Below are positions 1 to 64,000 of a stretch of 64,000 nucleotides of DNA, piece by piece (position 1 is the stretch's first letter; every line of letters begins with the position of its first letter). Location of the stretch: contig WGNI01000011.1 in the NCBI GenBank assembly GCA_016124655.1, positions 64,196 through 128,195 of the forward strand. Direction: 5' to 3'. The notes under the pieces were generated by a model that was not told the DNA's origin, did not search any database, and worked only from the letters and a program-made list of their open reading frames with translations. This DNA comes from Alphaproteobacteria bacterium (lineage in GTDB: Bacteria; Pseudomonadota; Alphaproteobacteria; Caulobacterales; Aquidulcibacteraceae). Both the position numbers and the translations under genes were made by a program.

Positions 1-280
1 CGAAGCGCCGCAGAACACCCGAGTCGTGATCGTCGGCATCGCGCCGGATGAAGAGAGCTTTCTTCCGGTCCTGTCGGTGATGCGCGAGCACGTCTTCATC
101 TTTGTGATCTACTACACGCCGGAAGAGTTCGCGGAGGCGCTCGATCTTGTCCGGAGAGGGGCGATCGACTGGCGTCTTCTCGTCACCGGCAAGGTTGGGC
201 TCGACGGCGTCAGTCAAGCCTTCGCGGATCTTGCCGATCCTGAACGCCATGCGAAAATCCTGATCGATCCTTGGGCTTGA
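1..280 (+). CDS. Zinc-binding alcohol/polyol dehydrogenase, C-terminal fragment (gene begins upstream of window)
   Basis: The ORF is open from the window edge. The C-terminal sequence ...LDLVRRGAIDWRLLVTGKVGLDGVSQAFADL... is typical of the MDR/sorbitol-dehydrogenase family tail. Confidence 0.5.
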   Translation, partial: EAPQNTRVVIVGIAPDEESFLPVLSVMREHVFIFVIYYTPEEFAEALDLVRRGAIDWRLLVTGKVGLDGVSQAFADLADPERHAKILIDPWA

Positions 281-296
281 GGCCAGTGGGGCGAGG

Positions 297-1196
297 ATGA
301 TCGAGGGCGCTACTATCCGGTCCGTCAGCGTCGATGCGTTGAGCTTCACGGTGCACGAGATTGGCGCGGGCCGCCTGGTACTTTGCTTGCATGGGTTTCC
401 GGACACTGCGCGCACGTTTCGCGTGCTGCTGCCGGCGTTGTCGGCGGCGGGGTATCGCGCGGCGGCGCCCGTGATGCGTGGATACGAGCCTTCCTCCAAG
501 CCTGCCGATGGCGACTACAGCATGGCTGCGCTGTCCCAGGACGTGCTTGCGATTGCAAACGCACTGGACGATGAGCCCGCGCATCTTGTTGGCCATGACT
601 GGGGCGCAAGCATCGCGTATGCGGCGGCGTCGCGCGCGCCACACCGGTGGCTTTCCTTGACGACGCTCGCCGTGCCGCATCCGGCTGCCTTCGCGGCGAA
701 TCTTGCAGCGGACTACGGTCAGCTTCGTCGCTCTTGGTACATGTATCTGTTTCAGATGCGCGGGATGGCGGAAGCGATCGTAGGCGGCGAGGACTTCGCG
801 TTTCTGCGCGCCCTTTGGCGCGACTGGTCGCCGGACTACACGCCGGACCCCTCGGATATGGCGGCGCTCTTCGAGACCTTCTCGAAACCCGGCGTGCTCG
901 AAGCGGCGCTCGCCTATTATCGGACAGCGTTCGATCCCGCAGCGCCGCGGGCAGGGGAAAGCGCTGCGATCTGGACCGCGCCCGTTGCTGCGCCCACGCT
1001 GGGCCTGACGGGCGAAAGAGACGGCTGTATTTCGCCGGACATCTTCACGCGCTCGATGCCTCAAGCGATGTTCGCGCGCGGCGTGGACGTGCGACGTGTT
1101 CGGGACGCGGGGCATTTTCTGCATCTGGAGCGCCCTGACGAGGTGAATGCGTTGATCATCGCGTTCCTTGCGCGTCACGGAAAGCATCGAGAATAG
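297..1196 (+). CDS. Alpha/beta hydrolase, epoxide-hydrolase-like
   Basis: ATG start at 297. It carries the HGFPD oxyanion-hole motif and the GHDWG nucleophile-elbow motif. Confidence 0.7.
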   Translation: MIEGATIRSVSVDALSFTVHEIGAGRLVLCLHGFPDTARTFRVLLPALSAAGYRAAAPVMRGYEPSSKPADGDYSMAALSQDVLAIANALDDEPAHLVGHDWGASIAYAAASRAPHRWLSLTTLAVPHPAAFAANLAADYGQLRRSWYMYLFQMRGMAEAIVGGEDFAFLRALWRDWSPDYTPDPSDMAALFETFSKPGVLEAALAYYRTAFDPAAPRAGESAAIWTAPVAAPTLGLTGERDGCISPDIFTRSMPQAMFARGVDVRRVRDAGHFLHLERPDEVNALIIAFLARHGKHRE

Positions 1197-1209
1197 GAAT
1201 GGCTGTGCG

Positions 1210-1875
1210 ATGAGGATTGCTTTTGTCGCCTATGACGGCATGACGCTGCTGGATCTTGTCGGTCCGTACGAGGTGCTTACCCTGTGGCCGGACGCCGAGG
1301 CGTTCGTTGTCGCTGAGCGCGCCGGCGTGGTGACGCCAGACAGCCGGACCTTGCCGGTCGTTGCGTCGCATGCGTTCGCAGACGCGCCAGACGCAGACCT
1401 CATCGTGGTCCCGGGTGGCCCTACGCCCGAAGAAGCGCGACGACACAACGCGCTGCACGCCTGGCTCAAGGCGGCGGCTCCTTCCGCACGAGGGGTTTTC
1501 TCCGTCTGCACCGGCGCGTTTCATTTGGGAGAGGCAGGGCTTCTCGGCGGCAGGCGGGCCACCACGCATTGGGCCGCGCTTGCGGACCTCGCGCGCTTCG
1601 GCGCCACGCCGCAGGAAGCGCGCTGGGTTGAAGACGGGGTGGTTCTCACATCGGCGGGTGTTTCGGCGGGCATCGATGCCGCGTTGCATCTGACGGCGCG
1701 CCTGTATGGCGAAGACTTGGCGCGCGCGATCCAGCTGATGATCGAATACGATCCTTCGCCGCCCTTCGACGCGGGCTCTCCCGCGACGGCAGGTGCGGAG
1801 ACGATGCAGAGTTTCGCGGCCCTGCTTGGTCCGGCGATCGCGCGCCGACAGCCGCAACTGCGTGCCTCTGTTTAG
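1210..1875 (+). CDS. DJ-1/PfpI family protein (GATase1-like)
   Basis: It has the VCTGAF nucleophile elbow and a YDPSPPFDAGSP C-terminal region. The internal ATG at 1210 is preferred over the TTG at 1168, which overlaps the upstream gene. Confidence 0.65.
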   Translation: MRIAFVAYDGMTLLDLVGPYEVLTLWPDAEAFVVAERAGVVTPDSRTLPVVASHAFADAPDADLIVVPGGPTPEEARRHNALHAWLKAAAPSARGVFSVCTGAFHLGEAGLLGGRRATTHWAALADLARFGATPQEARWVEDGVVLTSAGVSAGIDAALHLTARLYGEDLARAIQLMIEYDPSPPFDAGSPATAGAETMQSFAALLGPAIARRQPQLRASV

Positions 1876-1893
1876 GAATGGCGTGCGGCCGTC

Positions 1894-2763
1894 TTATTCT
1901 GAGAGCACCGCGAAGCCCTGATCTATCGCGAGGGCGCCTGCGCCATTGCGGGCCTCGAAGCGGATGACGCCGCCGGCCTGCGCGTGGCGCACTTCGATGG
2001 TCTCGCCCGGAATGACCATGCCGACGAAGCGGCCTGAAATGCGCTTAAGCCGCGCCACATCGCTGTCTGCATAGGCCCGCAGGATCTCAAGCCCCGCCAG
2101 CGCCCACGTTGCGGTGCCGTGCAGGATGATGTCCGGCAGACCGGCTGCGAGCGCGACGGCGCGTTCGGTGTGGATCGGATTCCAGATGTCGGCGCACTCG
2201 GTATAAACGTGCGGCGCGCCTTTCGAGATCTGAATCGTCCGACGCGTTGCGTTCTCGGGCAGGGCAGACCCAGTGCCTAAAGGCGGGCTCGGCGGTTCGT
2301 CGATAACGGCGTCCGCGCCGTCCAACGCCACACCGCGATAAATCGAGCTCGACCAACTCGTGATGACCGGCTCTCCGCTGCGCGCGTCGACGGTAGTGAG
2401 CTTAAACGTGGTGAAGACGCCTGCGCGCGTGGCGCGGGCCAATACAAGACGGCCATGAGTGCGAAGCTCGTCACCCGGACGCAGGGGGCGGTGAAACTCC
2501 GAGTCCTGAATCGCGTGGACGCCGCGTATCGCTTCCTCTTGAGAAAGGCTTGCGGACATGCCTTCGCGTGAAGAGACGAGAACTGGCCATTCCAGGCTCA
2601 CGCACTGGAATGGAAGCGCGCGGAGTCCGCCGGCCTGCACGTCATCGAGAAAGGACGGTTCGGTCGCGTCGAGTCCGGCGGCGTAAGCGAGGATTTCCCG
2701 TGTCGTCAGGGTGCGCGCTGAGGATTGCAGCTCGAGGCCGACACGGCTTGCAGGAAAGGGCAT
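1894..2763 (-). CDS. MaoC-like (R)-specific enoyl-CoA hydratase/dehydratase with a double hot-dog fold
   Basis: 289 aa with ATG start. Its two-hotdog architecture is typical of hydratase-2/MaoC proteins. Confidence 0.55.
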   Translation of the reverse strand: MPFPASRVGLELQSSARTLTTREILAYAAGLDATEPSFLDDVQAGGLRALPFQCVSLEWPVLVSSREGMSASLSQEEAIRGVHAIQDSEFHRPLRPGDELRTHGRLVLARATRAGVFTTFKLTTVDARSGEPVITSWSSSIYRGVALDGADAVIDEPPSPPLGTGSALPENATRRTIQISKGAPHVYTECADIWNPIHTERAVALAAGLPDIILHGTATWALAGLEILRAYADSDVARLKRISGRFVGMVIPGETIEVRHAQAGGVIRFEARNGAGALAIDQGFAVLSE

Positions 2764-2778
2764 GGGAGTCGTTCCGGA

Positions 2779-4077
2779 TCAACTCACCGCATCGCGTGCG
2801 ATGGTTCGTGAGGCGAGGTAGAAGTGAAGGCTCGCTATGGCGAGTGCAAGCGTGGCCCCGAGGAGAGCGAAGCGCAGACTTAGCTCCTGGAACGTCGGCG
2901 CCAGCAAGTCGCTGACGAATCCCACGGTGAAAGGACCCGCGCCCATGCCTGCGAAGGCGGAAATGAACATCATTATGGCGATCGCCGTCGCGCGCAATCT
3001 TGTCTCGGCGACGGACTGCAGCGCTGCGAGCGCGACGCCTCCGCCGCTTGCAACGACGAAGCTGGCCGCGAACTTAAGGGCGAGCGCGACCCACGGGTCG
3101 GGCCAAAGGAAGACGGCGAGATAGATCGGGCAGCCGAGACCGTAGGCGAGCGCCGGCGCCCAGAGCTCCCAACGACGGTCATGCACGATAAGGCGCGCGG
3201 CAATGACGCCCCCAAGCAGAACGCCGACGATGCCGCCAAATCCCGACGAAAGACCGGACCACACGCCGATCTCTGTCAGCGTCAGCCCATGCACGCGCAT
3301 AAAGAACGCCGCGAGCCACTGCGCGATGGCGTAGGTGCCGAAGGCGCCGATCGTCAGGCCAAGAACGAGATGCACGAAGGTGGCCCGTCGCGACAGAACG
3401 CGTAGACCTTCTAGCATCGTCACAGCGGGTTCTTCTGAAGCACCAATCTGGCGATTTCCGAAGACGCGGGTCTCGCGCACGGTAAAAAGAACGATGAGTC
3501 CGAGCAGGAGGCCCGGTGCGCCGACGACGAAGAAGGCGATGCGCCAGCCGTACGCATCCGCGAGATAGCCGGTGGCCATCAGGCCGAGCGACAGTCCCGC
3601 CAGACCGCCAGCCTGGAACACGCTAATGGCGAAGGCGCGTCGCGGACCTGGAAAGTAATCGCCCAGCAAGGAATGCGACGCCGGCACGCAACCGGCCTCG
3701 CCTAGTCCGACTCCGACACGCGCCAGGAGGAGATGCGTGAAATTCGCCGCCGCTCCGCAGGCGGCGGTCATCGCGCTCCAAAGCACGATGCAGCCGGAAA
3801 GGATGCGCGTGCGCGAGCGTTTGTCCGCAAGGCGGGCGAGAGGAACGCCGAACGTTGCGTAGAGCGCCGCAAATGCAAAGCCCGACAGCAAGCCGATCTG
3901 GGTGTCGGAAAGACCGAGATCCGCCTTGATAGGCTCGACGAGAACCGCGAGCACCATGCGGTCCATGTAGTTGAAAAAGCTCACCATCGCGAGCACGCCG
4001 AGGACGTAATACTTGTACGGGCTAGCGGTCTTGGCAGGAGCCACAGCGCCCTCGCGCACCTGGTGCAACGTTGTCAA
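2779..4077 (-). CDS. MFS transporter
   Basis: 432 aa with about 12 predicted hydrophobic helices and the MFS motif GxLaDrxGrR (LARLADKRSRTR). It uses a TTG start. Confidence 0.7.
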   Translation of the reverse strand: MTTLHQVREGAVAPAKTASPYKYYVLGVLAMVSFFNYMDRMVLAVLVEPIKADLGLSDTQIGLLSGFAFAALYATFGVPLARLADKRSRTRILSGCIVLWSAMTAACGAAANFTHLLLARVGVGLGEAGCVPASHSLLGDYFPGPRRAFAISVFQAGGLAGLSLGLMATGYLADAYGWRIAFFVVGAPGLLLGLIVLFTVRETRVFGNRQIGASEEPAVTMLEGLRVLSRRATFVHLVLGLTIGAFGTYAIAQWLAAFFMRVHGLTLTEIGVWSGLSSGFGGIVGVLLGGVIAARLIVHDRRWELWAPALAYGLGCPIYLAVFLWPDPWVALALKFAASFVVASGGGVALAALQSVAETRLRATAIAIMMFISAFAGMGAGPFTVGFVSDLLAPTFQELSLRFALLGATLALAIASLHFYLASRTIARDAVS

Positions 4078-4138
4078 CCGCGCCTCCCGAACGTCTTGCG
4101 GGGGAGACTAACGGCAAAATCAGGCGCTGATCAATTGT

Positions 4139-4801
4139 TTAGTTTGCTTCTTGGGCCGAGGATTTCCTGGCACGGTCCTTTGGAGGCAATACGCCGCGAT
4201 AGATGAGTGAGAGATACGCACGGTGCCGGCGCTTCCAGAGGTCGGCTTCAAATCCCGACCGGCCGAGGATTTTGGTGACGTACGGATCGAGCAGTGACGT
4301 GCCGAGCTCCAGATAGACCATGAGAAAGGGAAGCCAGAGCCGGTCCACATCGGGGCGAAGGAGCCCCTGGGCGTCCATCCTGTCGATCGACGCGCGAGCG
4401 ATGCTGAAGAATTTCTCGAACACGCTTGCGCCCCATTCGCTTTCTTCCAGCAGCGCGCGACGAAAGTATTGCACCGTGACGGGCCAAGTTGATTGATGGC
4501 GCGCGATCCAATCATCTACCCACGCGAAGAAATCCTCCATCCGCATCTGCCCCATGGAGGGCGCCGCGGAGTCGAGCACTTCCTCGAACTGACGGATGAA
4601 TTTGGCGTCCACCGCCTCGCGAAGGCCTTCCTTCGATCCGAAATGGTGATTGATTAGGCCGACCGAGACGTCGGCTTTGGCCGCAATGTCGCGCACGGTC
4701 ACGCTGTCGAAGCCGTGTTCCGCGAAGAGCTGCATGGCTTCGTCGAGGATGCGCTCGCGTCCATTCGAGCGGTCGGGAATTGGCGTTGCGGCTTCGGTCA
4801 T
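4139..4801 (-). CDS. TetR/AcrR family transcriptional regulator
   Basis: It has an N-terminal HTH (RERILDEAMQLFAEHGFDSVTVRDIAAKADVS). The ATG at 4801 is preferred; the track ORF extends to a TTG at 4852. Confidence 0.75.
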   Translation of the reverse strand: MTEAATPIPDRSNGRERILDEAMQLFAEHGFDSVTVRDIAAKADVSVGLINHHFGSKEGLREAVDAKFIRQFEEVLDSAAPSMGQMRMEDFFAWVDDWIARHQSTWPVTVQYFRRALLEESEWGASVFEKFFSIARASIDRMDAQGLLRPDVDRLWLPFLMVYLELGTSLLDPYVTKILGRSGFEADLWKRRHRAYLSLIYRGVLPPKDRARKSSAQEAN

Positions 4802-4948
4802 CGCAGTCTCGTACTCAACGATCGTGATCAGACGCGCCCGCCGCGTCGTCAAGTGCGAGCGGAGCGGGGAACGAGCGTCAGGCTTGCACAGCAGGGGCGG
4901 ACGCGCTATCGCAGACTGAACAAACGTTCAAGTTTGGTGGAGGGATGC

Positions 4949-6151
4949 ATGCGAGAGGCGATGATCGTGTCTACGGCGCGTACCGGGATCGGCAAGGCCG
5001 TTCGGGGAAGCTTCAACGACACACACGGCATTGTTCTGGGCGGCCATGCCCTCAAGCACGCCATGGCGCGCGCCAAGGTCGAACCCGCCGAGATCGAGGA
5101 CGTGATCATCGGGGCCGGCATGCCGGAAGGCGCAACCGGCAATCTCGGACGGACATCTGCCATTTGGGCGGGATGCCCGAACACTGTTTCCGGATCCACC
5201 GTTGCGCGCTTCTGTTCTTCCGGCCTTCAGGCGATTGCCTTCGCGGCGGGGCGAGTGGTCAACGAGGGCGTGCCGGTGATGGCGGCCGGAGGGGTGGAGT
5301 CCATTTCGCTCGTGCAAATGAGCGGGCATATGAACCGCCATCGGGTGGTCGAGGAGCAGCTCTACGCACAGCAGCCGGCGCTCTGGATGAGCATGATCGA
5401 AACGGCCGAAGTGGTCGCGGAGCGCTACGGCGTCTCTCGGGAGACGCAAGACGCATACGCTCTGGAGAGTCAGCAGCGCACCGCAGCGGCGCAGGCGGCC
5501 GGCCTGTTCGACGACGAGATCGTGCCAATCACGGTCAAGTATCGTCAGATAGATAAAACCACCAAGGAAGAGACCTTGGTCGAGCACACCGTCAGGGGCG
5601 ATGAATGCAATCGCGCCCAGACAACGCTCGCGGACTTGCAGAAGCTTGAGCCCGTGCTGCGCGGAGGCCAGCGCATTCAGGAGGGCAGGTTCGTCACTGC
5701 CGGCAATTCGAGCCAGTTGTCGGATGGCGCAAGCGCATGCGTGCTGATGGAGAGAAAGGAAGTCGAACGTCGTGGATTGGCGCCGCTGGGAGTCTTTCGC
5801 GGGTTCGCCGTTGCAGGATGTGATCCGGACGAGATGGGCATTGGGCCTGTCTTCGCCGTGCCGCGCCTTCTGGAGCGACATGGCCTGAAGGTGGACGACA
5901 TCGGGCTGTGGGAGCTGAATGAGGCCTTCGCGTCGCAATGCATCTATAGCCGCGACAAGCTCGGCATCGATCCCGCGAAGTACAACGTGAACGGCGGCTC
6001 GATCTCCATTGGCCATCCCTACGGGATGACGGGTGCCCGATGCGTCGGCCATGCCCTCATCGAAGGCAAGCGGCGCAGGGCTAAATACGTGGTCGTGACC
6101 ATGTGTGTCGGCACCGGCATGGGCGCAGCGGGTCTTTTCGAAGTGGCTTGA
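4949..6151 (+). CDS. Acetyl-CoA C-acyltransferase (thiolase)
   Basis: Thiolase signatures are present (IVSTARTGIGKA..., NEAFASQ, GGSISIGHPYGMTGAR). The internal ATG at 4949 is preferred over the long upstream extension. Confidence 0.8.
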   Translation: MREAMIVSTARTGIGKAVRGSFNDTHGIVLGGHALKHAMARAKVEPAEIEDVIIGAGMPEGATGNLGRTSAIWAGCPNTVSGSTVARFCSSGLQAIAFAAGRVVNEGVPVMAAGGVESISLVQMSGHMNRHRVVEEQLYAQQPALWMSMIETAEVVAERYGVSRETQDAYALESQQRTAAAQAAGLFDDEIVPITVKYRQIDKTTKEETLVEHTVRGDECNRAQTTLADLQKLEPVLRGGQRIQEGRFVTAGNSSQLSDGASACVLMERKEVERRGLAPLGVFRGFAVAGCDPDEMGIGPVFAVPRLLERHGLKVDDIGLWELNEAFASQCIYSRDKLGIDPAKYNVNGGSISIGHPYGMTGARCVGHALIEGKRRRAKYVVVTMCVGTGMGAAGLFEVA

Positions 6152-6168
6152 GGGCGGGAGGAGGCGAC

Positions 6169-7044
6169 ATGCTTCGTCTGACAGAAGCGCAAAAGGCCTT
6201 CTACGAAAGGGAAGGGTATCTCCTCTTGCCCGGTTATTTGTCGCGCGAGTGGATCGTACGTCTCACCGAAGCGATGAAGCGATTCATCGCGGAGAGCCGT
6301 ACGCTTTCCAGCTCTTCGGCGTCGATACTTGTCGAGCCGGGCCATACTCTCGAGGCGCCGCGCCTTCGCCGCATTCCCCAGACAGTCGCCTTCGATCCGG
6401 ACTTCGAGGCGTTTGGATTGCGCGGCCCGGTCGTCGACATCGCCGAAGACGTGTTGGGCTCCGATGTCCGCTTCCATCACTCGAAGCTGAATTTCAAATG
6501 GTCAGGCGGGGGCGAAGAAATACGCTGGCATCAGGACATCCAGTTCTGGCCGCATTCGAATTACTCGCCGCTGACGATTGGCGTCTATCTGACCGATGTT
6601 GATGACGAGATGGGGCCGATGGGCGTGGTGCGCGGAAGTCATCGCGGTCCGCTCTACAGTCTCCGGGACGAAGCCGGCGCGTGGACAGGCGCGCTATCCG
6701 ACGATGAAGTGCGTGCGATCGACCCGTCGTCTGTCGCTTGGCTGAAGGGGCCGATAGGTTCAGTCACGATCCATAATTGCCGCGCCGTTCACGGCTCCAT
6801 GGCGAACCGGTCGCCGCGGACGCGGCCGCTCTTGCTGCACACATACGCTGCCGCAGACGCGATTCCGCTGACACGGATCATGGACGGCGTGGCGCACGCC
6901 AATGCGATGGTCCGCGGATCGCCCGCTACGCATGCGCGGTTCGGCGATGTTCCGTGCCCAATGCCGCCGGCATGGGAAAAGGGTCAGTACAGTTCGATCT
7001 TCGCATCGCAAAAGCGTGAGACCGCCGGTGCGATGGACTCTTGA
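6169..7044 (+). CDS. Phytanoyl-CoA dioxygenase (PhyH) family Fe(II)/2OG oxygenase
   Basis: PhyH-like motifs are present (WHQD, HxD...H). The ATG at 6169 is preferred. Confidence 0.65.
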   Translation: MLRLTEAQKAFYEREGYLLLPGYLSREWIVRLTEAMKRFIAESRTLSSSSASILVEPGHTLEAPRLRRIPQTVAFDPDFEAFGLRGPVVDIAEDVLGSDVRFHHSKLNFKWSGGGEEIRWHQDIQFWPHSNYSPLTIGVYLTDVDDEMGPMGVVRGSHRGPLYSLRDEAGAWTGALSDDEVRAIDPSSVAWLKGPIGSVTIHNCRAVHGSMANRSPRTRPLLLHTYAAADAIPLTRIMDGVAHANAMVRGSPATHARFGDVPCPMPPAWEKGQYSSIFASQKRETAGAMDS

Positions 7045-7051
7045 GGCGCCG

Positions 7052-7804
7052 CTAGTTCCGGTAGCTCGGATCGATCCGGTCTAGCTTTCTGAGCAGTGTG
7101 GGCCAGGTGAACTGGCCTGCCCGACCGTCGAACAGCGATACGCTCTGTTCGTGCACCTTCTCGGGGACTCCCTGGTTCGGGATCGAGAGATTGTCGCCGC
7201 CCGCCTGCGCCCGGATCTGCATCGTGCAGGCGCGTTCAAGAAAATACATGACGAGCCATGCGCCCGCACAACTCGGCCCGACGGCGAGCGTGCCGTGATT
7301 GCGAAGCAGCATGCAGTGCTTGTCGCCGAGGTCGGCGACGAGGCGCTCGCGCTCATCGAGATCAAGCGCAACGCCTTCGTAGTCGTGATACGCGAGGGCG
7401 CCGCGCACCATCATGGCGTGCTGCGTGATCGGCAACAGCCCCTCCGCCCGCGCCGATACGGCCGCCCCGTCATCGGTATGCAGATGCATGACGCACTGCG
7501 CGTCGTCGCGCGCCATGTGCACTGCGCTATGGATGACAAATCCTGCCGGATTTACGATCGCATTCGGATCGTCTACCGGCCGCCCTTCGAGATCGACTTT
7601 AACGAGACTCGAGGCTGTAATCTCTTCGAACATCAAACCGTAAGGGTTTAGCAGGAAGTGATGGTCGGGGCCTGGAACGCGCGCCGAGATGTGCGTGAAG
7701 ATCATGTCGTCCCAGCCTTCCAGCGCCACCAAGCGGTAGAGAGCGGCAAGATCGACCCGCACCCGGCGTTCGGCTTCGTCGAGCTCTGAGTGTCGTGCGT
7801 GCAA
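7052..7804 (-). CDS. Class II aldolase/adducin family protein
   Basis: It shows the aldolase_II N-terminal domain pattern (HLHTDDGAAVS..., RNHGTLAVG). Confidence 0.65.
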   Translation of the reverse strand: MHARHSELDEAERRVRVDLAALYRLVALEGWDDMIFTHISARVPGPDHHFLLNPYGLMFEEITASSLVKVDLEGRPVDDPNAIVNPAGFVIHSAVHMARDDAQCVMHLHTDDGAAVSARAEGLLPITQHAMMVRGALAYHDYEGVALDLDERERLVADLGDKHCMLLRNHGTLAVGPSCAGAWLVMYFLERACTMQIRAQAGGDNLSIPNQGVPEKVHEQSVSLFDGRAGQFTWPTLLRKLDRIDPSYRN

Positions 7805-7819
7805 GGCTAAGTCTCCTTC

Positions 7820-9409
7820 TCAGGCGGCAGCGGTTGTGCGTGCGATGCGCGCCTTGAGCGCCTTGCGATCGATCTTGCCGTTCGGAAGGGCGGGCAGCTC
7901 GGTCTCGAATGAGAACGTCTTGGGGATCTTGTAGTTCGCGATCCGGTCTCGCAGGAATGCTTTCAGATCTTCCGTTGACACCTTTGCGGCTGCATGTGCG
8001 CGAATGTAGGCGTGGCCGACTTCTTGGAACATCGGGTGCAGCTGCGGCACGACGACAGCGATCTCGATGTCGGGGTGCGTAGACAGAACCTGTTCGACTT
8101 CTGCGGGGTAGACATTGTAACCGCCCGACTTGAACATTTCCTTCAGGCGTCCGACGAAAACGAAGTTGCCGTCCTCGCGTTCAACACCGAGATCGCCGGT
8201 GTGCAGAAATCCGTCGTGCGTGAAAGCCTCCGCCGTCTGCTCCGGCATGCGGAAATAGCCTGACATATTGTACGGGCCGCTGATCTGGATTTCACCAACC
8301 TGCCCGCGTGGGCACTCCGTTCCGTCCGGTGTCGCAATGCGCGTGACCGCGCCGGGAAGGGGCTTGCCTATGGTGTCCGCCATCACTTCGAGGCTCGCCC
8401 CGATATCCGTTCGCGTGACGATGCCGCACGTTTCGGTCTGCCCATATACGGACGAAAGGACTGCGCCGCCCGGAGCGATCTTTTCGAGCATGGCTTTGGG
8501 CGTCGCTGCGCCGCCGAACACGATCAGGCGTGTCGAGCGCAGCCGTTCCGCCACTGAAGCAGTTGCCTGGAACATCATCATGAAGCCGGTGGGACTTGCG
8601 ACGAGATAGCTGGGCTGTTCGCGTTTGGAGAGTTCAGCCAGCGCCTCCATGTCGACCCGCGGATGAAAGATCAGGAGACCGCCGTAAGCGAGCACATTCA
8701 TGCAGATGTTGTTGAGCGCGCCAACATGATTCATCGGCGCCGCGCAGATCGCCGATTCCAGCCCATCGCCCATCCAGGCGCGATTCGCTTGGGCTGCGCT
8801 GACGATCGCGCGGTGCGAGAGCATTGCCCCCTTGGGATTGCCCGTCGTTCCGGAGGTGTAGACGATCACGGCGATGTCTTCGGGCTCGACGACTGCACGC
8901 GCGCGGTCGAAACGATCGGCGTCTATCGCGCGGCCTGCTTCAATGAAGGCGTCCCAGGCGGCCCCGCGCTTGCGGACCGCGTCGCCCGCCTCCGGCAGGA
9001 TCGGGATGACCACATCCCGGTCAGCGCCTGCGGCGACGAGCTCAGCGACGTAGTCCCGGTCTTCGAACGGCGAGACGGCGAAGATGAGCGCCGGGTCCGC
9101 ATTGTCGACGATGTAGGCGTACTCGGTGCGTTGGTAACGCGGATTGAGGCCGTGCCAGATCGCGCCGATCGAGGTCGTCGCGAGGTAAACCGCCCAGAAA
9201 TCCGTCGAGGGCGGTCCGAGGAGGCCGACACGGTCGCCGCGCTTCACGCCGCGCGCAATCAGGCCCCGAGCGATGGCGTCAACGAGATCCGCGAGGTCGC
9301 GGTAGCTCAAACGTTCAACGCCTCCGACAGCGGCTTCCGCATCGGGGGCTGCGTCCCGTCGGGCGAAAAGGAAGTCGATGATTAGGCGCTCACTTCCGAA
9401 AACCGTCAT
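7820..9409 (-). CDS. AMP-dependent acyl-CoA synthetase/ligase
   Basis: AMP-binding motifs are present (YTSGTTGNPKGAM, GYGQTE, GDLG...DGNFVFVGRLKE). ATG start at 9409. Confidence 0.8.
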   Translation of the reverse strand: MTVFGSERLIIDFLFARRDAAPDAEAAVGGVERLSYRDLADLVDAIARGLIARGVKRGDRVGLLGPPSTDFWAVYLATTSIGAIWHGLNPRYQRTEYAYIVDNADPALIFAVSPFEDRDYVAELVAAGADRDVVIPILPEAGDAVRKRGAAWDAFIEAGRAIDADRFDRARAVVEPEDIAVIVYTSGTTGNPKGAMLSHRAIVSAAQANRAWMGDGLESAICAAPMNHVGALNNICMNVLAYGGLLIFHPRVDMEALAELSKREQPSYLVASPTGFMMMFQATASVAERLRSTRLIVFGGAATPKAMLEKIAPGGAVLSSVYGQTETCGIVTRTDIGASLEVMADTIGKPLPGAVTRIATPDGTECPRGQVGEIQISGPYNMSGYFRMPEQTAEAFTHDGFLHTGDLGVEREDGNFVFVGRLKEMFKSGGYNVYPAEVEQVLSTHPDIEIAVVVPQLHPMFQEVGHAYIRAHAAAKVSTEDLKAFLRDRIANYKIPKTFSFETELPALPNGKIDRKALKARIARTTAAA

Positions 9410-9659
9410 ATTTCAATGGCCTTTTCGCTGCAAGCGGCGCCGGTGTTGCCGTTGGGTCACGCGCCAGACGCCGCTGATTTAACGGCACAATAGCGGGTTG
9501 CAACAAGCTGAGCAATTGTTTAGCACGGTGGTGGTGCTGTTCCGGAGACCCCGGAATGAGCGTGTTCGCAGGTCGTCATGAGTTCGGGGCAGCCGTGTGC
9601 CCCGGCGAAAAAAGAGGCGCGGCGATCCACGCCGGCGCGAAAGACGGGGAGAAGGCGCG

Positions 9660-11744
9660 ATGAACAACCGATTTTCCATGCTGACCGGCGCTTGCCTTGC
9701 GTCGTTGTTAGCATTGCCCGGGGCGGCTTTTGCGCAGTCCGAATCGGAAGAGATCGTGGTGACGGCGCAGAAGCGGGAACAAGCGATCCAAGACGTGCCA
9801 TTGGCGGTCCAGGCAATCGGCGCTGATGCGCTTGAGACGGCAGGCGTTCGCCAAGTCGGTGATCTCGTGCGGTTCATTCCCGGCGCATCGATCGTCAACA
9901 ACACGACCGCTGGGCGTGAGACGATTTCGATTCGGGGCATTGCCGCAGGGACGACCGGTGATGGACTGGTCGGCTTCTACATTGATGAAACGCCCTTCAG
10001 CATTCCCAACCTGCAGCTCTCTCCGCCAGGAAGCTTGATCGACGTACAGCGTGTCGAAGTCGTCCGGGGGCCTTCCGGAACGCTTTACGGCAGCGGAGCG
10101 ATGGGCGGGAACATCAAGATCGTGACACGTACCCCGGACACGACAGAGTTCTCGGGCCTCTTGCGTGGAGAATACTCCAACACATCGGACGGCGACGACA
10201 ACCACAATATAAATGGCGTGTTGAATGTTCCGATTTTGCGCGACCGCCTGGCGGTGCGCCTGAATGCAGGCATCGAAACCCTGGGAGGGTATGCAGAGGC
10301 TCCGGAGTTCAATCGAAGCGACGTCAATGGCATGGACGCAAATAGCTATCGTGGCGTTTTGCTGTGGACTCCGACCGATACGATTGACGTTTCGCTCACC
10401 GCATGGACGATGAACAATCGCCAGGACTTCAACAATAATCTCACCGCAGCCCAGACGATCGCCGCGGGCAGTCCCATCATTACAGGGACGGGCGGAAGAC
10501 CATCATACCAGAACACCGATATGGATCTCTATTCCGCAACGGCGAATTGGGACCTTGGGTTTGCAACGCTGACAGGAAACGTCTCCAACATCATCCATAG
10601 CTTGAAGCTGAACGACGCCACGTCGTTCGTCGTCAACAACTTCAGCGACTTCCGTACCGTGCAGACCACGGGAGAAGTGCGCTTGACGTCGAGCGGAGAC
10701 GGGCCATTTCAATGGATTGTTGGGGCCTTCAAGCGGGACGCCATAATCAAGTCCTATCTGGATGTGCGCATCGTCCCGTCGACGCCCTTGATCTTCAGCT
10801 ATGGAACAATCGAGACGGACTCCTACGCGGTGTTCGGCGAAGTCTCGTATGACTTCTTTGGCGGCATGCTCACGCCGACCTTGGGCGTCCGCTACAGCGA
10901 AGACGACCGAGGTGGATTCTCAGTCAACTTCGTGGATAGTACGCGCGCCCTGCGCGGCGCGGTTTGGGAGAGCACGAACCCGCGCTTCAATCTGCGGTTC
11001 CGCCCAACTGAAGACGCCATGTTCTACATCAATGTCGCCAAGGGCTTCCGGTCTGGATCGTTTCAGTCCCAGGGACAGGTCGACGCAGCCGCTTTGCTTG
11101 GGATTCCGACTCAGACCGGCGTCGATCCCGACAGCGTTTGGACTTATGAGATTGGAACGAAATTGTCGGTCTCGAGCGATTTTCAAGTCGAAGCGAGCGT
11201 GTATCACTCTGACTTTGAAGACATCATCGTCCAGTTCGTGTCACCGGCGATTGTATCCTTGGCGAACGGCGGTGACGCGGCGATCGACGGTGTCGATCTG
11301 GCGTTTGTTTGGCGAACGCCGGTGGACGGACTGGATGTGAACTTTAACGGCAGTCTGTTGAACACCAACTTTGAAAATGTCGTTCCCGCGCTGTCTGTCG
11401 CATTGCCGACGATTTCCGAGGGTAGGCCGCTGCCAAACGTTCCCACCAGCAACTACACGATCGGCGCGGACTACGTGCGTCCATCAAGTATGTGGCCCGG
11501 CGTCGATTGGCGGCTTCATGGGTCGTACTCGTTCCGGGGGTCTCAGATTGATGCTGCGTCCGGTCGTGTTTCCGGTGAGTTGAACGATCTGACGCTCCGC
11601 GCAGGTCTCGAGGGCACAAATTGGCGCGCGAATGTCTTTGCGTTGAACGCGCTTGATGACGACGATCCGGCAGTGCGCACGGCCACGGGCATTCAAATCC
11701 TGTACCCACGCCGAATTGGCGTACAACTCGGCTTCGACTTCTAG
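9660..11744 (+). CDS. TonB-dependent outer-membrane receptor
   Basis: It has a signal peptide, a TonB box (EEIVVTAQKRE), a plug domain, and a C-terminal beta-barrel ending in an aromatic residue (...LGFDF). The ATG at 9660 is preferred; the track begins at an upstream GTG. Confidence 0.8.
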   Translation: MNNRFSMLTGACLASLLALPGAAFAQSESEEIVVTAQKREQAIQDVPLAVQAIGADALETAGVRQVGDLVRFIPGASIVNNTTAGRETISIRGIAAGTTGDGLVGFYIDETPFSIPNLQLSPPGSLIDVQRVEVVRGPSGTLYGSGAMGGNIKIVTRTPDTTEFSGLLRGEYSNTSDGDDNHNINGVLNVPILRDRLAVRLNAGIETLGGYAEAPEFNRSDVNGMDANSYRGVLLWTPTDTIDVSLTAWTMNNRQDFNNNLTAAQTIAAGSPIITGTGGRPSYQNTDMDLYSATANWDLGFATLTGNVSNIIHSLKLNDATSFVVNNFSDFRTVQTTGEVRLTSSGDGPFQWIVGAFKRDAIIKSYLDVRIVPSTPLIFSYGTIETDSYAVFGEVSYDFFGGMLTPTLGVRYSEDDRGGFSVNFVDSTRALRGAVWESTNPRFNLRFRPTEDAMFYINVAKGFRSGSFQSQGQVDAAALLGIPTQTGVDPDSVWTYEIGTKLSVSSDFQVEASVYHSDFEDIIVQFVSPAIVSLANGGDAAIDGVDLAFVWRTPVDGLDVNFNGSLLNTNFENVVPALSVALPTISEGRPLPNVPTSNYTIGADYVRPSSMWPGVDWRLHGSYSFRGSQIDAASGRVSGELNDLTLRAGLEGTNWRANVFALNALDDDDPAVRTATGIQILYPRRIGVQLGFDF

Positions 11745-11773
11745 GGCTGCCTTACCTCCCGAAGGACAAACTG

Positions 11774-11801
11774 ACGGGGACCCCGCGTCCCCGTTTTTTT
11801 T
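11774..11801 (+). terminator. Rho-independent terminator downstream of the TonB-dependent receptor gene
   Basis: GC hairpin acggggaccccgcgtccccgt followed by a run of eight T residues. Confidence 0.7.
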
Positions 11802-11827
11802 GCATGCAGAGCAGATAGGAGAGTACG

Positions 11828-12748
11828 GTGACCATTCGCTTTGATCAACGAGTTGCGGTCGTGACCGGCGCCGGGGCGGGCCTCGGGCGTGAGCACGCCC
11901 TTGGGCTGGCTCAGCGGGGGGCAAGGGTTGTCGTAAACGACTTCGGCGGAGGGGTTGACGGTGCCGGCGGGTCAGCCGGCCCGGCTACTGAGACGGTCCG
12001 TCTCATCTTGGAAGCGGGCGGTGAAGCCTTTGCGCACGCTGCTGACGTCACCAAGCCCGATCAGGTCCAGGATATGGTTACGCAGACCATGAAGAGATGG
12101 GGTAGGGTGGATATTCTGGTCAACAATGCCGGCATTCTTCGCGACCGCACGTTTGCGAAGATGACATCAGAAGATTTCGCCGCGGTGGTCGCGGTTCATT
12201 TGCAAGGATCGGCGAATTGCAGCCTCGCGGTTTGGCCGCACATGAAGGAAGCCAATTACGGCCGGATCGTCATGACGAGCTCATCATCTGGCATCTACGG
12301 AAATTTCGGTCAGGCGAACTATGGCGCAGCCAAGATGGGCGTGGTCGGGCTCATGAACGTGCTGCACATTGAGGGCGCCAAGAACAATATTCGAGTCAAC
12401 ACGATCGCGCCTGGCGCAGCGACACGGATGACCCAGGATCTCCTGCCGCCTGGCGTGATCGAGCTCATGAGCCCGAAGACGGTGACGCCCGGTCTGCTCT
12501 TCCTTGTCAGCGAGGATGCGCCATTGCGCGTGATACTCTGCGCAACGGCGGGCGGCTTCGCCCGCACGATGATCTATGAGACCGAGGGCGTCTGGCTGGG
12601 CGAGGAAGACTGCACGCCGGAGAATGTTGCGGCGCTTTTCCCGCAGATTTCCGACCCGAATGGTCAGCACGTCTATGAAAGCGGCTCGCCTCAGGTGGCC
12701 AAGTTCGTCGGCAAGGCTGCAGCTGGAAAGGGCGTAAAGCTCGGCTGA
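11828..12748 (+). CDS. SDR family oxidoreductase, MFE-2/17beta-HSD4-like 3-hydroxyacyl-CoA dehydrogenase type
   Basis: It has the TGAGAGLG Rossmann motif and a YGAAK catalytic motif, and its N-terminus is typical of MFE-2-type dehydrogenases. GTG start with an aggagag RBS. Confidence 0.7.
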   Translation: MTIRFDQRVAVVTGAGAGLGREHALGLAQRGARVVVNDFGGGVDGAGGSAGPATETVRLILEAGGEAFAHAADVTKPDQVQDMVTQTMKRWGRVDILVNNAGILRDRTFAKMTSEDFAAVVAVHLQGSANCSLAVWPHMKEANYGRIVMTSSSSGIYGNFGQANYGAAKMGVVGLMNVLHIEGAKNNIRVNTIAPGAATRMTQDLLPPGVIELMSPKTVTPGLLFLVSEDAPLRVILCATAGGFARTMIYETEGVWLGEEDCTPENVAALFPQISDPNGQHVYESGSPQVAKFVGKAAAGKGVKLG

Positions 12749-12755
12749 TAACTGC

Positions 12756-13562
12756 TCAGTCGCCGGTGAATGTCGGCGTCCGCTTTTCGAAGAATGCGGT
12801 CACTGCTTCCTTGAAATCGCCGCTCATGCTAGCGAGCAGCCATTGGTCGCCATCCATGTGCATGATCGCGCGGTCAAGCGGCCCGGCTACCGAATTGATG
12901 CTGCGCTTGATCATCTGAACGGAGAGCGGCGGCAGCGCGGCATACTCTTCTGCCCAGGCGAGCGCTGTTGCGTGCAACTGCTCTGGGGGCACGACAGCGT
13001 CCAGAAAGCCCCATCGTTCCAGAATATCCGCCGTGAAAAGGCGGCCCGTCATGATCATCTGCTTGGCGCGTGAGGGGCCGATGAGATGGACGCAGATGGG
13101 GACGGCGTTCCACATCAGGTTGATCCCCAGCCTCACCTCTCCGTATCCGATGCGCGCGTTTGTCGCCCCGATGCGGAAGTCGCACGCGCTGGTGATGCAC
13201 GCGCCGGCGCCCGTGGCGATTCCCTGTACTGCGCAGATAGTCGGCTGGTGGATATCCTGGATGCAGCGCATCAATGTGGCGCCCAGTTCGATTGTACGCC
13301 GTCGCATGAGGAGGGTTGGCGTCTCGCCGCCCTGGAACCGGGGCTGTTTCAGGTCCGCGCCAATGGAAAAATCATTTCCTTGAGCGCAGAAGATCACGGC
13401 GCGGGTCTGCTCGCACGTCGCGAACGACCTGCAGGCCGCGTCGAGTTCTGCCATCATTTCGGTGTTCACCGCATTGCGTTCAGCGGCGCGTGTCAGCGTC
13501 ACGCGTGCGATGGCGCCATCCTTGTCGACGCGGACATGGGTGGAGTCGGACTCTGTCGTCAT
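12756..13562 (-). CDS. Enoyl-CoA hydratase/isomerase (crotonase) family protein
   Basis: It shows a crotonase fold pattern (VTLTRAAERNAVN..., CAVQGIATGAG). The internal ATG at 13562 is preferred. Confidence 0.7.
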   Translation of the reverse strand: MTTESDSTHVRVDKDGAIARVTLTRAAERNAVNTEMMAELDAACRSFATCEQTRAVIFCAQGNDFSIGADLKQPRFQGGETPTLLMRRRTIELGATLMRCIQDIHQPTICAVQGIATGAGACITSACDFRIGATNARIGYGEVRLGINLMWNAVPICVHLIGPSRAKQMIMTGRLFTADILERWGFLDAVVPPEQLHATALAWAEEYAALPPLSVQMIKRSINSVAGPLDRAIMHMDGDQWLLASMSGDFKEAVTAFFEKRTPTFTGD

Positions 13563-13679
13563 GTGGTATTCCCTTGGTCTCGGAAGCTTCGAGAGGCGAC
13601 GCAAGACAATCGCACTAAACGCTTGATCAGTCGAGGGCGTGACAATATCGTCCCTCCGTCAAGGCGAGAATGAGCGCTG

Positions 13680-14651
13680 ATGATGAAGCGTCCCTTCACC
13701 GTTGCGGAACAGTCGCAGCACTTTCTAACGAGGCGCCACGATGCGGTTCCTCAAGGACGCGTCGAAGGCCGCGCCGCATGGATGGCGCGTGATCTGCCCC
13801 GTGGACCAGCGCTCAAGCAGCCGATGTCTGACGCGCTTGTCGAGGCGTGGGAGCGACGCCTCGGAGCGGCGGGTGAATCCGCGCGCGAAGACGCCTACGA
13901 GCCGGTGATCGCTGAAGCGGTGGAGACGTGGCGGCGGGAGCTTCTCGACGGAAGAGGATTCGTTCTTCTCCGCGGCGCCCCGGTGCGCGCATGGTCGCTG
14001 AATCGCGCCAAGGCGTTCATGCAGATGCTCGGCGCCTGTTTCGGTCGCCTCGGAATGCAGAGTAGCCGGACCGACCACCTGATCGCCGAAGTGCGCAACA
14101 CGGGCGCGGCTCTACGCGACCCCTTTTCACGAAACTACATCACGGATCGCGAGTTCCGGTTCCACTGCGACGCCGCGGATCTTCTCGGCCTTCTCTGCGT
14201 CCGCAAGGCGCGCGACGGTGGTCTGAACAAGCTTGCGAGCTCCGTCACCGTCTATAACGAACTTCAACGCCGTCGTCCCGATCTTGCGAAGCGACTGTTC
14301 GCTCCGGTGTATCTCGATCTCCGAAACGAACAAGTGCCCGGGTCTGCGGCATTCGCGGAGGTGGTGCCTTGCGCATATGCCGAAGGTGCTTTGCGCACAT
14401 TCTACATTTCTGACTATTTCCGCAGCGTAGATCGCCACGGCGAGATTAAACTGCCTGCGGATTATTTCGAGCTTTTCGATCTGTACGAAGAGATCGCTGA
14501 TCACGAGGACATTTCCGTGAGGGTCGATCTCGATCCGGGCGACATCCTCCTCATCAACAATCACGTGATGCTGCATGCCCGCACCGCGTTTGAGGATGAG
14601 CCGGGGGCTGAGCGGCTCCTGCTTCGTTTTCTGGTTTCCGTCGGCGCATGA
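13680..14651 (+). CDS. TauD/TfdA family Fe(II)/2-oxoglutarate dioxygenase
   Basis: It has an HxD motif (FHCDAAD) and a distal His (NHVMLHARTAF). Confidence 0.6.
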   Translation: MMKRPFTVAEQSQHFLTRRHDAVPQGRVEGRAAWMARDLPRGPALKQPMSDALVEAWERRLGAAGESAREDAYEPVIAEAVETWRRELLDGRGFVLLRGAPVRAWSLNRAKAFMQMLGACFGRLGMQSSRTDHLIAEVRNTGAALRDPFSRNYITDREFRFHCDAADLLGLLCVRKARDGGLNKLASSVTVYNELQRRRPDLAKRLFAPVYLDLRNEQVPGSAAFAEVVPCAYAEGALRTFYISDYFRSVDRHGEIKLPADYFELFDLYEEIADHEDISVRVDLDPGDILLINNHVMLHARTAFEDEPGAERLLLRFLVSVGA

Positions 14652-16279
14652 GCACGGCGCACGCCAATCGTCCCGTCTGGGGTTTGCGGGTTGGAGAAAA
14701 GAGCATGGGCGCTTACGCGCTCCGTGTCTTCGAACCCCGACCGCAACGGCTCGCCGACATTCTGGATGAGTCGGCTAAGTGGGGCAAAAGGGAATTTCTG
14801 GTCCACGGTGCGCGGCGCGCCTCTTTCGCGGAGTTTCACGCGGCTGTCGCACGGGCGGCCGATAGACTGGCGGAGGCAGGCGTGCGCCGCGGGGACAGAG
14901 TGATGGTACTTGGCGCAAACAGCGCCGAGTGGCTTGTGGGGTTTTGGGCATTGGCGCGGATCGGCGCCGTCATTGCGCTTGGCAATGCGTGGTGGAGCGC
15001 GGAAGAGACGGCTCACGCTTTGGCCCTCGTCGAGCCTCGCCTCGTTCTCGTCGATGAAGCGCGCTGCGTGATCGTGCCTTCCGATCATCCGTCCCTCGCG
15101 ATCGAAACCCTACGCAAAGACTGGACCGAAAATGACGGCGCTGCGCCGACCACGAAGGTGACGCAAGTGCAGGACGCAGAAACCGATGAGGAGCATCCTG
15201 CGCTGTTCATCTTTACGTCCGGAACGACGAGCCGTGCGAAATCCGCAGTGCTGTCCCATCGTGCGGCGCTAGCATGCCTGCATGTGCTGTACGCAGGGCG
15301 CGGCGTTTCACCCTCGGCGTTCGGTCCCGAGGATGCGCAAACGACCATGCTGTCCTGTGCGCCCCTGTTCCATCTTTCCGGATACATGTCGCACACGCAG
15401 GCTTTGCTGAGCGGGCATCGCTTCATCTTGCTTGAAGGGCGCGCGGATCCCGAACGGATACTCGATCTCATCGAGAAGGAATGCGTCCAAACGTGGGCGA
15501 GCGTCCCGACGCTCTTGTCGCGAGTCGTGCACACGCCGTCCGCGCTATTGCGAGATCTTTCGTCGGTCACCGGCATCGCGGGCGGCGGCGCCACGGTGTC
15601 TTCGGAGCTGATGGATCGCGTGCGCCGCGTTTTTCCGAATGCGAGAATCGGGGCCAGCGCGACATACGGCCTGACGGAGGCAGGCGGATCGGTCACGCTC
15701 ATCAGCGGGGAAGAGTATTTGCGACGACCGCTGTCTTGCGGTCGCGCCTTGCCCGCGTGCGAAATTCGGATCGAAGCGCCTGATGCAGAAGGCAGGGGAG
15801 AAATTCTCGTGCGAACTCCGTCGCAGATGAGCGGCTACTGGGGTGAGACGGAGGGGCGCGCGATCGATCGCGAGGGCTGGGTACACACCGGCGATCTGGG
15901 GCGGCTCGATGAAGAAGGGTACCTGTTCATCACTGGTCGGGCGAAGGACATCGTGATCCGTGGCGGGGAGAATGTATCTGCGCCTCGCGTCGAACATTGC
16001 ATATTGCGCCACCCCGCCGTTCTCGAGGTCGCCGTCGTCGGTCTGCCGCATCCCGATCTCGGGGAGGAAGTCGCGGCCGCTGTGGTCGCCAAGAAGGGGG
16101 CTGCGCTCGATATCGAGGCGCTTGCGGCGTTTGCGTCCGAAAGCCTTGCGTATTTCGAACGTCCGACCCGCTGGTGGATCAGGGATGAGCCATTGCCGAC
16201 CAACGCAACGTCAAAGATCGTCAAGGCGCAACTTATCGCCGAGTGGCCAGACGGAAATGCGCCTGAGCGAGATGTTTAG
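14648..16279 (+). CDS. AMP-dependent acyl-CoA synthetase/ligase
   Basis: AMP-binding motifs are present (FTSGTTSRAK, YGLTE, GDLGRLDEEGYLFITGRAKD). Its ATG overlaps the TauD stop codon (ATGA). Confidence 0.8.
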   Translation: MSTAHANRPVWGLRVGEKSMGAYALRVFEPRPQRLADILDESAKWGKREFLVHGARRASFAEFHAAVARAADRLAEAGVRRGDRVMVLGANSAEWLVGFWALARIGAVIALGNAWWSAEETAHALALVEPRLVLVDEARCVIVPSDHPSLAIETLRKDWTENDGAAPTTKVTQVQDAETDEEHPALFIFTSGTTSRAKSAVLSHRAALACLHVLYAGRGVSPSAFGPEDAQTTMLSCAPLFHLSGYMSHTQALLSGHRFILLEGRADPERILDLIEKECVQTWASVPTLLSRVVHTPSALLRDLSSVTGIAGGGATVSSELMDRVRRVFPNARIGASATYGLTEAGGSVTLISGEEYLRRPLSCGRALPACEIRIEAPDAEGRGEILVRTPSQMSGYWGETEGRAIDREGWVHTGDLGRLDEEGYLFITGRAKDIVIRGGENVSAPRVEHCILRHPAVLEVAVVGLPHPDLGEEVAAAVVAKKGAALDIEALAAFASESLAYFERPTRWWIRDEPLPTNATSKIVKAQLIAEWPDGNAPERDV

Positions 16280-16369
16280 CGGTCCGCGGCCCATGACGCG
16301 CTTGCGCGGCCCACGCAGATCGCTTCGCAGCATCAAGTCCGGATGAAAGTGCGGACAACGGCAAGTGCG

Positions 16370-17971
16370 CTAGTTCAGCTCATGCTCGAAAATGGCGCGC
16401 GCGCGCGCATAGTCGGCTTTGCCGTTGGGCGCACGTGGCGCTTCTTGCGTGAACACGATCCGTTTCGGCGCCTTGTAACCTGCGAGACTCGTCTTCACGT
16501 GCGCAATCAAGGTCTGTTCCCCGACCGGCGCCGAGACGCTCGCCACGGCTGCTACGGATTGCCCGAGGCGCGGATCGGGAACAGCGAACACAAGCGCGTC
16601 GGTCACCAGTGCGTGGCTCTTGAGCGCCTGCTCGACCTCTTCCGGATAGACCTTTTCGCCGCCGGTATTGATGCAATGACTGCCGCGACCCAGCAGGACG
16701 ATCGTCCCGTCTGCATCGACCGTGGCGTGATCGCCGCCGATCATCCGGCGCACGCCATCGATCGTGACATAGGTGCGCGCGGTCCGTTCCGGATCTTTGT
16801 AATAGCCGAGCGGTAGGTCGCCGCCCTTTGCGATGAGGCCGACTTCTCCCGAACCGGGCGTGACAGGTCGAAAGTCATCGGGTCGCACGACGATGGCGTC
16901 GGCCGGTATGAATTGGGCCGTCGATGGTCGCACGTCCCTGGACGTCACAGACGCGGCGATGCTGGCCGCTTCTGTCGCTCCCAGTCCGTCAATCAGCAGC
17001 GCGTCGGGCATGAAGTCGAGCATGCCTTCCTTGACCTCCGCACTCCACATCATTCCGCTCGAGACGACGCTTGTGACCGCGCGCACATCCCATCTGCCCG
17101 GCTCCTTGCGGAGCGCATCAAGCAGCGGACGCGCAAAGGCGTCTCCCACGATAATGATGCCGGTGCAGGCGTGCCTCTCGATCGCGTCGAGCGCGGATGC
17201 GGGATTGAAAGCCGGCGACGCCGAACAGACGACAGCGCCTCCACGGGACAAGACGCTGACAGCAGCAAAGAGCCCGGTGCCGTGCATCAGCGGCGGACCG
17301 ATGTGGTAGCGGACCTGCGGTGCGCCGCGTGTGCGTTCCGACCGGATCTGCTCCTGAAGCGCCTCGACGGTCATCGGCGGCGGTTGATCGGGCGCCGCCG
17401 CGCGCGACGCCGCGAGCACGTTCCATAGCACGCCGGACGTCCACATGACGCCTTTGGGCAGTCCCGTCGTACCTCCGGTGTAGAGCAGAAACAGGTCATC
17501 CGCCGAGCGACGCAGGTCCAGCGGGGCGCCATCGGAGCGGTAGATGCTCTCGAGGGCGATGGCTTCAGGCGCCGAGCCCCGGGCGACGATTCTGACGGCG
17601 AGCGCGCTCGCTTCGTCGCGGGTCGGAATCTTGGACGCGAATTCCGCATCGAAAATGATCGCCTCTGCGTCCGAATTCTCGACAAGATAGGCGATTTCCT
17701 CACGCCCATAGCGATAATTGATATTTACCGGCGCCAGCCGCGCCTTGAAGCAGGCTGCGAAGGCGATGAGGTAGTCCGGGCCGTTGCGCATATAGAGCGC
17801 GACCTTGGCCTGATCGCTCAGACCTGCGTGGCGCAACGCACGTGCGAGTGCGTTGGATCGATGCTCGAACTCAGCCCAGCTGACGGTTTGGTCGTCGCAA
17901 ATGACGGCAGGTTGATCAGGCGCACACGCTGTTGCGACCGCGCTGAAGACGTCTCCGAAGCTGACAGTCAT
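16370..17971 (-). CDS. AMP-dependent acyl-CoA synthetase/ligase
   Basis: AMP-binding motifs are present (YTGGTTGLPKGV, GDLPLGYYKD). The ATG at 17971 is preferred because an operator-like motif lies at 18009-18024, about 40 bp upstream. The track ORF extends to 18055. Confidence 0.75.
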   Translation of the reverse strand: MTVSFGDVFSAVATACAPDQPAVICDDQTVSWAEFEHRSNALARALRHAGLSDQAKVALYMRNGPDYLIAFAACFKARLAPVNINYRYGREEIAYLVENSDAEAIIFDAEFASKIPTRDEASALAVRIVARGSAPEAIALESIYRSDGAPLDLRRSADDLFLLYTGGTTGLPKGVMWTSGVLWNVLAASRAAAPDQPPPMTVEALQEQIRSERTRGAPQVRYHIGPPLMHGTGLFAAVSVLSRGGAVVCSASPAFNPASALDAIERHACTGIIIVGDAFARPLLDALRKEPGRWDVRAVTSVVSSGMMWSAEVKEGMLDFMPDALLIDGLGATEAASIAASVTSRDVRPSTAQFIPADAIVVRPDDFRPVTPGSGEVGLIAKGGDLPLGYYKDPERTARTYVTIDGVRRMIGGDHATVDADGTIVLLGRGSHCINTGGEKVYPEEVEQALKSHALVTDALVFAVPDPRLGQSVAAVASVSAPVGEQTLIAHVKTSLAGYKAPKRIVFTQEAPRAPNGKADYARARAIFEHELN

Positions 17972-18395
17972 GACCCAAACCGCATCTACGCCGCGCAGTG
18001 ACCAGACACTAAACAAATGCGCAGTTTGTGGCAATGATATGAGCGCATATGCCATGGCCTGAGACCTGAAAACGCCTCCAAGAATGAGTAGAGACCGTGA
18101 GACGATAGCTGGATTTCAACCGCGGCTGGTGGAGAAACCGGGGTCGCGTCAAAATCCTTCAAATCTCTGGCGTTCCGCCTCACATCGGCGCCGCAGACTG
18201 GTCCTGAAACTCACTTTGCGGAGCGACTGAGCTATTGCCGGAAATCGGGGTGTCGAACCCCGGAGCTGGCCGTGCCCTTCAAGCCTCTGGCGGGGTTTCG
18301 AGACGGCAAAAGCCTAGTGGCGGAGAGTGAAGGACAAGGTCCAAACTCGGAGCCACGCGCGCAGGGTTGGTGTGGCGGCTGCTCGCAGGCGAGGA

Positions 18396-18409
18396 TGGCG
18401 GAGAGGGAG
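18396..18409. repeat. attL-like direct repeat (TGGCGGAGAGGGAG) identical to the last 14 nt of the tRNA-Ser gene at 25691-25704
   Basis: This is an exact 14-bp match to the tRNA 3' end. A second degenerate copy (tggcggagagtgaagga) lies at 18318-18334. It marks the left boundary of the lower-GC island. Confidence 0.6.
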
Positions 18410-18541
18410 TCCGACGACAGCCCTTATTTTTCAAGGGTTGCGAGGTGATGACGACTGCGTACCCACGTCGCAACCCACGTTAACTGCGCCTTCCCGTCGC
18501 CGTTTGCCAGCGCGCGCCGATGACTCGCAACTAAATGGTAA

Positions 18542-18982
18542 GTGAGGCTTGCTACCAAAGGCTGTGGCGACGCGGGGGAGCCGACAGTGTTTTGGCGCAG
18601 TGTGATTCCAGCGATCCTGCTGGTTGCGACAGCAACGGGCGCTGCGGCGTTACCTGCAACTACTTTGTCTTGTGCAGGAACCGTCTCTGTTCGCGGATAT
18701 CAAGACCTTCCCTACGCTGGTGTGGTTGTGACCGTCGAAGAGGATGCGGTCGTTATTGAGAACCTGCCGAGCCTAAGTGGCACATGGCCCATTTTCCGAG
18801 CAACAGACCATCTGATCACAGTCTTGTCGGCCACGACGAGCGGCGGCCAAGTTCAAGCCAGCTTCAACAGGTTAAGCGGCGACATGTGGATTATGGCGTC
18901 GAACTCGCCCGTGGGCCGCCTCCCCACCAGAGAAGAGATGCGATTCTCTGGACGATGCGCCCGAGCGGAACGGATTTTCTGA
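18542..18982 (+). CDS. Hypothetical secreted protein (island cargo)
   Basis: It has a signal-peptide-like segment (WRSVIPAILLVATATGAAALPA) and no recognisable domain. The start is uncertain, with a GTG near 18587 possible. Confidence 0.35.
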   Translation: MRLATKGCGDAGEPTVFWRSVIPAILLVATATGAAALPATTLSCAGTVSVRGYQDLPYAGVVVTVEEDAVVIENLPSLSGTWPIFRATDHLITVLSATTSGGQVQASFNRLSGDMWIMASNSPVGRLPTREEMRFSGRCARAERIF

Positions 18983-19030
18983 ACCCTCAAGATCGTCCCG
19001 CTTGCCAGGCAGGCATGTAATGGTCGTCGG

Positions 19031-19417
19031 TCAGAACATAGGCCCGGTGCATTGCCCGTTTAGCATCTGACCGTGGCATGTCGGATGATATGCGCGCTGC
19101 TCAACTATGGTTCCGTGGCACTGCCCGTTCACGATGGCACCTACGCACTCGTCAGGGCTGTAAACCGTCGTCGAGTTTTGAACGGCAACCGCACCGGGAC
19201 GCATTGTTTCCGACTGCGCCTGCGCGGAACGATGTTCGCCAGCAGAAAACGCGCAGGCTTCGCGTACTGCGCTAAATATGAGGAGCGCGCTTTGACAGGC
19301 ACCGCCCTGCGAGCGTGCCGTCTCCTTCCCAGGGGCGGGAGAACTCGTCGAAGCGCAGGAAGCAAGACTCAGCGCTGCCAAGCTCGTAACTAAAATACAA
19401 ACGCTTGACCTACGCAT
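19031..19417 (-). CDS. Hypothetical Cys-rich lipoprotein (island cargo)
   Basis: It has a signal peptide with a lipobox (LSLASC) and a repeated NGQC(H/T)G motif. It sits in lower-GC DNA. The internal ATG at 19417 is preferred. Confidence 0.45.
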   Translation of the reverse strand: MRRSSVCILVTSLAALSLASCASTSSPAPGKETARSQGGACQSALLIFSAVREACAFSAGEHRSAQAQSETMRPGAVAVQNSTTVYSPDECVGAIVNGQCHGTIVEQRAYHPTCHGQMLNGQCTGPMF

Positions 19418-19886
19418 GTGGTTCGCCCGGTTCTTATGGATTCGATCCAACGGTGGTGTACGGCAAAGGTGTTAAATTCTCGCCCAAGTTGAAGGTGTAG
19501 ATTTCGTTTTCGCGTCTTGGCTGCGCAGCGAGGCGTAATTGTGGGGGCTTTGGGAGAGGTCCGAAAAATTGATACATATTTGGCGAGCCCGGTAGATCAG
19601 GGAAAAGCGACCTGGAATATAACCATCCCCCCGGTACCCTCGACCGATTTTTGCCACGCTCATAAAATTCCTGATCGCTTTCGCGTTGCCGAGTCCAGGC
19701 AGCGCCGTTCGGCTGCGTGGAAAGGGGAGGCAGCGGACAACGGGGCGAACCGCACGCAGCGCCACCCTATGCCGTTCAACGCGAACGTTCACAGAGCGAC
19801 GAACTTTCTTTCGTACAACACAGCTCGCGCAGATCGTGGGTTAAGCCGTGGGTTGGACACTGAGGCGGCAGCGCGGGCCTTATAGA

Positions 19887-20390
19887 TCAAGGCTTGATGG
19901 CGGACGCCTGATCCGACGACGGATACGTTACGTCGTTAAACTCAGCGTCGATGGCCTCGTTGGCAAACTCCACCGGACGGCCCGCCTTTAAATCTTCAAG
20001 CGCTTCGAGCAGCGCCTCGGCGCTATTGTCGATAACGGCGACTGCACTCCGCGAAACGGTCACGATGCCAGCTTTTTCCAAAAGCTCCTTGGCCGCCGCG
20101 AGGCGCACGCTTTCATTGCGCGCATTTCGAGCGAGGGCGAGGATCGTGTCGAACGCGACGTTGGTGGCGGACACGAAGCGCTTCTGCACTTCCTCTTTCA
20201 ACACCTTCTGAATGCGGTCAGACCCAAGCAGGATCGCGGCGGAGCGTTTGGCGTCTTCATCGGACGTGGCGAGGCCCGCGCGCTTCGCCGCCTCAGGACC
20301 GTCTTCGGGACGGCCGCCAAGCTCCAAGTAGTGCGCGAGGAATTGCGACTGCGCCGGGTTCAGATTGGCGATGGTAAGCGAGCGAGACAT
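19887..20390 (-). CDS. terS: Phage terminase small subunit (TerS, Terminase_2-like)
   Basis: The N-terminus (LTIANLNPAQSQFLAHYLELGG...AAKRAGLATSDEDAKRSAAILLGSDRIQKVLKEE) fits the Terminase_2 small-subunit pattern (LT.kQe.F..eYl..gN...AA..AGYS...A...g..LL.n..I...I). Confidence 0.6.
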   Translation of the reverse strand: MSRSLTIANLNPAQSQFLAHYLELGGRPEDGPEAAKRAGLATSDEDAKRSAAILLGSDRIQKVLKEEVQKRFVSATNVAFDTILALARNARNESVRLAAAKELLEKAGIVTVSRSAVAVIDNSAEALLEALEDLKAGRPVEFANEAIDAEFNDVTYPSSDQASAIKP

Positions 20391-20618
20391 GGCGAAGGCG
20401 ATCAGCGGTTAGAGCGAGACAGAATTTTTCACGGACACGGAGCGTGCGGCGCGCACGCCCAGCGGTGCAGGCGCATGGAGGCAGGAGCAAGCGACCAAAC
20501 ACTGGCGGGCGCGGCGTCTTATAACCTTTCGGGGAGGTGTATTACGGCCGGTCTGAAATGTGCTGCGGGCGCGCGCTTCCAGCGCCGCAAGCACATAGGG
20601 GGTATGGGGGTTGAGACT

Positions 20619-20712
20619 ACCCCCTGGTTTTTCCCCGGTTTTGGGCATTTTGGCTCCGGTTTTGGGCAGGGTTTTGGGCAGGGTTTTTCCCCGGTTTTTC
20701 CCCGGTTTTGGC
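20619..20712. repeat. Iteron-like tandem repeat array (GGTTTTGGGCA / GGTTTTTCCCC units at about 11-bp spacing), a putative replication origin
   Basis: At least seven helically phased GGTTTT-containing repeats lie immediately downstream of the primase-helicase gene 3' end, in the position where PICI and SaPI origins are found. Confidence 0.55.
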
Positions 20713-20734
20713 CTTATAACCTGGGCAAACAGCA

Positions 20735-22738
20735 TTAGCTCGGCCCTCCGGTTTGATGGGTTTCTCCGGTTTTCTTCGCGCGCCGCGCCAGCTCTTTCGC
20801 CATCGTTTCGTCGCTCGGATAGTAGCCAGCGCTCATGCGTTTATCGCCGCGCACGTAGCGCAACTGTCCTGCGTCCAGCGCAGCGCGAAGCTCCTCTTTG
20901 ACCGCCTTCGACGTGAGCTTTTTCGCCAGCTCTTTTTCAAGCTGATTCAGAACGGGGCCGTCAATGTTGCGCTGGACGGTGAACGGCAGCCCCAACTCAG
21001 CGGCTTGCGTGGCGGCGCGCACGACAGCTTCGCGCATCGCGGTGGCGTCCTGCGCGGCCGTGGGCACAACCGCAGTGGGGATCAGCGCGCCTCTGTAAAA
21101 GCGCAGCTTGATCGGCTCGCCCTTGCGACCGTGGTTGCGCTTTTCGACGGTCAGAACGAACTCATCTTCCTTGTTCTCGTTCGCCTCGATCTTTAAGCGG
21201 GAGCGCGCGGCGTTGCGCCAGGCAACCGACCAACCGTCCATTTCACCGCGACTGCTCCCAGCCTGCGACGGATGCCACGGCATTATGATGGTGCAGTCGC
21301 CTTTATCGCATATGCCTTGAAGAACGACCTTGATAAACAGGTTCACGCTGTCTTCGTCGATTTTTCCGTGACCTTTAAAGCGAACAAAGTCGTAAGCGCT
21401 GTCGAGCACCAAGACTTTATGGCCGGGGATGCTTTGCAAGAGCGAAAGCAGCTCGTGATAAAACGGCCGCAACGTGCAGTCCGCGCTCTCGCCCATGATC
21501 GCCAACGCGCTGTCTTTGCCCTTGCGAGCGAGGAACACGCCTCCCGCGTAGGGAGTGTCAGGCGTAGGCTTGGAGGGCGGCGGCAGCTCCAACACGTCGG
21601 CGATGGCCTGCGCACGGCGCGCAAGTTCATTTTCGTCGTCTTCGGCGCTCACATACACCATCGTCGCCTGCGCCGGAGGCGGATCGCACTTGATGCCGAA
21701 CGGAGGCGCGCCGACGTTCAGCGCCATCGCCCATTGCTGCGCAAGACGGCTTTTGTGGTTTCCACCCGGCGCACAAAGGAACGTGACAATGCCTTTCTCC
21801 AAGAGCCCGGTAATAAGCTCCTGCACCGGATGAACCTTGCGCCCCAGCATGTCGAACGCGGAAATCGTGTCACCCGGCTCAGAATGCGGACGCTCGCCCA
21901 GCGCCGGGGTGGAGAGGATCAAATCGCAAAGCGCATCCGCGCCATAAGAAACGAGGAAATCGTCAGCGCCGACTTTGTGCGGCTTCCCTTTCGCATCGAC
22001 CTGATTAGAAGGCGGGATGCGAACGCAATGAACGCGCGCGCCCTGCAACGCCAGCAGCGTCGCAAGACGTTGTTCAGCGCGCTCCACATTGGAGTTGGTA
22101 GCGATGTCGCTGTCGAAGAGGATGCAAACGTCAGTAAACTGCGCCACCACCGTAGCGAGATCGGGATGCAGCGCGTGCGAGGCGGACTTGCTCTCGCGCA
22201 CATTGTCCACGCCACCGATGGCGACACACGGAATGCCGACCTTGCAGAGCGCAGCCGCTTTCTTCTCGCCCTCTACAACGCATACAGCGCCTTCGGGCAA
22301 AATCGACGGCGCAAGGGCTCGCGGGAAGTAGATTTGCGAACCGCTTCCACGCGGCGCGTCGTATTTGCGCCCATCCTTGGGCAGCGATTTGCCGAGAACC
22401 GGAAGGTAGCGAGGACGCACATAGGGCACGCCAACGCCGGTCAGATCGTAGCTAAGCGGCGCTCCATCCATACGAAGATAAGGGATGATGATGGCCGGAT
22501 GCTGTGCGAAATCGGGATGAACAGTGCTGGCGTCGTCCACCAAATACATCCCGTTCGCCTGCGCATCTGCAAGCGTGAGCCCGCTACGCGCCAAGTCATT
22601 CTTGGCAAGCGCCAGCGTCACGCCGCTGCATTCGCCGTCATTGGCGGACGCACGGAGGCGCGTGACGTTGATGTTCGACGGGTTGTCCGCCATATTGGTT
22701 TCCGTCATCGCGTAAGTGATCCGTGTCTTTCGGCGCAT
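20735..22738 (-). CDS. Primase-helicase (toprim/DUF3854-like N-terminal domain plus AAA_25/RepA-like P-loop NTPase)
   Basis: It has a toprim-like segment (VVEGEKKAAALCKVGIPCVAIGGVDN), a P-loop with a deviant Walker A (LCAPGGNHKS), and a Walker B (VLVLDSAYDF). It is 667 aa, the typical size of P4-alpha and PICI Pri-Rep proteins. Confidence 0.6.
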   Translation of the reverse strand: MRRKTRITYAMTETNMADNPSNINVTRLRASANDGECSGVTLALAKNDLARSGLTLADAQANGMYLVDDASTVHPDFAQHPAIIIPYLRMDGAPLSYDLTGVGVPYVRPRYLPVLGKSLPKDGRKYDAPRGSGSQIYFPRALAPSILPEGAVCVVEGEKKAAALCKVGIPCVAIGGVDNVRESKSASHALHPDLATVVAQFTDVCILFDSDIATNSNVERAEQRLATLLALQGARVHCVRIPPSNQVDAKGKPHKVGADDFLVSYGADALCDLILSTPALGERPHSEPGDTISAFDMLGRKVHPVQELITGLLEKGIVTFLCAPGGNHKSRLAQQWAMALNVGAPPFGIKCDPPPAQATMVYVSAEDDENELARRAQAIADVLELPPPSKPTPDTPYAGGVFLARKGKDSALAIMGESADCTLRPFYHELLSLLQSIPGHKVLVLDSAYDFVRFKGHGKIDEDSVNLFIKVVLQGICDKGDCTIIMPWHPSQAGSSRGEMDGWSVAWRNAARSRLKIEANENKEDEFVLTVEKRNHGRKGEPIKLRFYRGALIPTAVVPTAAQDATAMREAVVRAATQAAELGLPFTVQRNIDGPVLNQLEKELAKKLTSKAVKEELRAALDAGQLRYVRGDKRMSAGYYPSDETMAKELARRAKKTGETHQTGGPS

Positions 22739-22773
22739 CCAGAAGCCCGCCGCGCCAACGGTGGGTTGTTGTT

Positions 22774-23229
22774 TTAGAGACGATACCCGGCCGCTGGGTC
22801 AGGACGCCTTTGCGGGAGATTGATGTAAGCGTTCGGGGTGCCGCGCCCGTTGTGCATTGCGCGCCTCACGCGCAACCCCAAATGAAGCGCGGCGGCGATA
22901 AGCATTCCATTGGCGACGTAGCTGTTGCCTTGGTAGGTCGCGGCAAACCAGCGTTCGACTTCATGCTTGTAGCCGTAAGACGTAGCGTGACGGTTCAGCG
23001 AGGCCGTGGGCTTCATTAAGCTCAACCACGCGATGGCTTTCTCGAACTCTTGGCACGAACTTTCCGTAAGCGCATCGGCGCGCATCGCCGCCAGATCGTC
23101 CGAAGGCCGAAATTTCCCGAAGCCGTATGAACTCAGCTCGGGCTCGCGTTCCAAGATCGCCGCGACCTCCGCGCGAACGTCTTCAACAGGGCGATACTCA
23201 AATACGGGGAGTTGGGAACGGCTGTTCAT
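22774..23229 (-). CDS. Hypothetical protein (island)
   Basis: 151 aa with no recognisable domain. Its start codon overlaps the alpA stop (ATGA), implying translational coupling. Confidence 0.4.
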   Translation of the reverse strand: MNSRSQLPVFEYRPVEDVRAEVAAILEREPELSSYGFGKFRPSDDLAAMRADALTESSCQEFEKAIAWLSLMKPTASLNRHATSYGYKHEVERWFAATYQGNSYVANGMLIAAALHLGLRVRRAMHNGRGTPNAYINLPQRRPDPAAGYRL

Positions 23230-23447
23230 TAGGCGGCTCCCTTCACCTGCGTCCGAGGGAGAGAAGCAAACCAGCGCTCGGCGCTTTCACGCGTGATGCG
23301 CGTGGCCGCACCAATTTTGACGCGCTCAACAGCGCCGGTTTTCATCAGCTCGTAGGCTTTGGTGTGTCGAACTCCGTAGAGAGCGCAAAACTCCTCCACG
23401 GTGTAGGCCAACGGTTGTTTGGCAAGGCTCAGCATCGTGTTCTCCAA
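23229..23447 (-). CDS. alpA: AlpA-family excisionase / transcriptional regulator (HTH)
   Basis: It is 72 aa with HTH sequence (YTVEEFCALYGVRHTKAYELMKTGAVERVKIGAATRITRESAERW), typical of AlpA/Xis proteins of P4-like and PICI elements. Confidence 0.65.
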   Translation of the reverse strand: MENTMLSLAKQPLAYTVEEFCALYGVRHTKAYELMKTGAVERVKIGAATRITRESAERWFASLPRTQVKGAA

Positions 23448-23544
23448 GATCGCTAGCGGGTTCGCCTAGCTTCGGGGGAACACATGCGGCTTTGCGCGAA
23501 TGCGATCCATGAAACGAACGCCTTCGCTTCAAGGAATCGTTCGT

Positions 23545-24303
23545 TCACATGCCTTTGAGCCAACCTTTGACGGTGCGCGGATCGCGGCCGTACTCCGACG
23601 CGCGCAGCTCCGCAAAGCTGCTTACGGTCAGATGGCGGTTCGTCCCTTGGGAAATCTTAAAGTCCGCGCGCGCTTGATCTCGCAGGCTCTGCTTCCGGCG
23701 CGCAGCACCACTCTTGGCACCTGCGGCTTTACTTCTAGATTTCCCTTCCAGGCGCTCCCCGGCCAAGTTAAAGACGCCGAGAGTCACCTGTTGGAACGTG
23801 GCCTCCGCCGTGGAGAGTGCGTAGAGCGCAGCGTCGCGCCGCCCCATCCATTCATTGTAGGTTTCGGGCCTCCACGTTTGCTGTTCACGATCGACCGTCA
23901 GAAAAACGGCGAGCGCGCCTAGCACATCGGACGCGGCCATGATTTCGGGCGGCGCGTCTAAACCCTGGTCCAAATGAAAACGGCGGGCATCATCCGCGAT
24001 GCGCGAGAGAGCTTCTAAATCGCCACCCCGCGCTAGGCCAACGAGCTTCTTGCGCGGCGCATATCCTTCTTCCAGCAACGCCGAGAGAGCCGCATCGAAT
24101 GCCGCTCGGTGCGCTTGCTGCACGGCCTGCGCGGCAGCGGGCAGCGAGGACAGGCGCTCTTGCACCGAACCGCTTAGAAACGTCGGGCTCTGTGCCGAGG
24201 CGCGTGCAATGTTTTTACGCTGCGTGTCGGCGTCACCCTCGAAAATGTCGTCAAAGGTCACGCGCTGCGCTCCCTGACTTTGCTGGCGCAGAACGCCGAC
24301 CAA
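23545..24303 (-). CDS. Hypothetical protein (island), possibly regulatory
   Basis: 252 aa with no clear domain. The track ORF overlaps the integrase 3' end, and a GTG at about 24261 would place its start immediately after the int stop codon. Confidence 0.35.
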   Translation of the reverse strand: MVGVLRQQSQGAQRVTFDDIFEGDADTQRKNIARASAQSPTFLSGSVQERLSSLPAAAQAVQQAHRAAFDAALSALLEEGYAPRKKLVGLARGGDLEALSRIADDARRFHLDQGLDAPPEIMAASDVLGALAVFLTVDREQQTWRPETYNEWMGRRDAALYALSTAEATFQQVTLGVFNLAGERLEGKSRSKAAGAKSGAARRKQSLRDQARADFKISQGTNRHLTVSSFAELRASEYGRDPRTVKGWLKGM

Positions 24304-25502
24304 GCGTCCATGAGCGCGCGACGCTTCTGGAACAAATCGCCGCGTCGGTAGGCCGCTTCAACCTTGTCACCGACAACGTGAGCCAACGCCGCCTCAGCCA
24401 CTTCGCGCGGGAAATTGGTCTTTTCCGCAGCCCAGTCGCGGAATGTGGAGCGGAAACCGTGAACCGTTTCGGCGCGCTGCATCCGGCGCAGAAGCACGGC
24501 CATCGTCGCCTGCGAGATCATTGCACCTTTGCGCATGTCGCTCGGAAAGATCAAATCGGAAGGCTCAGGATTGCCCGCCGCGTCATGGCGTTGTTTCAAC
24601 ACTGCAAGCGCAGCCTTAGAGAGTGGAACGCGATGCGTCCGGCCACCTTTCATGCGCTCAGCCGCGACGGTCCACAGCGCATTCTTGAAATCAATCTCAC
24701 CCCACGTCGCGCCAGCGGCCTCGCCGTACCGCGCCGCCGTAAGGATCAAAAACCGCAGACAGTCGGCACCAGCGCCGGTGCGATGCGAGAGCGCATCATA
24801 CAGCGCAGGCATTTGGTCGATGGGCACGGCACGATGATGCTGGACCGGCGCGAGTTTCGCACGGGAGGGAAGCGCCTTCTGCAAATGTCCACGCCACCGC
24901 GCAGGGTTGTCGCCGGTGCGATGGCCGCGCACCGCAGCCCAATCCAAAATCGTTTCGATGCGCCCGCGCAGGCGTGACGCCGTTTCCGTCTTGGTCGTCC
25001 AGATCGGATCGAGCACCCGCATAACCAAATCTTGGCTCACGTCGGCGACCGGAACGCCGCCCATGACCGGATAAGCGTAGGTAACGAGCGTGCTGCGCCA
25101 TTGCGCGCGGTGCTTGTCATTGCGCCAAGAGCCTTCATGCGCCGCGATGTAGGCTTCCGCGCACTCTTTAAACGTGAGCTGCGGCGTGCGTTCGGCTTTC
25201 GCCTCCTTCCGCGCCTTTCGGCGGGAGTCGATGGGGTCAGTGCCCGCCTTGGCGAGTTTGCGCTGAGCGAGGGCAGCGTCGCGCGCGTCGCCAAGTTCGA
25301 CCAGATCGGCGGAGCCAAGGCCCATTTCACGGCGGCGGCCATCGGCGGCGGTGTAGCGCACGATCCAAGACCGGCGCACGGCTCCGCCACGACCGATAGC
25401 CACCTGCAAGAACAGGCCGCCTCCGTCCGCATAAAGGCCGGGAGCCTTGGCCGCCGCTACCGCGCGGGCGGTTAGTTTATGGACGCCTCTCGCCATGCCC
25501 AA
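24258..25502 (-). CDS. int: Tyrosine-type site-specific integrase (P4-type, with DUF4102 N-terminal arm-binding domain)
   Basis: The catalytic R...HxxR...Y residues are present (HGFRSTFRDWA, AAYRRGD). It lies directly beside the 3' end of tRNA-Ser. Confidence 0.85.
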   Translation of the reverse strand: MGMARGVHKLTARAVAAAKAPGLYADGGGLFLQVAIGRGGAVRRSWIVRYTAADGRRREMGLGSADLVELGDARDAALAQRKLAKAGTDPIDSRRKARKEAKAERTPQLTFKECAEAYIAAHEGSWRNDKHRAQWRSTLVTYAYPVMGGVPVADVSQDLVMRVLDPIWTTKTETASRLRGRIETILDWAAVRGHRTGDNPARWRGHLQKALPSRAKLAPVQHHRAVPIDQMPALYDALSHRTGAGADCLRFLILTAARYGEAAGATWGEIDFKNALWTVAAERMKGGRTHRVPLSKAALAVLKQRHDAAGNPEPSDLIFPSDMRKGAMISQATMAVLLRRMQRAETVHGFRSTFRDWAAEKTNFPREVAEAALAHVVGDKVEAAYRRGDLFQKRRALMDAWSAFCASKVRERSA

Positions 25503-25690
25503 ACGCTGTGCAAAACCCTCGCCAAACTGCGAACCGGGATTCTAACTCACCGCCTCCACCCACGAATTTGGGGTGACTTGCGACGAAGTTCAGCGATCCG
25601 CTGCGAAGGAATATAGCGTAGGAAAACCTTGTTTTACAGAGGTTTGATAAGGATTTTCCGAAGGGCTACGAAGTGGAACGAATGCGGAAC

Positions 25691-25780
25691 TGGCGGAGAG
25701 GGAGGGATTCGAACCCTCGATACCCGTGAAGGTATTCCGGTTTTCGAGACCGGCGCGATCGACCACTCCGCCACCTCTCC
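25691..25780 (-). tRNA. tRNA-Ser (anticodon CGA), type II with a long variable arm
   Basis: A minus-strand cloverleaf (GGAGAGGTGGCGGAGTGG...CTCGAAA...GGGTTCGAATCCCTCCCTCTCCGCCA). The anticodon loop CUCGAAA gives anticodon CGA. The 3' end encodes CCA. Confidence 0.8.
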
Positions 25781-25846
25781 GTGCGGTCGCCTGCCGGCGG
25801 GTCGAGCCGGGCTGCATACGGCAAGGGGGGGCGAAGGGGAAGGGGG

Positions 25847-28800
25847 CTAGGCGGCGCGGCGTGCGGCGAAGCGACCGCCATCGAGGGCGACCACCCGGCC
25901 ATACTTGGCCAGCGTGGTCAGCACCTCGGCAATGCGCTTTTGGCGCGCCTCGCTGGTCTTGCCCTTGAAGAGGCGCGCCAGGGCCGCCGCGTCGAGCGGC
26001 TGGCCGTGCGCGGCCAACGCAGCCTCGATGGCGAGCGGCTGCTCGTAGCGATCCTTCGGAAACGCGGGCAGCGCGGCCGTGAGTGGTTCTTCGGCCTCGG
26101 CGAAATCTAGATCGCCGGTTCGCGGCGCAGGCGCCGTCTTGGCGAAGCGCGGGATCTGATACTCCGGCCGCAGCCAGCGAACAAAGCCTTGGGCTTCTTC
26201 CCTGGCGGGCTCGGTATTGAGCGCGACGAGGCGTTCAAGAATTTGTTCGTCGCTGAGATCGGCGGGCCAGCCATAGGCTTCCGCGGTCGCCGCATCGATC
26301 TGATTGTGCAAGTCCTTCAGCACCAGCACGAGCCCGCGCGTCTTCACGTCCTCTTCCGCTGCGCTGAGCGTCGCGCCCGCTTTGACCTTTTCCAGTACGT
26401 TGTAGAGGCCTGTCAGCGTGAGATCGGAATGTTCGGCCTGCACGCGCTTGCGCGTGGCGTCGAGTTCTTCGCCAAGCGCGCGCAGCTTGGCTTTGAGCGG
26501 CTCCGGCGGATCGGGGAAGGGGAAGGGATCGAAGCAGGTTGTTTTGACATAGACCGGCCTGTCCTCGAGCAATCCGCCGACATGAGATGTCCAGGCAAGG
26601 TGTGGCTTCGACGAGAGAATAGCTAAGTGTGCTCCGTCTCCGTTCGCGATCACAATGAGCTTGTTGTCCGGAACGATTTCCGCTTCGAGAAACTGAAATG
26701 TGCGGTGTTTCGAAGTTTCGATCGTCGCGATGTAGCGCGGCAATCCTTCAAGGGCAGGACGCAGGTCCCGCCGTGGCTCGCCAAAGACCCACCAATTGGT
26801 TTTGTAGCTCTCGCGATTGTTTTGATCGCGCTCCGGCTTCACCCGCGCGAGGACGTGTTGATACACTTCCGGAAATCGCTGGCGCGCTCCTCCGCGCTCA
26901 ACCCGAAAAGATCGATCACCATAACATCGCGCGAATGGCCAGTGAGATCGCGGCCGTTGCGATAGGGGCGGATGTGGCGCTCAAGCCCGGCGCGATTGCC
27001 CAAGCCCAGAAGCGCCGCTTCCGCAGGCGTCACGATGAAGCCGGCTCCCATCAATTGAACGCCCCGAGAGCAAAGGCCGCGACCCGCGTTCAACGGTTGC
27101 GTACTCGTCAGGTCGATTCCAACACTCAAATCCGCATTGATGCGCCCCATCGAAAGCTTGAAGTCAATTTTCGGCTCATCCGTATCGATGTCGCGTTCGG
27201 AGACCGCCTCCATCAGCCGCCCGAATGTCGGTTCCGCCTGCGCGACGCTCATGGCGATGCGCACGGCGGCGCTGTCTTTGGTCGCCTTGGTCCAGGGTTG
27301 ATCCGGAATCGCGAACACCAGGCAGAGCGGATTCTTGGCGGCGAGGTGGCGCTCGATCACGCGGCGCTGAAACACCTGGCTGATCGAATTGGTGGTGACG
27401 AGCCCGAACCGGCGCAACGCGGTTTGGTCGCGGCGCAAAACGTCCGCCGCGCGATCCCACCAATACATCACGTAATCGGCGCTCTCATTCATGTGCGGAT
27501 GCGCGGCCCACAGCGCTTCGGCATAGCCGGGCTCACTGCGCGAGCGAATATCCTTGCCGCCGATAAACGGCGGATTGCCGACGATGAACTCGGCTTCCGG
27601 CCAGGCGGGGCGGCGGGGATTGGGGTAGTGCTCGGTGCGAACTGCTCCCCCGTTCACGGGGGAGCTGTCAGGCTGCGAAGCAGGCTGACTGAGGGGGCTC
27701 GCCTGCTCACTCCCCCCTCCGGTCGCTGCGCGACCACCGCCCCCGTGAACGGGGGAGGAGTTGGTCTGCACCGCCGGCACAGGAAACCCATCCCAGGTCA
27801 ACACGGCGTCATAGCCCTCGCGCTTGCCGAAATTGATGTTCTCGAACGCGCGCAGGATCGGCTCTTCGGGATGCGCCGTCGTATTGCGATAGTGCCATTG
27901 CAGATAGCCGATCCACACCACGAGTTCAGCGATGGCGGCGGCGCGCGGATTCAGCTCAAGGCCCAGAAATAAATGCGGGTCGACCGTGAGGTTCTTGAGC
28001 GCAAGCAGGCCTTGTTCGTCGCCCAGCTTGGTCAGCGTCTCCAGCACTTCGCCTTCGAGCTGCTTCATCAGTTCGAGCGCGACGTAAAGAAAATTGCCCG
28101 TGCCGCAAGCCGGATCGAGCACGCGCGTGTGCGTCAGCTGATCGTGGAACGCGCGGACGATGGCGATCGCCTTGCCGTCTTCTCCTTCGTCCTTGGCGAT
28201 TTCCGCCTTGGTCAACGCCGCTTCCCAATCGGCCCGCAACGGCTCCATGACGGTGACTTCGACGAGGCGTTGCACATAGGCGCGCGGCGTGTAGTGAGCG
28301 CCCAGTTTCTTGCGTTCCGCTGGATCCAGCGCTTGCTCCAACAGCGTGCCGAAGATAGCCGGGTCGACTTCCCGCCAGTCGGCCTTCGCCGCGCGAAGCA
28401 AGACGCCGATCTCTTCCTTTTTCAGTTGAAAGGCCGTGGTGTTCTTGAAGAGGCCGCCATTGAAGTGCCGCACGCGCGCTTCAATCACATGGCTGAACTC
28501 GACGCCCTTTTCCATGTCGCTCCAGAGCTGCTTCAAGCGCAGGGTGAACGTCTCGGGATTGTCGACGCACTTTCGAAGCAGGTCACGAAAACTCTCTTTC
28601 GGCAAAAGCCCAGTGTCTTCCGCGAACATCGTGAAGAGGCACCGCATCAGGAAATGCGCGACATCTTCCGCGTGATTTCCGCGGTCTTCCAGCGCCTTGC
28701 TGACCTCCGCCAGATATCCTGCGATCTCTCGCGTAACGCGGACCGCTTTCTTCGCCGGATCGAGACCATGTGGATCCGTCCAGATCGCTTTAAGGAGGTC

Positions 28801-29358
28801 GCGCGTTCTTTCGTTGCGTAAGTCTTCCAGAAAGAGTCGATATCCATTGCGATCGGGAAACTGCGTGTAGGCGCGCCCTGTGCCGGTGAAGTCGGCGTAC
28901 AATTCGAAACAATGCCCAACATCGCAGACGATGATGAAAGGCGGCGCCGTGTGGTTGGAGTCGAGCAGGAAGACGTAGCCTTCCGCCTGCTTGCGCGCAT
29001 TGCGCATCATGACGTCCCAGCCGCGTTGCGCTGTGCGCTCGCCCTGCGGCGATTCATTGAACAGCGCCATTTGGCCGGGGAGGGCGTTCTTGCTGCCCGG
29101 GAGGCGGGATTGTTTGGCCTCGAGGATGAAGCAGTTGCGCTTATAGATGTCGATGCGCTTGGGGTTGGTCGCGTCGGCGCTTTCGCGCGGCCTTACAGGG
29201 CGTTCGAAGGTATAGTCTCCCCCGTCGCCGCCGACCGCCGCATCGGGGCGGTCGACCGCGATCACATCGCAGAGTTCGTACAGGAAACCGACATAGTTCG
29301 CCCGCTCGGCGCCATGGCTCGATTTCCACTTGGCGATGAATGTCTCGATATCCGTCAC
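25847..29358 (-). pseudogene. MmeI-family type IIL restriction-modification enzyme (N-terminal PD-ExK nuclease plus gamma-class N6-adenine methyltransferase plus TRD), split by a frameshift near 26860-26875
   Basis: The 839-aa and 339-aa ORFs overlap at 26839-26866 in different frames, and together they align colinearly with MmeI. Shared motifs are D...EAK, AHYTP, DPACGTGNFL (motif I), NPPF (motif IV), and the C-terminal FDPFPFP...GLYN. Confidence 0.65.
27645..27758. repeat. In-frame 114-bp palindromic insertion inside the RM gene
   Basis: Two hairpin-forming units (ctcccccgttcacgggggag and cccccgtgaacgggggag) in inverted orientation flank further palindromes. The segment encodes a low-complexity peptide (SSPVHGGGGRAATGGG...SSPVNGG) just before the NPPF motif. 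Confidence 0.5.
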
Positions 29359-29458
29359 GCCGCCTCCCAGCGCCGCAACTCTAAGGGGAGAATTCCCCCC
29401 AAATCCACCCCGACCCCGGTTGACCCTGCTTCCCCATTCCGGCTATATCGCCGGCTCC

Positions 29459-29495
29459 CCGCCCGGGCGCCGTCCGGGCGGCCCTTTATTTTTGG
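29459..29495 (+). promoter_or_regulatory. Terminator-like hairpin plus T-tract in the rplU leader (putative attenuator)
   Basis: The hairpin gcccgggcgccgtccgggcggc followed by cctttattttt ends about 10 nt before the rplU start. Confidence 0.4.
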
Positions 29496-29504
29496 CGAAG
29501 AACC

Positions 29505-29819
29505 ATGTTTGCGGTGATCAAAACCGGCGGAAAGCAATATCGGGTCGCGGCGGGCGATGAGATCGTGGTCGAGAAGATCGACGGCGAGCCCGGCGCGTCC
29601 GTGTCGTTCAGCGACGTGCTGATGGTCGCCGACGGCGCCAAGGTCACGGTCGGCGCCCCGCGCGTCGCCGGCGCCTCGGTCACCGGCGAGCTCGTGGCCA
29701 CGGCCAAGGGCGAGAAGGTGGTGGTGTTCAAGAAGCGCCGCCGCTCGACCTATCGCCGCAAGAACGGCCATCGCCAGCTGGAAAGCACGGTCAAGATCAC
29801 GGCCATCCAAGCCGGCTGA
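29505..29819 (+). CDS. rplU: 50S ribosomal protein L21
   Basis: The sequence MFAVIKTGGKQYRV...GEKVVVFKKRRR is an unambiguous L21. Confidence 0.9.
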   Translation: MFAVIKTGGKQYRVAAGDEIVVEKIDGEPGASVSFSDVLMVADGAKVTVGAPRVAGASVTGELVATAKGEKVVVFKKRRRSTYRRKNGHRQLESTVKITAIQAG

Positions 29820-29886
29820 TTTGTAAGGTTTCAGTCCCGTCTTCGCCCCATTCGCGGGCCACAAGACTGCCAACGGAGCACGCGCC

Positions 29887-30156
29887 ATGGCGCACAAGAA
29901 AGCAGGCGGTTCCTCTCGCAACGGGCGCGACTCGCCGGGTCAGCGCCTCGGCGTGAAGCGCTTCGGCGGCCAGCGCGTTCTGGCCGGCAACATCCTCGTG
30001 CGGCAGCGCGGGACCAAGTTTCACCCCGGCCGCAATGTCGGCTGTGGCCGCGACTATACCCTGTTCGCTTTGGTGGACGGCGAAGTGACCTTCGCCACCA
30101 AGCGAAACGGGCGGACCTTTGTATCCATCCTTCCGGCCGCGATGGCGGTCGAGTAG
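29887..30156 (+). CDS. rpmA: 50S ribosomal protein L27
   Basis: The sequence [28 protein letters not shown]...QRGTKFHPG is an unambiguous L27. Confidence 0.9.
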
Positions 30157-30223
30157 GCGGCGGGTTGTTCAATCCGGGCCGCCTGGCGTTTCTCAAGGCG
30201 GTTCGGTTCGGTGCTTTATGCGC

Positions 30224-30258
30224 GGGGGAGCCGGGTCGCCGGCTCCCCCGTTTCGTTT
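30224..30258 (+). terminator. Rho-independent terminator after rpmA
   Basis: The hairpin gggggagccgggtcgccggctccccc is followed by gtttcgtttc. Confidence 0.55.
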
Positions 30259-30300
30259 CGGGCGGCGCCAACCATCCCCGCGATGACGGTGGAGGCGCAT

Positions 30301-30855
30301 ATGCGCACGACGATTGAGACCGAACGTTTGACGCTGCGCCCCCTGGCGCTGAGCGACGCCAAGCGCGTGTCGGCCTTCACCTCCGACATCGACGTAGCGC
30401 GCATGGTCGGCTCCATTCCCCACCCCAACCCGGTCGCCGCGGCAGAGGGCTTCATCCAGATCATCCGCGCGCGCGCGGCCATGGCGAAGGACTACGTCTA
30501 CGCCATCGACCTGCCGGGCGAGGGCTTGATCGGCGTCGTCGGCGCGCATCGCAAACGCGCCAATGACATGGAGATCGGTTACTGGATCGGCCGGCCCTAT
30601 TGGGGCAAAGGCTTCGCCACCGAGGCGGGCCGCGCCGTCGCCGGCGCAGCGCTACGCCTAGGCCCAGTGACCGCGACGCACTTCGTCGACAACGAAGCGT
30701 CCGGTCGCGTCTTGGAAAAGATCGGCTTTGCCTATACCGGCGAGATCGAGCCGCGCTTCGCGATGGCGCGCGGCTGCAACGTCGATGCGCGCTTGATGAT
30801 GCTGCTCGCGCAGGACGCAGCGATGCGCCGCCGCATGGGGCTTCACGCTTCGTAA
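30301..30855 (+). CDS. GNAT family N-acetyltransferase (RimJ/RimL-like)
   Basis: It has the ERLTLRPLALSDA pattern and a GNAT core (GYWIGRPYWGKGFATEA). The ATG at 30301 is preferred; the track ORF starts upstream of the terminator. Confidence 0.65.
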   Translation: MRTTIETERLTLRPLALSDAKRVSAFTSDIDVARMVGSIPHPNPVAAAEGFIQIIRARAAMAKDYVYAIDLPGEGLIGVVGAHRKRANDMEIGYWIGRPYWGKGFATEAGRAVAGAALRLGPVTATHFVDNEASGRVLEKIGFAYTGEIEPRFAMARGCNVDARLMMLLAQDAAMRRRMGLHAS

Positions 30856-30984
30856 TATTTTTCTGTCTTCCGCAGGGAAATGTTTTTGCATACGGTGAAG
30901 CGCTTTTGATCGCCTTGTGTCCCGGTTCGCTGAATCCGGGCTGGCGCGCGCTCTTTGAGTTTGCGTGTTCCGCGATCGGGAGTT

Positions 30985-31058
30985 GGTGATGTAGCTCAAT
31001 GGTAGAGCGTCCGGCACGCGCCGGAAGGTAGAGGGTTCGATACCCTTCATCTCCTCCA
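30985..31058 (+). tRNA. tRNA-like gene with a non-canonical anticodon arm; identity unresolved (tRNA-Gly(CCC)-like D and T arms)
   Basis: It has a GTAGCTCAATGGTAGAGC D-arm, a GAGGGTTCGATACCCTT T-arm, and a CCA end. The anticodon stem TCCGG/CCGGA encloses only a 6-nt loop (CACGCG), and the acceptor stem has one T-T mismatch. Confidence 0.45.
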
Positions 31059-31133
31059 AACGACTAGCTCAGGTGGGTAGAGCACAAGACTGCTAATCTT
31101 GCTGTCGGAGGTTCGATTCCTCTGTCGTTGACC
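31059..31133 (+). tRNA. tRNA-like gene with class I (short variable arm) structure but a Ser-type anticodon loop CUGCUAA (anticodon GCU)
   Basis: It has a TAGCTCAGGTGGGTAGAGC D-arm, anticodon stem CAAGA/TCTTG, T-arm GGAGGTTCGATTCCTCT, and acceptor 3' strand GTCGTTG-A-CC with no encoded terminal A. Its 5' end abuts the previous tRNA, so nt 31058 would have to be shared. Confidence 0.45.
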
Positions 31134-31166
31134 GTTCGGCTGTAAACCGAACTTTTTGATCTGGGA
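31134..31166 (+). terminator. Rho-independent terminator after the tRNA-like pair
   Basis: The hairpin gttcggctgtaaaccgaac is followed by ttttt. Confidence 0.65.
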
Positions 31167-31423
31167 GGCCGGCTGCTTCCCGGCTCTTGCGCGGAACGCA
31201 AAGCTTCGGCCGAGCGGGAATCGCAAGGGCAAACGTCGATGACGCTTTGCGCCGGTGCGGATTCCGCGCCCGTGAGAGCGTTCTCGCTGAGGGCCCCGCA
31301 CGATTTCGCGCTCCGGCGCGGATCGTTGCGCAGCCCGAATGCGGATCGCTTTCGCAGACGCTTAAGCATCGGCCCGCGTCGCGGCGTGGGCGGCGGCCGG
31401 TCAACCTTTACGGATAAAGTGCT

Positions 31424-32578
31424 ATGAAAAGGCCATTGCTGATTTTTGAAGCGATTGTTCGCGACGACGAACGCGGCTTGCTGTCGCGCAACGGAAAGTT
31501 TGAGCGCCTCGTCGAACCCGGCGTATTCCGCGCCTTTGATCCCGGCAACCGCGTGTCGCTGGAGATCGTCAAGGTCGTGCGCACCGAAATGCCGGTGGAG
31601 CGCATGCTTCTGCTCGCCCGCGCGAAGCCGGAAGTCGAACGGGCGTTCACGCTTGTGCGCACCGGTCCCAGCGAAGTGGCGATCGTGTCGTTCGACGGCG
31701 AGCCGCGCCACGTGGTGACGCCGAACATGGCGCGCGCCTTCTGGTCAGTCGTGACCGACGTGACGGTCGAGCGCATCGACACGTCGGCGGAGCTGCGCGT
31801 GTCCAGGAAGCACCTCGACATGGTCAACGCCTCGGCCACGCCCAGCATCGTTTCAGCGCTCGTTGAGCCGTATGAAGCAGCGCTTCTCATCGTGGATGGG
31901 GAAGTCAAGGAGCGTCTGTCGCCGGGTCAGCACGCCTTCTGGGGCGTGAAGCGAACGGTGCGGATCGCCAAGATGGACATGCGTCCCACGCCGCTCGAAG
32001 TGACGGCGCAGGAGATCCTGACCAAGGATCGCATCGCCATTCGGGTGACGTTGACGGCGTTCTACCGCATCACGGCGCCGGAAACCGCGGCGGTCGCGGC
32101 GGCCGACCTCGCCAACACGATCTATCGGTTGGTGCAGTTCGCCATCCGCGAAGCCGTCGCGGCGCGCACCTTGGACGACATCCTTGCGGCGCGCGATTCC
32201 ATCGATTCCGAGGTGCGCGCGTTCGTGCGTGAGCGCGTCGCAGCGCTTGGCGCGGAAATCGGCGATATCGGCGTGAAGGACGTGATCCTTCCCGGCGATA
32301 TCCGCGACCTCTTGAACAAGGTCGTGGAGGCCGAACGCGTCGCCAAGGCCAACCTGATCCGTCGTCAGGAGGAAACCGCGGCCACGCGCTCCTTGCTGAA
32401 CACGGCGAAGATGATGGATGACAATCCCTTGCTGCTTCGGCTCAAGGAATTGGAGGCCTTGGAGCGCCTGGTGGAGAAGGTGGGCCGCATCGATCTGCAC
32501 GCAGGCCAGTCTGGCGGTCTGCAGGCGCTTCTGAGCGATCTCTATCGCTTACGCGGCCCCGATGGCGATCAAGCGTAA
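31424..32578 (+). CDS. SPFH (band-7/stomatin/slipin-like) domain protein with an N-terminal extension
   Basis: The C-terminal half shows an SPFH pattern (VTAQEILTKDRIAIRVT...AFYRI...) followed by a coiled-coil region. Confidence 0.55.
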   Translation: MKRPLLIFEAIVRDDERGLLSRNGKFERLVEPGVFRAFDPGNRVSLEIVKVVRTEMPVERMLLLARAKPEVERAFTLVRTGPSEVAIVSFDGEPRHVVTPNMARAFWSVVTDVTVERIDTSAELRVSRKHLDMVNASATPSIVSALVEPYEAALLIVDGEVKERLSPGQHAFWGVKRTVRIAKMDMRPTPLEVTAQEILTKDRIAIRVTLTAFYRITAPETAAVAAADLANTIYRLVQFAIREAVAARTLDDILAARDSIDSEVRAFVRERVAALGAEIGDIGVKDVILPGDIRDLLNKVVEAERVAKANLIRRQEETAATRSLLNTAKMMDDNPLLLRLKELEALERLVEKVGRIDLHAGQSGGLQALLSDLYRLRGPDGDQA

Positions 32579-32668
32579 TCAAAACTCACGGCCCGCCGCG
32601 TTCATACGAACGTGGCGGGCTTTTTGTTTTCGCGCGACGCCTCGCGCCTGCGCATGATAGATGGGCGC

Positions 32669-33172
32669 ATGACCAACATCATTCCCGCGCGCATGGCCGC
32701 AAAGCTCGATGGCGACTTCGTCGTCTTTCTCATCGGCATGCGCGTGAACAAGTGGTGGAAGGTCTGGAAATGGGCGCCGGTGGCGGCCTCCATGCCGCGC
32801 ATGCTGATCGAGCTTGGGCGGCGCCCGGAATTGGGCTTGCTGCACGCCAGAACATTTTTTGGGTTCCCGAACATATTCGTGCTGCAGTACTGGCGCAGCT
32901 TCGAGCACCTGCATCGTTATGCGGTGGACAAAAGCCTCGCGCACCTGCCGGCTTGGCGCGCCTTCAATCGCGCGATCGCCTCCAATGGCGATGTCGGCAT
33001 CTGGCACGAAACCTATCTTGTGAAGGATGGCGCGCACGAAAGCGTCTACAACAACATGCCGCCCTGGGGACTTGCAGTGGCCGGGGAGTCCGTGCCCGCC
33101 GAGGGCTCGCGCAAAAGCGCCAAAGGCCGCCTGCGTCAGACCGACGGCGCCGATCAACCGATCGACGCATAG
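32669..33172 (+). CDS. DUF4188 domain protein
   Basis: It has the VVFLIGMRVNKWWKVW pattern. The ATG at 32669 is preferred. Confidence 0.45.
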   Translation: MTNIIPARMAAKLDGDFVVFLIGMRVNKWWKVWKWAPVAASMPRMLIELGRRPELGLLHARTFFGFPNIFVLQYWRSFEHLHRYAVDKSLAHLPAWRAFNRAIASNGDVGIWHETYLVKDGAHESVYNNMPPWGLAVAGESVPAEGSRKSAKGRLRQTDGADQPIDA

Positions 33173-33834
33173 GCCGCGCGCACCGCGGCTTCAAACTCAG
33201 GCATGATCGGCGCGTAGCGTTTGGATACGGCGGCCAACGTGTCCGGCGCGGCGCTTGCCGGCGACCCGCCGGGGAAGGGCGGCGCCGGATCGTATTCGAT
33301 CGCCAATTGCACCGCGCGCGCAAGCCGCTCGCCGGCGATCTCCGCCATCAGCGTGAACGCGAAGTCCACGCCCGCCGTCACGCCGCCGCCGGTGAACACG
33401 TTGCCGTCGCGCACCACGCGCGCCGCCACCGGCGTCGCGCCGACCAGCGGCAACAGCGCGCGATAGGCCCAATGCGTCGTAGCGCGCTTGCCCATCAATA
33501 GCCCCGCGGCGCCGAGCAGAAATGCGCCCGTGCAGACCGAGGTGACATACCGCGCTCCCGCCGCCTGCCGGCGAAGGAACCCGATGAGCTCCGCATCTCC
33601 CATCGCCTCGCGCACGCCAAAGCCGCCAGGCGCACACACAACGTCAAGCGCAGGACAGTCCGCGAAGGTGGTCGTCGGCATCAGGCCCAACCCGCAGTCG
33701 CTCGGGACCGCGTCGCGGGACGCCGCAACGATATGGGTCTGCGCGTCCGGCATGCGGTGCAGCACCTGCAGCGGCCCGGTAAAATCGAGCTGCGTCACAT
33801 TGGGAAACAGCACAAAGCCGATCTGAAGCGTCAT
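33154..33834 (-). CDS. DJ-1/PfpI family protein (paralog of the gene at 1210-1875)
   Basis: It has the VCTGAF nucleophile elbow and a YDPAPPFPGGSPA tail. Confidence 0.65.
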   Translation of the reverse strand: MTLQIGFVLFPNVTQLDFTGPLQVLHRMPDAQTHIVAASRDAVPSDCGLGLMPTTTFADCPALDVVCAPGGFGVREAMGDAELIGFLRRQAAGARYVTSVCTGAFLLGAAGLLMGKRATTHWAYRALLPLVGATPVAARVVRDGNVFTGGGVTAGVDFAFTLMAEIAGERLARAVQLAIEYDPAPPFPGGSPASAAPDTLAAVSKRYAPIMPEFEAAVRAAYASIG

Positions 33835-33919
33835 GCGCGGGGCTTACACCGCCTGCGCGGTTCGCGCGAGAGGCGGGGCGGGCGTGACATGCCGCGCGCC
33901 GCATGCGAGACGCCATCGC

Positions 33920-34897
33920 ATGGTCAAAGAGGCACTCGATCACGACGCGGCGAAGCGCGCCGGCCAGGATGTCATCATCGCCGAGGCGCGCGCGCTCGAC
34001 GCGCTGGCTGCGGCGCTGGCCGGTCCGCTGGGCACGCCCTTCGCTGCAGCCTGCGCCGCGATTGCGGGCGCGTCGGGCCGTGCGATCGTCACCGGCATGG
34101 GCAAGTCCGGCCATGTCGCGCGCAAGATCGCAGCGACCCTGTCCTCCACCGGCCGCCCCGCCCAATTCGTGCATCCCGGCGAAGCCAGCCACGGCGATTT
34201 GGGCATGATCACGCGCGACGATGTGGTGCTGGCGCTGTCGCGCTCCGGCGAGGTCACCGAACTCACCGACATCATCTATCATTGCCGGCGCCTGCGCATT
34301 CCGCTGATCGCGATGACCTTCAAGCCGGACAGCACCTTGGCGAGCGCCTCCGATATCGTCTTGACCTTGCCCGATTGCGGCGAAGCCAGCGACGATGCGC
34401 CTGCGCCCACCACCTCGACCACAATGTCGATGGCCCTGGGCGACGCGATCGCCGTCGCGCTGCTGAAGTCGAAGGGCTTCAACGCCGCGCACTTCAAGGA
34501 AATCCACCCCGGCGGCACGCTTGGCGCGGCGCTGAAGCATGTCGGCGACATCATGCGCCATCACGTGCCAATGGTGAGCTCGCAGACGGGCGTTCGCGAA
34601 ACGCTCGCGGCCATGACCGATGGCCTGATCGGCTGCGTCGCCGTGGTGGAGAAGGGCGCGCTGATCGGCATCGTCACTGACGGCGATCTGCGCCGCCGCC
34701 TGACGCCCGACATGTTCGACCGCACGGCCGCTGATCTCATGACCGCCAATCCGCGCGTCATCACCAGCGACGCGTCGCTCGCCGATGCGATCGCCGTGCT
34801 GAACGAGTTGAAGATCACAGTGTTGTTTGTCGTGGAGAACGGCGCCCCGATTGGCGTCGTTCACATGCACGATTTGTTGAGCGCCGGCGTGCGCTGA
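33920..34897 (+). CDS. kdsD: KpsF/GutQ family arabinose-5-phosphate isomerase (SIS plus tandem CBS domains)
   Basis: SIS motifs are present (GMGKSGHVARKIAATLSSTG), followed by two C-terminal CBS domains. The ATG at 33920 is preferred. Confidence 0.75.
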   Translation: MVKEALDHDAAKRAGQDVIIAEARALDALAAALAGPLGTPFAAACAAIAGASGRAIVTGMGKSGHVARKIAATLSSTGRPAQFVHPGEASHGDLGMITRDDVVLALSRSGEVTELTDIIYHCRRLRIPLIAMTFKPDSTLASASDIVLTLPDCGEASDDAPAPTTSTTMSMALGDAIAVALLKSKGFNAAHFKEIHPGGTLGAALKHVGDIMRHHVPMVSSQTGVRETLAAMTDGLIGCVAVVEKGALIGIVTDGDLRRRLTPDMFDRTAADLMTANPRVITSDASLADAIAVLNELKITVLFVVENGAPIGVVHMHDLLSAGVR

Positions 34898-34921
34898 CGC
34901 GATTGGGAGGGGACTTAAAGC

Positions 34922-35995
34922 ATGCAAGCGCCATTTCGTCTGTTCGGGGCCGAACTCTCGCCATACTCGATCAAGGTGCGCGCCTATCTGCGCTTCAAGG
35001 GCCTTGAGCATGAATGGATCGCGCGCAACATGGGCAATCAGGCGGAGTTTCAGCGCTACGCGAAACTGCCGCTGATTCCCGTTCTCGTCGACGCGAACGA
35101 TCGCGCGTTTCAGGATTCCACGCCGATCATCGAAAGCCTGGAGACGCAATTCCCCGAGCCGTCGATCCTGCCGGACGATGCGGCGCTGCGGTTTGTCTCC
35201 GCGCTGCTGGAGGACTACGCCGACGAATGGCTCAACAAGGCGATGTTCCACTATCGCTGGTCCTATGAAGCCGATCAGCTCAGCGCCGCCGAGCGCTTGG
35301 CGCAGGCGATGTTCGCGGACGCAGAGGGCGTTGATGTGCAATCGGTGGCCGCGAGCGTGCGCGAACGGATGATGGGCCGGCGCCACCATGTCGGCTCCAG
35401 CGCGGACACTGCGCCTGTGATCGAAGCCGCGTTCACGCGACTCTTGGCCAACCTTGAGGCGCATCTGGCGTCGCGCGCGTATCTCTTTGGCGCCCGCCCC
35501 GCGCTGGCGGATTTCGGCTTGGCCGCGCAATGCGCGCAATTGCTCTCCGATCCCACGCCCGGCGCGATCATGCGCGCGCAGGCGCCGTGCGTCGTCGCGT
35601 GGACGCAGCGCACGATGAACGCGGCGTCCGTCGAAGGCGCATTCGAGTCGCTGGACGCGCTGGCGCCCACGCTCAAGCCGATCTTGTCAGCGGATATCGC
35701 CGGCGTGTTTCTGCCTTGGATGGCCGCCAATGCCGACGCCATGAACGAAGGCGCGGAATCGCTCTCGCTCGAGATTGCGGGCGCCGCCTATCAGCAGGCG
35801 CCGCAGAAATACGCCGCGCGCGCCTATTCGGAACTCAAAGCCAAGCGCAGGGCGCAGAATTCGGACGCGCTTGCAGCGCTGCTGGAGGAGACGGGCTGCT
35901 CGGCGTATTTGCCTGGCGCTGCCGCAAGCGAAGAGCCGCCGCAATCGGAAGACGATGGCGGCGAACCGGAAGACGACGCGTCGGATGACAGCTGA
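34922..35995 (+). CDS. Glutathione S-transferase-like protein with an acidic C-terminal tail
   Basis: It has a GST N-terminal thioredoxin-like fold pattern (LFGAELSPYSIKVRAYLRFKGLEHEW...PVLVD...DSTPIIESLE). Confidence 0.55.
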   Translation: MQAPFRLFGAELSPYSIKVRAYLRFKGLEHEWIARNMGNQAEFQRYAKLPLIPVLVDANDRAFQDSTPIIESLETQFPEPSILPDDAALRFVSALLEDYADEWLNKAMFHYRWSYEADQLSAAERLAQAMFADAEGVDVQSVAASVRERMMGRRHHVGSSADTAPVIEAAFTRLLANLEAHLASRAYLFGARPALADFGLAAQCAQLLSDPTPGAIMRAQAPCVVAWTQRTMNAASVEGAFESLDALAPTLKPILSADIAGVFLPWMAANADAMNEGAESLSLEIAGAAYQQAPQKYAARAYSELKAKRRAQNSDALAALLEETGCSAYLPGAAASEEPPQSEDDGGEPEDDASDDS

Positions 35996-36026
35996 TGCGC
36001 CGGCAGGCGGCTGAGGCCGTGCGTGT

Positions 36027-36638
36027 ATGACTGCAATCGAGCGCCTGTTCGCGACGCGGCTCTATCGCGCGAACATCGACGATGATGCACTTCTGGATGA
36101 GCTGGAGGCGTCCTGCGCCTCGCTGGCGGATGACGATTCCGCCGGCCGCGCCTGGTCGCAGCAGAATGGCTATTCTGGCTACACCTCTTACGCCTCGCTC
36201 AATGATCTGACCTGGCGCATGCCGGCCTTTGCGGCGCTGGAGCGCATACTCGATGCGCATGCGGCGCGCTTCGCACGCGCGCTCGATTTCGATCTGCAGC
36301 GCAGGAAACTCGTCTGCGACAGCCTCTGGGTCAATGTGCTCGAACCCGGCGGCGCGCACAGTGGACATATCCATCCCCACAGCGTGCTTTCAGGAGTTGC
36401 CTACATCGCCATCCCTGACGGCGCGTCCTCGATTCGCTTCGAAGATCCGCGCCTGGCGATGATGATGGCCGCGCCGATGCGCAAGCCCGGAGCGCGCGCC
36501 GACAATCGGACCTTCGTGCATGTCGCGCCAGAGCGCGGAGCGATCCTGATGTGGGAAAGTTGGCTGCGCCACGAAGTGTTGCGCAATGACGCCGAAGAGC
36601 CGCGCGTATCCGTCAGCTTCAATTACGCGGTGCGTTAA
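36027..36638 (+). CDS. TIGR02466-family putative 2OG-Fe(II) oxygenase
   Basis: It has the HIHPHSVLSGVAYIAIP pattern that characterises this family. Confidence 0.5.
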   Translation: MTAIERLFATRLYRANIDDDALLDELEASCASLADDDSAGRAWSQQNGYSGYTSYASLNDLTWRMPAFAALERILDAHAARFARALDFDLQRRKLVCDSLWVNVLEPGGAHSGHIHPHSVLSGVAYIAIPDGASSIRFEDPRLAMMMAAPMRKPGARADNRTFVHVAPERGAILMWESWLRHEVLRNDAEEPRVSVSFNYAVR

Positions 36639-36662
36639 GCAATCCCGTCGAGCTTCTGCGCA

Positions 36663-37259
36663 TCACGCTGCATGCGACGCGTTGCGCCCGAGCAGTTCAC
36701 GCGCCAGCGCCTGCATGGCGCGGTTGGCGTCTTCAAACGGCTTCGGCGACTTCCGCGCGCGTGACAGCACAATCGCGCCCTCGATCGCGCCGATCATGGC
36801 GGAGGCGAAAATCGCCGCATCGCTTTCCGTCATGCCCCAACTCATCGCTGCGATCGCGATTTCATGCTCCCAAGCCGAGAATGCCTCACGCGCGACCTCG
36901 GCGATTTCAGGCGCATCGCTGGCGCTTTCCAGCGCCGCAACCGCGACAAGGCAGCCGTTCTGATAGGCGCTGTCTTCCAGATCATGCGCCCAGGTAGACA
37001 TGGCGTTGTTGATATAGCTCTCCGCGGTCTTGTGCTTGCGCGCGCGCTCGCGCACGCGTTCTGAGATCATCGCGCTGACGCTGCGGATCGCCTCCTGCAC
37101 CAGCTGCGTTTTACCGCCAGGGAAGTGGAAATAGAGCGAGCCGCGCGGGGCGCCGGACACCTCCAGAAGCTCCGCCAGGCCTACGCCCTCGAAGCCCCGC
37201 TTGCGGAATAGCGTCATCGCGGCGCGCAGCATCTGCGCCTTCGCGTCCGACTTTGTCAC
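36663..37259 (-). CDS. TetR/AcrR family transcriptional regulator
   Basis: It has an N-terminal HTH (AAMTLFRKRGFEGVGLAELLEVSGAPRGSLYFHF). Confidence 0.75.
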   Translation of the reverse strand: MTKSDAKAQMLRAAMTLFRKRGFEGVGLAELLEVSGAPRGSLYFHFPGGKTQLVQEAIRSVSAMISERVRERARKHKTAESYINNAMSTWAHDLEDSAYQNGCLVAVAALESASDAPEIAEVAREAFSAWEHEIAIAAMSWGMTESDAAIFASAMIGAIEGAIVLSRARKSPKPFEDANRAMQALARELLGRNASHAA

Positions 37260-37382
37260 AAAAAATTCCTCCGTCGCCGGCTTGTATGACGACCGGTCTA
37301 TATATAGGTTTCTATGACGATCGGTCTAGATATGTCTGGTTCGGTCGGGTGTGTCCACTCTGTGTGTGAAAGGAGGCTCGCC

Positions 37383-37748
37383 ATGATGCGCGCCCTCAAA
37401 ACTCTCGGTCTTTCCGCCTTCGCCTTGGGCCTTCTGGCCGCCCCCGCAGTCGCCGGCTCTGACGCCGAAGACCGCGCCGCCGCGATTTCCGCTTGCCGCG
37501 CCTCGCTTGCTGGCGAAGCCGGCGTCCTGGCGACCCAGGACAACATTTCGTTCGACCGGTCCCGCACCAAGCCGCGCGTGATCGAAGTCCGCTTCCGCGT
37601 CAGCGGCCGCGACGGCGCGGTCTGGTACGCGCAATGCGACGTCCGCCGCGGCTCCGGCGAGATCACGAGCATCGTCCACGGCCCAGGCGCGAACATCGCA
37701 GTCGCCCAGGCGCCGGCTCTCAGATCGACCCAGCTCCCCGCGCGCTGA
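37383..37748 (+). CDS. Hypothetical secreted protein
   Basis: It has a signal peptide (MMRALKTLGLSAFALGLLAAPAVAG). The internal ATG at 37383 is preferred. Confidence 0.45.
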   Translation: MMRALKTLGLSAFALGLLAAPAVAGSDAEDRAAAISACRASLAGEAGVLATQDNISFDRSRTKPRVIEVRFRVSGRDGAVWYAQCDVRRGSGEITSIVHGPGANIAVAQAPALRSTQLPAR

Positions 37749-37868
37749 TCGCCCCGATCGCGCACGGACCTTAGCGCGCGGTCCCGCAAGGGATCGCGCG
37801 TTTTTTATCTGACGCCGCGCAACCCTCAGGCTAACCCACAGGGTGTTGATGCGCGGAAAGAGAGTCGG

Positions 37869-38990
37869 ATGCGGCGGCGGGAGTTTGTGGTTGGCGTCAG
37901 TGCGTTTGGCGCGGCCGCCTGCGGAGGCGGGCGGCCGGCGGCGGCGCACGCACAAGTCGGCGCGCTGCACGTGGAAACCCTGGCGCAGGGGTTGCGCGCG
38001 CCTTGGGGGCTCGCCTTCCTGCCGACAGGCGCAGCATTGATGACGGAAAAGCGCGGCGGCGTGCGCGTTTGGAGGGACGGCATGCTGTCGAGCGCGCTCG
38101 CGGGCGGGCCGGAAAACGTTCGGGCGCAAGGCCAGAGCGGCCTCCTGGATATCGCCATTGATCCGCAGTTTGCGCAAAACAGCCTCGTCTATATCAGCTT
38201 TTTCGAGCGTGCAGGCGGTGCAGGCCGATTGGCGCTCTATCGCGCGCGCTTCGACGGCGAATCGTTGCGCGAGGGCGCGGTGGTCTTCAGGGCCGATGCG
38301 CGCAGCGGAACCAATCATCCTGGCGGGCGCATGCTGTTTCTGCCCGACGAAACCCTGCTACTGGTTGTCGGCGTGCAAGATCCCGATCGCGATCGGGCGC
38401 TCGATGTGCGGAGCACGCTGGGCAAGGTGCTGCGCCTCACGCGCGACGGCGCGGCCCCGGCGGACAATCCCTTCGCCGATCGCCCAGATGCGCTCGCGAC
38501 GCTCTACACCTACGGCCATCGCAACGCGATGGGTCTTGCCCGCGACAGCGCAACGGGCGCGATCTGGTTGCATGAGAATGGCCCGCGTGGGGGCGATGAA
38601 TTGAACCTTCTTCAGCCCGGCGCGAACTACGGTTGGCCACGTGTGACATACGGGCGCGAATATTCCGGCGCGGAGATCACCGATGTACGCGAAGCGCCGG
38701 GTGTCACGTCGCCCATAACACAATGGACGCCCTCCTTGGCGCCATCTGGACTGTGCGTGTATGGCGGCGCGATGGTCCCGGACTGGCGCGGCGACTTGTT
38801 TATCGGAATGCTCGCGGGGCGTCGGCTGCAGCGCCTGCGCATTCGCGACGGCGCGGTCATTGAGCAGGAGGACCTGCTCGCGGAGCACGGCGCACGTCTG
38901 CGTGATGTGCGCGAAGGCCCGGACGGCGCGCTCTATGTGCTCAACGATGACGCCCAGGACGGAGAACTCTGGCGCGTCTCACGCGCCTAG
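37869..38990 (+). CDS. PQQ-dependent sugar dehydrogenase (soluble glucose/sorbosone dehydrogenase family)
   Basis: It has beta-propeller sGDH motifs (GLLDIAIDPQF, YTYGHRNAMGLA, GPRGGDELN) and a Tat-like N-terminus (RRREFVVG). Confidence 0.7.
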   Translation: MRRREFVVGVSAFGAAACGGGRPAAAHAQVGALHVETLAQGLRAPWGLAFLPTGAALMTEKRGGVRVWRDGMLSSALAGGPENVRAQGQSGLLDIAIDPQFAQNSLVYISFFERAGGAGRLALYRARFDGESLREGAVVFRADARSGTNHPGGRMLFLPDETLLLVVGVQDPDRDRALDVRSTLGKVLRLTRDGAAPADNPFADRPDALATLYTYGHRNAMGLARDSATGAIWLHENGPRGGDELNLLQPGANYGWPRVTYGREYSGAEITDVREAPGVTSPITQWTPSLAPSGLCVYGGAMVPDWRGDLFIGMLAGRRLQRLRIRDGAVIEQEDLLAEHGARLRDVREGPDGALYVLNDDAQDGELWRVSRA

Positions 38991-39008
38991 CGGCGACGCC
39001 CCGTCGCG

Positions 39009-39221
39009 CTATCGGCGCAGCATCCAGAAGAGGGCGGTCAGGACCGCGCTGATCAGCGGGCTGGTGACGATGGGGATGTAGAGCGAGAATCCCTCGCGAC
39101 GGATCACGATGTCGCCGGGCAGCCGGCCGATCTGCTGAAACAGCCCAAGCTTTGCGAGCCACGGCCACGCCAAGCCAATGATGATGAACATGGCGCCAAT
39201 GAGGATGAGCGTGCGGCCCAT
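39009..39221 (-). CDS. DUF2905 family small membrane protein
   Basis: 70 aa with the LPGDIVIRREGFSLYIPI pattern. Confidence 0.5.
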   Translation of the reverse strand: MGRTLILIGAMFIIIGLAWPWLAKLGLFQQIGRLPGDIVIRREGFSLYIPIVTSPLISAVLTALFWMLRR

Positions 39222-39258
39222 AGCGCAGATGTAGGATTTGCGCGGTGCGGCGTCGACC

Positions 39259-40017
39259 TTAGCCCACGCGCGCCATCAGCGCCTGCGCCGCGGCGGGATT
39301 GCGCGCCTTCGCGCCGGCGATGAAGAACACGAACACGGCGCGCGATTTCGCCCAGGCCTTGAAGGTCTTGCCCCAAGCATCGAGCGCCGGCGGCGCGTAG
39401 CCGGTGTCGATACCGTCTTCAGTCTTTTGCAGGCGGGCATAGGCGAAATCCGCGGTTACGCGATCCGCCATCGGCCAGTCGTCGTCATCCGCCGATACCA
39501 GCGCGCATCTATGCTTGCGCAGGATCTCTTCGAACGCATCCGTGTTGTAGCTCGCGTGACGCACTTCGATCGCATGCGTGAGCGCCACGCCGTTGCGTTC
39601 TTTCGGCAGCTGGCTGCAGAACGCCTCGAAGTAGTCCGCGTCGAACGTGCGCGAAGGATGGAATTGCCAATTGATGGGGCCGAGCTTGTCGCCCAGCGCG
39701 GTCACGCCGGAATTGATGAAATTGTTGATCGCTTGGCCCATCGCCTCGGGCGTCTTGCGGCTCATGCAGAAATTGTGCGCTTTCAGCGTGAACATGAAAT
39801 CATCGGGCGTTTCATCCGCCCATTTCTGAAACGTTTCCGGTTTCTGCAAGCGATAAAACGTGCCGTTGACCTCGATCGCGCTGACCTTGGACGAGGCGTA
39901 TTCCAGCTGCCGCTTCTTCGGCAGGTCGGGAGGGTAGAAGCTTTTCTCCCACGGCTCGAATGTCCACCCGCCTATGCCGACGCGGATCGGGCGCAGCGCG
40001 GACTTGGATGTCGCCAT
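39259..40017 (-). CDS. DUF72 (UPF0759) family protein
   Basis: It has the IGGWTFEPWEKSFYP...VNGTFYRLQ pattern. Confidence 0.6.
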   Translation of the reverse strand: MATSKSALRPIRVGIGGWTFEPWEKSFYPPDLPKKRQLEYASSKVSAIEVNGTFYRLQKPETFQKWADETPDDFMFTLKAHNFCMSRKTPEAMGQAINNFINSGVTALGDKLGPINWQFHPSRTFDADYFEAFCSQLPKERNGVALTHAIEVRHASYNTDAFEEILRKHRCALVSADDDDWPMADRVTADFAYARLQKTEDGIDTGYAPPALDAWGKTFKAWAKSRAVFVFFIAGAKARNPAAAQALMARVG

Positions 40018-40041
40018 GCGCAGCGCTCCTTGGGCAAGCGT

Positions 40042-40587
40042 TTAGATCAGGATGCGGCCGCGAAAGCCGCGCGCGGCATAATAGGACTCTGCGCCATTGT
40101 GGTAGGTGAAAACAGCGTCATAACGACGATCGCAGAATAGAGCGCCGCCAAGCGTGCGAATGGCCGGCGGCGTCGCGATCCAGCTGGACGTTTTCAGATC
40201 GAACACGCCGATCGACTGCAGATCGCGATACTGCGCTTCCGTGAGCAGTGAAACGCCCATCGCGGCGGCCGTCTCGACCGCCGCGCCGCTGGGCTTGTTT
40301 TCCTTGCGCGCATCGAGCGCCTTTTGATCGTAACAGAGGCTGCGCCGGCCCTTCGGGCTCTCGGCCGCGCAATCAACGAACACGAACGCATCGCCGTCCT
40401 TGCCGATCACGTCCGGCTCGCCGCCTGTCTCTTCCATCGCCGCGAGGACTTTGAGTTTGGCAGGCGCCTCGCGCAGACGCTTCTCAACGTCACTCCACGC
40501 AATGCCGGCGTGGCGTGATGAATGCGCGGCGAAGCGGGCGCTGAGGCGCTGTAACAAGTCGCCCCCATCGCTTGCAGACTCAGGCAT
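40042..40587 (-). CDS. DUF4256-like hypothetical protein
   Basis: 181 aa with a conserved-looking core and no catalytic motif recognised. Confidence 0.4.
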   Translation of the reverse strand: MPESASDGGDLLQRLSARFAAHSSRHAGIAWSDVEKRLREAPAKLKVLAAMEETGGEPDVIGKDGDAFVFVDCAAESPKGRRSLCYDQKALDARKENKPSGAAVETAAAMGVSLLTEAQYRDLQSIGVFDLKTSSWIATPPAIRTLGGALFCDRRYDAVFTYHNGAESYYAARGFRGRILI

Positions 40588-40618
40588 GTCGAAGATGGAG
40601 AGAAGTCGCCGCCACGAT

Positions 40619-40867
40619 TCAGCCCTTCAAGTCGAATTCGCGGCGGAGAAGGCTCACAAGAGTCGCAGCGCTTTCCCTATTGAGCTGGATCGACTGGCTG
40701 ATCTTTCCCGGGATCTCGCGAGTCGATCTTCCGTAGGTATCCAATTGAAAGTATTTGTCTGCGCCAATCTCAAAGGTCGTAAACGTGGCTCCAATGGGAT
40801 CGTGAGCAGAGTTTCGCTCACGGTCCTTCCTTTCGAATGAGTCTATCAAAGCCATCGTGGTTCCCAA
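40619..40867 (-). CDS. Hypothetical small protein
   Basis: 82-aa ORF with an ATG start, located between DUF4256 and rpoD. No recognisable domain. Confidence 0.3.
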   Translation of the reverse strand: MGTTMALIDSFERKDRERNSAHDPIGATFTTFEIGADKYFQLDTYGRSTREIPGKISQSIQLNRESAATLVSLLRREFDLKG

Positions 40868-40906
40868 TTGAGCGCCCGATCGATGCAGGTGGTCGCTACA
40901 GACCTC

Positions 40907-42982
<2,076 letters not shown>

Positions 42983-43027
42983 GGGCGGCGTCGAGGGGCT
43001 TTCGGCGAAAAATCAGGAAGAGGTGGG

Positions 43028-44866
43028 TTAGATCGCGTCGTCGGTTGGGTCGGCGGCGCGAAGGGCGCCCCGCAAAGTTTCACGCCGGCTGGCCAGCATG
43101 GATTGGGCCAGCGCCATGGCGTCGGCTGAGGTTTCGGCAGCCGCATACATCTCGCGCGCCTCGTCGCGAAGCTTAGGCGCGGCGAGATCCAGCGTGACGA
43201 GCGCCATCCATTCTTGCTCCACCGAGGCGTCGAAGTCCTTTGCGGGCGGCCACGACGCGATGCGGTCCTGCGCGCGCGTATCCCCAAGGCGCTGGAGATG
43301 GCGCTTCAAGGCCGCACGGTCAACCGTCTCCTGGGCGAACCATGCATCTAGAAGCGCAGTCCGGATACGGTCAAGCACGGGATCCTCGACCTCCAATTGG
43401 GTCAGCGCGTCGGCCCCGCGCGCCAAAAGCGAGGACCGGTCGCACGCCATGCGCACGATCCGCTCGACCTCCAGATGCGGCCTGGGCCGCGCGACCGAAC
43501 GGGTCTCGGCCATCGGCCCTGGCGGCGGCGCAAACCGGCCGGTCGCGCGTCCGCGGCCAGACGCACCGCTCCGCGGCCGCGCCGCCAGCAACGCGTCTGC
43601 CTTCGCCAGGGCGTCCCTGAGATAGAACGCGCGCGTCTCCGGATCGCCGATGCGCCCGATCGCGGCGCGCAGCCGCTTCTTGAAGTCCGCCTTCGCTTCC
43701 GGGGAGTCCAGCGGACGGGCGTCGCGCTCGCGCGCGAACAGTGCGTCCGCCGCAGGCTGCGCGGCGTCGATCAACGCCTTCAGCCCCTCCGCGCCGGACT
43801 GGCGGAAAATGTCGTCCGGGTCCGCGCCGCCGGGCGCATGAGCGATCTTCACCGTGCGCCCCGGCGCGAGGTGCGGCAGCGCCAGATCGAGCGCGCGATG
43901 CGCCGCCCGCACGCCCGCCGCGTCGCCATCAAAGCACAGCACGGGCTCCCCGCCGGATCGCCACACGAGCTGCAGCTGGTCCTCCGTCAGCGCCGTGCCG
44001 AGCGGCGCGACCGCGGCGATGCCCGCACGCTCCAGCGCGATCACGTCGAAATAGCCTTCCGCCACCACAAGCCCCGTCGCTTTGGCTTTCGCGGCGATTT
44101 CCCGTGCGGCCTTCAGGCGATAGAGCGTCCGGCCCTTGTGAAAGAGCGCGCTCTCCGGCGAGTTCAAATACTTAGCCTTATCCTCCGGGTTCATCGCCCG
44201 GCCGCCGAAGGCGATGGTCTTTCCCCCGGAATCCGCGATCTCGAACGTGATCCGCTCGCGGAACACATCGAAGGTCCGCCGCCCGTCCGCGCCGCGTGTG
44301 GCCACGCCGGCCTCCACCAGCTCGTCCAGCGTAAATCCCTGCGCGGTCAGCTTGTCGGCCGCCCAGGTCCAGCCGCCGGGCGCATAGCCGACGCCAAAGC
44401 GCTCCCAGAGATCGTCGCCGAACCCACGGCTTTCGAGATACGCCCGCGCCGCGCGGCCGTCTGGCGAACCCAGCGCCTTACGATAGAGCGCCGCGCACGC
44501 GGCCGCCGCATCGAACAGCCGCCGCCTGCGCTGACTTTCCGCCGCGTCCTCGCGATCCGCTTCAGGCAAGGGCAGGCCCGCGAATTCCGCCAATCGGGCG
44601 ACGGCTTCGGGAAAGCTCAGGCCCTCCAGCTTCATCGCCAGATCGATCACGGAGCCGGATTCCCCGCATCCGAAGCACTTGTACGAGCCGCGGTCGTCGC
44701 GGACATGGAACGAGGCCGACTTCTCCCCATGGAAAGGGCAGCAGGCCCAATAATCGCCCTTCGCCGGCTGGCTCTTGCGGCGGTCCCAGACGAGTTTCTT
44801 GCCGGCGAAATCCGCGATCGAAGCGCGCTCGCGCAGCTGGCGAAGAAAGGCGTCGGAAAATCGCAT
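43028..44866 (-). CDS. dnaG: DNA primase DnaG
   Basis: It has a zinc ribbon (CPFHGEKSASFHV...CFGCG) and toprim motifs. The ATG at 44866 is preferred over the upstream extension. Confidence 0.88.
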   Translation of the reverse strand: MRFSDAFLRQLRERASIADFAGKKLVWDRRKSQPAKGDYWACCPFHGEKSASFHVRDDRGSYKCFGCGESGSVIDLAMKLEGLSFPEAVARLAEFAGLPLPEADREDAAESQRRRRLFDAAAACAALYRKALGSPDGRAARAYLESRGFGDDLWERFGVGYAPGGWTWAADKLTAQGFTLDELVEAGVATRGADGRRTFDVFRERITFEIADSGGKTIAFGGRAMNPEDKAKYLNSPESALFHKGRTLYRLKAAREIAAKAKATGLVVAEGYFDVIALERAGIAAVAPLGTALTEDQLQLVWRSGGEPVLCFDGDAAGVRAAHRALDLALPHLAPGRTVKIAHAPGGADPDDIFRQSGAEGLKALIDAAQPAADALFARERDARPLDSPEAKADFKKRLRAAIGRIGDPETRAFYLRDALAKADALLAARPRSGASGRGRATGRFAPPPGPMAETRSVARPRPHLEVERIVRMACDRSSLLARGADALTQLEVEDPVLDRIRTALLDAWFAQETVDRAALKRHLQRLGDTRAQDRIASWPPAKDFDASVEQEWMALVTLDLAAPKLRDEAREMYAAAETSADAMALAQSMLASRRETLRGALRAADPTDDAI

Positions 44867-45036
44867 GCGGCGGGGGCGCTTTCGGTCGCTTCGCTCCGGC
44901 CCTAGGACGAGGGTCCCCGGCGTTCGGAACCGCCGGAGCGGGGAGCGGTTCATCTGATTCTACAATGATTCGCCGGCCGCACTTTCGCCGCGCCGCTGCG
45001 CCTACGACATAAAGCCTGATCAAAAGGGAGGTTCCC

Positions 45037-45771
45037 ATGTCACGCCCACTCGCCGCCGCGGCGGTCTTTGCAGCCCTGTCGGCCGCAGCGCCCCAGGCGG
45101 TCGCCCAGGACATGTCCGGCCACGCCATGCACCACATGGAAGGCACGATGCTGACGATTTCCGCGCAGGGCCGCGTGGTCAGCCGGCCAGATCTGGCGAC
45201 GATGCAGATCGGCGTCGTGGCGCAGGGTGACACCGCATCCGCCGCACTGCAGGCCAACGCCCGGCAAATGTCGCAAACGGTCGCCGCATTGCGCCGCGCC
45301 GGCGTGGCCGAACGCGACATCCAGACCGCGCAGGTCTCGGTCAACCCGCAATACGCCTACCAGGAGGGGGAATCCCCGCGCATCACCGGCTATGAAGCCA
45401 ACAACATGGTGACGGCGAAGGTGCGCAATCTCGACGCGCTCGGCCGCACCATGGACGCCGCGGTCGCCGCGGGCGGCAACCGCCTGCAAGGCGTGAGCTT
45501 CTCGCTTGACGATCCCGATCCGGTCCTCGACCAGGCCCGCCAGGACGCGATGCGCAAGGCCCGCGCGCGGGCGCAGCTCTACGCGCAGGCCGCGGGGCTT
45601 TCCGTTCAGCGCATCATTGCGATCTCCGAAGGCGGCGGCGCCATGCCCATGCCGCCTATGCCAATGGCCATGGCGCGCATGGAAATGGCGGACGCCGCAG
45701 CCGTCACGCCGACCGCGCCGGGCGAGATCGAGACCACGATCGCCGTCACGGTGATGTTCGAGCTGCGCTGA
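45037..45771 (+). CDS. SIMPL domain protein (BP26/OMP28-like periplasmic protein, DUF541)
   Basis: It has a signal peptide and the SIMPL pattern (VVAQGDTASAALQANARQMSQ...NPQYAYQEG...YEANNMVTAKV). Confidence 0.65.
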   Translation: MSRPLAAAAVFAALSAAAPQAVAQDMSGHAMHHMEGTMLTISAQGRVVSRPDLATMQIGVVAQGDTASAALQANARQMSQTVAALRRAGVAERDIQTAQVSVNPQYAYQEGESPRITGYEANNMVTAKVRNLDALGRTMDAAVAAGGNRLQGVSFSLDDPDPVLDQARQDAMRKARARAQLYAQAAGLSVQRIIAISEGGGAMPMPPMPMAMARMEMADAAAVTPTAPGEIETTIAVTVMFELR

Positions 45772-45894
45772 GCCGTCCCATTTTGGCGCGATGCGCACGG
45801 ACGAGGGGCGCTTGGCGGCCGCAGGCGCCCGCTTGAGGTGAACGGGCTTGAAACCATCTGCGCGCGCGTCAGCATGCGCCGCTGAGGAATTCTG

Positions 45895-46260
45895 ATGCGC
45901 TCATTGTTGATTGCCCTTGTCTTGGCGGCCGCCCCCGCGTTCGCCGCGCCCGCGTTCGCCGACGGCATCGAACGCCCGCACCGGCCGCGCGCCGCCCGGC
46001 CCGCGCCGGTGCTCGCCGGCGGTCCGGTGGACATTCCCGTCGCCGTTGGCCCGGAAACAGTCTCCCTGTCGGACGGCTTCCTGCGCGGCTCTGATGGCGG
46101 CGTCGGCGCCCAGGCGTTGGCGTCGGCCTATGTTGGCGGCGGTTCAACCGTGGTCGTCCGCGGCGGCCGCTCCGTCGCTGTCGCCATTGCACGCGCCAGC
46201 GCATCGGCATCCGCGGTCGGCGGATTTGGCGGCGGCTTCGGCGGACACGGCTGCCGCTGA
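45895..46260 (+). CDS. Hypothetical secreted Gly/Ala-rich protein
   Basis: It has a signal peptide (MRSLLIALVLAAAPAFA) and a GGFGGGFGGHG tail. Confidence 0.35.
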   Translation: MRSLLIALVLAAAPAFAAPAFADGIERPHRPRAARPAPVLAGGPVDIPVAVGPETVSLSDGFLRGSDGGVGAQALASAYVGGGSTVVVRGGRSVAVAIARASASASAVGGFGGGFGGHGCR

Positions 46261-46369
46261 GGGCTTAGGAACGGGCGCCGGCTTCCCTGCGTTGCGGGAC
46301 TGACCGAAACGGGCTACACGCGCCGCCCGAACCTGTTTGGCGGCGCGCCGAACGCAGGGGGCATCCTTC

Positions 46370-48403
46370 ATGGCGCAGGCGGAAGACGCAGCGCCGCAGC
46401 CGCCGGCCGGCGCATCCGCGACGGCTGCGCGTATTCGCAGGCTTGGCGGCGACGGAAACGGCGGACACGGCGACGGCGTATCCCACGGCTCGTTCTGGAC
46501 GCTGCTGATCGGCTCGATCGGCGTCGTCTATGGCGACATCGGCACAAGCCCGCTTTATGCGTTCAAGGAATCCGTCGCCCACGTTGCGCACGGCGCCGGC
46601 GGCGCACGCCCCGATGAAGTCATCGGCATCGTCTCGCTGATCTTCTGGGCGCTGATCGTTGTCGTCACGCTGAAATATGTCGTGTTCATCCTGCAGATGG
46701 ACAACAAGGGCGAAGGCGGCACGCTATCACTCATGGCGTTGGCCCAGCGCGCGCTCGGCCGCCGGACGCCTTGGCTGTTTATCATCGGCGTCGTCGGCGC
46801 TTCGCTGTTCTATGGCGACGCGCTCATCACGCCGGCGATTTCCGTGCTCTCCGCGGTGGAGGGTTTGCGCGAAGTGCGCGCGCTGGAGGGATCGATCGAT
46901 CCCTGGATTCTGCCCATCGGCGTGGTCATTCTTGTCGGTTTGTTCGCCGTGCAAAGTCGCGGCACCGGCGCAGTAGGGCGCTTCTTCGGGCCGATTACCG
47001 CGGTGTGGTTTGTCGTGATGGGCGCCCTGGGCGTCTACAACATCGTCATCGCCAACGAGCCCGCCATCTGGATGGCGCTCAGCCCCATTCCGGCGGTTAC
47101 GTTCATGATCAACCATGCCGGACTGACGTTCATCGTGCTGGGCTCGGTGTTCCTCGCTGTGACCGGCGCGGAAGCGCTCTATGCCGACATGGGCCATTTC
47201 GGCCGCAAGCCGATCCGGTTTGCGTGGGTAGGACTCGTCCTGCCGGCGCTCACGTTGAATTATCTCGGTCAGGGCGCGTGGACGCTGCACAATCTCGGCC
47301 ACCTCAACGCCGATTTCGCCGCCGCCAACGCAGCAGGCCTCACGGACGCGGAATTCGCCAATCCGTTCTTCGGCATGGCGCCCGACATCATCCGCTTGCC
47401 GCTGGTGATCCTGGCGACCATGGCCACCGTCATCGCCAGTCAGGCCGTGATCTCCGGCGCGTTCTCGTTGACGCAACAGGCCATCCAATTGGGCCTGCTG
47501 CCGCGCCTTGAAATCCGCCGCACCAGCGAAACCCAGATCGGCCAGATCTACATGCCGCAGATCAACTGGATCCTGCTGGCCGGCGTTCTCGTGCTGACGC
47601 TCGCGTTTGGATCGTCGTCGCGCCTGGCCGCGGCCTACGGCATTTCCATCACCGGCGAGATGATGATGAGCACGCTGATGATGTTCATCGTCATCTGGAA
47701 ATTGTGGAAGCGGCCGATCTGGTTGGCGACGGCGATCCTGCTGCCGTTCCTTGTCGTGGAGGCGATCTTTCTGGCGTCCAATCTGCAGCGCGTGCTGCAG
47801 GGCGGTTTCGTGCCCTTGGCGCTGGCGGTTGGGCTGGTGCTCTTGATCTGGACTTGGGTGCGCGGCACCGCGCTATTGACCGATACGTTGCGCCGCGAAG
47901 AGCCGCTCGCGAAACTGTTCGAAACGCTGTCGCACCATCCCCCGCACCGCGTGCGCGGCACAGCGATCTTCCTGACCGCCGATCCCGAAGTCGCGCCCGC
48001 AGCGCTGATGCACAACCTGAAGCACAATCAGGTGCTGCACGAACAGATCATCGTGCTCACCGTGAAGACGCTGCAGACGCCGCGCGCGCCGGAAAGCGAA
48101 CGCATCATCGTGGAGGATTTCCTGCCTGACGTGAAACGCGTCACCTTGACCTTCGGCTACATGGAGACGCCGAACGTCGTGAAGGCGTTGACCGAAGCGC
48201 GCAAGCACGGCTTGAAGTTCGACATCATGAAAACCAGCTTCTTCCTCAGCCGCCGCTCAATCGTACCGAGCGAAAAAAGCGGCATGCCGCTGTGGCAGGA
48301 TCACCTGTTCATCTTCCTGGTCCGCAACGCCACCAACGCGACGGACTTCTTCCACATTCCCTCCGGCCGCGCGGTCGAACTCGGCAACCAGGTCATGGTC
48401 TAA
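46370..48403 (+). CDS. kup: KUP/HAK/KT family potassium transporter
   Basis: The KUP signature is present (VYGDIGTSPLYAF..., GEGGTLSLMALA). The ATG at 46370 is preferred over the TTG at 46337. Confidence 0.85.
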   Translation: MAQAEDAAPQPPAGASATAARIRRLGGDGNGGHGDGVSHGSFWTLLIGSIGVVYGDIGTSPLYAFKESVAHVAHGAGGARPDEVIGIVSLIFWALIVVVTLKYVVFILQMDNKGEGGTLSLMALAQRALGRRTPWLFIIGVVGASLFYGDALITPAISVLSAVEGLREVRALEGSIDPWILPIGVVILVGLFAVQSRGTGAVGRFFGPITAVWFVVMGALGVYNIVIANEPAIWMALSPIPAVTFMINHAGLTFIVLGSVFLAVTGAEALYADMGHFGRKPIRFAWVGLVLPALTLNYLGQGAWTLHNLGHLNADFAAANAAGLTDAEFANPFFGMAPDIIRLPLVILATMATVIASQAVISGAFSLTQQAIQLGLLPRLEIRRTSETQIGQIYMPQINWILLAGVLVLTLAFGSSSRLAAAYGISITGEMMMSTLMMFIVIWKLWKRPIWLATAILLPFLVVEAIFLASNLQRVLQGGFVPLALAVGLVLLIWTWVRGTALLTDTLRREEPLAKLFETLSHHPPHRVRGTAIFLTADPEVAPAALMHNLKHNQVLHEQIIVLTVKTLQTPRAPESERIIVEDFLPDVKRVTLTFGYMETPNVVKALTEARKHGLKFDIMKTSFFLSRRSIVPSEKSGMPLWQDHLFIFLVRNATNATDFFHIPSGRAVELGNQVMV

Positions 48404-48491
48404 TTCGCGGACGCGGCCTGGCCCGTCGGCGCTCGCCACGCCGCGCGCAAGCGCGCTTCCGCGCCGCAGCGCGTAGGCGTAAGATCGCGCC

Positions 48492-48785
48492 ATGCGTTCG
48501 CTTGACGTGCCTTTCGCCGCCCTGGCGCTGATGACGGCGTTCTCCGCCATCGCCGCGCTCAGCGGCGCGCGGCGCTATTCAGCGATGGACTATGCCGGGC
48601 CTTTGGTCGTGCTCGCGGCGCTGACCGCATTTTTCTGGCGCGTGATTGCGCCCGCTTGGACCGACCACAACACGCACGATCCGGGCGTTACGCTGCTGGA
48701 GCTGTTGGCCTATGGCGTCGCCTTGCTGGCGGTGATGGGCCATGCGCTCAACCTGTTCTGGCCGCCGCGGCGCGCGCGCAGCTAG
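48492..48785 (+). CDS. Hypothetical small membrane protein
   Basis: 97 aa with two or three hydrophobic helices. Confidence 0.3.
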   Translation: MRSLDVPFAALALMTAFSAIAALSGARRYSAMDYAGPLVVLAALTAFFWRVIAPAWTDHNTHDPGVTLLELLAYGVALLAVMGHALNLFWPPRRARS

Positions 48786-48827
48786 TACAACCGCCCCGGC
48801 GCCGCTATGGCGTGATCTGCGCAAGGC

Positions 48828-50090
48828 ATGGAGACTGCCGTGGCCGAACGGAAAGACGTGACGAAGGTGGTCCTGGCCTATTCCGGCGGCCTCGACACAT
48901 CCATCATCCTGAAATGGCTGCAGGAGACTTATGCCTGCGAAATCGTGACGTTCACCGCCGATCTGGGCCAGGGCGAAGAGCTGGCGCCCGCGCGCGAGAA
49001 GGCGCTCGCGATGGGCGTGAAGCCGGAGAACATTTTCATCGACGACCTGCGCGAGGAGTTCGTGCGCGACTTCGTGTTCCCGATGTTCCGCGCCAATACT
49101 TTATACGAAGGGCAATATTTGCTGGGCACGTCGATCGCCCGCCCGCTCATCGCCAAGCGCCAGATTGAAATCGCCGCCATGGTCGGCGCGGATGCGGTGT
49201 GTCACGGCGCCACCGGCAAGGGCAATGATCAGGTGCGCTTCGAAGTGGCGTATTACGCGCTGAAGCCGGATGTGAAAGTCATCGCGCCGTGGCGCGAATG
49301 GAGCTTTCAGGGCCGGCCCGATCTCATCGCCTACGCCAAGAAGCACAACATTCCGATCGCAAGGGGCAAGGAACAGGAGGCCCCGTTCTCGATCGACGCC
49401 AATCTTCTGCACACCTCCTCCGAAGGGCTCGTGCTGGAGGATCCCGCTGTCGAGACGCCCGATCTCGTCACCAAGCGAACCGACCGCCGCACCATCACGC
49501 CAGAAGAAGCGCCCGATCGCGCCGATGTCGTGACGCTGACCTTCGAGCGCGGCGATCTCGTTGCCATCGACGGTCAGGCCATGAAAGCGCACGAGCTTCT
49601 CAAAACGCTGAACGATCTCGGCAAGACGCATGGCATTGGCGGTCTCGATCTGGTGGAGAACCGGTTCGTCGGCATGAAGTCGCGCGGCTATTACGAAACG
49701 CCCGGCGGCACGATCCTATGGCACGGCCATCGCGCCATCGAATCGATCACGCTCGATCGCGGCGCGATGCACCTCAAGGACGAGCTCATGCCGCGCTATG
49801 CGTCGCTGATCTATAACGGCATGTGGTTCACGCCGGAGCGCAGAATGCTCCAGGCCGCTATCGACGCCTCGCAGGACGCGGTTTCAGGAGACGTGCGCTT
49901 GAAGCTCTACAAGGGCGGCGTGCGCACGATCGGCCGCGCCTCGCCCTATTCGCTCTATTCAAAAGCGCTTGTGGGCTTCGATGAAGCCGGCGGTTACGAT
50001 CAGAAGGACGCCGAGGGCTTCATCAAGCTCAACGCGCTGCGCCTGCGCATCGAAGCGGAGCGGAACAAGAAGGTCGGTCGCAACGAATAA
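48828..50090 (+). CDS. argG: Argininosuccinate synthase
   Basis: It has the [11 protein letters not shown]-loop and ArgG motifs ([25 protein letters not shown]). Confidence 0.92.
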
Positions 50091-50123
50091 GCGGACGCGC
50101 CCGTCTCTTTCGAGACGGGCGCA
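50091..50123. terminator. Bidirectional terminator-like hairpin between argG and the convergent PRC-barrel gene
   Basis: The hairpin is gcgcccgtctctttcgagacgggcgc. Confidence 0.5.
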
Positions 50124-50147
50124 AGACCGAACGCTGGGGGGGACGGC

Positions 50148-50513
50148 TCAGATCCAATAGCGCTCGGCCTTATAGTGATCATAGACGCGGTCGCGGAACG
50201 CAGCGCCGTCGTTCTTCGTGAGTTCGTCGATCTTGTCGGACGGCGCCGATTTCAGCTGATCTTCGCCGTACGGCACGACGTACGCCTTTTTGTCGTCGAC
50301 ATAGTCGAGCGCGGCCCAGGGCAGGGGATGGTATTTCTCGCCCACGCCGAGCACGCCGCCGAATCCGACCACGGCGAACATGATGGCGTTGGATTGTTTG
50401 TCGAGGATGATGTCTTCAATCTTGCCGACATGATCGCCGCTCGCGTCGCACACTTTCGTGCCGATCACTTTCGAAGCGCGGATCGCCGCCGTGTGGCCAG
50501 TCGCTGTAGGCAT
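50148..50513 (-). CDS. PRC-barrel domain protein
   Basis: It has the IGTKVCDASGDHVGKIEDIILDKQSNAIMFAVV pattern. Confidence 0.6.
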   Translation of the reverse strand: MPTATGHTAAIRASKVIGTKVCDASGDHVGKIEDIILDKQSNAIMFAVVGFGGVLGVGEKYHPLPWAALDYVDDKKAYVVPYGEDQLKSAPSDKIDELTKNDGAAFRDRVYDHYKAERYWI

Positions 50514-50582
50514 GGTTCCCTCCTGATGGTGTTCGGGAGGAGAACGTCGCGCGACGAACGCGGTTCCAAATCATTCATGCGT

Positions 50583-51539
50583 TCAGCGCAGCAGAAACCA
50601 GCAATAGCCGGCATAGTGCAGCAACAGGAAACCGCCTTCGAACCGCGTGACTTTCCCGCCCGTATTCGCGTGCAGCAGCAACAAGAGCGCGCCGACATAA
50701 AGCGCCGCCCAATCGCGCGCCAGCAGATCCGCGGGAACCGCGATCGGCTGCACCAGCGCCGTGACGCCCAGAATGCCGAGAATATTGTAGATGTTGGAGC
50801 CGACGATGCCGCCGAACGCGACATCCGAACGGCCTTTGATCGCCGCCATCGCCGACGTCACCAGTTCCGGCAACGAGGTTCCCAGCGCCACGATCGTCAG
50901 CCCGATGATGGTTTCAGAAAGACCTGCCGCGCGCGCGATCGTCTTTGCGCCGGAGACCAGAAAATCCGCGCCGAACACCAGCATCACAAGTCCTGCGCCC
51001 GCCAGCCCAAGCGACAGCCACAAGGGTTGCGGCGCGGGGTCGTGCAGATGGCTTTCCGCCGCGTGCAGCTGCGCCGCGGCCCCATTGCGCCGCTCCATCA
51101 GGAAAGCCGCAACGACATAAGCGATCAACGCAAGCAGCAGCCCGGCGCCGACGAGCCGGGAAATCTCGCCGAGGCCGGTGGCGATGGCGATGAAGGCGAG
51201 GGTCGCCCCAACCATCACCCACCCATCGCGCGCCAGCGCTTTGGAATCGACGGCGATCGGTTTGATGATCGCGACGATGGCGAAGATCAAAAGCACGTTT
51301 GAGATGTTGGAGCCGACGACATTGCCCACCGCGATGCCCGGCGATCCCGACAGCGCTGCGCCGAGGCTGGCGGCGAGTTCTGGCGACGATGTGCCGAAGC
51401 CGACGAGCGTCAGCCCGATCATCAGCTCCGACACGCCGAACTTGCGCGCCGCGCCCACCGCGCCGCGTACGACGAATTCGCCCCCCACCGCCAACAGCGC
51501 GAGGCCGACGACGATCAATCCAAGCGTCTGTGCGTCCAT
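50583..51539 (-). CDS. CaCA family Na+/Ca2+ antiporter (YrbG-like)
   Basis: It has duplicated alpha-repeat motifs (GTSSPELAASL / GTSLPELVTS) and about 10 TM helices. Confidence 0.75.
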   Translation of the reverse strand: MDAQTLGLIVVGLALLAVGGEFVVRGAVGAARKFGVSELMIGLTLVGFGTSSPELAASLGAALSGSPGIAVGNVVGSNISNVLLIFAIVAIIKPIAVDSKALARDGWVMVGATLAFIAIATGLGEISRLVGAGLLLALIAYVVAAFLMERRNGAAAQLHAAESHLHDPAPQPLWLSLGLAGAGLVMLVFGADFLVSGAKTIARAAGLSETIIGLTIVALGTSLPELVTSAMAAIKGRSDVAFGGIVGSNIYNILGILGVTALVQPIAVPADLLARDWAALYVGALLLLLHANTGGKVTRFEGGFLLLHYAGYCWFLLR

Positions 51540-51932
51540 CCGGCGTGCCCCCGACCTGCGCGTGAGAAGCTGGCCGGATTTTGCGCAACGCTCAAGCGAT
51601 CACGCTGGGCCCGATTCGCGCGACGTGTGACGGCCGTCACCGCCGGGCAAGCCGTCATCCGCCACAACAGATCAGGTGCAGCGAACGGATCGAAGCCCGC
51701 AGCACGAGGAGGCCAAGGTGAATGCGGATTTCGTTGCCGGACTCGCGGCGTTTTTGATCGCAGCGACATTCTTTCTTCCCGCCGCCTACGCGACCATCAG
51801 CCAAACGGCACGGATCGTCGCGTAAGACCGCCCCCCACACCCTGGGCGACGGGAGGGACGGACGCGAAGGTTAACGCCTTCGCGTCCGTTTACGCATTTC
51901 GCGCGTGGCGCGATTTTCGCATCGCCGCCGGC

Positions 51933-52298
51933 ATGAACGATGATGCAGCGCCCGCCGCGGTCGATCCGGCCGCAGCGCTTCGCGGAGAAGCGCAGTTCGC
52001 CCTGGCTTGCGGCGCGATGCTGCTCGCCGCGGGGTTTGTGCTCAGCTGCGGACTGGCCGTGCAGGCGTTGTTTACCCCAGACAGCGGCTGGCCGATCGCA
52101 GCTGTGGCGCTGGGCGGTCCGCCGATCCTCCTGGGTTGGGCGGCGTGGGCCTATGCCGCCTTCCGCCTGGACCAGGCGCAGGCCTTGGAGCGGGGCGAAG
52201 TCCGGGCCGAGCGATCCTCTCCGACCCAAATCGTTCGTTCGGGCGTCCGTCTCCTCGGATCATCGAGCCGTCGCATGGTGGGGTTCTTCAAGCGCTGA
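51933..52298 (+). CDS. Hypothetical membrane protein
   Basis: It has an internal ATG and 3-4 hydrophobic helices. The long upstream extension in the track is probably spurious. Confidence 0.3.
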   Translation: MNDDAAPAAVDPAAALRGEAQFALACGAMLLAAGFVLSCGLAVQALFTPDSGWPIAAVALGGPPILLGWAAWAYAAFRLDQAQALERGEVRAERSSPTQIVRSGVRLLGSSSRRMVGFFKR

Positions 52299-52444
52299 CG
52301 CGCCTTGGCGAACGTCTCGATTTCGGTCACAAGGCGCTTATGATCTGCCGCCTTCCGCACGCGCACCGACAGAGCCGCTGACCCTTCCGTCAGCCGCCGG
52401 CCTTCGCGCCGGCATGTGGAAATCTGTCGCCGCGCAGGTCAACC

Positions 52445-53077
52445 ATGTCTCCCGTCGATCCTGAGAAGTACGCGCTCTATCTGGGCGTCATGGCCGTTCT
52501 GGCCGTCACGCCCGGCCCCGCCAATCTGTTCGCCATCGCCACCGGCGCGCAGCGCGGCGCCCGCGCGGGCCTGATCGGGGTCGCAGGCATGAACGCGGCG
52601 ACACTGGCTTGGTTTTTCGCCGCCGGGGCGGGGCTGGCCGCTGCCGTGACGGCGTTCGGCGGGATGTTTCACCTCATCGCGCTTGCTGGCGGTCTCTACG
52701 TCGCCTGGCTCGGCGTCCGGGCGCTCAGCGCCGCAATCAAAGGCGGGGAGGGCGAGATCGAACGCGGAAGACCCGCCGCCGTCGGCGCTGCGTTCCGCGA
52801 CGGCTTCGCCGTGCAAATCTCCAATCCCAAGGCGGTGCTCTTTTTCACCGCCGTCCTGCCGCCGTTTTTGGATCTGTCCCGACCCCTGGCCGCGCAGCTG
52901 GCGATGTTTGCCGCCGCCACCATCGTCATGGATGCAGCGGCCATGAGCGCCTATGCGGTGCTCGGCGGCGGCCTCGCCGCGCAGATGGCGAGCCCAGGCG
53001 GCAGGCGCGCATTCAACGCGTTGTCGGGCGCGCTCTTGTTGATCGTGGCGGCGCTTGTGATTTTGCGCGCGCATTAG
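52445..53077 (+). CDS. LysE/RhtB family amino-acid exporter
   Basis: 210 aa with 6 TM helices and the LysE pattern (VLAVTPGPANLFAIATG). Confidence 0.7.
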   Translation: MSPVDPEKYALYLGVMAVLAVTPGPANLFAIATGAQRGARAGLIGVAGMNAATLAWFFAAGAGLAAAVTAFGGMFHLIALAGGLYVAWLGVRALSAAIKGGEGEIERGRPAAVGAAFRDGFAVQISNPKAVLFFTAVLPPFLDLSRPLAAQLAMFAAATIVMDAAAMSAYAVLGGGLAAQMASPGGRRAFNALSGALLLIVAALVILRAH

Positions 53078-53287
53078 GCGCCGGCGCCCAAGAATGCAGA
53101 ACGCGAAGTCCAGTACAAACGCGCTTGGCGCACAAAAGAGCGAGAAATAAGGGTTTTGGCGAGGGGTCGAAGACTGGCAGCCTGGCAGTGAAATGGCTAG
53201 CAGCGCAGTCGTATTGACTTGTTTACATTTGCTTCTGCAGCCTCTTCGACACGCGGCGCGAACGCCGCCGTCGAGGAGGGAGAACGA

Positions 53288-53563
53288 ATGGCTTCAGAGC
53301 AGGAGACCGAACTGGAATTGCGCTTGAAGGGGTGGCGCCTGACCACAGCGGAAGTCCTCTATTACATGCCGGACCATCCCAAGCTCATTCAGAGCTTCAT
53401 GTGGCAGACCTTGGACCTCGCCCCTCAATATCCGCGCATCACCAAGTTTCTCGATTTCTGGCGGGCGGAGATCGACGCGGTCATTCACTCGGTGCGGGTC
53501 GGCGCGAGCGACGCCTTGGGCCCGGCGCCGCTGCGCCGCGTTGACGCGCTTCTGGTCCACTGA
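53288..53563 (+). CDS. usg: Usg-like protein
   Basis: It has the LKGWRLTTAEVLYYMPDHP...SFMWQTLD pattern. The ATG at 53288 is preferred. Confidence 0.55.
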   Translation: MASEQETELELRLKGWRLTTAEVLYYMPDHPKLIQSFMWQTLDLAPQYPRITKFLDFWRAEIDAVIHSVRVGASDALGPAPLRRVDALLVH

Positions 53564-53662
53564 TCGCATCAACTTGCCGCGAGGGCGCAGGCGGGCGCGT
53601 CGCATTTCCGCCGCATGCGGTTCATAATCGCCGGGCGAGGGCATGGCGTAAGGATCGCTTGC

Positions 53663-54187
53663 ATGCGTTTGAAAGTATGGACCCTGGCGCTGGTCGCCGC
53701 GGCGGCCTTGAGCGCCTGCGCGACGGCGACGCCCTACCAGCCGCGCGCCTCCGCCCAGGCCTACGGCTTTTCCGACCAGCAGATCGAGGCCAACCGCGTC
53801 CGCGTGTCCTTCCGGGGCAACACGCTCACCGAACGCGAGACGGTGGAGAATTACCTGCTGTACCGCGCCGCAGAACTCACCACCGAGCGCGGCTACGACT
53901 ATTTCATCGTCACCACTCGGGAGACAGAGCCGCGCACCCGGCTTCAGTCCGTCGGGCCGACCCGCTACCCCTTCGACTATTATTACTTCCATCCGCGCTG
54001 GGGTTGGCGCTCCTGGTACGATCCGTTCTGGGATCAAGTCGATTATCGCGAAGTCACGCAATATGAGGCGTCCGCTGAGATCACGATGTATCGCGGCGAG
54101 AAACCGGCAGACAATCCAAGCGCCTTCGGCGCCCGCGACGTCCAGGCCAATCTGGGCCCGGCGATCGTCCGTCCCGCCCCGCAATGA
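53663..54187 (+). CDS. Hypothetical lipoprotein
   Basis: It has a lipoprotein signal peptide (LALVAAAALSACA) and an aromatic-rich C-terminus. The ATG at 53663 is preferred. Confidence 0.45.
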   Translation: MRLKVWTLALVAAAALSACATATPYQPRASAQAYGFSDQQIEANRVRVSFRGNTLTERETVENYLLYRAAELTTERGYDYFIVTTRETEPRTRLQSVGPTRYPFDYYYFHPRWGWRSWYDPFWDQVDYREVTQYEASAEITMYRGEKPADNPSAFGARDVQANLGPAIVRPAPQ

Positions 54188-54260
54188 CCCCGGCGCGCCG
54201 GTTTTGCGCCGGCGCGTCTACCCCCTATAAAGGCGGCTTCGCGCACGGAATCGGACCTCG

Positions 54261-54959
54261 ATGGCCACCATTGCTCTTGTTGACGACGACGAAAACATCC
54301 TCGCCTCGCTGAAAATCTTTCTCGAGGCCGAGGGCTATACCGTGCGCGGCTATCATGACGGCGCCACCGCGCTCGCCGCCTTGGTGGAGAACCCGCCCGA
54401 CATCGCCGTCCTCGACATCAAGATGCCGCGCATGGACGGCATCGAAGTCCTGCGCCGATTGCGCCAGACCTCCAACCTTCCCGTCATCTTCCTGACCTCG
54501 AAGGACGAGGAGATGGATGAAGTCGTCGGCTTCAATGTCGGCGCCGATGACTACATCAAAAAACCGTTTTCCCCTCGCCTGGTGAACGAACGCATCAAGG
54601 CGCTCTTGCGGCGCGCAAGGGTTGGTGTCGGCGCGAACGGGGACAATGGCGACAAGAAACCGATCGTGCGCGGCCAGCTCACGCTGGACCCCAACCGTCA
54701 CGCCTGCACCTGGAAGGGCGAGCCGGTCCGCCTGACCGTCACGGAATTCCTCATTCTCCAGGCGCTTGCGCAGCGCCCTGGTTACGTGAAGAGCCGGGAC
54801 AATCTGATGGATGCGGCGTATGACGACCAGGTCTATGTCGATGACCGCACCATCGACAGCCACATCAAGCGGTTGCGCAAGAAATTCAGAGATGTCGACG
54901 ACACTTTCGACGCCATCGAGACCCTCTACGGCGTCGGATATCGCTACAACGAAATCTGA
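54261..54959 (+). CDS. chvI: OmpR-family response regulator ChvI
   Basis: It has a REC domain ([11 protein letters not shown]...[14 protein letters not shown]) and a winged-helix domain. It lies upstream of an ExoS/ChvG-type kinase, as in alphaproteobacteria. Confidence 0.8.
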
Positions 54960-56586
54960 CGGCGGCGGGGGCAATCCCGTCCGCGAACTGTTTGCCTCGC
55001 GCATCGCGCGCTCCATCTTTGGATGGAATTTCGTCGGCTTCTGCATTCTGGCGATTGGGCTTCTGGCGTTCTCCGAAGTCCGCTCGGGCCTGACGGACGC
55101 ACAGATTCGGTCCCTGCGCTTGCAGGGCGATCTCATCACCAATGTGCTGATCGAAACCGCGACGATTCCGGGAGAGGTCGCGCCGCAAATGAATGAACCG
55201 GCGGTGCGCCAGGTGATCTTGCGTCTGCTGCCGCCGCAGCGCGATCCCAATGAGCCGCGTGCGGATTTGCGCGTGCAGGTGCTCCAGCCCGATGGAACGG
55301 TCGTCGCCGACACCGACGTGCTCTACGGCAAAGTCGATCGCGAAGCCTTGCCGCCGCCGCAAACCGGCGACTCGCGCGAAGCGGAAAACGAACCGAAGGA
55401 ACGCGACGCAGCGTCGTCCTGGCGGATCACGCCGTGGCGCGCGACGACGTCGGATGAAGAAGCGCGCCGGCGCGCCTTGTTGGGAGAAATCACGGCGGGG
55501 CAGCGCCTCAACGACCGCGGCGAGCGCGTGGTCGCGGTGACGATCCCGTTGCGCCGCGTTCAGGCGGTCATCGGCATGGTGGTGCTCGAAAGCGCTGACG
55601 CCGAGCGCATCCTGGCCAATGAACGCCGCACCATGACGCCGATCGTTCTGGCCGCGTTTGCGGTGATCGGCTTGTCGTCCATTTTGCTCGCATTGGTGAT
55701 CGCGCAGCCGTTGCGGCGCTTGGCGCAAGCCGCCGATCGTTTGCGCCTGACCGGCGCGACGCGACTCCATCTGCCCGACATCCGCAAACACAAGGATGAG
55801 ATCGGCGATTTGGCGAACGCCCTGGAGGCGATGACCAACGCATTGGCCGATCGCATCGACGCCAACGAACGCTTCGCGGCCGACGTCAGTCACGAAATCA
55901 AGAATCCGCTCGCCTCGATCCGCTCTGCGCTCGATACCGCGCGCGCCATCAAGGACCCCGCGCAGCAGGCGCGGCTGCTGGGCATCGCCGCGACCGACGT
56001 CAATCGCCTTGACCGTCTCGTCACCGATATTTCCCGCGCCAGCCGCATCGAAACCGAAACCGCGCGCGGCGATCTCGATCCGGTCAATCTGGGGAAGCTT
56101 CTCTCCGATCTCGCGCAAAGCTATGCCGCAGCCCCCGGCGAGGCGCAGGGCGCCCGTGTATCGCTCGATCATCCCATCCCCATGGATGCGATCGTGCGCG
56201 GCCAGGAAGGACCATTGGGCCAGGTCTTTCGCAACCTGATCGACAATGCGCGCTCCTTCAGCCCGCCCGCCGGCATGGTCACGGTGTCGCTCAATGTGAT
56301 GCGGGTGCGCGACGGCGGCGTCGCCCGCGCCAGCGTCAGCGACGAGGGGCCTGGCATTCCGCCCGATAATCTCGAAACCATCTTCGATCGCTTCTACACC
56401 GACCGCCCAAAGGGCGCGGCGTTCGGCGGCAATTCCGGCTTGGGGCTGTCGATCGCGCGCCAGATCGTAACCGCCCATGGCGGGCGCATCTGGGCGGAGA
56501 ACCGCGACGGCGGCGGCGCCCGGCTCGTGGTGGAGCTCCCCTTGAACCGGCCCGGCCGCGCACGGCCCGAAGTGAACGCTGCGTGA
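54886..56586 (+). CDS. chvG: Sensor histidine kinase ChvG/ExoS-like
   Basis: It has TM helices flanking a periplasmic domain, a HAMP domain, an H-box ([15 protein letters not shown]), and a HATPase domain ([11 protein letters not shown]). The start is uncertain: the first in-frame ATG at 54886 overlaps chvI, and a non-ATG start near 54960 is possible. Confidence 0.75.
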
Positions 56587-56662
56587 CCCCCTTTTCCCAT
56601 CATCGCGAACGCGCCAAAACGGGGGCGGGGCGCTTGCATTGGGCGGTTGTAAGGAGCGGCGC

Positions 56663-57067
56663 ATGATTGGCGTCGTGGTCGTGTCGCACGGCCATTTGGC
56701 GGACGAATTCGTGGCGGCGGCCGAGCATGTGCTGGGCCCGCAGCAGCAGATGCGCGCCGTGGCGATCGGGCCCGATGACGACATGGAGGCCCGCCGCGCC
56801 GACATTCTCGACGCCGTGCGCCTGGTGGACGACGGCTCCGGCGTGATCGTGCTCACCGACATGTTCGGCGGCACGCCCTCGAACCTGGCGATCTCCGTGC
56901 TGAGCCAAGGCGGCCTTGAAGTGATTGCCGGCGTAAACCTGCCGATGCTGGTCAAGCTCGGCGAAATCCGCGGCTCCGCGTCCCTGGCGGATGCGGCCGC
57001 CAAAGCCCAGGAGGCCGGGCGCCATTACATCCGCATCGCCTCCGCCGAATTGGCCGGCGGCGGCTGA
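56663..57067 (+). CDS. PTS EIIA(Man)-family protein
   Basis: It has the MIGVVVVSHGHLADE pattern with the active His. The ATG at 56663 has an aaggag RBS upstream. Confidence 0.7.
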   Translation: MIGVVVVSHGHLADEFVAAAEHVLGPQQQMRAVAIGPDDDMEARRADILDAVRLVDDGSGVIVLTDMFGGTPSNLAISVLSQGGLEVIAGVNLPMLVKLGEIRGSASLADAAAKAQEAGRHYIRIASAELAGGG

Positions 57068-57071
57068 CGCC

Positions 57072-57344
57072 ATGCGCGCGACGCGCCTGATGGAAATCGT
57101 CAACACCAAGGGCCTGCACGCGCGGGCCTCGCGGAAGTTCGCCGAGACCGCGCTCAAGTTCCAAAGCGACGTGATGGTCCGCAAGGACGACGAAGAGGCG
57201 AACGCGCGTTCGCTCATGGATCTCATGATGCTTGGCGCCGGCATGGGCGCGCAGATTGAGGTTATCGCCGACGGGCCGGACGCCGAAGAGGCGCTGGACG
57301 CGCTTGCGAAACTGGTCGCCGATCGCTTTCGCGAGGGCGAGTGA
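57072..57344 (+). CDS. ptsH: HPr-family phosphocarrier protein (NPr/HPr)
   Basis: It has the EIVNTKGLHARAS pattern with the active-site His. The ATG at 57072 is preferred. Confidence 0.75.
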   Translation: MRATRLMEIVNTKGLHARASRKFAETALKFQSDVMVRKDDEEANARSLMDLMMLGAGMGAQIEVIADGPDAEEALDALAKLVADRFREGE

Positions 57345-57357
57345 GGGGACGGCTGGG

Positions 57358-57624
57358 ATGGTGATCGATGGGCCCGAGGCGTTGGGCTTGGTGGCGGGCG
57401 CCATCGGCGCGTTCGCGTTCGCACCCCAGGCCTTGAAAATCCTGCGCGATAAAAGCGCGGAGGACGTTTCCCTCGCCACGTTCGGCATGGTCCTGACCGG
57501 CGCGCTCCTGTGGTCCATCTATGGCGTGCTGCGCGGCGCGCCCTCGATCCTGCTGTGGAATCTGGTCGCTGCGAGCCTCGCCGGCGCGGTCGTGGTCCTG
57601 AAGCTGACCGCCCGCGCCAAGTGA
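57358..57624 (+). CDS. SemiSWEET / PQ-loop family small transporter
   Basis: 89 aa with 3 TM helices and a PQ motif ([12 protein letters not shown]). Confidence 0.5.
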
Positions 57625-57715
57625 TATAAAGACATCTTTATATCTTTATTGCCTCGACGCGCGGCCGCTGCTATGTCCGCGCCAAGCGAATCCCTATCCA
57701 TCCCTGGAGACCCGA

Positions 57716-59122
57716 ATGGCAGACAGCGCCACCCACGATTTCGTCGTCAGAGACCTTTCCCTCGCTGAATACGGGCGCAAGGAAATCGAGATCGCCGAAA
57801 CCGAGATGCCGGGCCTGATGGCGGTCCGCGCCGAGTACGGCCCCAAGCAGCCGCTCAAGGGTGCGCGCATCGCCGGCTCGCTGCATATGACGATCCAAAC
57901 CGCGGTGCTGATCGAAACGCTGCAGGCTTTGGGCGCGGACGTTCGCTGGGCCTCGTGCAACATCTTCTCGACGCAAGATCACGCCGCCGCGGCGATCGCC
58001 GCGAAGGGCACCCCGGTGTTCGCGTTCAAGGGCGAGAACCTGGTTGAGTATTGGGAATATGCCCACCGCATCTTCGAATGGTCCGATGGCGGCTATCCCA
58101 ATCTGATCCTCGACGATGGCGGCGACGCGACCTTGCTGTGCGTGCTCGGCCCCAAGGCGGAAAAAGACGCCTCGATCCTCAACAGCCCGACGAACGAGGA
58201 AGAAGAAGCGCTCTACGCGGTGATGAAGCGCTATCTGAAAGAGAAGCCCGGCTTCTATTCCGCCATCCGCGACGCAATCAAAGGCGTCTCGGAAGAAACC
58301 ACGACAGGCGTGCATCGTCTTTATCAGATGGCGTCGCGCGGCGAGTTGCCGTTCCCCGCGATCAACGTCAATGACAGCGTGACGAAGTCGAAGTTCGACA
58401 ATCTCTACGGCTGCCGCGAAAGCCTGGTCGACGCCATTCGCCGCGGCACCGATGTGATGCTGGCCGGCAAGGTCGCCGTCGTCGCCGGCTATGGCGATGT
58501 CGGCAAAGGCTCAGCCGCCAGCCTGCGCAATGGCGGCGCGCGCGTGGTCGTGACCGAGATTGATCCGATCTGCGCGCTGCAGGCCGCGATGGAAGGCTAT
58601 GAAGTCCTGACCATGGAAGATGTTGCGCCGACGGCGGACATCTTCGTCACCGCCACCGGCAACAAGGACGTCATCACCGTCGATCACATGCGGCAGATGA
58701 AAAACAACGCCATCGTCTGCAATATCGGCCACTTCGACAGCGAAATTCAGATTGGCGGCCTCAAGAACTTCAAGTGGGACAAGATCAAGGATCAGGTCCA
58801 CCACGTCGAGTTTCCTGACGGCAAGAAGATCATCGTTCTGTCGGAAGGCCGCCTCGTCAATCTGGGCAATGCCACGGGCCACCCGAGCTTCGTGATGAGC
58901 GCAAGCTTCACCAACCAGACGCTGGCGCAGATTGAATTGTGGACCAACAATTCCGCGTATGAAAAGAGCGTCTACACGCTGCCCAAGCACCTCGATGAGA
59001 AAGTGGCGGCGCTGCACTTGGGCAAGCTCGGCGTGAAGCTCACCAAGCTGCGCGACGAGCAGGCGTCGTATATCGGCGTGTCGCAGACCGGACCGTTCAA
59101 GCCGGATCATTATCGCTACTAG
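57716..59122 (+). CDS. ahcY: Adenosylhomocysteinase
   Basis: SAHH signatures are present ([31 protein letters not shown]). RBS ggaga upstream. Confidence 0.92.
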
Positions 59123-59353
59123 AGCAACATCCGATCAACTTGAATCGCTCGGCGATTCAGTGATCGGATAAAGTTGCTCTAGAATTTAAGTTGTAGAGCA
59201 TCTTTTTCCGGCCATCCGATCGCTGAGGCGATCGCGTCTGGTCGGAAGATGCTCTGGGCGCTTCAGCGCGTCTCCTCGCCGCCGGCTTGCGTACTAACGC
59301 GCGCGCCCATTTGCGCGTACACTGCGCACGCAGGCCGGGTGCGGGAGAACGCA

Positions 59354-60571
59354 ATGCCGACAAAGCAGGTAACTTTTGAAGGCGCGCAGGGGCAGAGCCT
59401 TTCCGCCCGGCTGGAGCTGCCCGCCGGCGCGCCGAAGGCGGTCGCGCTGTTCGCGCATTGCTTCAGCTGCGGCAAGGATTCATCCGCTGCGGTGAAGGTG
59501 TCGCGTGCGCTCGCCGCGCGCGGCGTCGCCACGTTGCGCTTTGACTTCACCGGGCTCGGCGGCAGCGCTGGCGATTTCGCCGAAACGACCTTCTCCACCA
59601 ATTTGGATGATCTCGTCGCCGCCGCGGATCATCTGCGCGCAAATCTAGGCGCGCCCGCGATCCTGATCGGCCACAGCCTTGGCGGCGCCGCTGTTCTGGC
59701 CGCCGCGGAGCGCGTTCCCGAAGCGCGCGCCGTCGTCACGATCGGCGCGCCCAGCGACGTCGCCCACGTCACCCACAATTTTGCCGAAGCGCTGCCCGAA
59801 ATCGAAGCGAGCGGCGAAGCCTCCGTGAAGCTCGGCGGACGCGATGTCACGCTCAAGCGCGAATTCGTGCGCGACCTGCAGCGCCATCCGCTGCTCGATC
59901 GCGTGCGCGGATTGCGCAAGGCGCTTCTGATCATGCACAGCCCGACCGACGCCGTCGTCGGAATCGAGAACGCGGCCGCGATCTTTCTCGCGGCGAAACA
60001 CCCCAAAAGCTTCGTCTCGCTCGACAACGCGGATCACTTTCTCTCCCGCGCGGCCGACAGCGACTATGCGGCGGGCGTCATCGCCGCCTGGGCGCAGCGT
60101 TACGCGCCGATCGCTGACCAAGACCAACCGGCGGCCCCTGCCGGTGAAGTGATTGTTGAGGAGACCGGCGCGGGTCTTTTGCAAAACCGCGTCCGCGTCG
60201 GCGCGCACAGTTTCATCGCCGATGAGCCGAAATCAATCGGCGGCGACGAGACCGGCCCCACGCCCTACGATCTGCTCGCCGCCAGCATCGGCGCCTGCAA
60301 GTCCATGACCATGCGCCTCTATGCGCAGCGCAAGGGCTACGCCCTTGATCGCATCTCGGTGAGCGTGTCGCACAATCGCATCCACGCGCAGGACTGCGCC
60401 GATTGTGAAACCAAGGACGGCCATGTCGACGAGTTCGTCGCGCGCATCAGCCTCCAGGGCGCCTTGTCTGAGGATGACCGCGCCCGCGTGCTCGCGATTG
60501 CGGAGCGCTGCCCCGTGCACCGCACGCTGGAGAGCGAAGTGAAGGTCCGCACGCAGCCCGCGCAGGCCTAA
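59354..60571 (+). CDS. Bifunctional alpha/beta hydrolase / OsmC-Ohr family protein
   Basis: It has an N-terminal alpha/beta hydrolase domain (GHSLGG nucleophile elbow) and a C-terminal OsmC-like domain (GPTPYDLLAASIGACKSMT...AERCPVH). The ATG at 59354 is preferred. Confidence 0.65.
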   Translation: MPTKQVTFEGAQGQSLSARLELPAGAPKAVALFAHCFSCGKDSSAAVKVSRALAARGVATLRFDFTGLGGSAGDFAETTFSTNLDDLVAAADHLRANLGAPAILIGHSLGGAAVLAAAERVPEARAVVTIGAPSDVAHVTHNFAEALPEIEASGEASVKLGGRDVTLKREFVRDLQRHPLLDRVRGLRKALLIMHSPTDAVVGIENAAAIFLAAKHPKSFVSLDNADHFLSRAADSDYAAGVIAAWAQRYAPIADQDQPAAPAGEVIVEETGAGLLQNRVRVGAHSFIADEPKSIGGDETGPTPYDLLAASIGACKSMTMRLYAQRKGYALDRISVSVSHNRIHAQDCADCETKDGHVDEFVARISLQGALSEDDRARVLAIAERCPVHRTLESEVKVRTQPAQA

Positions 60572-60682
60572 GTCGCCGCAACCGCTTATCCACCACAATT
60601 TCAGCGTTCCCCCGGCGCCTGGATTGCCGAGCGCGCGCCGCAATCGTTAAATCGCGGCCAAGAACGAGAGCGTGGGGCGCAG

Positions 60683-61360
60683 ATGCTGGTTCAAGCAACG
60701 CGTGCGGTATCGAACTGGGGCCTGCGCGCGGCGTTCTATGTCTCATTGTTCATATTTGTCGTCGTCGCGCACATTGCCTGCACAACGGCGCTGCGCGCGT
60801 TTGGCGTGGGCGCGGGACCGGCGCTTTTGATCTCCGGCGCAGTGGTGCTCGCCGTCGTGCTGGGCGCGAACGGCGCGGTGGCGCTCTTTCGAAAGCTGCG
60901 AGCCCTGCGCATCGCTCGCGACGCCGCCGCCATCGGCTTGCCGGACGGTCCGTTCTGCCTGGCCTGGGCGCCGGATCCGGCGTGGGAGACGCCCATGCCC
61001 TGGCGCCTGGCGAAGCCGATCCGCGTGCCCTATCCGCCGCTCGCGCGGCGCATGGGCGTGGAGGGGATTGCCGTCATCGCCTTCGAAATCGGCTCCGACG
61101 GCCGCGCGCGACACCTCCATTGCGTCGACGCTTGGCCGCACGACGCCTTCTACGCCGCCGCCGCGGCGGCGTTGCGCGATGCGCACTTTATCCCCAAGCG
61201 CGGCGTGCGCCCCCGCATGGGAGAGCCATACCGTCTTCCGTTTCTGTTCCGCATCGCTGGCAGCGCCGACATCGCTCACGCCGGCGCGCGGGCGCGCCCG
61301 CATCGGCCAATGGTGTCGGCGGCGGCGCAAGCGCTGGAGCGGTTTCGCCGCGCCGCTTAA
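60683..61360 (+). CDS. TonB family protein with a C-terminal TonB domain
   Basis: It has an N-terminal TM anchor and the TonB_C pattern (PPLARRMGVEGIAVIAFEIGSDGRARHLHCV...AAAALRDAHFIP). Confidence 0.55.
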   Translation: MLVQATRAVSNWGLRAAFYVSLFIFVVVAHIACTTALRAFGVGAGPALLISGAVVLAVVLGANGAVALFRKLRALRIARDAAAIGLPDGPFCLAWAPDPAWETPMPWRLAKPIRVPYPPLARRMGVEGIAVIAFEIGSDGRARHLHCVDAWPHDAFYAAAAAALRDAHFIPKRGVRPRMGEPYRLPFLFRIAGSADIAHAGARARPHRPMVSAAAQALERFRRAA

Positions 61361-61475
61361 CCATCAGTCAAGATCGGCGCCGCTCACTGACGGGAACCAT
61401 GCGATGCCCGTTTCCATTGCCGCTGCTCTGCGGGAGGATGGCGGTTAGGGCGGGGCGATTCGGCAAGGGGCTGTC

Positions 61476-63929
61476 GTGGACGGAAATTTCGCGGCGTTTG
61501 TAGTGGCGGCGGGCGCAGCGGCGATCGGCATCGCCGCGCTTCTCTGGGCGATGCGCGTGACCGATGGCGCCCGTGGACTCGTCGCGCGCTCCAAAGACCG
61601 CATCCGCGAGTTGGAAGACGTCATCGCCCGCGCCGACGCCGTGTTCGGCGCCCATCCCGGCGTGGTGTTGATCTGGGCGGAGGATCAGCCCGGCGCCAAC
61701 GACGCCGATTGGGGCGCGCCGCGCATGTACGGCTCGCCGCTTGCGCTCGCGAGCCTGCTGCGCTTTTCCGATTCCTCCATCGCCGCCGACCCAGCGGTGC
61801 GCATGCTGCAGGGGCTCTCCGGGTTTGAGGCGACCGATGCGACCGGCGGCTCGACACGGCTTGCGCCTGCGCTGGCGCGCCTCCGCCGCGAAGGCGCGCC
61901 GTTCTCGCTGACGATCTCCACGCCGGCGGGCGTATTTATCGAGATCGACGGCCGCACCGCTGGCGCCCGCGCGGTGGTCTGGGTGATCGACGCCAGCGTG
62001 CGCGGCGTTGAGGAGGGCGGCGCGCGCGGCCGGCTCGACGAAGCGCGCCAGGTGATCGCGCGCGATCCAGCAGCATTTCTGGAAGTGCTGGCCCAGGCGC
62101 CCTTCATGTCATGGCGCGTCTCCGGCGGCCTCAAGCTCGAATGGGCCAACCCGCCATACCTCGAAGTGCTTGAGGCGAGATCGCTGGAGCATGCGATTTC
62201 GCGCAACATGTCGCTCGATCAATCGATCTCCGAACAGGCGCGCCGCGTCATCGACAGCGGCCAGGCCAGCGATGAAGTGCACCCGCTTTCCGTGCGCGGA
62301 GAACGGCGCGCATTTCGCGTGCATATGATTCCCGTCGGCGGCGGCGCCGCCGGCATGGCGTTCGACGTCACCGAGGCGGAAATCGCGCGTGAGACGCTTG
62401 CGCGCCAATCCAAGGCGCACGATGAGACGCTCAATTCGCTTGCCGAAGGCGTCGCCGTGTTCGACGCCGAACGCCGTCTTGTCTTCTTCAATCGCGCCTT
62501 CGCCGAAATGTGGGAGCTCGACGCAGCATTCCTGCAGGAAAAGCCGACCCATGCCGCCTGGCTGGACGCGCTCAAGCAGCGGCGGAAGCTTCCCGCGCAC
62601 GCGAATTATCCGGAATGGCGCGCCGGCGAACTTGCACACTATCAGGACGTCTCCGATCTGCGTCAGGACCTTTGGGTGCTGCCCGATGGGCGAACATTGC
62701 GCATCGTACGCCAGCGCCACCCCTTGGGCGGCCTTTTGCTGGTGTTCTCCGATATGACCAATGAGTTGACGCTCCGCAGCCAGTACAACGCGCTCCTTGG
62801 CGTGCAAAAGGCCGCGCTCGACCGGTTGCACGAAGCGATTGCGGTGTTCGGGCTCGACGGCCGCATGAAATTGTCCAACGCGTCCTTTGCGAAATTGTGG
62901 GGCATCGCGCCGGACGAGATCGAAGCCGACATGGCCTTCGACGATGTCGTCGAACATTGCCGGCACCTGTTTCATGACCGCACGGAATGGGCCAACATCC
63001 GCGCGCGCATCACCGATCCCTCGCCGGAAGCGCGCCAGGAATTTCGCGGTCAGATGCGCCGCTCCGATGAGACGGTGGTGGATTTCCTCACCCGGCCGCT
63101 GCCGGACGGCGCCACGCTCGTCGCCTTCCTCGACATCACCGACAGCCAGCGCGTGCAAAACGCGCTGCACGATCGCGCCGAAGCGCTGGAGGCGGCGGAT
63201 CGCCTGAAGACGGAATTCGTCCAGAACGTGTCCTATCAGCTGCGCAATCCGCTGCAGGCCATCCACGGCAACGCGGAAATGCTGGCCCAGCGCCTGTTCG
63301 GCCCGCTGAACGATCGCCAGACCGATCAGGTCGGCGCCATCATCGAAGCCTCGGACACCTTGACCAAGCTGGTGGAGAACATTCTCGATCTCGCCAGCAT
63401 CGAAGCCGGCGGCGTCGAACTGGATGTGTCGATCGTCGATCTGCGCACGGCCTTCGAAGACAGCGTGCAGCTTGCCGCGTCCAAGGCGCGCGACGCTGAA
63501 GTGACCATCAAGATCGATGTCGATCCCGCCATCGCGAACTTCAAAGGCGACGAAAAACGCATCCGCCAAATTCTGTTTCACCTTCTGTCGAACGCCTATC
63601 GCGCAAGCGATCGCGGCGACGAGATCACCATCGGCGCGCACAAGATCGACGGCATGGTGCGCGTCTTCGTGTCCGACACCGGCGTCGGCATTCCGTTTGA
63701 ATCGCAAGCCGCCGCCTTCGACAGCTTTGAGAGCGGCGATCGGCGCGGGGCGGGCTTGGGCCTCGCGCTCGTGCGCTCCTTCGTCGAGATGCACGGCGGC
63801 TGGGTCGCGCTGCAATCCGAGCCCGGCCGCGGCACCACCGTGTCCTGTCACTTCCCGATGTTGCCCAAGCCGTCGCCGCCGGCGCCGAAGCCGCTGCCGC
63901 CGCTGGAGCTGAAAATCCGCGCTGCGTGA
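61476..63929 (+). CDS. Multi-PAS sensor histidine kinase (HisKA plus HATPase_c)
   Basis: It has a TM N-terminus, several PAS-like modules, an H-box (QLRNPLQAIHGNAEML), and N/G boxes (LLSNAYRAS, GAGLGLALV). GTG start. Confidence 0.75.
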   Translation: MDGNFAAFVVAAGAAAIGIAALLWAMRVTDGARGLVARSKDRIRELEDVIARADAVFGAHPGVVLIWAEDQPGANDADWGAPRMYGSPLALASLLRFSDSSIAADPAVRMLQGLSGFEATDATGGSTRLAPALARLRREGAPFSLTISTPAGVFIEIDGRTAGARAVVWVIDASVRGVEEGGARGRLDEARQVIARDPAAFLEVLAQAPFMSWRVSGGLKLEWANPPYLEVLEARSLEHAISRNMSLDQSISEQARRVIDSGQASDEVHPLSVRGERRAFRVHMIPVGGGAAGMAFDVTEAEIARETLARQSKAHDETLNSLAEGVAVFDAERRLVFFNRAFAEMWELDAAFLQEKPTHAAWLDALKQRRKLPAHANYPEWRAGELAHYQDVSDLRQDLWVLPDGRTLRIVRQRHPLGGLLLVFSDMTNELTLRSQYNALLGVQKAALDRLHEAIAVFGLDGRMKLSNASFAKLWGIAPDEIEADMAFDDVVEHCRHLFHDRTEWANIRARITDPSPEARQEFRGQMRRSDETVVDFLTRPLPDGATLVAFLDITDSQRVQNALHDRAEALEAADRLKTEFVQNVSYQLRNPLQAIHGNAEMLAQRLFGPLNDRQTDQVGAIIEASDTLTKLVENILDLASIEAGGVELDVSIVDLRTAFEDSVQLAASKARDAEVTIKIDVDPAIANFKGDEKRIRQILFHLLSNAYRASDRGDEITIGAHKIDGMVRVFVSDTGVGIPFESQAAAFDSFESGDRRGAGLGLALVRSFVEMHGGWVALQSEPGRGTTVSCHFPMLPKPSPPAPKPLPPLELKIRAA

Positions 63930-64000
63930 GTCCGGCGCTACCGCCGAGGCCGGACCGGATCGGTCATCGCAGGCGTGGGCCCGCCAGGCATGATCGGGCG

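What the first reader, a model, noticed from the sequence alone, without database searches (positions are those of the whole stretch)
19887..20390. Stand-alone terminase small subunit without a large subunit or capsid genes
A TerS-like protein is encoded in an island that has no TerL, portal, or capsid genes. A TerS encoded by a satellite is a known route for redirecting a helper phage's TerL to package satellite DNA. This predicts a cognate pac site within or near the gene.
Basis: partly seen in the sequence, partly recalled or inferred. Interest (0 to 1): 0.6.

Follow-up and report, generated by a model that had tools for sequence, protein, structure and literature searches.

The report
Small-terminase gene on a phage satellite
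The gene does encode a phage-type small terminase, and it sits in a 7.3-kb island next to a tRNA gene that has the standard layout of a phage satellite (a PICI-like element that borrows a helper phage's capsids), so this is a new example of a known strategy in a little-studied group of bacteria.

Summary

The gene lies in a 7.3-kb island (18396-25704) bounded by a 14-nt repeat of the tRNA-Ser 3' end. The island reads: integrase, an integrase-overlapping ORF, an AlpA-like HTH, an unknown ORF, a primase-helicase, phased repeats, TerS, small cargo. I found no large terminase (TerL), portal or capsid gene in the island. The large window ORFs I scanned are housekeeping or restriction genes.

At least a dozen metagenomic loci share this layout. 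Distant TerS relatives in viral contigs sit directly upstream of TerL.

This meets four of the five PICI core components (Type B). It also resembles PICMIs plus a TerS, and marine VEIMEs.

A near-invariant dyad 170-200 bp upstream of terS tracks the TerS clade rather than the replicase. It is a candidate pac site. Packaging, helper phage and pac are all untested.

The parts
18396..18409 (.). Distal att repeat (TGGCGGAGAGGGAG), a copy of the last 14 nt of tRNA-Ser. It marks the island end far from the integrase.
   Evidence: Exact 14-nt direct repeat with 25691-25704 (D13). A fuzzy search finds no other copy in the window. The expected number of chance copies of one given 14-mer in 10 kb is about 4e-5 (own arithmetic).
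18542..18982 (+). Cargo ORF, 146 aa, with an N-terminus that looks like a signal peptide by eye. No family assigned. It is uncertain whether it is expressed.
   Evidence: ORF list. No Pfam, PHROG or NCBIfam hit. Absent from all related loci.
19031..19450 (-). Cargo ORF, 139 aa, with a lipoprotein-like N-terminus (LASC lipobox, judged by eye). No family assigned.
   Evidence: No hits. Absent from related loci.
19538..19665 (-). Second conserved non-coding block, downstream of terS. It contains GGGTACCGGGGGG. It is shared only with L005 and L002, and its function is unknown.
   Evidence: blastn at 73-76% identity. The alignment has frame-breaking indels. No Rfam match.
19887..20390 (-). terS: small terminase subunit homologue, 167 aa. 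It has an N-terminal SF6-type HTH (about residues 10-57), a helical hairpin core (58-106) and an acidic C-terminal tail with the motif IDAEFxDV.
20559..20595 (-). Near-invariant imperfect dyad (TGTGCTTGCGGCGCT-GGAAGC-GCGCGCCCGCAGCACA). Candidate pac or TerS site. It could instead be a priming hairpin of the origin or a helper-responsive operator.
   Evidence: Mean pairwise identity is 0.82, against 0.46 and 0.39 for the flanks. It has 16 pairs, 97.9% of cells paired, 3 pairs with compensatory changes, and 0 of 500 shuffles reach the score. The DNA fold has z -2.9. It tracks the TerS clade, not the primase-helicase.
20598..20610 (-). C-rich box CCCCCATACCCCC directly upstream of the dyad. Variants of it are present in all loci that have the DUF3854+AAA_25 replicase.
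   Evidence: One-nucleotide indels among relatives show that it is non-coding.
20622..20714 (-). Array of about 8 repeats of 11 bp with phased A-tracts (CCGGGGAAAAA / CCCAAAA), just 3' of the primase-helicase gene. Probable replication origin iterons.
   Evidence: Similar AAACCGG arrays sit at the same place in L001, L002, L005, L007, L009, L012, L028, L031 and L032. They are absent where the replicase is of another type (L008, L015).
20735..22738 (-). Primase-helicase, 667 aa: a DUF3854 (Toprim-like) primase domain fused to an AAA_25 RepA/DnaB-like ATPase.
   Evidence: Pfam 3e-18 and 4e-20. PHROG primase families. About 30% identity to annotated phage primases.
22774..23229 (-). Unknown 151-aa protein. 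Its start overlaps the stop codon of the HTH gene.
   Evidence: Only a weak hit to phrog_9576. 56% identical in L001.
23229..23447 (-). AlpA/excisionase-type HTH regulator, 72 aa.
   Evidence: Pfam HTH_17 at 31.4 bits, above the cut-off of 27. phrog_66 'excisionase and transcriptional regulator' at 2e-6. TIGR01764 weak.
23545..24261 (-). Integrase-overlapping ORF of unknown function. The GTG at 24261 overlaps the integrase stop codon by 4 nt. Positional analogue of PICMI iolg.
   Evidence: The same 4-nt overlap is called in L008, L009, L012 and L015. iolg is described in PMC10803314. Homology to iolg was not tested.
24258..25502 (-). Tyrosine integrase of the P4 type (arm-binding, central and catalytic domains).
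   Evidence: Pfam Arm-DNA-bind_3, Phage_int_M and Phage_integrase. phrog_1 at 5e-49.
25691..25780 (-). tRNA-Ser(CGA), the integration target. Its last 14 nt (25691-25704) form the integrase-proximal att repeat.
   Evidence: ARAGORN. Rfam tRNA at 62.5 bits. The island-side att sequence 25659-25716 is 88-90% identical at the ends of L008 and L015 and is also present in L001.

Best explanation
The gene encodes a functional small terminase carried by a 7.3-kb integrative phage satellite of the PICI kind, inserted at tRNA-Ser(CGA).

Proposed life cycle (inferred):
1. A helper phage infects or is induced, and the AlpA-like regulator switches the island on.
2. The integrase, probably with the overlapping ORF and/or the HTH protein, excises the island.
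3. The primase-helicase fires the origin just 3' of its gene and produces concatemers.
4. The satellite TerS binds a site on the island DNA through its N-terminal SF6-type HTH. The best candidate is the C-box plus dyad at 20559-20610.
5. Through its core and acidic C-terminal tail, TerS recruits the helper's large terminase.
6. Island DNA is then packaged into helper capsids.

No capsid-size remodelling gene was recognised. Packaging as multimers in full-size heads, as in PICMIs and VEIMEs, is therefore the more likely mode.

Shown here: TerS homology and fold, island boundaries, gene content, conservation of the layout, and conservation and covariation of the cis elements.

Inferred: induction, replication, the TerS-TerL interaction, the identity of pac, and packaging itself.
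For: TerS identity.

Model: an HTH followed by a helical hairpin, as in known TerS.

Purifying selection.

Island ends at the tRNA 3' end with a 14-nt repeat. The att flank is shared with L001, L008 and L015.

Gene content is int, an integrase-overlapping ORF, HTH_17, an unknown ORF, primase-helicase and TerS, with no structural genes.

The same order occurs in L001, L008, L009/L010, L012-L014, L015 and L032. The primase-TerS pair is also next to each other in L005, L006, L007, L028, L029 and L031.

Modules are mosaic, and defence genes (restriction-modification, GmrSD, TIR, SduA) lie just downstream of terS in relatives, as reported for satellites. Whether they lie inside those islands was not checked.

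Distant relatives in viral contigs lie directly upstream of TerL.

The layout matches the published PICI model at 4 of 5 core components with no forbidden genes (PMC10085698). It also matches the described role of satellite TerS (PMC6092414).

Candidate pac: the dyad is far more conserved than its flanks or than terS synonymous sites, shows compensatory changes, and follows the TerS clade rather than the replicase.
Against: - No helper phage is identified.
- No phage in INPHARED or IMG/VR carries a close relative of this TerS clade, and the island's dyad is absent from IMG/VR. There is therefore no evidence that the element is ever inside virions.
- The window protein alone falls below Pfam's Terminase_2 cut-off.
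- The viral-contig relatives next to TerL share only the core hairpin and lack the HTH.
- The dyad-TerS covariation rests on about 12 loci and is confounded by physical linkage. The same element could belong to the origin: it is absent where the replicase type differs (L008, L015).
- No embedded pac signal was seen inside terS.
Confidence: 0.62

Rival explanations
1. The TerS homologue mainly acts as an interference or defence factor, or as a DNA-binding regulator. It would bind or titrate the incoming phage's TerL, or bind DNA to control island genes. Island transfer would then not depend on TerS-directed packaging. The element could spread by generalised transduction, natural competence or other routes.
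For: - Satellite packaging proteins are also known to inhibit helper packaging (title and abstract of 10.1101/2024.04.22.590561, listed).
- Relatives have anti-phage defence genes right after terS.
- No close phage TerS partner was found.
Against: - The whole protein, including the oligomerisation hairpin and C-terminal tail, is conserved as in packaging TerS.
- terS keeps a fixed position after the replication module and origin, as in PICIs.
- Interference and packaging redirection are not mutually exclusive in known satellites.
Confidence: 0.15
2. The island is an integrative, self-replicating plasmid-like element that does not depend on phages. The TerS-like protein would have been recruited for another DNA transaction, for example as an origin or partition accessory factor.
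For: - The element has its own primase-helicase and iterons.
- The iteron, GC-rich box and hairpin order recalls IncQ-type origins (from memory, not tested).
- There is no evidence of encapsidation.
Against: - No relaxase, oriT, partition or conjugation gene is present in the island.
- The primase-helicase has no tblastn match at E <= 1e-10 in 72,556 plasmids. Its N-domain does match phage primases.
- The TerS family otherwise sits next to TerL in viral contigs.
Confidence: 0.1
3. The island is a decayed prophage remnant, and terS is a leftover that no longer serves any function.
For: The element is small and lacks every structural gene. The cargo region (18410-19886) has only doubtful ORFs.
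Against: - The same compact gene order recurs in many independent loci at 40-80% protein identity, with different integration sites (tRNA-Ser, tRNA-Pro and others).
- terS is under purifying selection.
- The att repeats and all core ORFs are intact.
Confidence: 0.05

Closest known systems
PICIs (phage-inducible chromosomal islands), Type B in the sense of SatelliteFinder. These include the SaPIs and Gram-negative PICIs such as PmCI172.
   Same: - The order is integrase, AlpA-type regulator, primase-replicase, origin with iterons 3' of the replicase, then terS, then accessory genes.
- There are no tail, lysis, portal or TerL genes.
- Integration is site-specific with att repeats.
- Size is close to the published median (7.3 kb here, 9.5 kb median).
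- Modules are mosaic.
(PMC10085698; PMC6092414.)
   Different: - No capsid-morphogenesis gene was recognised.
- The replicase is a DUF3854+AAA_25 fusion.
- The host is an uncultured alphaproteobacterium, with relatives in Hyphomonadaceae MAGs.
- Induction and packaging are unproven.
- The TerS clade has no close phage counterpart in the collections searched.
PICMIs (phage-inducible chromosomal minimalist islands of Vibrionaceae)
   Same: - Very small size (about 6 kb for PICMIs).
- The order is int, an ORF overlapping int by 4 nt, alpA, then a primase.
- No capsid-remodelling genes, so packaging as concatemers in full-size heads is the natural expectation.
(PMC10803314.)
   Different: - PICMIs have no terS and integrate next to fis. 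This island has terS and integrates into tRNA-Ser.
- Sequence homology of the overlapping ORF to iolg was not tested.
VEIMEs (virion-encapsidated integrative mobile elements) of marine bacterioplankton, especially the Alphaproteobacteria-associated modules, some of which carry small terminases
   Same: They are small integrative elements with tyrosine integrase, AlpA, primase/helicase and, in some, a TerS homologue. They are reported from Pelagibacter and other Alphaproteobacteria (PMC9618062).
   Different: VEIMEs are defined by being recovered as concatemers from virus particles. No such evidence exists for this island, and I could not compare it with the VEIME sequences.
Phage small terminases of the Terminase_2 / SF6-SPP1 G1P type, and PaP3 and NV1 TerS
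   Same: - A helical hairpin core carries the conserved VRLAAAKELL motif.
- Profile matches reach E 7e-19.

   Different: - It is not adjacent to a TerL.
- It falls below the Pfam gathering score on its own.
- Ring stoichiometry and DNA specificity are unknown.

Membership tests
Terminase small subunit, Terminase_2 (PF03592) superfamily | Significant sequence match to the family model | tested here: inconclusive
   The single sequence scores 18.8 bits, below the cut-off of 26.1 (E 0.0027). Homology is nevertheless established transitively. 35 of 42 sampled relatives, drawn from the 150 best hits of the family profile (listed E <= 2.3e-12), hit PF03592 at E <= 0.001 (best 2e-15). Profiles hit solved TerS at 2.9e-6 and 7.4e-19.
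Terminase small subunit, Terminase_2 (PF03592) superfamily | N-terminal HTH DNA-binding domain followed by a helical oligomerisation core | tested here: met
   [not shown]
Terminase small subunit, Terminase_2 (PF03592) superfamily | Encoded next to a large terminase in a head-packaging module | tested here: not met
   No TerL was found in the island or among the window ORFs scanned. This is the point of the finding and is typical of satellite TerS. Distant relatives in viral contigs do sit directly upstream of TerL.
Terminase small subunit, Terminase_2 (PF03592) superfamily | Forms a ring oligomer, binds pac or cos DNA and stimulates TerL | not testable with these tools
   This needs biochemistry or multimer modelling.
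PICI (SatelliteFinder model, PMC10085698) | Integrase | tested here: met
   ORF 24258-25502. Pfam Arm-DNA-bind_3, Phage_int_M and Phage_integrase. phrog_1 at 5e-49.
PICI (SatelliteFinder model, PMC10085698) | Regulation module (alpA, merR or stl homologue) | tested here: met
   ORF 23229-23447. HTH_17 at 31.4 bits, above the cut-off of 27. phrog_66 'excisionase and transcriptional regulator'. The equivalent gene in L032 hits Phage_AlpA.
PICI (SatelliteFinder model, PMC10085698) | Primase-replicase module followed by an origin | tested here: met
   DUF3854+AAA_25 protein at 20735-22738, with PHROG primase hits. An 11-bp repeat array lies directly 3' of it. Origin function itself is inferred.
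PICI (SatelliteFinder model, PMC10085698) | Capsid morphogenesis (size-redirection) gene | tested here: not met
   None of the unknown ORFs (252, 151, 139 and 146 aa) hits any such family in Pfam, PHROGs or NCBIfam. Type B PICIs, including SaPIs, also lack this marker.
PICI (SatelliteFinder model, PMC10085698) | Small terminase subunit | tested here: met
   See the TerS rows above.
PICI (SatelliteFinder model, PMC10085698) | No tail, holin, portal or connector genes ('forbidden' components) | tested here: met
   All island ORFs were scanned and none was found. tblastn with TerL, portal and capsid queries was negative. SatelliteFinder itself was not run.
PICI (SatelliteFinder model, PMC10085698) | Induced by, and packaged in the capsids of, a helper phage | not testable with these tools
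   No helper is known. There is no match in IMG/VR or INPHARED.
PICMI | No terS; integration next to fis; Vibrionaceae host | tested here: not met
   terS is present. Integration is at tRNA-Ser. The host is an alphaproteobacterial MAG. The definition comes from PMC10803314.
P4-like satellites | Psu, Delta, Sid and Epsilon hijacking genes | tested here: not met
   No island ORF hits these families. Only int, the AlpA-like gene and the primase functions are shared.
cfPICI | Own capsid, portal, adaptor/connector and TerL genes | tested here: not met
   These are absent.
VEIME | Recovered as a concatemer from virus particles | not testable with these tools
   The definition comes from PMC9618062. 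No virion data are available for this element.

The most novel reading that the evidence does not exclude
The family may not parasitise a conventional phage at all. It may instead parasitise a gene transfer agent (GTA), which is common in Alphaproteobacteria. GTA small terminases lack a sequence-specific DNA-binding domain and package DNA at random (PMC7947584). An island-encoded TerS with a specific HTH and its own recognition site could impose sequence-specific packaging of the 7.3-kb island on a GTA's large terminase. From memory, 7.3 kb is near the head capacity reported for some GTAs. Nothing here tests this. It is only not excluded, because no helper phage or close phage TerS was found.
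Probability: 0.04. Interest if true: 0.85.

Novelty: new member of a known kind. Interest (0 to 1): 0.35.

Why it matters
Experimentally studied phage satellites come mostly from a few pathogens and from Vibrio. This island and its relatives, in Hyphomonadaceae and other alphaproteobacterial or environmental MAGs, extend the same strategy: integrase, AlpA, replicase, origin and TerS, with no structural genes. They do so in uncultured environmental Alphaproteobacteria and in a very compact form.

The relatives have restriction and other anti-phage genes directly after terS. The family may therefore move defence systems between such bacteria.

The two separable cis elements give direct targets for experiments on origin and pac specificity. 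One is the variable iteron array next to the replicase. The other is the near-invariant dyad that follows the TerS clade.

The concept itself, a satellite TerS hijacking the helper's TerL, is established.

Tried and rejected
- Close phage partners. tblastn of TerS against 50,697 phage records found nothing. A scan of IMG/VR with the close-family pattern gave 248 pattern hits, none a relative. A broader alignment found only distant core-only relatives.
- Alignments too diverse to seed scans. Searches failed and were replaced by narrower alignments.
- Dyad as a search key. IMG/VR gave 0 hits. The nine hits in JGI metagenome contigs were chance matches inside GC-rich coding DNA with no island genes.
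- pac inside terS. A synonymous-site scan over nine relatives showed no block of suppressed variation (range 0.34-0.61, mean 0.49).
- The 108-aa ORF 20409-20735, which gene callers annotate in relatives. I rejected it as a protein. The translations are poorly conserved, they read the conserved DNA in different frames, and the C-box has 1-nt indels.
- Replicase homologues on plasmids, sought in order to test the origin reading without terS. None were found.
- Known RNA families in the island. Only the tRNA matched. The promoter and terminator scans were at chance level.
- Strict covariation between iterons and the replicase C-terminus. L002 is a counter-example: 39% identity but similar iterons. 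I therefore claim only that the iteron array is variable and associated with this replicase type.
Full report
THE OBSERVATION

The identical protein is on record as a hypothetical protein of an Alphaproteobacteria MAG. A word-indexed search of 5.8 billion clusters found 25 further homologues, several from Hyphomonadaceae MAGs, and two of the more distant ones carry a precomputed Terminase_2 hit. All close homologues start MSRSL, and invariant positions are spread along the protein.

In a codon alignment of nine relatives that are 68-81% identical in protein, only 49% of codons at identical residues are the same. The reading frame is therefore under purifying selection and is not a chance ORF of GC-rich DNA.

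IS IT A SMALL TERMINASE?

On its own the protein is marginal:
- Pfam Terminase_2: E 0.0027, 18.8 bits, gathering score 26.1.
- NCBIfam: nothing.
- PHROG 2538 'terminase small subunit': E 1.6e-7.

Profiles settle the question:
- An HMM of 18 close homologues hits the phage PaP3 small terminase (6w7t) at E 2.9e-6 and NV1 TerS at 2e-3.
- The same profile, run against 1.84 billion cluster representatives without a word filter, finds 1867 relatives at E <= 1e-3 and 248 at E <= 1e-10.
- Of 42 relatives sampled from the 150 best hits of that search, 35 hit Terminase_2 at E <= 0.001 (best 2e-15).
- A profile that includes those relatives hits PaP3, NV1 and SF6 TerS at 7.4e-19, 1.7e-13 and 9.2e-10.

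The family has an acidic C-terminal tail with a recurrent (I/V)DAE(F/Y)xE(V/I) motif. By analogy with other TerS proteins, this may be the TerL-contact region. That reading is an inference.

THE ISLAND

tRNA-Ser(CGA) lies at 25691-25780 on the minus strand. Its last 14 nt, TGGCGGAGAGGGAG, recur exactly at 18396-18409 and nowhere else in the window. The element is therefore 18396-25704, about 7.3 kb.

Reading on the minus strand from the tRNA, the island contains:
- A P4-type tyrosine integrase (24258-25502; phrog_1 at 5e-49).
- An ORF of unknown function whose GTG at 24261 overlaps the integrase stop codon by 4 nt.
- A 72-aa HTH_17 / excisionase-AlpA-type regulator (23229-23447).
- A 151-aa unknown protein (22774-23229).
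- A 667-aa primase-helicase with DUF3854 and AAA_25 domains (20735-22738). Its N-terminal part is about 30% identical to annotated phage primases.
- A 344-bp non-coding stretch.
- terS.
- About 1.5 kb with two doubtful small ORFs that look secreted.

None of these ORFs matches a large terminase, portal, capsid, tail or lysis family.

Outside the island, every ORF I scanned, including the largest ones, is a housekeeping or restriction gene. Examples are rpoD, dnaG, kup, AdoHcy hydrolase, a TonB-dependent receptor, acyl-CoA ligases, a histidine kinase and an MmeI-type enzyme. tblastn with TerL, portal and capsid proteins from related viral contigs gives nothing better than E 0.08. Not every small ORF outside the island was scanned.

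RELATIVES

The layout is not a one-off. Contigs encoding homologues at 38-81% identity show the same order:
- Integrase.
- An ORF of about 190-290 aa that overlaps the integrase by 4 nt.
- HTH_17 / AlpA.
- A small unknown ORF.
- A primase-helicase.
- TerS.
- Variable genes.

The full order is seen in L001, L008, L009/L010, L012-L014, L015 and L032. The primase-TerS pair is also adjacent in L005, L006, L007, L028, L029 and L031.

Integration sites differ. tRNA-Ser and tRNA-Pro genes lie next to some of these loci. L001 has its own 14-nt att repeat, which gives an element of about 11 kb. L001, L008 and L015 share the island-side att sequence of the window.

The modules are mosaic:
- The primase-helicase and TerS travel together.
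- The integrase, the overlapping ORF, the HTH gene and the 151-aa ORF are exchanged between loci.
- In L008 and L015 the replicase is replaced by DUF3854+DUF5906 or by a Prim-Pol protein, while a TerS of the same family is kept.

The genes just downstream of terS in relatives are often defence genes: Type ISP restriction with GmrSD, a ResIII-methylase pair, and TIR with SduA. I did not check whether they lie inside those islands.

In viral contigs of 38-53 kb, distant relatives of the TerS core sit immediately upstream of a large terminase (phrog_2 and phrog_3717, E down to 8e-59). In L011, a relative that does have the HTH belongs to a head module with portal and capsid genes. Those viral proteins mostly share only the core hairpin.

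No close relative of the island clade was found in 50,697 phage records or in IMG/VR.

CIS ELEMENTS NEAR terS

The 344 bp between the replicase and terS has three parts.

1. An array of about eight 11-bp repeats with phased A-tracts at 20622-20714. Spacing is 9-13 bp, mean 11. Seven of the window's 25 AAAACC hexamers fall here.
- Similar AAACCGG arrays lie at the same place in nearly all loci with the DUF3854+AAA_25 replicase, sometimes in inverted orientation.
- They are absent where the replicase type differs.
- Their position immediately 3' of the replicase is where PICI origins lie (PMC6092414).
- I read the array as the origin. The fit to replicase divergence is imperfect, because L002 is an exception.

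2. A C-rich box at 20598-20610.

3. An imperfect dyad at 20559-20595.
- Across nine elements its mean pairwise identity is 0.82. The iteron array scores 0.46, the spacer towards terS 0.39, and synonymous sites of terS 0.49.
- Of 16 pairs, 97.9% of cells are paired and three pairs show changes on both sides. No shuffle out of 500 reaches the observed covariation. The sample is small and the sequences are related.
- More distant elements (L007, L009, L012) keep a C-box followed by a hairpin of different sequence.
- The dyad follows the TerS clade rather than the replicase. L006 has a replicase as diverged from the window's (54/54/41% by domain) as those of L009 and L012. Yet L006 keeps a TerS HTH that is 85% identical and the same dyad. 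L009 and L012 have HTH identity of 48-50% and different hairpins.

Alternatives remain: physical linkage, a helper-responsive operator, or a priming hairpin of the origin. The last recalls the ssi sites of IncQ plasmids, a comparison from memory that I did not test.

The ORF that gene callers place over this region is not a conserved protein. No block of suppressed synonymous variation was seen inside terS.

A second conserved non-coding block lies downstream of terS at about 19538-19665. It is shared only with L005 and L002 and remains unexplained.

HOW IT MOST LIKELY WORKS

Shown here:
- A TerS-family protein with an SF6-type HTH.
- An intact site-specific island with its own replicase and repeat array.
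- No structural or TerL genes.
- A conserved, mosaic family with this layout.

Inferred:
- On helper infection or induction, the AlpA-like protein activates the island.
- The integrase, with a partner protein, excises it.
- The primase-helicase replicates it from the iteron origin into concatemers.
- TerS binds its site on island DNA and recruits the helper's TerL, so that helper capsids are filled with island DNA.
- No capsid-size remodelling gene was recognised, so multimer packaging in full-size heads is the more likely mode. This is what was shown for PICMIs (PMC10803314) and VEIMEs (PMC9618062).

I put about 0.6 on this mechanism. The rivals are:
- A mainly interfering or regulatory role for TerS (0.15).
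- A phage-independent, plasmid-like element (0.1).
- A decayed prophage (0.05).

COMPARISON WITH WHAT IS KNOWN

The published PICI model has five core components: integrase, regulator, primase-replicase, capsid morphogenesis and terS. It also forbids tail, holin and portal genes. Elements with four of the five are Type B, and these include the experimentally proven SaPIs (PMC10085698).

This island meets four components and carries none of the forbidden ones, so it fits PICI Type B. SatelliteFinder itself was not run.

- It is not a PICMI. PICMIs have no terS and integrate at fis. The shared integrase-overlapping ORF and the small size are nevertheless notable.
- It is not P4-like, because Psu, Sid and Delta are absent.
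- It is not a cfPICI, because it has no capsid, portal or TerL genes.
- It resembles the Alphaproteobacteria-associated VEIME modules, some of which carry small terminases. VEIME membership, however, is defined by recovery from virions.

The same study reports putative PICIs in Sinorhizobium, which to my knowledge is an alphaproteobacterium. An alphaproteobacterial host would therefore not be a first.

VERDICT

This is a new member, and part of a recognisable family, of a known kind of element.

What this analysis adds:
- The island boundaries.
- The family and its mosaic structure.
- The separation of a variable iteron array from a near-invariant dyad that tracks TerS.

Interest is moderate to low (0.35). 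The most novel reading not excluded is hijacking of a gene transfer agent rather than a phage. It is unsupported, and I give it about 4%.

Noticed in passing
window 25847-29358 (minus strand): An MmeI-type restriction-modification enzyme, apparently split into two ORFs (839 aa with the MmeI N, helicase-spacer and methyltransferase domains; 339 aa with the MmeI target-recognition domain). It lies directly on the other side of the tRNA-Ser from the island, outside the att repeats. Several relatives of the island have restriction or defence genes right after terS, so this tRNA region may be a defence hotspot.
   Followed up: partly
window 18319-18335: A degenerate second copy of the tRNA-Ser 3' end (TGGCGGAGAGTGAAGGA). 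It lies 77 bp outside the distal att repeat and may be the scar of an earlier integration at the same site.
   Followed up: no
window 25373-25466 and 30985-31058: ARAGORN calls a 94-nt tRNA-Ile(TAT) inside the integrase ORF and an undetermined tRNA abutting tRNA-Ser(GCT) at 31058-31133. Rfam found no tRNA at 25373-25466, so that call is probably a false positive. The second call was not checked.
   Followed up: partly
window 19538-19665; L005 5501-5626; L002 2572-2666: A conserved non-coding block downstream of terS. It contains GGGTACCGGGGGG, which loosely mirrors the C-box upstream of terS. Frame-breaking indels show that it is non-coding. It is present in only three of the loci, and its function is unknown.
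   Followed up: partly
L012 5155-16144 and L013: Two integrase-led islands sit in tandem. The first is of the TerS family described here. The second has its own integrase and an AAA_25 protein but no TerS homologue.
   Followed up: no
L015 6619-8789; L028 9719-17029; L032 7265-14109; L029 9682-13925: Genes downstream of terS in relatives are dominated by anti-phage systems: a TIR_2 protein with a ParB-like HTH plus an SduA_C (Shedu) protein; GmrSD plus Type ISP restriction; and a ResIII helicase plus an N6/N4 methylase. I did not verify that they lie inside the islands.
   Followed up: partly
L011 3633-8737: In this 40.8-kb phage-like contig the TerS homologue is separated from the putative TerL by about 2.8 kb of opposite-strand genes, including a Fic-domain protein. 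This is an unusual arrangement for a packaging module.
   Followed up: no
protein P0076: A 3882-aa representative matches the TerS-family profile in eight separate stretches (profile positions about 77-135). It may be a repeat protein or a low-complexity artefact.
   Followed up: no
window 20409-20735 (minus strand) and the equivalent ORFs in L028, L029, L031 and L032: Gene callers annotate a 95-108-aa ORF across the iteron and dyad region, starting at the stop codon of the replicase. The translations are not conserved and read the conserved DNA in different frames, so it is probably a recurrent mis-annotation of a cis-acting region.
   Followed up: yes

Follow-up and report, generated by a model that had tools for sequence, protein, structure and literature searches.

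The IncQ plasmid RSF1010 encodes its helicase (RepA), primase (RepB') and initiator (RepC) as three proteins, and the IncQ oriV comprises iterons of 20-22 bp, 3.5 in number, an AT-rich segment and a pair of ssi hairpins, one on each strand. The alpha protein of phage P4, a satellite replicase, fuses a primase, a helicase of the SF3 (D5-type) class and, at its C-terminus, an origin-binding domain; it recognises short repeated sites, its ori is located kilobases from the gene and a second site, crr, is needed. In T7 gp4 and Twinkle one chain combines a Toprim primase and, after it, a hexameric helicase of RecA type, and to our knowledge neither protein has a C-terminal winged helix or recognises an iteron origin of its own. 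In cyanobacteria, proteins with a DUF3854 domain have been shown experimentally to be plasmid Rep proteins, and those of the CyRepA type drive the autonomous replication of plasmids, for which a rolling-circle mode was proposed (PMC10079941). Among the closest described systems are SaPIs and Gram-negative PICIs, whose origins contain iterons just 3' of the rep or pri-rep gene, recognised by a winged helix at the C-terminus of the gene product (PMC9371898; PMC6092414). An initial annotation of the DNA described here accurately invoked this precedent for an array of short repeats. We consider it probable, from comparison among related loci, that this array is the iteron part of the replication origin of an integrative, PICI-like island of about 7.3 kb.

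The array was found in the window (the whole stretch of 64 kb that was analysed), in an island integrated at a tRNA-Ser gene (Table 1) and satellite-like as judged from its gene content. This content is the one by which PICIs are recognised: an integrase, an att repeat, an excisionase-like HTH gene, a primase-helicase and a TerS-like gene, with no virion structural genes by Pfam or PHROGs. The TerS assignment is weak, with matches to Terminase_2 (E=0.0027, below the Pfam cut-off) and to the terminase small subunit family phrog_2538 (E=1.6e-7), no match in NCBIfam and chance matches only in the PDB sequence search. The small island ORFs belong to no NCBIfam family either, and PADLOC gave no defence matches inside the island. 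Relatives of the island occur mostly in alphaproteobacterial genomes and metagenomes; a single distant one was found in the viral contig collection, and no helper phage was found. The related islands carry anti-phage cargo (ApaLI-type restriction-modification, GmrSD with a type ISP enzyme, Eco57I-like and cyclase/E2-like genes), so that their replication and mobilisation bear on the spread of defence genes. The possibility that the repeats are arm sites of the integrase was rejected, since 2.2 kb separate the array from one att copy and 5 kb from the other.

Table 1. Features of the island and of the putative origin module (positions in the window; domains in residues of the 667-aa protein).
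Feature	Position	Strand	Remarks
tRNA-Ser(CGA), integration target	25691-25780	minus	last 14 nt (25691-25704) are one att repeat copy
Second 14-bp att repeat copy, TGGCGGAGAGGGAG	18396-18409		gives island 18396-25704
Tyrosine integrase	24258-25502	minus	Pfam Arm-DNA-bind_3, Phage_int_M, Phage_integrase
Small island ORFs without family assignment	22774-23229, 23545-24303, 19472-19792, 19031-19450		Pfam, PHROGs
Excisionase/AlpA-like HTH gene	23229-23447	minus	72 aa; phrog_66 E=2e-6; TIGR01764 E=3e-4, below cut-off
Primase-helicase-initiator gene	20735-22738	minus	667 aa
DnaG-like Toprim/DUF3854 primase	about residues 40-280		Pfam
RepA/RSF1010-like AAA_25 helicase	about residues 300-555		Pfam, fold
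C-terminal winged helix	about residues 560-663		fold; wing 626-641
Iteron array (putative)	20626-20713	minus	8 same-orientation units, 7 exact and 1 degenerate
Conserved box CCCCCATACCCCC (gene sense)	20598-20610	minus	then TA at 20596-20597; single occurrence in window
GC-rich hairpin directly after box (ATGTGCT.TGCGGCGC...GCGCCCGCAGCACAT)	20558-20596	minus	inverted repeat
Direct repeat CTTATAACCT	20518-20527 and 20713-20722		copies bracket array, box and hairpin
TerS-like gene	19887-20390	minus	167 aa; first gene after origin module; weak assignment
ORFs over array	20409-20735	minus	108 aa
	20331-20738	plus	
	20611-20901	plus	

On the plus strand the units read GGTTTTTCCCC (at 20626, 20682 and 20693), GGTTTTGGGCA(G) (at 20637, 20658 and 20670), GGTTTTGGCC (at 20704) and, in degenerate form, TTTTGGCTCC (at 20648); in gene sense the order is GGCCAAAACC, GGGGAAAAACC twice, CTGCCCAAAACC twice, the degenerate GGAGCCAAAA, TGCCCAAAACC and GGGGAAAAACC. 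Their start-to-start spacing is 11, 11, 10, 12, 12, 11 and 11 bp (range 10-12 bp). Seven of the ten matches to GGTTTTKSSC in the 64-kb window are within the array, and shuffled sequence of the same length has 1.26 matches on average and three at most. The array begins 21 nt past the stop codon of the primase-helicase gene (20735-20737). The initial annotation is thus borne out in describing tandem copies of GGTTTT(G/T)GGCA at about 11-bp spacing just downstream of this minus-strand gene, although it overlooked a C-rich box and a hairpin (20558-20624) that are parts of the same module. It had also proposed T-tracts phased at one helical turn: phased tracts are present, and the array ranks first among 6390 windows of 100 bp in the 64 kb for AA/TT periodicity, but the period is 11.1-11.3 bp and not 10.5 bp (best period 11.3 bp; mean centre spacing of the eight T-tracts 11.07 bp). 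The vector sum of the tracts is 3.2 of 8 at 10.5 bp per turn and 6.4-6.9 of 8 at 11.0-11.2, and a simple phased-bend sum, which is coarser than a wedge or trinucleotide curvature model, gives only about 57 degrees at 10.5 bp per turn. Together, the period and this sum suggest that the predicted curvature is writhed, or superhelical, rather than planar.

The gene upstream of the array encodes, on the basis of its Pfam matches (DUF3854 and AAA_25) and modelled fold, a primase-helicase with a DNA-binding tail. The AF2 model of the protein resembles Twinkle, the RNA-polymerase domain of DnaG and RSF1010 RepA; the best match to the whole chain is 8e2l, of the Twinkle/T7 gp4 type (Foldseek E=1e-8), and among dedicated helicases RSF1010 RepA is structurally closest to the helicase domain (1nlf, 1olo, 1g8y). 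The C-terminal 105 aa adopt a winged-helix fold in the model. The protein falls in no NCBIfam family, the profile of its own family has no match in the PDB sequence search, and a search of annotated phages and plasmids gave no relative above 38% identity. Profile comparisons of the winged helix with the helicase tail of locus L037 and with the initiator N-terminus of locus L047 were not significant, and no homology between these domains is therefore claimed.

Related loci were chosen by protein similarity and not by the repeat. Those with enough downstream sequence show an array of 11-12 bp period, the box CCCCCATACCCCC, a hairpin and then the TerS-like gene, which is syntenic in all family loci that carry the array; this layout of array, box and hairpin was not found in L021 and L025. 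The array has the same location in most relatives, while its unit differs in sequence between loci (AAAACC, GGTGCGGTTTT, CGTCCGGTTTT, GTTGAAACC, GGGAAAAAT and GGGGAAG types), and the top autocorrelation lag corresponds to a period of 11-12 or 22-23 bp in 20 of the 21 family arrays. The initial annotation had named the absence of the repeats from homologous elements as grounds for giving up its reading; nearly all relatives with enough sequence carry an array of 11-12 bp period. Among four relatives, invariant columns make up 71% of the array and 80% of the hairpin, compared with 60-61% of the flanking coding DNA and 22% of the rest of the spacer, and the changes in the array among the four close relatives are insertions or deletions of whole units. 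Judged by these columns, the array is under purifying selection.

An origin in this position is not the only possible source of such a repeat, which could be a neutral tandem repeat produced by slippage or part of a real small gene, the 108-aa ORF of Table 1. In some relatives gene callers do place an ORF over the array, and an ATG that overlaps the primase-helicase stop codon (TAATG) is conserved. In relatives close to the window, however, the DNA over the array is kept while the reading frame shifts and the encoded peptide is altered; the ORFs over the array are spurious, as the initial annotation had stated; no ORF is called in L026, L030, L032 and L033, and the 108-aa product has no family matches. 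As the array is also more conserved than the adjacent coding DNA, and its architecture is held across 40-80% protein identity, we regard a neutral or coding origin as extremely improbable.

The sequence of the repeat tracks the last approximately 70 residues of the primase-helicase, and neither its core nor the TerS-like protein, as far as covariation across loci can tell. Similarity of the arrays in 6-mers rises with protein identity across residues 600-655 (Mantel rho 0.40, p=0.0002) and is uncorrelated with that of the helicase core (rho 0.01), the TerS N-terminus (0.00) and the TerS C-terminus (0.06). Two loci represent natural swaps of a cassette formed by the winged-helix tail and the iterons, and they display this tracking directly. 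In L030, residues 1-580 are 78-83% identical to the group of the window and the TerS-like protein is mostly 80-89% identical (68% to L029), whereas the last 73 aa are only 39-46% identical to that group and 90% identical to L032/L033, whose type of iteron L030 carries. Its integrase is 71% identical to that of the window, and its small upstream ORFs have no detectable counterpart there. The core of L001 matches the window at 60-82% identity, falling to 32% over residues 620-659; over that tail, L001 is 52% identical to the L014 group, whose GRRPT...TRHR motifs it shows and whose GGTGCGG type of iteron it carries. Such swaps are ready-made experiments in the switching of specificity.

Several observations count against reading the array as an origin. 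The codons of the winged helix adjoin the array, and a single recombination tract would transfer both without any functional coupling; covariation is hence expected under the origin model and is not proof of it. An unlinked covariation test in the viral family with Prim-Pol showed no contribution of the winged helix over and above overall relatedness (partial rho 0.07). The pair L212 and L219 is awkward too: their winged helices are 99% identical, with one Thr-to-Arg change in the wing, and their arrays (TCCGGTGGGTG and TGCGGGKGGTA) differ at 3 of 10 positions.

In this pair the small ORF neighbouring the array is swapped along with it, which raises the alternative that the repeats are bound by another protein, either a small island protein or a host factor, or that they serve copy control or incompatibility with initiation elsewhere, as do P4 crr and the handcuffing sites of plasmids. 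The several unassigned small ORFs of the island would leave room for such a binder. In the family of the window, however, the array follows the helicase stop without an intervening ORF, the cassette exchanged in L030 comprises only the array and the final 73 residues of the primase-helicase, in a gene and TerS context that otherwise resembles the window, and a further repeat array was not found in the island. We give this alternative very little likelihood.

A different alternative arises from the gene on the other side. The array, box and hairpin could be a pac site, with the TerS-like protein binding the phased repeats and terminase cutting at or near the box; phased A-tract repeats are typical of some TerS binding sites, and SPP1 G1P binds the bent boxes pacL and pacR. 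In the family the module is always directly upstream of the TerS-like gene, even in the loci where it has been displaced from the helicase gene (by 3.9 kb in L234/L019 and 0.5 kb in L007), an observation which also counts against the origin reading, and the family loci without a visible array are without a visible TerS, although most of these loci are short or incomplete. A pac site would be a recognition sequence co-evolving with the DNA-binding domain of the adjacent TerS, and no such relationship was observed: the TerS-like protein shows no covariation with the repeats, and in the window, L001 and L030 TerS N-termini that are 78-86% identical, with a near-identical HTH, go with three unrelated unit sequences. 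Considering also that the TerS assignment is itself weak, and that in viral contigs repeats and box follow AAA_25 helicases where the next gene is not TerS, which also counts for an origin, we judge packaging to be a very improbable function of the module.

The central claim of the initial annotation, an iteron origin beside the primase-helicase of a satellite-like island, was supported by every comparative test that was run. The support comes from a conserved position with changing sequence, covariation with the winged helix, purifying selection and the domain folds.

The box is present after the array, sometimes slightly altered, in nearly all related loci, and in the window a small stem with its loop at 20611-20619 results from pairing of the first C-run of the box with GGGGG at 20620-20624. 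In almost every one of the 20 family loci a hairpin starts 0-8 nt from the box; the stems are of unrelated sequence. These were too divergent for sequence alignment, and folding z-scores were computed for each sequence and compared with a control segment (mean -1.64 versus +0.14 over the 20 loci; Wilcoxon p=1.3e-4). Rfam, applied to 20300-20800 with permissive E-values, gave chance-level matches only.

Such a hairpin could be the terminator of the primase-helicase transcript, and the array, as curved DNA with operators for an island regulator, could exert transcriptional control on the TerS operon. Curved DNA is known to activate promoters when it lies upstream of them, a T-rich run follows the hairpin in several relatives, in L142 the hairpin has the classic form of an intrinsic terminator, with T7 after the GC stem, and a partly conserved element of the TTA(T/C/G)AA type lies between hairpin and TerS. 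The T-run is missing in many loci, however, and a scan of the spacer in the window found no sigma-70-like promoter and no minus-strand terminator, only a plus-strand terminator-like site at chance frequency. Transcriptional control would also leave unexplained why the unit follows the helicase tail and why the 13-nt box is kept from about 35% to 71% G+C. It is very unlikely to account for the module, and a terminator role of the hairpin alone would be compatible with the origin model rather than a rival to it.

Outside the family, 75 viral loci selected by protein, and not by the box, provided an unbiased test of its association with the helicase. Box and upstream repeats follow AAA_25 helicase genes in 50 of the 75, all on the gene strand and none upstream, where the helicase is fused to a Prim-Pol or Zn-ribbon/Toprim primase or has no primase domain. 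When viral contigs were scanned for the exact 15-mer, more than 120 matches were obtained, about 100 of which could by estimate be due to chance; by context, approximately 27 are beside AAA_25 helicases and 24 in one phage lineage, and the remainder are probably chance matches. The Rhizobium phage RHph_Y3_1 is an AAA_25 phage with iterons and without the C-box, and no C-box was found in the region of phage WO that was examined; the existence of AAA_25 phages lacking it counts against the origin reading. Literature searches with the box sequence returned only unrelated, mostly human, papers and no description of box and hairpin, and a search on AAA_25 with primase and origin returned nothing relevant.

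Tentatively, and with confidence a little short of even, we propose that the box CCCCC(A/G)TACCCCC and the adjoining hairpin form a previously undescribed origin core, common to many diverse phage, satellite and island replicons with an AAA_25 helicase and a C-terminal winged helix. The box is conserved in nucleotide sequence irrespective of the type of fused primase (DUF3854, Prim-Pol, Zn-ribbon/Toprim or none) and always has element-specific iterons on one side, often with an inverted iteron on the other, and it would be the place where conserved machinery melts the DNA, loads or primes, in the role of a classical AT-rich DUE. If true, box and hairpin would make it simple to find, by sequence, the origins of many uncultured phages, satellites and mobile elements, and would raise the question of what conserved surface of a protein recognises a GC-rich box in the place of the AT-rich DNA of other origins.

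Under the origin model, replication of the island could proceed as follows. After excision, a replicase that carries the DnaG-like primase, the RepA-like hexameric helicase and the winged helix in a single polypeptide would use this C-terminal winged helix to bind the eight 11-bp units, as covariation and fold suggest. With sites about 11.3 bp apart, the bound domains would lie nearly on one face of gently writhed DNA, an arrangement that may favour assembly of a helicase ring or filament. Melting and loading would take place beside the array, at the box and hairpin, which stand where SaPI/PICI origins have their AT-rich spacer, and the fused primase would then prime, as its domain content suggests.

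Compared with SaPIs and PICIs, the island shares the order of int, an xis/alpA-like gene, pri-rep, ori and a terS-like gene, and iterons directly 3' of the initiator gene, apart from the displaced arrays. It also shares an initiator helicase whose C-terminal winged helix would set iteron specificity, a primase fusion as in PriRep5 of SaPI5, and specificity cassettes that differ between related islands. SaPI/PICI iterons are 6-12 short, initiator-specific copies; there are eight units here, and covariation and the two swaps point to their specificity. Two features that define SaPI/PICI origins are lacking. The helicase of the island is of the RecA-fold RepA/DnaB type (AAA_25, SF4-like), whereas theirs is an SF3 AAA+ protein; and their iterons form opposed sets around an AT-rich centre, while the island has units of 10-12 bp, all eight in one direction, with a C-rich box and a GC hairpin at one end. 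Neither an inverted unit nor an AT-rich spacer was found in 20391-20625, and the lack of an AT-rich unwinding element and of an opposed iteron set counts against the origin reading. The island is also smaller, 7.3 kb against about 15 kb for SaPIs (PMC9371898), and is known here from gene content. If the reading holds, the logic of a self-loading helicase with 3' iterons, described for SaPIs and PICIs, extends to small islands of an uncharacterised family, which differ in helicase superfamily and in origin layout.

Likeness to IncQ plasmids resides in the helicase fold, closest to RepA, and in direct iterons with a nearby GC-rich structured element, which by analogy is a candidate hairpin-type signal for priming or loading. 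A single island polypeptide covers the roles of three IncQ proteins, there is no RepC-like gene, and sequence comparison showed no similarity with RepC or RepB'; with 11-bp units, one hairpin, a 13-nt C-rich box and no AT-rich block, the module is not an oriV of IncQ type. P4 alpha is a comparable fusion recognising short repeated sites, and no homology to it was detected. Similarity to T7 gp4 and Twinkle lies in the succession of primase and helicase in one chain. With CyRepA the island protein shares the DUF3854 Toprim-like N-terminal domain, and differs in having AAA_25 where the CyRepA helicase part is DEXDc (PMC10079941); weak tblastn matches in plasmids carry the annotation CyRepA1 family, with at most 38% identity over 130-180 residues.

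Finally, the direct repeat CTTATAACCT that brackets the module is conserved only partly among relatives, and the copy that starts at 20518 may belong to the promoter region of TerS.

A replication origin, as proposed in the initial annotation, is the best-supported interpretation of the repeat array that begins 21 nt beyond the stop codon of the primase-helicase gene and, on the comparative evidence of its position, covariation, swaps and conservation in relatives, probably the correct one. The array itself is real. On the plus strand it reads, in order, GGTTTTTCCCC GGTTTTGGGCA TTTTGGCTCC GGTTTTGGGCAG GGTTTTGGGCAG GGTTTTTCCCC GGTTTTTCCCC GGTTTTGGCC, and overlapping 11- and 12-bp arrays were called over this interval by Tandem Repeats Finder and a repeat finder. 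The pattern GGTTTTKSSC has 10 matches in the 64 kb, seven of them inside the array, against a mean of 1.26 and a maximum of 3 in shuffled sequences; of the eight units in the array, seven are therefore exact and one is degenerate, all in a single orientation and at 10-12 bp spacing. By AA/TT periodicity it ranks first among 6390 100-bp windows of the 64 kb, and its best period is 11.3 bp. The coordinates, unit consensus and copy number initially annotated were all correct by sequence, repeat finders and pattern count, and the ORFs crossing the array, described there as spurious, were ruled out as genes: close relatives keep the DNA with the frame shifted, and the ORFs have no family matches.

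The initial annotation also described T-tracts phased at one helical turn. The centres of the eight T-tracts have a mean spacing of 11.07 bp. In a simple curvature model with 18 degrees of bend per T-tract, assuming 10.5 bp per turn, the phased sum comes to 3.2 of 8 tracts or about 57 degrees; with 11.0-11.2 bp per turn it comes to 6.4-6.9 of 8 tracts. The spacing therefore corresponds only approximately to one helical turn. The 11-12 bp period, conserved in the relatives, suggests sites near one face with a steady twist, an arrangement that suits DNA wrapping around an oligomeric initiator, or threading along it, and not a planar bend.

The array belongs to an island whose extent of ~7.3 kb follows from the recurrence of the final 14 nt of tRNA-Ser(CGA) and in which no virion genes were found. 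The primase-helicase contains DUF3854 (Toprim-like) and AAA_25 domains (Pfam); its AlphaFold2 model (pLDDT 82.6) matches Twinkle over the whole chain, with an N-terminus resembling the RNA-polymerase domains of DnaG and an ATPase resembling RSF1010 RepA. Upstream on the same strand, two further ORFs without assignment accompany the excisionase-like and integrase genes, and the island has the int-xis-pri/rep-ori-terS gene order of PICIs (PMC6092414).

Features of the island and its surroundings in the window
Feature	Position	Strand	Remarks
Imperfect third att-repeat copy	18318-18334		TGGCGGAGAGTGAAGGA; 78 bp outside attR
Second copy of tRNA-Ser(CGA) end	18396-18409		TGGCGGAGAGGGAG
Cargo ORFs	18535-19792		no matches
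TerS-like gene	19887-20390	-	167 aa; Terminase_2 E=0.0027, phrog_2538 E=1.6e-7; weak assignment
10-bp direct repeat CTTATAACCT	20518-20527 and 20713-20722		exact; flanks array, box and hairpin
GC-rich hairpin	20558-20596		follows box
Box with small stem	20598-20624		follows array in gene sense
Repeat array	20626-20713		eight units
Stop context	20733-20741		AGCTAATGC; ATG overlapping TAA stop
Primase-helicase gene	20735-22738	-	667 aa
Iteron-like AAACC units	20738-20775		three; within last ~13 primase-helicase codons
Excisionase-like HTH	23229-23447	-	upstream of primase-helicase
Tyrosine integrase	24258-25502	-	adjoins tRNA-Ser(CGA)
tRNA-Ser(CGA)	25691-25780		abutted by integrase
Type IIG (MmeI-like) restriction-methyltransferase	25847-29358	-	two overlapping ORFs (26839-29358, 25847-26866)
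tRNA-???	30985-31133		two-base anticodon call (ARAGORN); abuts tRNA-Ser(GCT)

Relatives were gathered by protein similarity, independently of the repeats. The search returned 86 homologues, the few named ones being from Hyphomonadaceae, Rhizomicrobium, Mesorhizobium and Rhizobiaceae, and none above 38% identity was found in annotated phage and plasmid collections. The 33 loci compared, drawn from genomes, metagenomes and assemblies, together with L234-L236, have a shared layout wherever the downstream DNA suffices: the stop codon is followed by an array of about 7-9 units, a box CCCCC(A/G)TACCCCC, a hairpin, a spacer of 100-300 nt and a TerS-like gene. In L007 one gene is inserted ahead of the array, and in L023 a box variant lies at the extreme end of the available sequence. 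Absence of the repeats from homologous elements had been named initially as an outcome that would speak against an origin; arrays are present in the protein-selected relatives with sufficient downstream DNA, L021 and L025 excepted (neither array nor box in their available downstream DNA), so such absence was not found. The 41%-identity branch L018-L020 was considered array-less and this was rejected: array, box, hairpin and TerS-like gene lie 3.9 kb further downstream.

The units themselves vary in sequence. The window group carries GGGGAAAAACC and TGCCCAAAACC; L001, L005, L009-L011, L014 and L024 carry GGTGCGGTTTT; L030, L032 and L033, CGTCCGGTTTT; L006 and L017, GGTAAAACC; L007, GGTCAAAACC; L012, L013, L016 and L022, GTTGAAACC; L003, GGGAAAAAT; and L002, GGGGAAG. 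In 20 of the 21 family arrays the autocorrelation nonetheless peaks at a lag of 11, 12, 22 or 23. When the window was aligned with L026, L028 and L029 (73-80% protein identity), all four sequences agreed at 71% of array columns and 80% of hairpin columns, at 60-61% of columns over the 150 nt that end one flanking gene or begin the other, and at 22% in the rest of the spacer; array differences are mostly gains or losses of whole units, with the register preserved.

Because array, box and hairpin stay with the TerS-like gene where the helicase gene is separated from them, the serious rival to an origin is a pac site of the neighbouring TerS. It is opposed by Mantel tests of array 6-mer similarity against protein identity in 19 non-redundant loci, in which TerS shows no covariation (residues 1-70, rho 0.00, p=0.44; residues 71-130, rho 0.06, p=0.17), and by viral contigs in which repeats and box follow AAA_25 helicases and the next gene encodes a ~190-aa protein with an SSB-like tail, not TerS. 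In the same tests array similarity correlated with primase-helicase residues 600-655, the recognition helix and wing (rho 0.40, p=0.0002). The helicase core gave no such correlation (rho 0.01, p=0.43).

Two natural recombinants, L030 and L001, show directly that repeat sequence tracks the C-terminal tail. Residues 1-580 of L030 are 78-83% identical to the window group, whereas its last 73 residues are 39-46% identical to that group and 90% identical to L032/L033, whose cores are 57% identical; its iterons are of the L032/L033 type. L001 is 60-82% identical to the window protein up to residue ~580 and 32% over residues 620-659, where the L014 group's GRRPT...TRHR motifs appear instead (52% identity to that group); its GGTGCGG units are of that group's type. 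The GGTGCGG and CGTCCGG classes are one core base apart; a GRRP(S/T)Q helix is common to their winged helices, which diverge chiefly in the wing. Beyond the array, TerS of both loci stays close to the window group (in L030 mostly 80-89% identity, 68% to L029). Two independent swaps, each breaking at the helicase/winged-helix junction and each leaving TerS window-like, are what a functional specificity cassette would predict. It is possible that linkage alone co-transferred tail and array, since the tail codons adjoin the array.

Another protein could possibly read the repeats. Within the Prim-Pol family, considering the winged helix gave no signal over and above that of general relatedness. 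In two viral Prim-Pol/AAA_25 loci, L212 and L219, the winged helices are 99% identical (a single Thr-to-Arg change in the wing), but 3 of 10 array positions differ (TCCGGTGGGTG versus TGCGGGKGGTA), and the adjacent small ORF is swapped too. Both retain the inverted pair GCGGGAGTAGTG / CACTACTCCCGC around array and box.

The box and hairpin, absent from the initial annotation, are the more novel element and a candidate origin core common to many AAA_25-based replicons. After the array, in gene sense, comes GGGGG-TAGTCTCAA-CCCCCATACCCCC-TA, with a small stem involving the first C-run, and then the hairpin, which starts 0-8 nt from the box in nearly all of 20 family loci. Its stems are unrelated in sequence (for example ATGTGC/GCACAT, ACGTGC/GCACGT, ATACTTC/GAAGTAT, CCAATAGGG/CCCTATTGG and GGCGGTC/GACCGCC), and its mean folding z is -1.64, versus +0.14 for a control taken 100 nt beyond it (Wilcoxon p=1.3e-4). 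No description of the box motif was found in Rfam or in the literature searched. A transcriptional control region is a further rival, and the hairpin may also act as a terminator; that of the viral locus L142 is a canonical one. Such a region would leave unexplained both the covariation with the helicase tail and the nucleotide-level conservation of the box, and a scan of the window spacer detected no promoter and no minus-strand terminator.

An exact scan of viral contigs for CCCCCATACCCCCTA gave more than 120 loci, of which an estimated 100 or so could be chance. About 27 matches adjoin AAA_25 helicase genes, fused to Prim-Pol, Zn-ribbon-DnaG/Toprim_3 or Toprim_4 or without a primase domain; element-specific repeats (GCGAAAGTAA, GTCGGAAGC, GGCGGAAC, CTTCCAACC) lie directly upstream of viral boxes, and an inverted repeat copy often follows directly. 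About 24 others represent one phage lineage (L047, 908-1783, and about 23 near-identical loci), in which CACCTTTAGG(T/G)A iterons, translated as PLGTPLGTPLGHPLGTP, and the C-box are embedded in a putative initiator gene lacking any Pfam family match; a P-loop ATPase gene, read as DnaC-like, comes next, and the AAA_25 helicase is missing. In an unbiased test, 75 viral loci were chosen solely by Prim-Pol/AAA_25 helicase similarity and the 1.5 kb beyond the gene was searched for a box, allowing a single mismatch: 50 had one, all on the gene strand, and none upstream, the estimated chance expectation being ~1e-3 per locus. The box was found neither in the region examined of phage WO nor in Rhizobium phage RHph_Y3_1, whose GTTCCCA iterons point both ways. 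Two loci, L060 and L136, have it on the opposite strand. The AAA_25 helicase is the sole demonstrated shared protein part in most box-bearing cases; sequence-profile comparison did not establish homology of the winged helices.

In SaPI/PICI Rep-ori systems, iterons lie 3' of a self-loading helicase-initiator whose C-terminal winged helix sets specificity (PMC9371898), and in E. coli PICIs the rep-ori segment suffices for replication (PMC6092414). Functionally, the window module would work in the same manner. By its defining features, however, it is not of that class: its helicase is RepA/DnaB-type and not SF3, its 11-bp iterons point in one direction, and it lacks the AT-rich centre between opposed iteron sets. 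With IncQ RepA the window protein shares the helicase fold, but not the three-protein organisation or oriV layout, and with cyanobacterial CyRepA plasmid initiators the DUF3854 domain (PMC10079941).

Several minor observations were made at the viral loci. A motif (A/G)TCATTGAAATCATT(A/G), which may be a host-factor site, occurs among the iterons of several high-GC AAA_25 origins and in the box-less RHph_Y3_1 (L034, L048, L141 and L142, 130 nt upstream of the box; L237 4318-4400). The gene following repeats and box in L037 (3246-3836), L044 (7545-8087) and L045 (4141-4767) encodes a ~180-210-aa protein without a family match, and its SSB-like acidic D-x-(I/L)PF tail (DDKLPF, LSDIPF, DDQIPF) suggests recruitment of host replisome partners.

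In the window, the AAACC units at the end of the primase-helicase gene (AAAACCGG, GAAACCC and CAAACCGG in gene sense) have no conserved counterparts in L026, L028 and L029, all close relatives. The flanking direct repeat is kept only in part among relatives (TTA(T/C/G)AA core); the one at 20518 is a possible promoter element. The stop context is conserved in L026, L028, L001, L006 and L017 and reads AGCTAATGT in L029; the protein sequence of the ORF downstream is not conserved. The imperfect att copy may be a remnant of a previous integration event at this tRNA-Ser. Related islands carry differing anti-phage or defence-like cargo (L027 1926-4675, L028 7265-10747, L029 176-3354, L030 6843-9724), including ApaLI-type restriction-modification with Vsr, GmrSD with a type ISP enzyme, Eco57I-like genes, and E2-like with cyclase/cNMP-binding genes. 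The Type IIG gene of the window lies outside the island, directly across tRNA-Ser, and its split is probably a frameshift.

What the first reader, a model, noticed from the sequence alone, without database searches (positions are those of the whole stretch)
25847..29358. Frameshift-split MmeI-family type IIL restriction-modification gene directly across the tRNA from the satellite
The 839-aa and 339-aa ORFs align colinearly with MmeI in the order nuclease D...EAK, AHYTP, DPACGTGNFL, NPPF, then C-terminal FDPFPFP...GLYN. They overlap by 28 nt in different frames. The switch maps to a gccagcgatttccgg stretch around 26860-26875. This could be an inactivated defence gene, a sequencing error, or phase variation of a defence system. 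Its position beside an integration hotspot suggests a defence island sharing the tRNA-Ser locus.
Basis: partly seen in the sequence, partly recalled or inferred. Interest (0 to 1): 0.6.

Follow-up and report, generated by a model that had tools for sequence, protein, structure and literature searches.

The report
Frameshifted MmeI-type restriction-modification pseudogene
This is a single-protein restriction-modification (phage defence) gene of the well-known MmeI family, recently broken by the loss of one base; it also carries an in-frame palindromic repeat, and broken genes of this family have been described before, so it is an ordinary case.

Summary
Minus-strand ORFs 26839-29358 (839 aa) and 25847-26866 (339 aa) overlap by 28 nt. 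Together they form one MmeI-family (Type IIL/IIG) gene: one PADLOC profile is matched at positions 2-802 by ORF1 and 803-1136 by ORF2. Homologues are single ORFs of about 1125-1145 aa.

It lies inside the N-terminal half of the target-recognition domain. There is no homopolymer, simple repeat or slippery heptamer there, so phase variation and programmed frameshifting are unlikely. A second assembly (Logan, SRR10063240) is 100% identical over 8.4 kb including the site, which argues against assembly error.

dN/dS against the intact orthologue is about equal before (0.10) and after (0.12) the break, so the inactivation is recent.

The "defence island at tRNA-Ser" idea is not supported. A Hyphomonadaceae MAG has the intact gene in the same rplU-MmeI-tRNA-Ser slot without the integrated element, and that element carries no PADLOC-recognised defence gene.

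Morgan et al. 2009 already reported disrupted MmeI-family genes. Interest is low.

The parts
26839..29358 (-). 5' part of the disrupted MmeI-family gene (839-aa ORF). It holds the PD-ExK nuclease, helical spacer, gamma-class m6A methyltransferase and first part of the TRD, followed by a 15-aa out-of-frame tail (26842-26886) and a TGA stop.
   Evidence: A GGGAGG Shine-Dalgarno sequence lies 6 nt upstream of the GTG start.
25847..26866 (-). 3' part of the same gene in the -1 frame (339-aa ORF as listed). It holds the rest of TRD-N, TRD-C, the FPFP motif and the long C-terminal helical region.
   Evidence: MmeI_TRD positions 137-206; PDLC03627 positions 803-1136; colinear to the C-terminal RRAA of the homologues.
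26885..26893 (-). Inferred site of the 1-nt deletion (GCGGA-GGAGCGCG). The orthologue reads AGC GCC GAC GAG GTT CGC CAA.
   Evidence: No SSR, homopolymer or slippery heptamer is present.
27640..27762 (-). 123-nt (41-codon) in-frame palindromic insertion (aa 533-573, NSSPVHGG...SPVNGGAV), 21 residues upstream of motif IV NPPF. It has 28-nt terminal inverted arms and a four-hairpin, REPIN-like architecture.
29113..29157 (-). Nuclease catalytic motif D70...E80-A-K82 (RIDIYKRNCFILEAK), intact.
   Evidence: Residue roles come from PMC4833311 and PMC2731913.
28087..28116 (-). Methyltransferase motif I, DPACGTGNFL, intact.
27565..27576 (-). Methyltransferase motif IV, NPPF, intact.
26513..26533 (-). 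FDPFPFP, the family's 'FPFP' motif that marks the end of the TRD. It lies downstream of the frameshift.
   Evidence: PMC2731913, section 23.
25691..25780 (-). tRNA-Ser(CGA) immediately downstream of the gene. Its 3' end is the attachment site of the neighbouring integrated element (context).
18396..25704 (-). Context: a roughly 7.3-kb integrated satellite-like element bounded by 14-nt direct repeats (18396-18409 and 25691-25704). It encodes a P4-type integrase, a DUF3854/AAA_25 primase-helicase and a small-terminase-like ORF. It is not part of the R-M gene.
29505..30156 (+). Context: rplU-rpmA, divergent from the R-M gene. The same neighbours occur in the orthologous locus L002.

Best explanation
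This is a chromosomal MmeI-family (Type IIL/IIG) restriction-modification gene. Its intact form would be a single polypeptide of about 1129 aa without the insert, or 1170 aa with it. The order of parts is PD-ExK nuclease, helical spacer, gamma-class N6-adenine methyltransferase, shared target-recognition domain (TRD) and C-terminal helical region.

In this genome, a metagenome-assembled alphaproteobacterium, one base has been lost inside the N-terminal TRD subdomain. Translation therefore ends after 824 native residues plus 15 out-of-frame residues. The product lacks the end of TRD-N, all of TRD-C and the C-terminal region. In this family one TRD directs both cleavage and methylation, so both activities should be lost together, with no cost to the host (inferred).

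Everything else in the gene is intact and still bears the mark of purifying selection, so the lesion is recent. The state is a plain pseudogene that one base insertion could repair, not a regulated switch.

The gene also carries a 123-nt in-frame REPIN-like palindromic insertion. It lies in a length-variable segment just upstream of methyltransferase motif IV. Whether the insertion came before or after the frameshift is unknown.
For: Shown:
- The two ORFs abut on one profile, at positions 802 and 803 of PDLC03627.
- Pfam finds the four MmeI domains.
- Homologues are single ORFs of 1125-1145 aa with up to 81-84% identity.
- 78 of 80 related loci have an open frame of at least 1050 codons.
- The orthologous DNA shows a 1-nt gap.
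- The break aligns to roughly MmeI residue 690 (my reading of the alignment). That lies within TRD-N (residues 621-745), upstream of base-contact residues 723-810.
- D70/E80/K82, motif I, motif IV and FPFP are intact.
- dN/dS against the L002 orthologue is 0.097 upstream and 0.115 downstream, with dS about 1.
- There is no SSR, homopolymer or slippery site in the 142-nt stretch where both frames are open.
- A second assembly of SRR10063240 is 100% identical over 8378 nt and calls the same 839-aa product.
- No intact allele more than 84% identical was found among 5.8 billion clusters.
- The ORFs are absent from NCBI proteins while the neighbouring genes are present, which is consistent with a pseudogene call.
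- Precedent: three characterised MmeI-family enzymes had disrupted genes in their hosts and were reactivated by repairing the lesion (PMC2731913, section 27).
Against: - The source is a MAG, and I could not inspect reads.
- The Logan contig probably derives from the same or a sibling read set, so it is independent only as an assembly.
- A minor intact allele in the population cannot be excluded.
- Loss of activity is inferred from the MmeI structure and has not been measured.
- Low dN/dS downstream would also be expected if the second ORF were still in use.
Confidence: 0.8

Rival explanations
1. Sequencing or assembly artefact: the real gene is intact and the missing base is an error in the MAG consensus.
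For: The source is a metagenome assembly. A single-base indel is the smallest possible error. The rest of the gene looks fully functional, with dN/dS of 0.12 downstream.
Against: The Logan assembly of SRR10063240 gives a contig 100% identical over 8378 nt, including the site. The context GCGGAGGAGCGCGCC has no homopolymer longer than 2, and short-read consensus indels are rare in such contexts (general knowledge). No intact near-identical protein exists in the 15-billion-protein collection.
Confidence: 0.08
2. Phase variation or a population-level ON/OFF switch: the frameshift is a reversible state of the defence system.
For: Phase-variable R-M systems exist (general knowledge). Morgan et al. 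speculated that inactive but easily repaired MmeI-family alleles may coexist with active ones in populations.
Against: There is no homopolymer of 5 or more, no SSR and no tandem repeat at or near the site. The only tracts of 5 or more in the gene lie at 29223 and 28422 or inside the palindromic insert. Reversion would need an ordinary point insertion. Only one allele is seen.
Confidence: 0.04
3. The gene is functional as it stands. Either a -1 ribosomal frameshift restores the full-length protein, or ORF2 is translated separately (its in-frame GTG overlaps the ORF1 stop as GTGA) and the two pieces assemble.
For: Both frames are open over 142 nt (26841-26983), so a -1 shift anywhere there would fuse the ORFs. 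A GTGA start/stop overlap is present at 26839-26842, and Logan's gene caller used that start. ORF2 shows low dN/dS.
Against: There is no X XXY YYZ slippery heptamer in the dual-open stretch. I saw no Shine-Dalgarno sequence before either candidate ORF2 start on reading the sequence. The split falls inside the TRD-N subdomain, not at a domain boundary. No homologue among the 120 best hits or the 80 loci shows a conserved split at this point. The low dN/dS is explained by a recent lesion.
Confidence: 0.05

Closest known systems
MmeI family of Type IIL (Type IIG) restriction-modification enzymes, long-form branch such as RpaB5I (1184 aa); MmeI structure 5HR4
   Same: - The five-part architecture and its order are the same, as is the PD-ExK triad at the same residue numbers (D70/E80/K82).
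- Gamma-class motifs I (DPACGTGNFL) and IV (NPPF), a TRD ending in FPFP and a C-terminal helical region are all present.
- There is direct sequence homology to MmeI (E=8e-37).
- The repaired length of 1170 aa falls within the family's 908-1184 aa range.
   Different: This copy is interrupted by a 1-nt deletion in TRD-N and carries a 41-aa palindrome-encoded insertion before motif IV. Its recognition sequence and activity are unknown. It is only 81-84% identical to its nearest database relative.
Naturally disrupted MmeI-family genes reported by Morgan et al. 2009 (NAR 37:5208, PMC2731913)
   Same: The gene is otherwise undegenerated and inactivated by a simple lesion that can be located by alignment to family members. 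It could presumably be reactivated by repair.
   Different: Those cases were shown experimentally to regain activity after repair. Here nothing was tested, and a second alteration (the 123-nt insert) is present.
REPINs (REP doublets forming hairpins) and Rickettsia palindromic elements or other MITEs that insert in frame into coding genes
   Same: - The 123-nt insert consists of two inverted units that fold into one long hairpin (-83.9 kcal/mol, z=-7.1).
- Each unit has a conserved CCCCCG-N4-CGGGGG hairpin and a second hairpin with a variable stem, followed by a G-run.
- 13 of 18 units have a perfect second-hairpin stem of at least 5 bp on a GAA or GCA triloop, with 11 different stem sequences.
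- At least nine unrelated metagenome contigs carry the same four-hairpin architecture (eight of them give the other 16 units).
- Like RPEs, the insert sits in frame in a protein-coding gene without stops. In-frame MITE and RPE insertions are documented (papers listed; general knowledge).
   Different: No other copy occurs in the 64-kb window. No RAYT or transposase was looked for. There is no Rfam family for it. I did not test sequence relatedness to Rickettsia RPEs or Pseudomonas REPINs.

Membership tests
MmeI family (Type IIL R-M) | N-terminal PD-(D/E)XK nuclease with conserved D70, E80 and K82 (MmeI numbering) | tested here: met
   RID70IYKRNCFILE80AK82 is invariant in alignment A1. Pfam MmeI_N has E=5e-23.
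MmeI family (Type IIL R-M) | Helical spacer between the nuclease and the methyltransferase | tested here: met
   Pfam MmeI_hel at residues 231-304, E=2.4e-18. This region aligns to MmeI residues 180-300.
MmeI family (Type IIL R-M) | Gamma-class N6-adenine methyltransferase with motif I (DPACGxGxFL) before motif IV (NPPF) | tested here: met
   DPACGTGNFL at residues 415-424 and NPPF at 595-598. Pfam MmeI_Mtase has E=8e-30. A 41-aa insertion lies between them.
MmeI family (Type IIL R-M) | TRD directly after the methyltransferase, ending at the FPFP motif, then a C-terminal helical region | tested here: met
   Pfam MmeI_TRD, FDPFPFP in ORF2 and PADLOC profile positions 803-1136. The TRD is split between the two ORFs.
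MmeI family (Type IIL R-M) | All functions in one uninterrupted polypeptide | tested here: not met
   A 1-nt deletion splits the gene into 839-aa and 339-aa ORFs. This copy is therefore a family member by descent but a pseudogene.
MmeI family (Type IIL R-M) | AdoMet-dependent cleavage about 20/18 nt from an asymmetric site, with host protection by methylation of one strand only | not testable with these tools
   This is a biochemical property. It needs expression of the repaired gene or methylome data.
Phase-variable R-M gene | A simple-sequence repeat or homopolymer tract at the frameshift site | tested here: not met
   Regex and TRF scans find nothing at 26841-26983.
Programmed -1 ribosomal frameshift | A slippery heptamer X XXY YYZ in the stretch where both frames are open | tested here: not met
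   None found in 26841-26983.
REPIN / REP-like element (for the 123-nt insert) | Two inverted repeat units that form one long hairpin, recurring as a family | tested here: met
   The arms are 28 nt and 89% complementary. The fold has z=-7.1. The same architecture occurs in 10 metagenome loci.
REPIN / REP-like element (for the 123-nt insert) | Many copies in the same genome and a cognate RAYT transposase | tested here: inconclusive
   There is only one copy in the 64-kb window. The rest of the MAG was not available, and RAYT was not searched for.
Defence island at a tRNA integration hotspot | The gene lies within the mobile or variable segment and is absent from, or variable in, the same slot in relatives, with other defence genes clustered nearby | tested here: not met
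   The gene is on the 5' side of the tRNA, outside the att-bounded element. The same slot is occupied by the intact orthologue in L002, which has no integrase there. PADLOC finds no other defence gene in the element.

The most novel reading that the evidence does not exclude
The 123-nt insert may represent an undescribed, widespread family of four-hairpin, REPIN-like palindromic elements in free-living Alphaproteobacteria. Like Rickettsia palindromic elements, such elements could land in frame in surface loops of proteins and be tolerated. An intact homologue (P0007) carries a related shorter hairpin insert at the same codon position with shared flanks. The frameshifted allele would then be one state of a population that keeps inactive but single-step-repairable MmeI alleles, as Morgan et al. 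speculated.
Probability: 0.2. Interest if true: 0.4.

Novelty: new member of a known kind. Interest (0 to 1): 0.15.

Why it matters
It matters little beyond annotation. It is one more naturally disrupted MmeI-family gene, a state already documented for this family. It could be repaired in silico or in vitro to recover a possibly new restriction specificity, since its TRD is about 82% identical to that of the nearest relative.

It also corrects the picture of the locus. The R-M gene is a resident, syntenic chromosomal gene and not cargo of the tRNA-Ser-integrated satellite.

The only mildly unusual point is the in-frame palindromic element inside the methyltransferase domain. It adds a free-living alphaproteobacterial example to the short list of palindromic repeats embedded in coding sequence.

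Tried and rejected
- **AlphaFold2 of the repaired protein.** I ran it with the 15-sequence alignment. Mean pLDDT was 51.9, with residues 461-776 and 834-949 below 50. This is too poor to place the insert or the break in 3D, so I ran no fold search.
- **RNAalifold on 16 half-units of the palindromic element.** MAFFT could not align the second hairpin because its length varies. Only the invariant first hairpin was recovered and no covariation was counted. I replaced this with a per-unit stem scan.
- **Rfam, at E<=1 on the region and at gathering thresholds on the whole window.** Nothing matched on the insert.
- **NCBIfam.** It gave only weak hits far below cut-off (BREX PglX, MAD2) and has no specific model.
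- **Genome-collection scan.** The source genome is not among the species representatives, so no conspecific strain could be compared. Only one syntenic relative (L002) was found. Homologues at 65% identity or less sit in unrelated contexts.
- **Open-frame test for other copies of the element.** It was uninformative because high-GC DNA has long spurious open frames.
- **Ideas considered and rejected.** These were phase variation, programmed frameshifting, split subunits and membership of a defence island. The reasons are given under the rival explanations and the membership test.
Full report
**1. Observation**

On the minus strand there are two ORFs, 26839-29358 (839 aa, GTG start) and 25847-26866 (339 aa). 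They overlap by 28 nt in different frames.
- Pfam places MmeI_N (residues 3-225), MmeI_hel (231-304) and MmeI_Mtase (401-703) in the first ORF. It places the last third of MmeI_TRD (profile positions 137-206 of 207) in the second. All hits are above the gathering scores.
- One PADLOC Type IIG profile of 1136 positions is matched at positions 2-802 by ORF1 (1064 bits) and at 803-1136 by ORF2 (410 bits).
- phmmer against PDB finds only MmeI (5HR4, E=8e-37). The alignment is colinear and runs across the break.

**2. Where and what the lesion is**

A protein made by adding one base finds 8000 homologues. The best full-length ones are single ORFs of about 1125-1145 aa. The closest is 81-84% identical (P0001, a Hyphomonadaceae MAG).
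- The alignment switches frame at ...VIDLFGLSAEE | ARQRFPEVYQHVLARVKPERD....
- The orthologous DNA reads AGC GCC GAC GAG GTT CGC CAA CGT. The window reads AGCGCGGA-GGAGCGCGCCAGCGA, with a one-base gap.
- The deletion therefore lies within about 26885-26893.
- Both frames are open from 26841 to 26983. This stretch has no X XXY YYZ heptamer, no homopolymer of 5 or more, and no simple or tandem repeat.

**3. Is it real?**

The window is part of a 219-kb contig of a MAG labelled 'Alphaproteobacteria bacterium'. Its neighbouring proteins are MBI1252175.1 (L21) and MBI1252178.1 (slipin).
- The two MmeI ORFs are not among NCBI proteins. That fits a pseudogene call in the deposited annotation.
- A Logan assembly of run SRR10063240 yields an 8378-nt contig that is 100% identical to window 25752-34129 and encodes the same 839-aa product. 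SRR10063240 is a New Zealand metagenome, listed among hot-spring metagenomes with the label 34.5 in PMC7692377.
- The Logan contig ends inside tRNA-Ser, about 50 nt from the att repeat.
- This is an independent assembly, though probably not independent reads. Together with the non-repetitive context it makes an artefact unlikely, but I could not see pileups.
- No intact allele closer than 84% exists in the protein collection.

**4. Consequence**

In the MmeI structure paper the TRD is residues 621-825. TRD-N is 621-745 and TRD-C is 746-825, and the base contacts come from residues 642-810. The C-terminal bundle follows.
- By my reading of the alignment, the break corresponds to roughly MmeI residue 690, inside TRD-N.
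- The 839-aa product keeps the nuclease triad D70/E80/K82 and methyltransferase motifs I and IV. It loses part of TRD-N, all of TRD-C, the FPFP motif and the C-terminal region.
- In this family one TRD serves both cleavage and methylation. I therefore infer that both activities are lost together.
- No other lesion is present. ORF2 runs colinearly to the homologues' C-terminus.
- Nei-Gojobori dN/dS against the intact orthologue is 0.097 for the 783 aligned codons upstream and 0.115 for the 346 downstream, at dS of about 1.
- The break is therefore young relative to the divergence of the two genomes.

**5. Context**

The L002 locus (Hyphomonadaceae MAG bins.64) is colinear with window 38794-25687. 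It shares the same gene order: slipin, a tandem pair of tRNA-like genes, the GNAT acetyltransferase gene, rpmA, rplU, MmeI and tRNA-Ser(CGA).
- Its MmeI gene is intact, and housekeeping genes without an integrase follow its tRNA.
- In the window a roughly 7.3-kb element lies between 14-nt direct repeats, CTCCCTCTCCGCCA on the minus strand, at 25691-25704 (the tRNA 3' end) and 18396-18409.
- The element encodes a P4-type integrase, a DUF3854/AAA_25 primase-helicase and a small-terminase-like ORF. PADLOC finds no defence gene in it.
- The R-M gene is on the 5' side of the tRNA, outside the element.
- More distant homologues sit in unrelated places, for example between ftsK and lolA. The family is mobile over long times but resident in this lineage.
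- The 'defence island sharing the tRNA-Ser locus' reading is not supported.

**6.

Relative to L002 and most homologues, the window gene has exactly 123 extra nt (27640-27762; 41 codons, aa 533-573). They lie in a length-variable segment 21 residues upstream of NPPF.
- It is a near-perfect palindrome with 28-nt arms that are 89% complementary.
- It folds at -83.9 kcal/mol, with z=-7.1.
- The terminal hairpin CTCCCCCGTKMACGGGGGAG occurs in at least 120 metagenome stretches.
- At least nine unrelated contigs carry the whole two-unit architecture. Each unit has hairpin A, then hairpin B, then a G-run; the two units are inverted and separated by a spacer.
- Across 18 units, hairpin B has a perfect stem of at least 5 bp closed on a GAA or GCA triloop in 13 units, with 11 different stem sequences.
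- This looks like a REPIN/REP-like family. It is not in Rfam.
- An intact homologue, P0007, has a shorter hairpin-encoding insert at the same position. The flanks PAV[Q/R]T and EHYPN are shared with the window. The loop therefore tolerates such inserts or attracts them.
- Which came first here, the insert or the frameshift, cannot be told. An in-frame length has about a 1 in 3 chance by itself.

**7. Comparison with what is known, and verdict**

Every sequence-level defining feature of the MmeI family is met except the uninterrupted ORF. The enzymology is untestable here.
- Morgan et al. 2009 reported that three of the MmeI-family enzymes they characterised are encoded by disrupted genes in their hosts. 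They located the lesions by alignment and restored activity by repair. They discussed inactive but repairable alleles in populations.
- Among 80 related loci from species-representative genomes, 78 have an open frame of at least 1050 codons and two may be disrupted.
- The finding is thus a correct but ordinary observation: a recent, single-base pseudogene of a known defence enzyme family.
- Confidence in this reading is 0.8. Assembly error is about 0.08, a functional split or programmed frameshift about 0.05, and phase variation about 0.04.
- Interest is 0.15. The small residual interest lies in the in-frame palindromic element.

Noticed in passing
window 27640-27762 (- strand): A 123-nt in-frame palindromic (REPIN-like, four-hairpin) insertion lies in the methyltransferase domain of the MmeI gene. 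It is absent from the orthologue. The same architecture occurs in at least nine unrelated metagenome contigs, with variable-stem GAA/GCA-triloop hairpins. It is not in Rfam.
   Followed up: partly
L202 (JAUPWY010310619.1), within about 1820-2030; protein P0007 aa 529-551: An intact 1144-aa homologue has a shorter hairpin-encoding insert (CTCTCCCCCGAGAGGGGGAGAG...GAGGGGGGAG) at the same codon position as the window's insert. The flanking residues PAV[Q/R]T and EHYPN are shared. This is either the same old insertion partly deleted or a hotspot.
   Followed up: partly
window 30985-31055 and 31058-31131 (+); also L002 8232-8379: Two tandem tRNA-like genes both score as tRNA in Rfam (53 and 57.5 bits). 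ARAGORN gives the first a 6-nt anticodon loop ('tRNA-???'). It calls the second tRNA-Ser(GCT) at only 76 nt, without the long variable arm expected of bacterial tRNA-Ser. The pair is conserved in the Hyphomonadaceae relative.
   Followed up: no
window 18396-25704: The roughly 7.3-kb integrated element at the 3' end of tRNA-Ser(CGA) has 14-nt att repeats. It encodes a P4-type integrase (24258-25502), a DUF3854+AAA_25 primase-helicase (20735-22738) and a small-terminase-like ORF (19887-20390; phrog_2538, E=1.6e-7). This is a satellite-like gene set. PADLOC detects no defence gene in it.
   Followed up: partly
window 25373-25466 (-): ARAGORN's 94-nt 'tRNA-Ile(TAT)' lies inside the integrase ORF and gets no Rfam tRNA hit at gathering score. 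It is probably a false positive.
   Followed up: partly
L014 (Aliidongia MAG) and L056 (uncultured alphaproteobacterium): Among 80 related loci, these two have a longest open frame of only 712 and 1035 codons over the MmeI homologue. They may be further disrupted copies, or contig-end or start effects.
   Followed up: no
window 26839-26842 (-): The ORF1 stop TGA overlaps an in-frame GTG of ORF2 (GTGA). Logan's gene caller used this as the start of a 331-aa product. I saw no Shine-Dalgarno sequence upstream on reading the sequence, so it is probably fortuitous.
   Followed up: partly

Follow-up and report, generated by a model that had tools for sequence, protein, structure and literature searches.

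The locus raises the question of how a palindromic repeat came to lie in frame within the methyltransferase domain of an RM gene, and whether the peptide it encodes is a tolerated passenger or a part that the enzyme has put to use. A preliminary description of the 64-kb stretch of DNA analysed here (the window) had left both readings standing for what it took to be a REP or MITE-like repeat. We consider it likely that a palindromic doublet of a dispersed family inserted in-frame into an MmeI-family gene and was kept as a tolerated passenger, and that the gene was frameshifted later.

The host gene and its insert

The host is an MmeI-family Type IIL RM gene on the minus strand. Its first ORF (26839..29358; 839 aa) contains the MmeI_N, MmeI_hel, and MmeI_Mtase pfams, comprising an N-terminal nuclease, a helicase-spacer, and an N6-adenine methyltransferase, and the host protein matches MmeI (PDB 5HR4) with E = 2.6e-29. 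A second ORF (25847..26866, minus strand), in a different reading frame, encodes the TRD (Pfam MmeI_TRD) and the C-terminal part; full-length homologues are ~1135 aa. As in MmeI (PDB 5HR4; PMC4833311), the domain order is preserved and the motifs DPACGTGNFL and NPPF as well as a TRD are found, but the window's gene is frameshifted, and the segment before NPPF is longer in this alphaproteobacterial clade, at 102 residues with the insert and 65 without it as compared to 43 in MmeI.

The gene is split at 26884..26887 (minus strand), outside any homopolymer. In a tblastn search with the orthologue P0002, from a Hyphomonadaceae MAG, residues 1–783 align in frame -3, while residues 785–1123 match 26884–25868 in frame -2 with 82% identity; the three-frame translation at the junction reads SAEE/RASDF, versus ...VRxxFPEVYQH in homologues. 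All four Pfam domains and both motifs of the gamma-class N6A methyltransferase (motif I and NPPF) are present, with the TRD in the second frame, so they do not form one polypeptide. The sequence of an independent Logan contig is identical here, including the frameshift. The gene is now probably a pseudogene. The frameshift, at ~26884–26887, had escaped the preliminary description.

Within the first ORF, translation, an alignment with 119 homologues, and an AlphaFold model delimit 38 inserted codons, S534–G571 (SSPVHGGGGRAATGGGSEQASPLSQPASQPDSSPVNGG; 27646..27759, minus strand). The catalytic motif IV, NPPF (residues 595–598; 27565..27576, minus strand), whose N595, P596, P597, and F598 are invariant columns, lies 23 residues downstream. 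This is the 38-aa Gly/Ser/Pro segment that had been placed before NPPF from the sequence alone, and the alignment with MmeI homologues confirms that it is an insertion. The distance from LTWDG to GNPPF is 31–38 residues in 116 of the 120 homologues and 74 in the window; those 116 have no insert of any kind. The orthologue P0002, syntenic across Band_7, GNAT, L27, L21, and MmeI, reads PKFQNGVESYPN at this position and is empty, although doublets occur at other places in the same genome (L054 and L058).

The insert sits where a beta-hairpin loop (consensus VxE-KDG-KRVE) turns, after the motif III region and ahead of NPPF. In an AlphaFold model built with 60 close homologues, residues 530–574 have pLDDT below 50 and no secondary structure, flanked by strands at 529–531 and 575–577; residues 500–526 are also of low confidence. 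The peptide is therefore probably disordered. The earlier suggestion to model whether the insert falls in a surface loop is thus answered in part: the model predicts a disordered segment between two short strands, and, because its overall confidence is low (mean pLDDT 69), we only infer that this segment would be exposed at the surface.

The same loop has four baseline lengths across the homologues and is filled by at least three kinds of repeat, in four of the 120. The intact P0008 has a 15-aa insert containing a motif repeated elsewhere; it shares GAGGGGGGAG and an EHYPN flank with the window type, of which it might be a deletion derivative, but it does not match the covariance model described below and does match another repeat in locus L098. 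The intact P0111 carries a 151-aa insert from a different repeat family. Having taken up three different kinds of repeat, the loop stands out as a permissive position at which MmeI-family enzymes could be engineered. A protein search with a 48-aa insert peptide returned two candidates, neither significant, by way of a word index that misses low-complexity peptides, and when metagenomes were scanned for the junction between element and gene, by means of a degenerate pattern, there were no matches and hence no further carriers.

A palindromic doublet and its dispersed family

The sequences quoted in the preliminary description are all found in the window. CCCCCGTTCACGGGGG occupies 27647–27662 and its inverted partner CCCCCGTGAACGGGGG 27740–27755; these two sites, on both strands, give four matches compared with 0.06 expected from shuffles. 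Between them, ggtcgctgcgcgacc (27721–27735) forms a perfect 6-bp stem, and tcaggctgcgaagcaggctga (27668–27688) is palindromic apart from a single mismatch at its centre. tcaggctgcgaagcaggctga doubles as a direct repeat of CAGGCTG. The span first given, 27645–27758, is 114 bp long and a multiple of three, as claimed, but comparison with the family extends the element by a few bases, to 27640–27762. So bounded, the element has terminal inverted repeats, a MITE feature, in the form of two 28-nt outer arms (27640–27667 and 27735–27762) that are 89% complementary. As DNA, the 123-nt element folds with -50.7 kcal/mol (z = -8.6); as RNA it reaches -83.9 kcal/mol (z = -7.1), the outer RNA stem being a near-perfect duplex of ~22 bp. 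None of 200 shuffles folds as well, so the element is strongly structured. The flanks, AACT and AGTT, are related as inverted and not as direct repeats, and exact borders or a target-site duplication cannot be defined because the orthologous empty site differs in loop length. Frames +0 and -0 are open while the remaining four contain stops, so that one of three phases is stop-free in each orientation.

The whole doublet (27640..27762, unstranded) consists of two inverted modules joined tail-to-tail, as seen from the 28-nt arms, the fold, and two full-length matches to a covariance model, R1, built from 90 copies from other genomes together with the window's two halves. Module A (27640..27714, minus strand; 53.6 bits, E = 1.5e-11) comprises hairpin 1 (27644–27665, GCTCCCCCG TTCA CGGGGGAGC), an imperfect hairpin 2 (27667–27689), and the G-box TGAGGGGGC (27690–27698), and belongs to a subtype common to L021:4128-4194, L067, and L080. 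Module B (27696..27762, plus strand; 52.0 bits, E = 3.7e-11) comprises the C-box CCCCCCTCC (27712–27720), hairpin 2 (GGTCGC TGC GCGACC, 27721–27735), and hairpin 1 (27737–27758), and is identical to L021:4216-4261 at 46 of 47 nt. The termini and inner hairpins of the complete L021 doublet (L021:4128-4265) are nearly identical to those of the window element.

The architecture is the same throughout the 92 aligned modules, which consist of a C5 box, a hairpin that varies in sequence with covariation of its stem, and a hairpin CCTCCCCCG-TGAA-CGGGGGAGG. R1 finds 86 matches in 39 loci, mostly as (-)/(+) pairs. Both halves of the window element score 52–54 bits (E ~ 1e-11) and the inverted doublet is the norm of the family, in keeping with the REP/MITE-like reading first proposed. 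A perfect hairpin 2 stem of at least 5 bp is formed by 66% of the modules, compared to 2.4% of shuffles, and this hairpin has 47 distinct stem sequences among the 92 modules. A 17-mer scan of reference genomes gave at least 120 loci, and most of the matches listed share the whole module architecture. The two-hairpin module is present in many genomes of the Caulobacterales, Hyphomonadaceae, and Rhizobiales, and also in Xanthomonadales and Dehalococcoidia; related genomes can hold two to three doublets per 8 kb (L021 and L098). R1 detected no other copy elsewhere in the 64-kb window, a point that the preliminary description had also missed, and no further one within the 22 kb surrounding the L001 gene discussed below. 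When the element was compared with Rfam under a permissive cutoff, only generic long-hairpin models came up, far below their gathering scores (25 bits against 168 for the best), and a described RNA family was accordingly rejected.

Most family copies are intergenic. Intragenic cases number at least three, the window's and those of L064 and L087. The L064 copy is in-frame and separates the two domains of a NadB/Sdh-like flavoprotein; that of L087 is in-frame in an E2 acyltransferase, in the linker from the lipoyl to the E3-binding domain.

Retention of the insert and alternative histories

In a second carrier, P0014 (locus L001), a homologous insert occupies the same codon in the same orientation; it differs in length by 30 nt, itself an in-frame number, and has the identical 12-nt right junction GGAGCAGTTCGC. 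Over 639 codons, the two host genes differ with dN/dS = 0.11 at dS 1.0, and the inserts have diverged by in-frame indels only; the insert has thus been tolerated in a gene under selection, as the preliminary description had proposed. Its further suggestion that the element was exapted fares less well. Between the two carriers, 23 of 40 insert residues are identical and there is a 10-residue indel, compared with 83% identity in the remainder of the protein; such fast evolution of the peptide, along with its predicted disorder, argues against exaptation. Both carriers are currently broken: the window's gene has its frameshift, and the L001 gene goes out of frame within a C12 tract. No intact gene with exactly this type of insert was found among the homologues.

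We envisage that a GC-rich REPIN/MITE-like doublet inserted into the methyltransferase-domain loop of the RM gene. Given its stop-free phase and a length that is a multiple of three, the insertion added a 38-residue loop and did not break the gene. Purifying selection continued to act on the gene while it carried the insert, which makes the peptide a tolerated passenger and not a new functional part, and the window's copy more recently gained the frameshift in its TRD region.

The alternative that survives best, though we regard it as unlikely, is that related elements entered a targeted hot spot twice, once in the window's gene and independently in that of L001; if so, the dN/dS argument for long tolerance would be weaker. 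The several kinds of repeat in this loop are compatible with a hot spot, as are the differing hairpin 2 stems and left junctions of the two inserts. Moreover, the nearest relative of the window's gene in an NJ tree is the empty P0002 and not P0014, and the host genes are recombination mosaics. However, the three-way identities among window, P0002, and P0014 (86, 84, and 84%) do not settle the branching order. The two inserts also agree in codon phase and orientation, in their right junction, and in a heterodimer make-up with a GGTCGC-type module on the 5' side and a CAGTCA-type module on the 3' side, and the modules have diverged to nearly the same extent as the gene around them. We therefore favor a single insertion that predates the divergence of the two carriers.

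Less probable again is exaptation, whether as a selected functional peptide loop or through hairpins that act at the mRNA or DNA level and tune expression of the RM gene, such as an RNase III or translation-pausing site. Folding of the diverged L001 insert (z = -5.1) still predicts all five stem-loops, the right module retains ~81% nucleotide identity (counted from the alignment) despite a host-gene dS of ~1, and, as read from the alignment, two base pairs of the right hairpin 2 have changed on both sides in a compensatory way, C-G to A-T and T-A to C-G; the long outer RNA stem would fit such a role as well. Conservation of the module ends is family-wide, however, and need not reflect a role in the RM gene. 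Against a function for the peptide, in addition to its rapid divergence, the insert is absent from the syntenic orthologue and nearly all homologues, unrelated repeats occupy the same loop in others, and the same element is found in linkers of unrelated proteins.

That the segment is not mobile at all and represents a local low-complexity expansion or an assembly artefact, as its low-complexity peptide and the lack of a further copy in the 64-kb window might suggest, is highly improbable in view of full-length matches (E ~ 1e-11) to a model derived almost wholly from other genomes, near-identical 46-nt stretches in a Hyphomonadaceae MAG, the identical Logan contig, and the homologous insert in L001.

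A possible DUF559 link and comparison with known repeat systems

Genes for DUF559, a Vsr-like nuclease, are bracketed by modules in 9 of the 11 loci examined: six of eight DUF559 genes in the fetched family loci have a (-) module to the left and a (+) module to the right, and so do all three DUF559 loci picked by protein homology alone. One module-flanked gene is that at L076 540-881. The bracketing spans Alphaproteobacteria and Dehalococcoidia, and hairpin 1 is translated at the ORF ends of 38 of 120 DUF559 homologues. The 64-kb window has no DUF559 gene, nor have the 22 kb surrounding the L001 gene. The frequency of bracketing suggests that the gene-less doublet is a non-autonomous derivative of a module-flanked DUF559 (Vsr-like PD-(D/E)XK) cassette, and the nuclease may supply a mobility function in trans; alternatively, DUF559 proteins could home into pre-existing doublets. 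To our knowledge, DUF559 is not a known transposase and has no known transposition chemistry, and we found no literature on DUF559 genes flanked by repeats. We tentatively propose, as a possibility we would put at somewhat less than even, that the modules are the terminal inverted repeats of an undescribed, cross-phylum selfish DUF559/Vsr-like cassette, with the abundant gene-less doublets, the one in this RM gene among them, as non-autonomous derivatives mobilised or maintained in trans. If this proposal is correct, the system would resemble REPtron/REPIN but would rest on a PD-(D/E)XK nuclease where those have a RAYT, and the selfish cassette might explain why hairpins stay intact even within coding sequence.

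In-frame insertions of REP and RPE are already known. Palindromic in-frame insertion is thus a known route to protein loops, and what the window adds is one more example, not a principle. The example is a clean one: the syntenic orthologue is empty, and from the diverged second carrier the insert can be dated to dS ~1, with purifying selection throughout. The consistent DUF559 bracketing is the more interesting lead. Many REP families lack a dedicated transposase (Di Nocera et al., PMC3733652); here there is a concrete candidate gene.

The Rickettsia palindromic elements, RPE (Ogata et al. 2000, Claverie & Ogata 2003, cited in PMC2229807 and PMC3184786), are palindromic repeats of ~100–150 bp found in-frame in ORFs, AT-rich, and confined to Rickettsia. 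The window element resembles them as a dispersed palindrome in-frame in genes (123 bp and 38 codons here; also L064 and L087), which adds a peptide at a permissive position and does not destroy the protein. In contrast, its family is GC-rich, with C5/G5 hairpins, occurs in several classes and phyla, and has an apparent DUF559 link. Membership in the RPE sequence families was rejected, as these GC-rich C5/G5 hairpins occur in Hyphomonadaceae-type genomes and the RPE-encoded peptides, e.g., SFPRKRES (PMC3733652 supplement), are unrelated.

The CIR, or CcrM-associated intergenic repeats (Chen & Shapiro 2003, summarised by Delihas in PMC2229807), are structured repeats of ~110 bp that occur in Caulobacter and other alphaproteobacteria and are conserved between species; the same source describes a conserved GANTC (CcrM) site and stops in all six frames, and the repeats are reportedly never intragenic. 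The window element is likewise a structured alphaproteobacterial repeat of about this size, but it is intragenic, has two open frames, and has no GANTC within 27640–27762; that site is present in 5 of the 92 modules.

The REPs of the GTAG and CGTC superfamilies are short GC-rich hairpins found mainly as inverted dimers and, for the most part, between genes (Di Nocera et al. 2013, PMC3733652). A smaller share, singles as well as dimers, falls within ORFs, often of DNA-metabolism genes, and encodes 20–30 aa or up to 43–82 aa, and the recB genes of two Xanthomonas species contain different REPs at about the same site (PMC3733652). The window family is similar in its short GC-rich hairpin units, mainly inverted dimers with few intragenic cases, but its module is bipartite, with two hairpins and a C5 box, and lacks an unpaired GTAG tag. 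GTAG is absent from the module alignment, and CGTC is found in a subset only, where it is paired within the hairpin 2 stem. Hairpin 2 often starts with CGTC; CGTC-REP membership was nevertheless rejected, as the tetranucleotide is paired and the stems have neither the initial A-T pairs nor the CCA tails of the CGTC families (PMC3733652).

The REPIN/REPtron system unites REP doublets and the RAYT gene that they flank (PMC8049555, PMC3733652). The window family parallels it both in its gene-less inverted doublet, foldable into one long hairpin, and in having a less common form, where these units keep their relative orientation but enclose a small nuclease-type gene. It differs in that the flanked gene encodes a DUF559/Vsr-like PD-(D/E)XK nuclease and not an IS200/IS605-type tyrosine transposase.

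The palindromic doublet and its host gene

The element is a 123-bp palindromic doublet (window 27640-27762) bounded by two inverted copies of a 16-mer, CCCCCGTTCACGGGGG (27647-27662) and CCCCCGTGAACGGGGG (27740-27755), which form the cores of 28-nt arms with 89% complementarity; four 16-mer matches were observed versus 0.06 in dinucleotide-preserving shuffles of the window. The 16-mers enclose two hairpins, one imperfect (27667-27689) and one with a perfect 6-bp stem (27721-27735), as well as a G-box (TGAGGGGGC) and a C-box (CCCCCCTCC), so the palindromic mini-element of the preliminary description is present in the sequence with both its inverted repeats and inner hairpins. For the 123 nt, predicted folding energies (z-scores in brackets) are -50.7 kcal/mol (-8.6) for DNA and -83.9 kcal/mol (-7.1) for RNA. 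One reading frame per strand is open, and the remaining four are closed.

The host is an MmeI-family Type IIL RM gene on the minus strand, found as an 839-aa ORF (26839-29358) with the MmeI_N, MmeI_hel, and MmeI_Mtase pfams and a second ORF (25847-26866) with the MmeI_TRD pfam. Homologues of both are single proteins of about 1135 aa, and tblastn with the closest intact homologue places a single frameshift at ~26884-26887, which separates the TRD part of the gene from the methyltransferase part. Each half retains ~81% identity to this orthologue, which indicates either that the break is recent or that the protein functions in two pieces. The frameshift site contains no homopolymer, and an independent Logan contig is identical to the window in this region. 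The gene is probably a recent pseudogene, while an assembly error or a functional split may be the alternatives. A tRNA-Ser(CGA) gene lies 67 bp downstream; tRNAs near the RM gene were called at 25373-25466, 25691-25780, and 30985-31133, including a 94-nt tRNA-Ile(tat) called by ARAGORN without Rfam confirmation and, at 30985-31133, a tRNA with undetermined anticodon directly adjoining tRNA-Ser(GCT).

Insertion into a permissive loop

Among 120 aligned homologues, the segment from LTWDG to GNPPF is 37 residues long in 106 sequences, 38 in 4, 33 in 5, and 31 in 1; in the window it is 74. The additional residues, S534-G571 (38 codons, 27646-27759), are an insertion in the methyltransferase domain shortly before NPPF (residues 595-598), as had been proposed, and are absent from most homologues. 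These include P0002, an MmeI homologue syntenic with the window's gene (Band_7, GNAT, L27, L21, MmeI) and encoded in a Hyphomonadaceae MAG (bins.64) that has doublets at other sites (L054, L058). Judging from the alignment, the loop (consensus P-x-V-x-E-KDG-KRVETYPN) resembles a beta-hairpin whose turn is DG, the point where the insert is placed. An AlphaFold model built on a 60-sequence alignment, itself weak (mean pLDDT 69), gives residues 530-574 pLDDT below 50 and no secondary structure, with a short strand on either side (529-531, 575-577).

The same loop is filled differently elsewhere. In the intact homologue P0008 (1144 aa), 15 extra residues stem from a CTCTCCCCCGAGAGGGGGAGAGGGCAGGGTGAGGGG-type motif, which is also present at another locus (L098). 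P0111, an intact 1286-aa homologue from Consotaella aegiceratis, has 151 (L126:2100-2700). They comprise four tandem PQDEGGGG-type repeats and a 118-nt unit of another repeat family, present twice (translated ...MVSLSNHEG...ALRQAQDEG...); parts of this unit are found again at least 9 times in the intergenic DNA around the gene. The loop before NPPF is thus a permissive, recurrently used insertion site. The MmeI genes of P0008 (L003) and of the homologue P0004 (L125) mostly share ~90% identity, which falls to ~50% in the TRD and ~80% near the insert site (seen in alignment columns 2250-2700); this is a recombination mosaic in which the specificity domain has been exchanged.

In a further homologue, P0014 (L001), whose chromosomal surroundings differ, the corresponding segment measures 84 residues, and its insert shares codon position and orientation with that of the window. 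Module types match on each side, the right junction GGAGCAGTTCGC is identical, and the centres differ by 30 nt, in frame. The host-gene dN/dS between the window and P0014 is 0.11 at a dS of 1.0 (639 codons), indicating purifying selection on both genes through most of their divergence; most simply, the insert was present during that time. A neighbor-joining tree leaves the order of the window gene, P0002, and P0014 unsettled (identities 86, 84, and 84%) and the MmeI genes compared are mosaics, so we retain two independent insertions as a minority possibility. For the shared insert, the peptides are identical at 23 of 40 positions, with a 10-residue gap, and the remaining protein is 83% identical, a divergence typical of a tolerated loop. 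All five stem-loops are still predicted in the L001 insert (z = -5.1), the right inner hairpin shows compensatory double changes between the two, and the right module is ~81% nucleotide-identical by our count, versus saturated synonymous divergence. The insert had been described as tolerated or exapted; the low dN/dS and variable peptide favor tolerance, and exaptation is not supported. The L001 RM gene is also broken, by a frameshift within a 12-C run in the methyltransferase domain (L001:11955-11985), for which slipped-strand phase variation and a homopolymer assembly error are candidate explanations.

A dispersed family and DUF559 cassettes

With one genome per species, at least 120 loci match the query CCCCCGTGAACGGGGGA, the criterion being this 17-mer alone, and most listed matches carry a full module: GCCCCCTCC, a hairpin, and ACCT-CCCCCG TGAA CGGGGG-AGG. 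The listed matches are rich in Hyphomonadaceae, Caulobacterales, Maricaulaceae, Rhizomicrobium, Phenylobacterium, Brevundimonas, and Rhizobiales, and also include Xanthomonadales, Dehalococcoidia, Fimbriimonadales, and one spirochaete. These two-hairpin modules bear out the suggestion of a REP- or MITE-like repeat. The inner hairpin keeps its pairing while varying in sequence (47 distinct stems in 92 modules); 66% of modules, versus 2.4% of shuffles, have a perfect stem of 5 bp or more. A covariance model (R1), built from 90 copies from these genomes plus the window's own two halves, scores those halves at 53.6 and 52.0 bits and finds 86 modules in 39 loci, mostly in (-)/(+) pairs as in the window; within the window it finds no other module, and the element has no meaningful Rfam match. 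One copy, L021:4128-4265 from a Hyphomonadaceae genome, is nearly identical to the window element in its ends and inner hairpins.

In the module alignment, the bases after the C5 box (TCC, TTT, ATCC) co-vary between lineages with the 5' (CCT, TTT, CTT) and 3' (AGG, AAA, AAG) extensions of hairpin 1 (for example, L062:6223-6289, L103:7690-7756, and L054:1064-1130), and the C-box is a mirror image of the hairpin arm, without complementarity. Pairing with the partner module's G-box and a triplex-type contact are candidate explanations.

Most copies are intergenic, and long open frames cross 10 of 47 element sites. At two of these ten, Pfam identifies real proteins on both sides, and the doublet is in frame: it separates FAD_binding_2 from the C-terminal domain in a NadB/Sdh-type flavoprotein of Maricaulis salignorans (L064:6659-6782), and in an E2 acyltransferase it occupies the linker that joins the lipoyl domain to the E3-binding domain (L087:1465-1618).

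One element-spanning ORF is a DUF559 gene with modules on its flanks. Searching 943 kb of loci by tblastn yielded 8 DUF559 genes, 6 of them bracketed within ~110 nt by modules oriented (-) to their left and (+) to their right, as in gene-less doublets; one of the six is on a Dehalococcoidia chromosome, and others occur in Alphaproteobacteria. ORF ends translating hairpin 1 (SSPVHGG, SPASGGG, LPRKRGR, PPPLRG) are found in 38 of 120 DUF559 homologues collected by protein similarity alone, and three of three further loci, from homologues lacking such ends, are bracketed alike. The bracketed genes, which are small and encode Vsr-like nucleases, lie at L076:474-947, L118:4704-5172, L040:4332-4811, L062:6591-7150, L050:7364-7837 (degraded), L121:155-735, L128:1401-1941, L129:1411-1924, and L130:1409-1989; L076 and L129 share the position of the cassette, with a thiolase gene on one side and a fadB-like gene on the other. 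A group I intron homing endonuclease is among the members of the Vsr/DUF559 group (PMC3424549). The doublet is inferred to be a gene-less version of a DUF559 cassette. The reverse direction, in which DUF559 genes home into existing doublets, is possible. In the window, tblastn detected no DUF559 gene, and we found no description in the literature of DUF559 genes bracketed by repeats.

Comparison with known repeat families

In-frame palindromic repeats are known from the RPEs of Rickettsia (PMC3184786, PMC2229807) and from GTAG/CGTC REPs and REP dimers that lie within genes, frequently those of DNA metabolism (PMC3733652). The family modules lack the GTAG tag and, by description, the features of CGTC REP stems. 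They also differ from CIRs in having no GANTC, two open frames, and intragenic copies. The family works in the manner of an RPE or a REP dimer but falls outside the sequence families of both. The in-frame palindromic insertion is real and, save for exaptation, was rightly read. It is a further example of an established kind; what it adds is an insert whose retention under selection is dated, a loop that has been used repeatedly, and the DUF559 lead.
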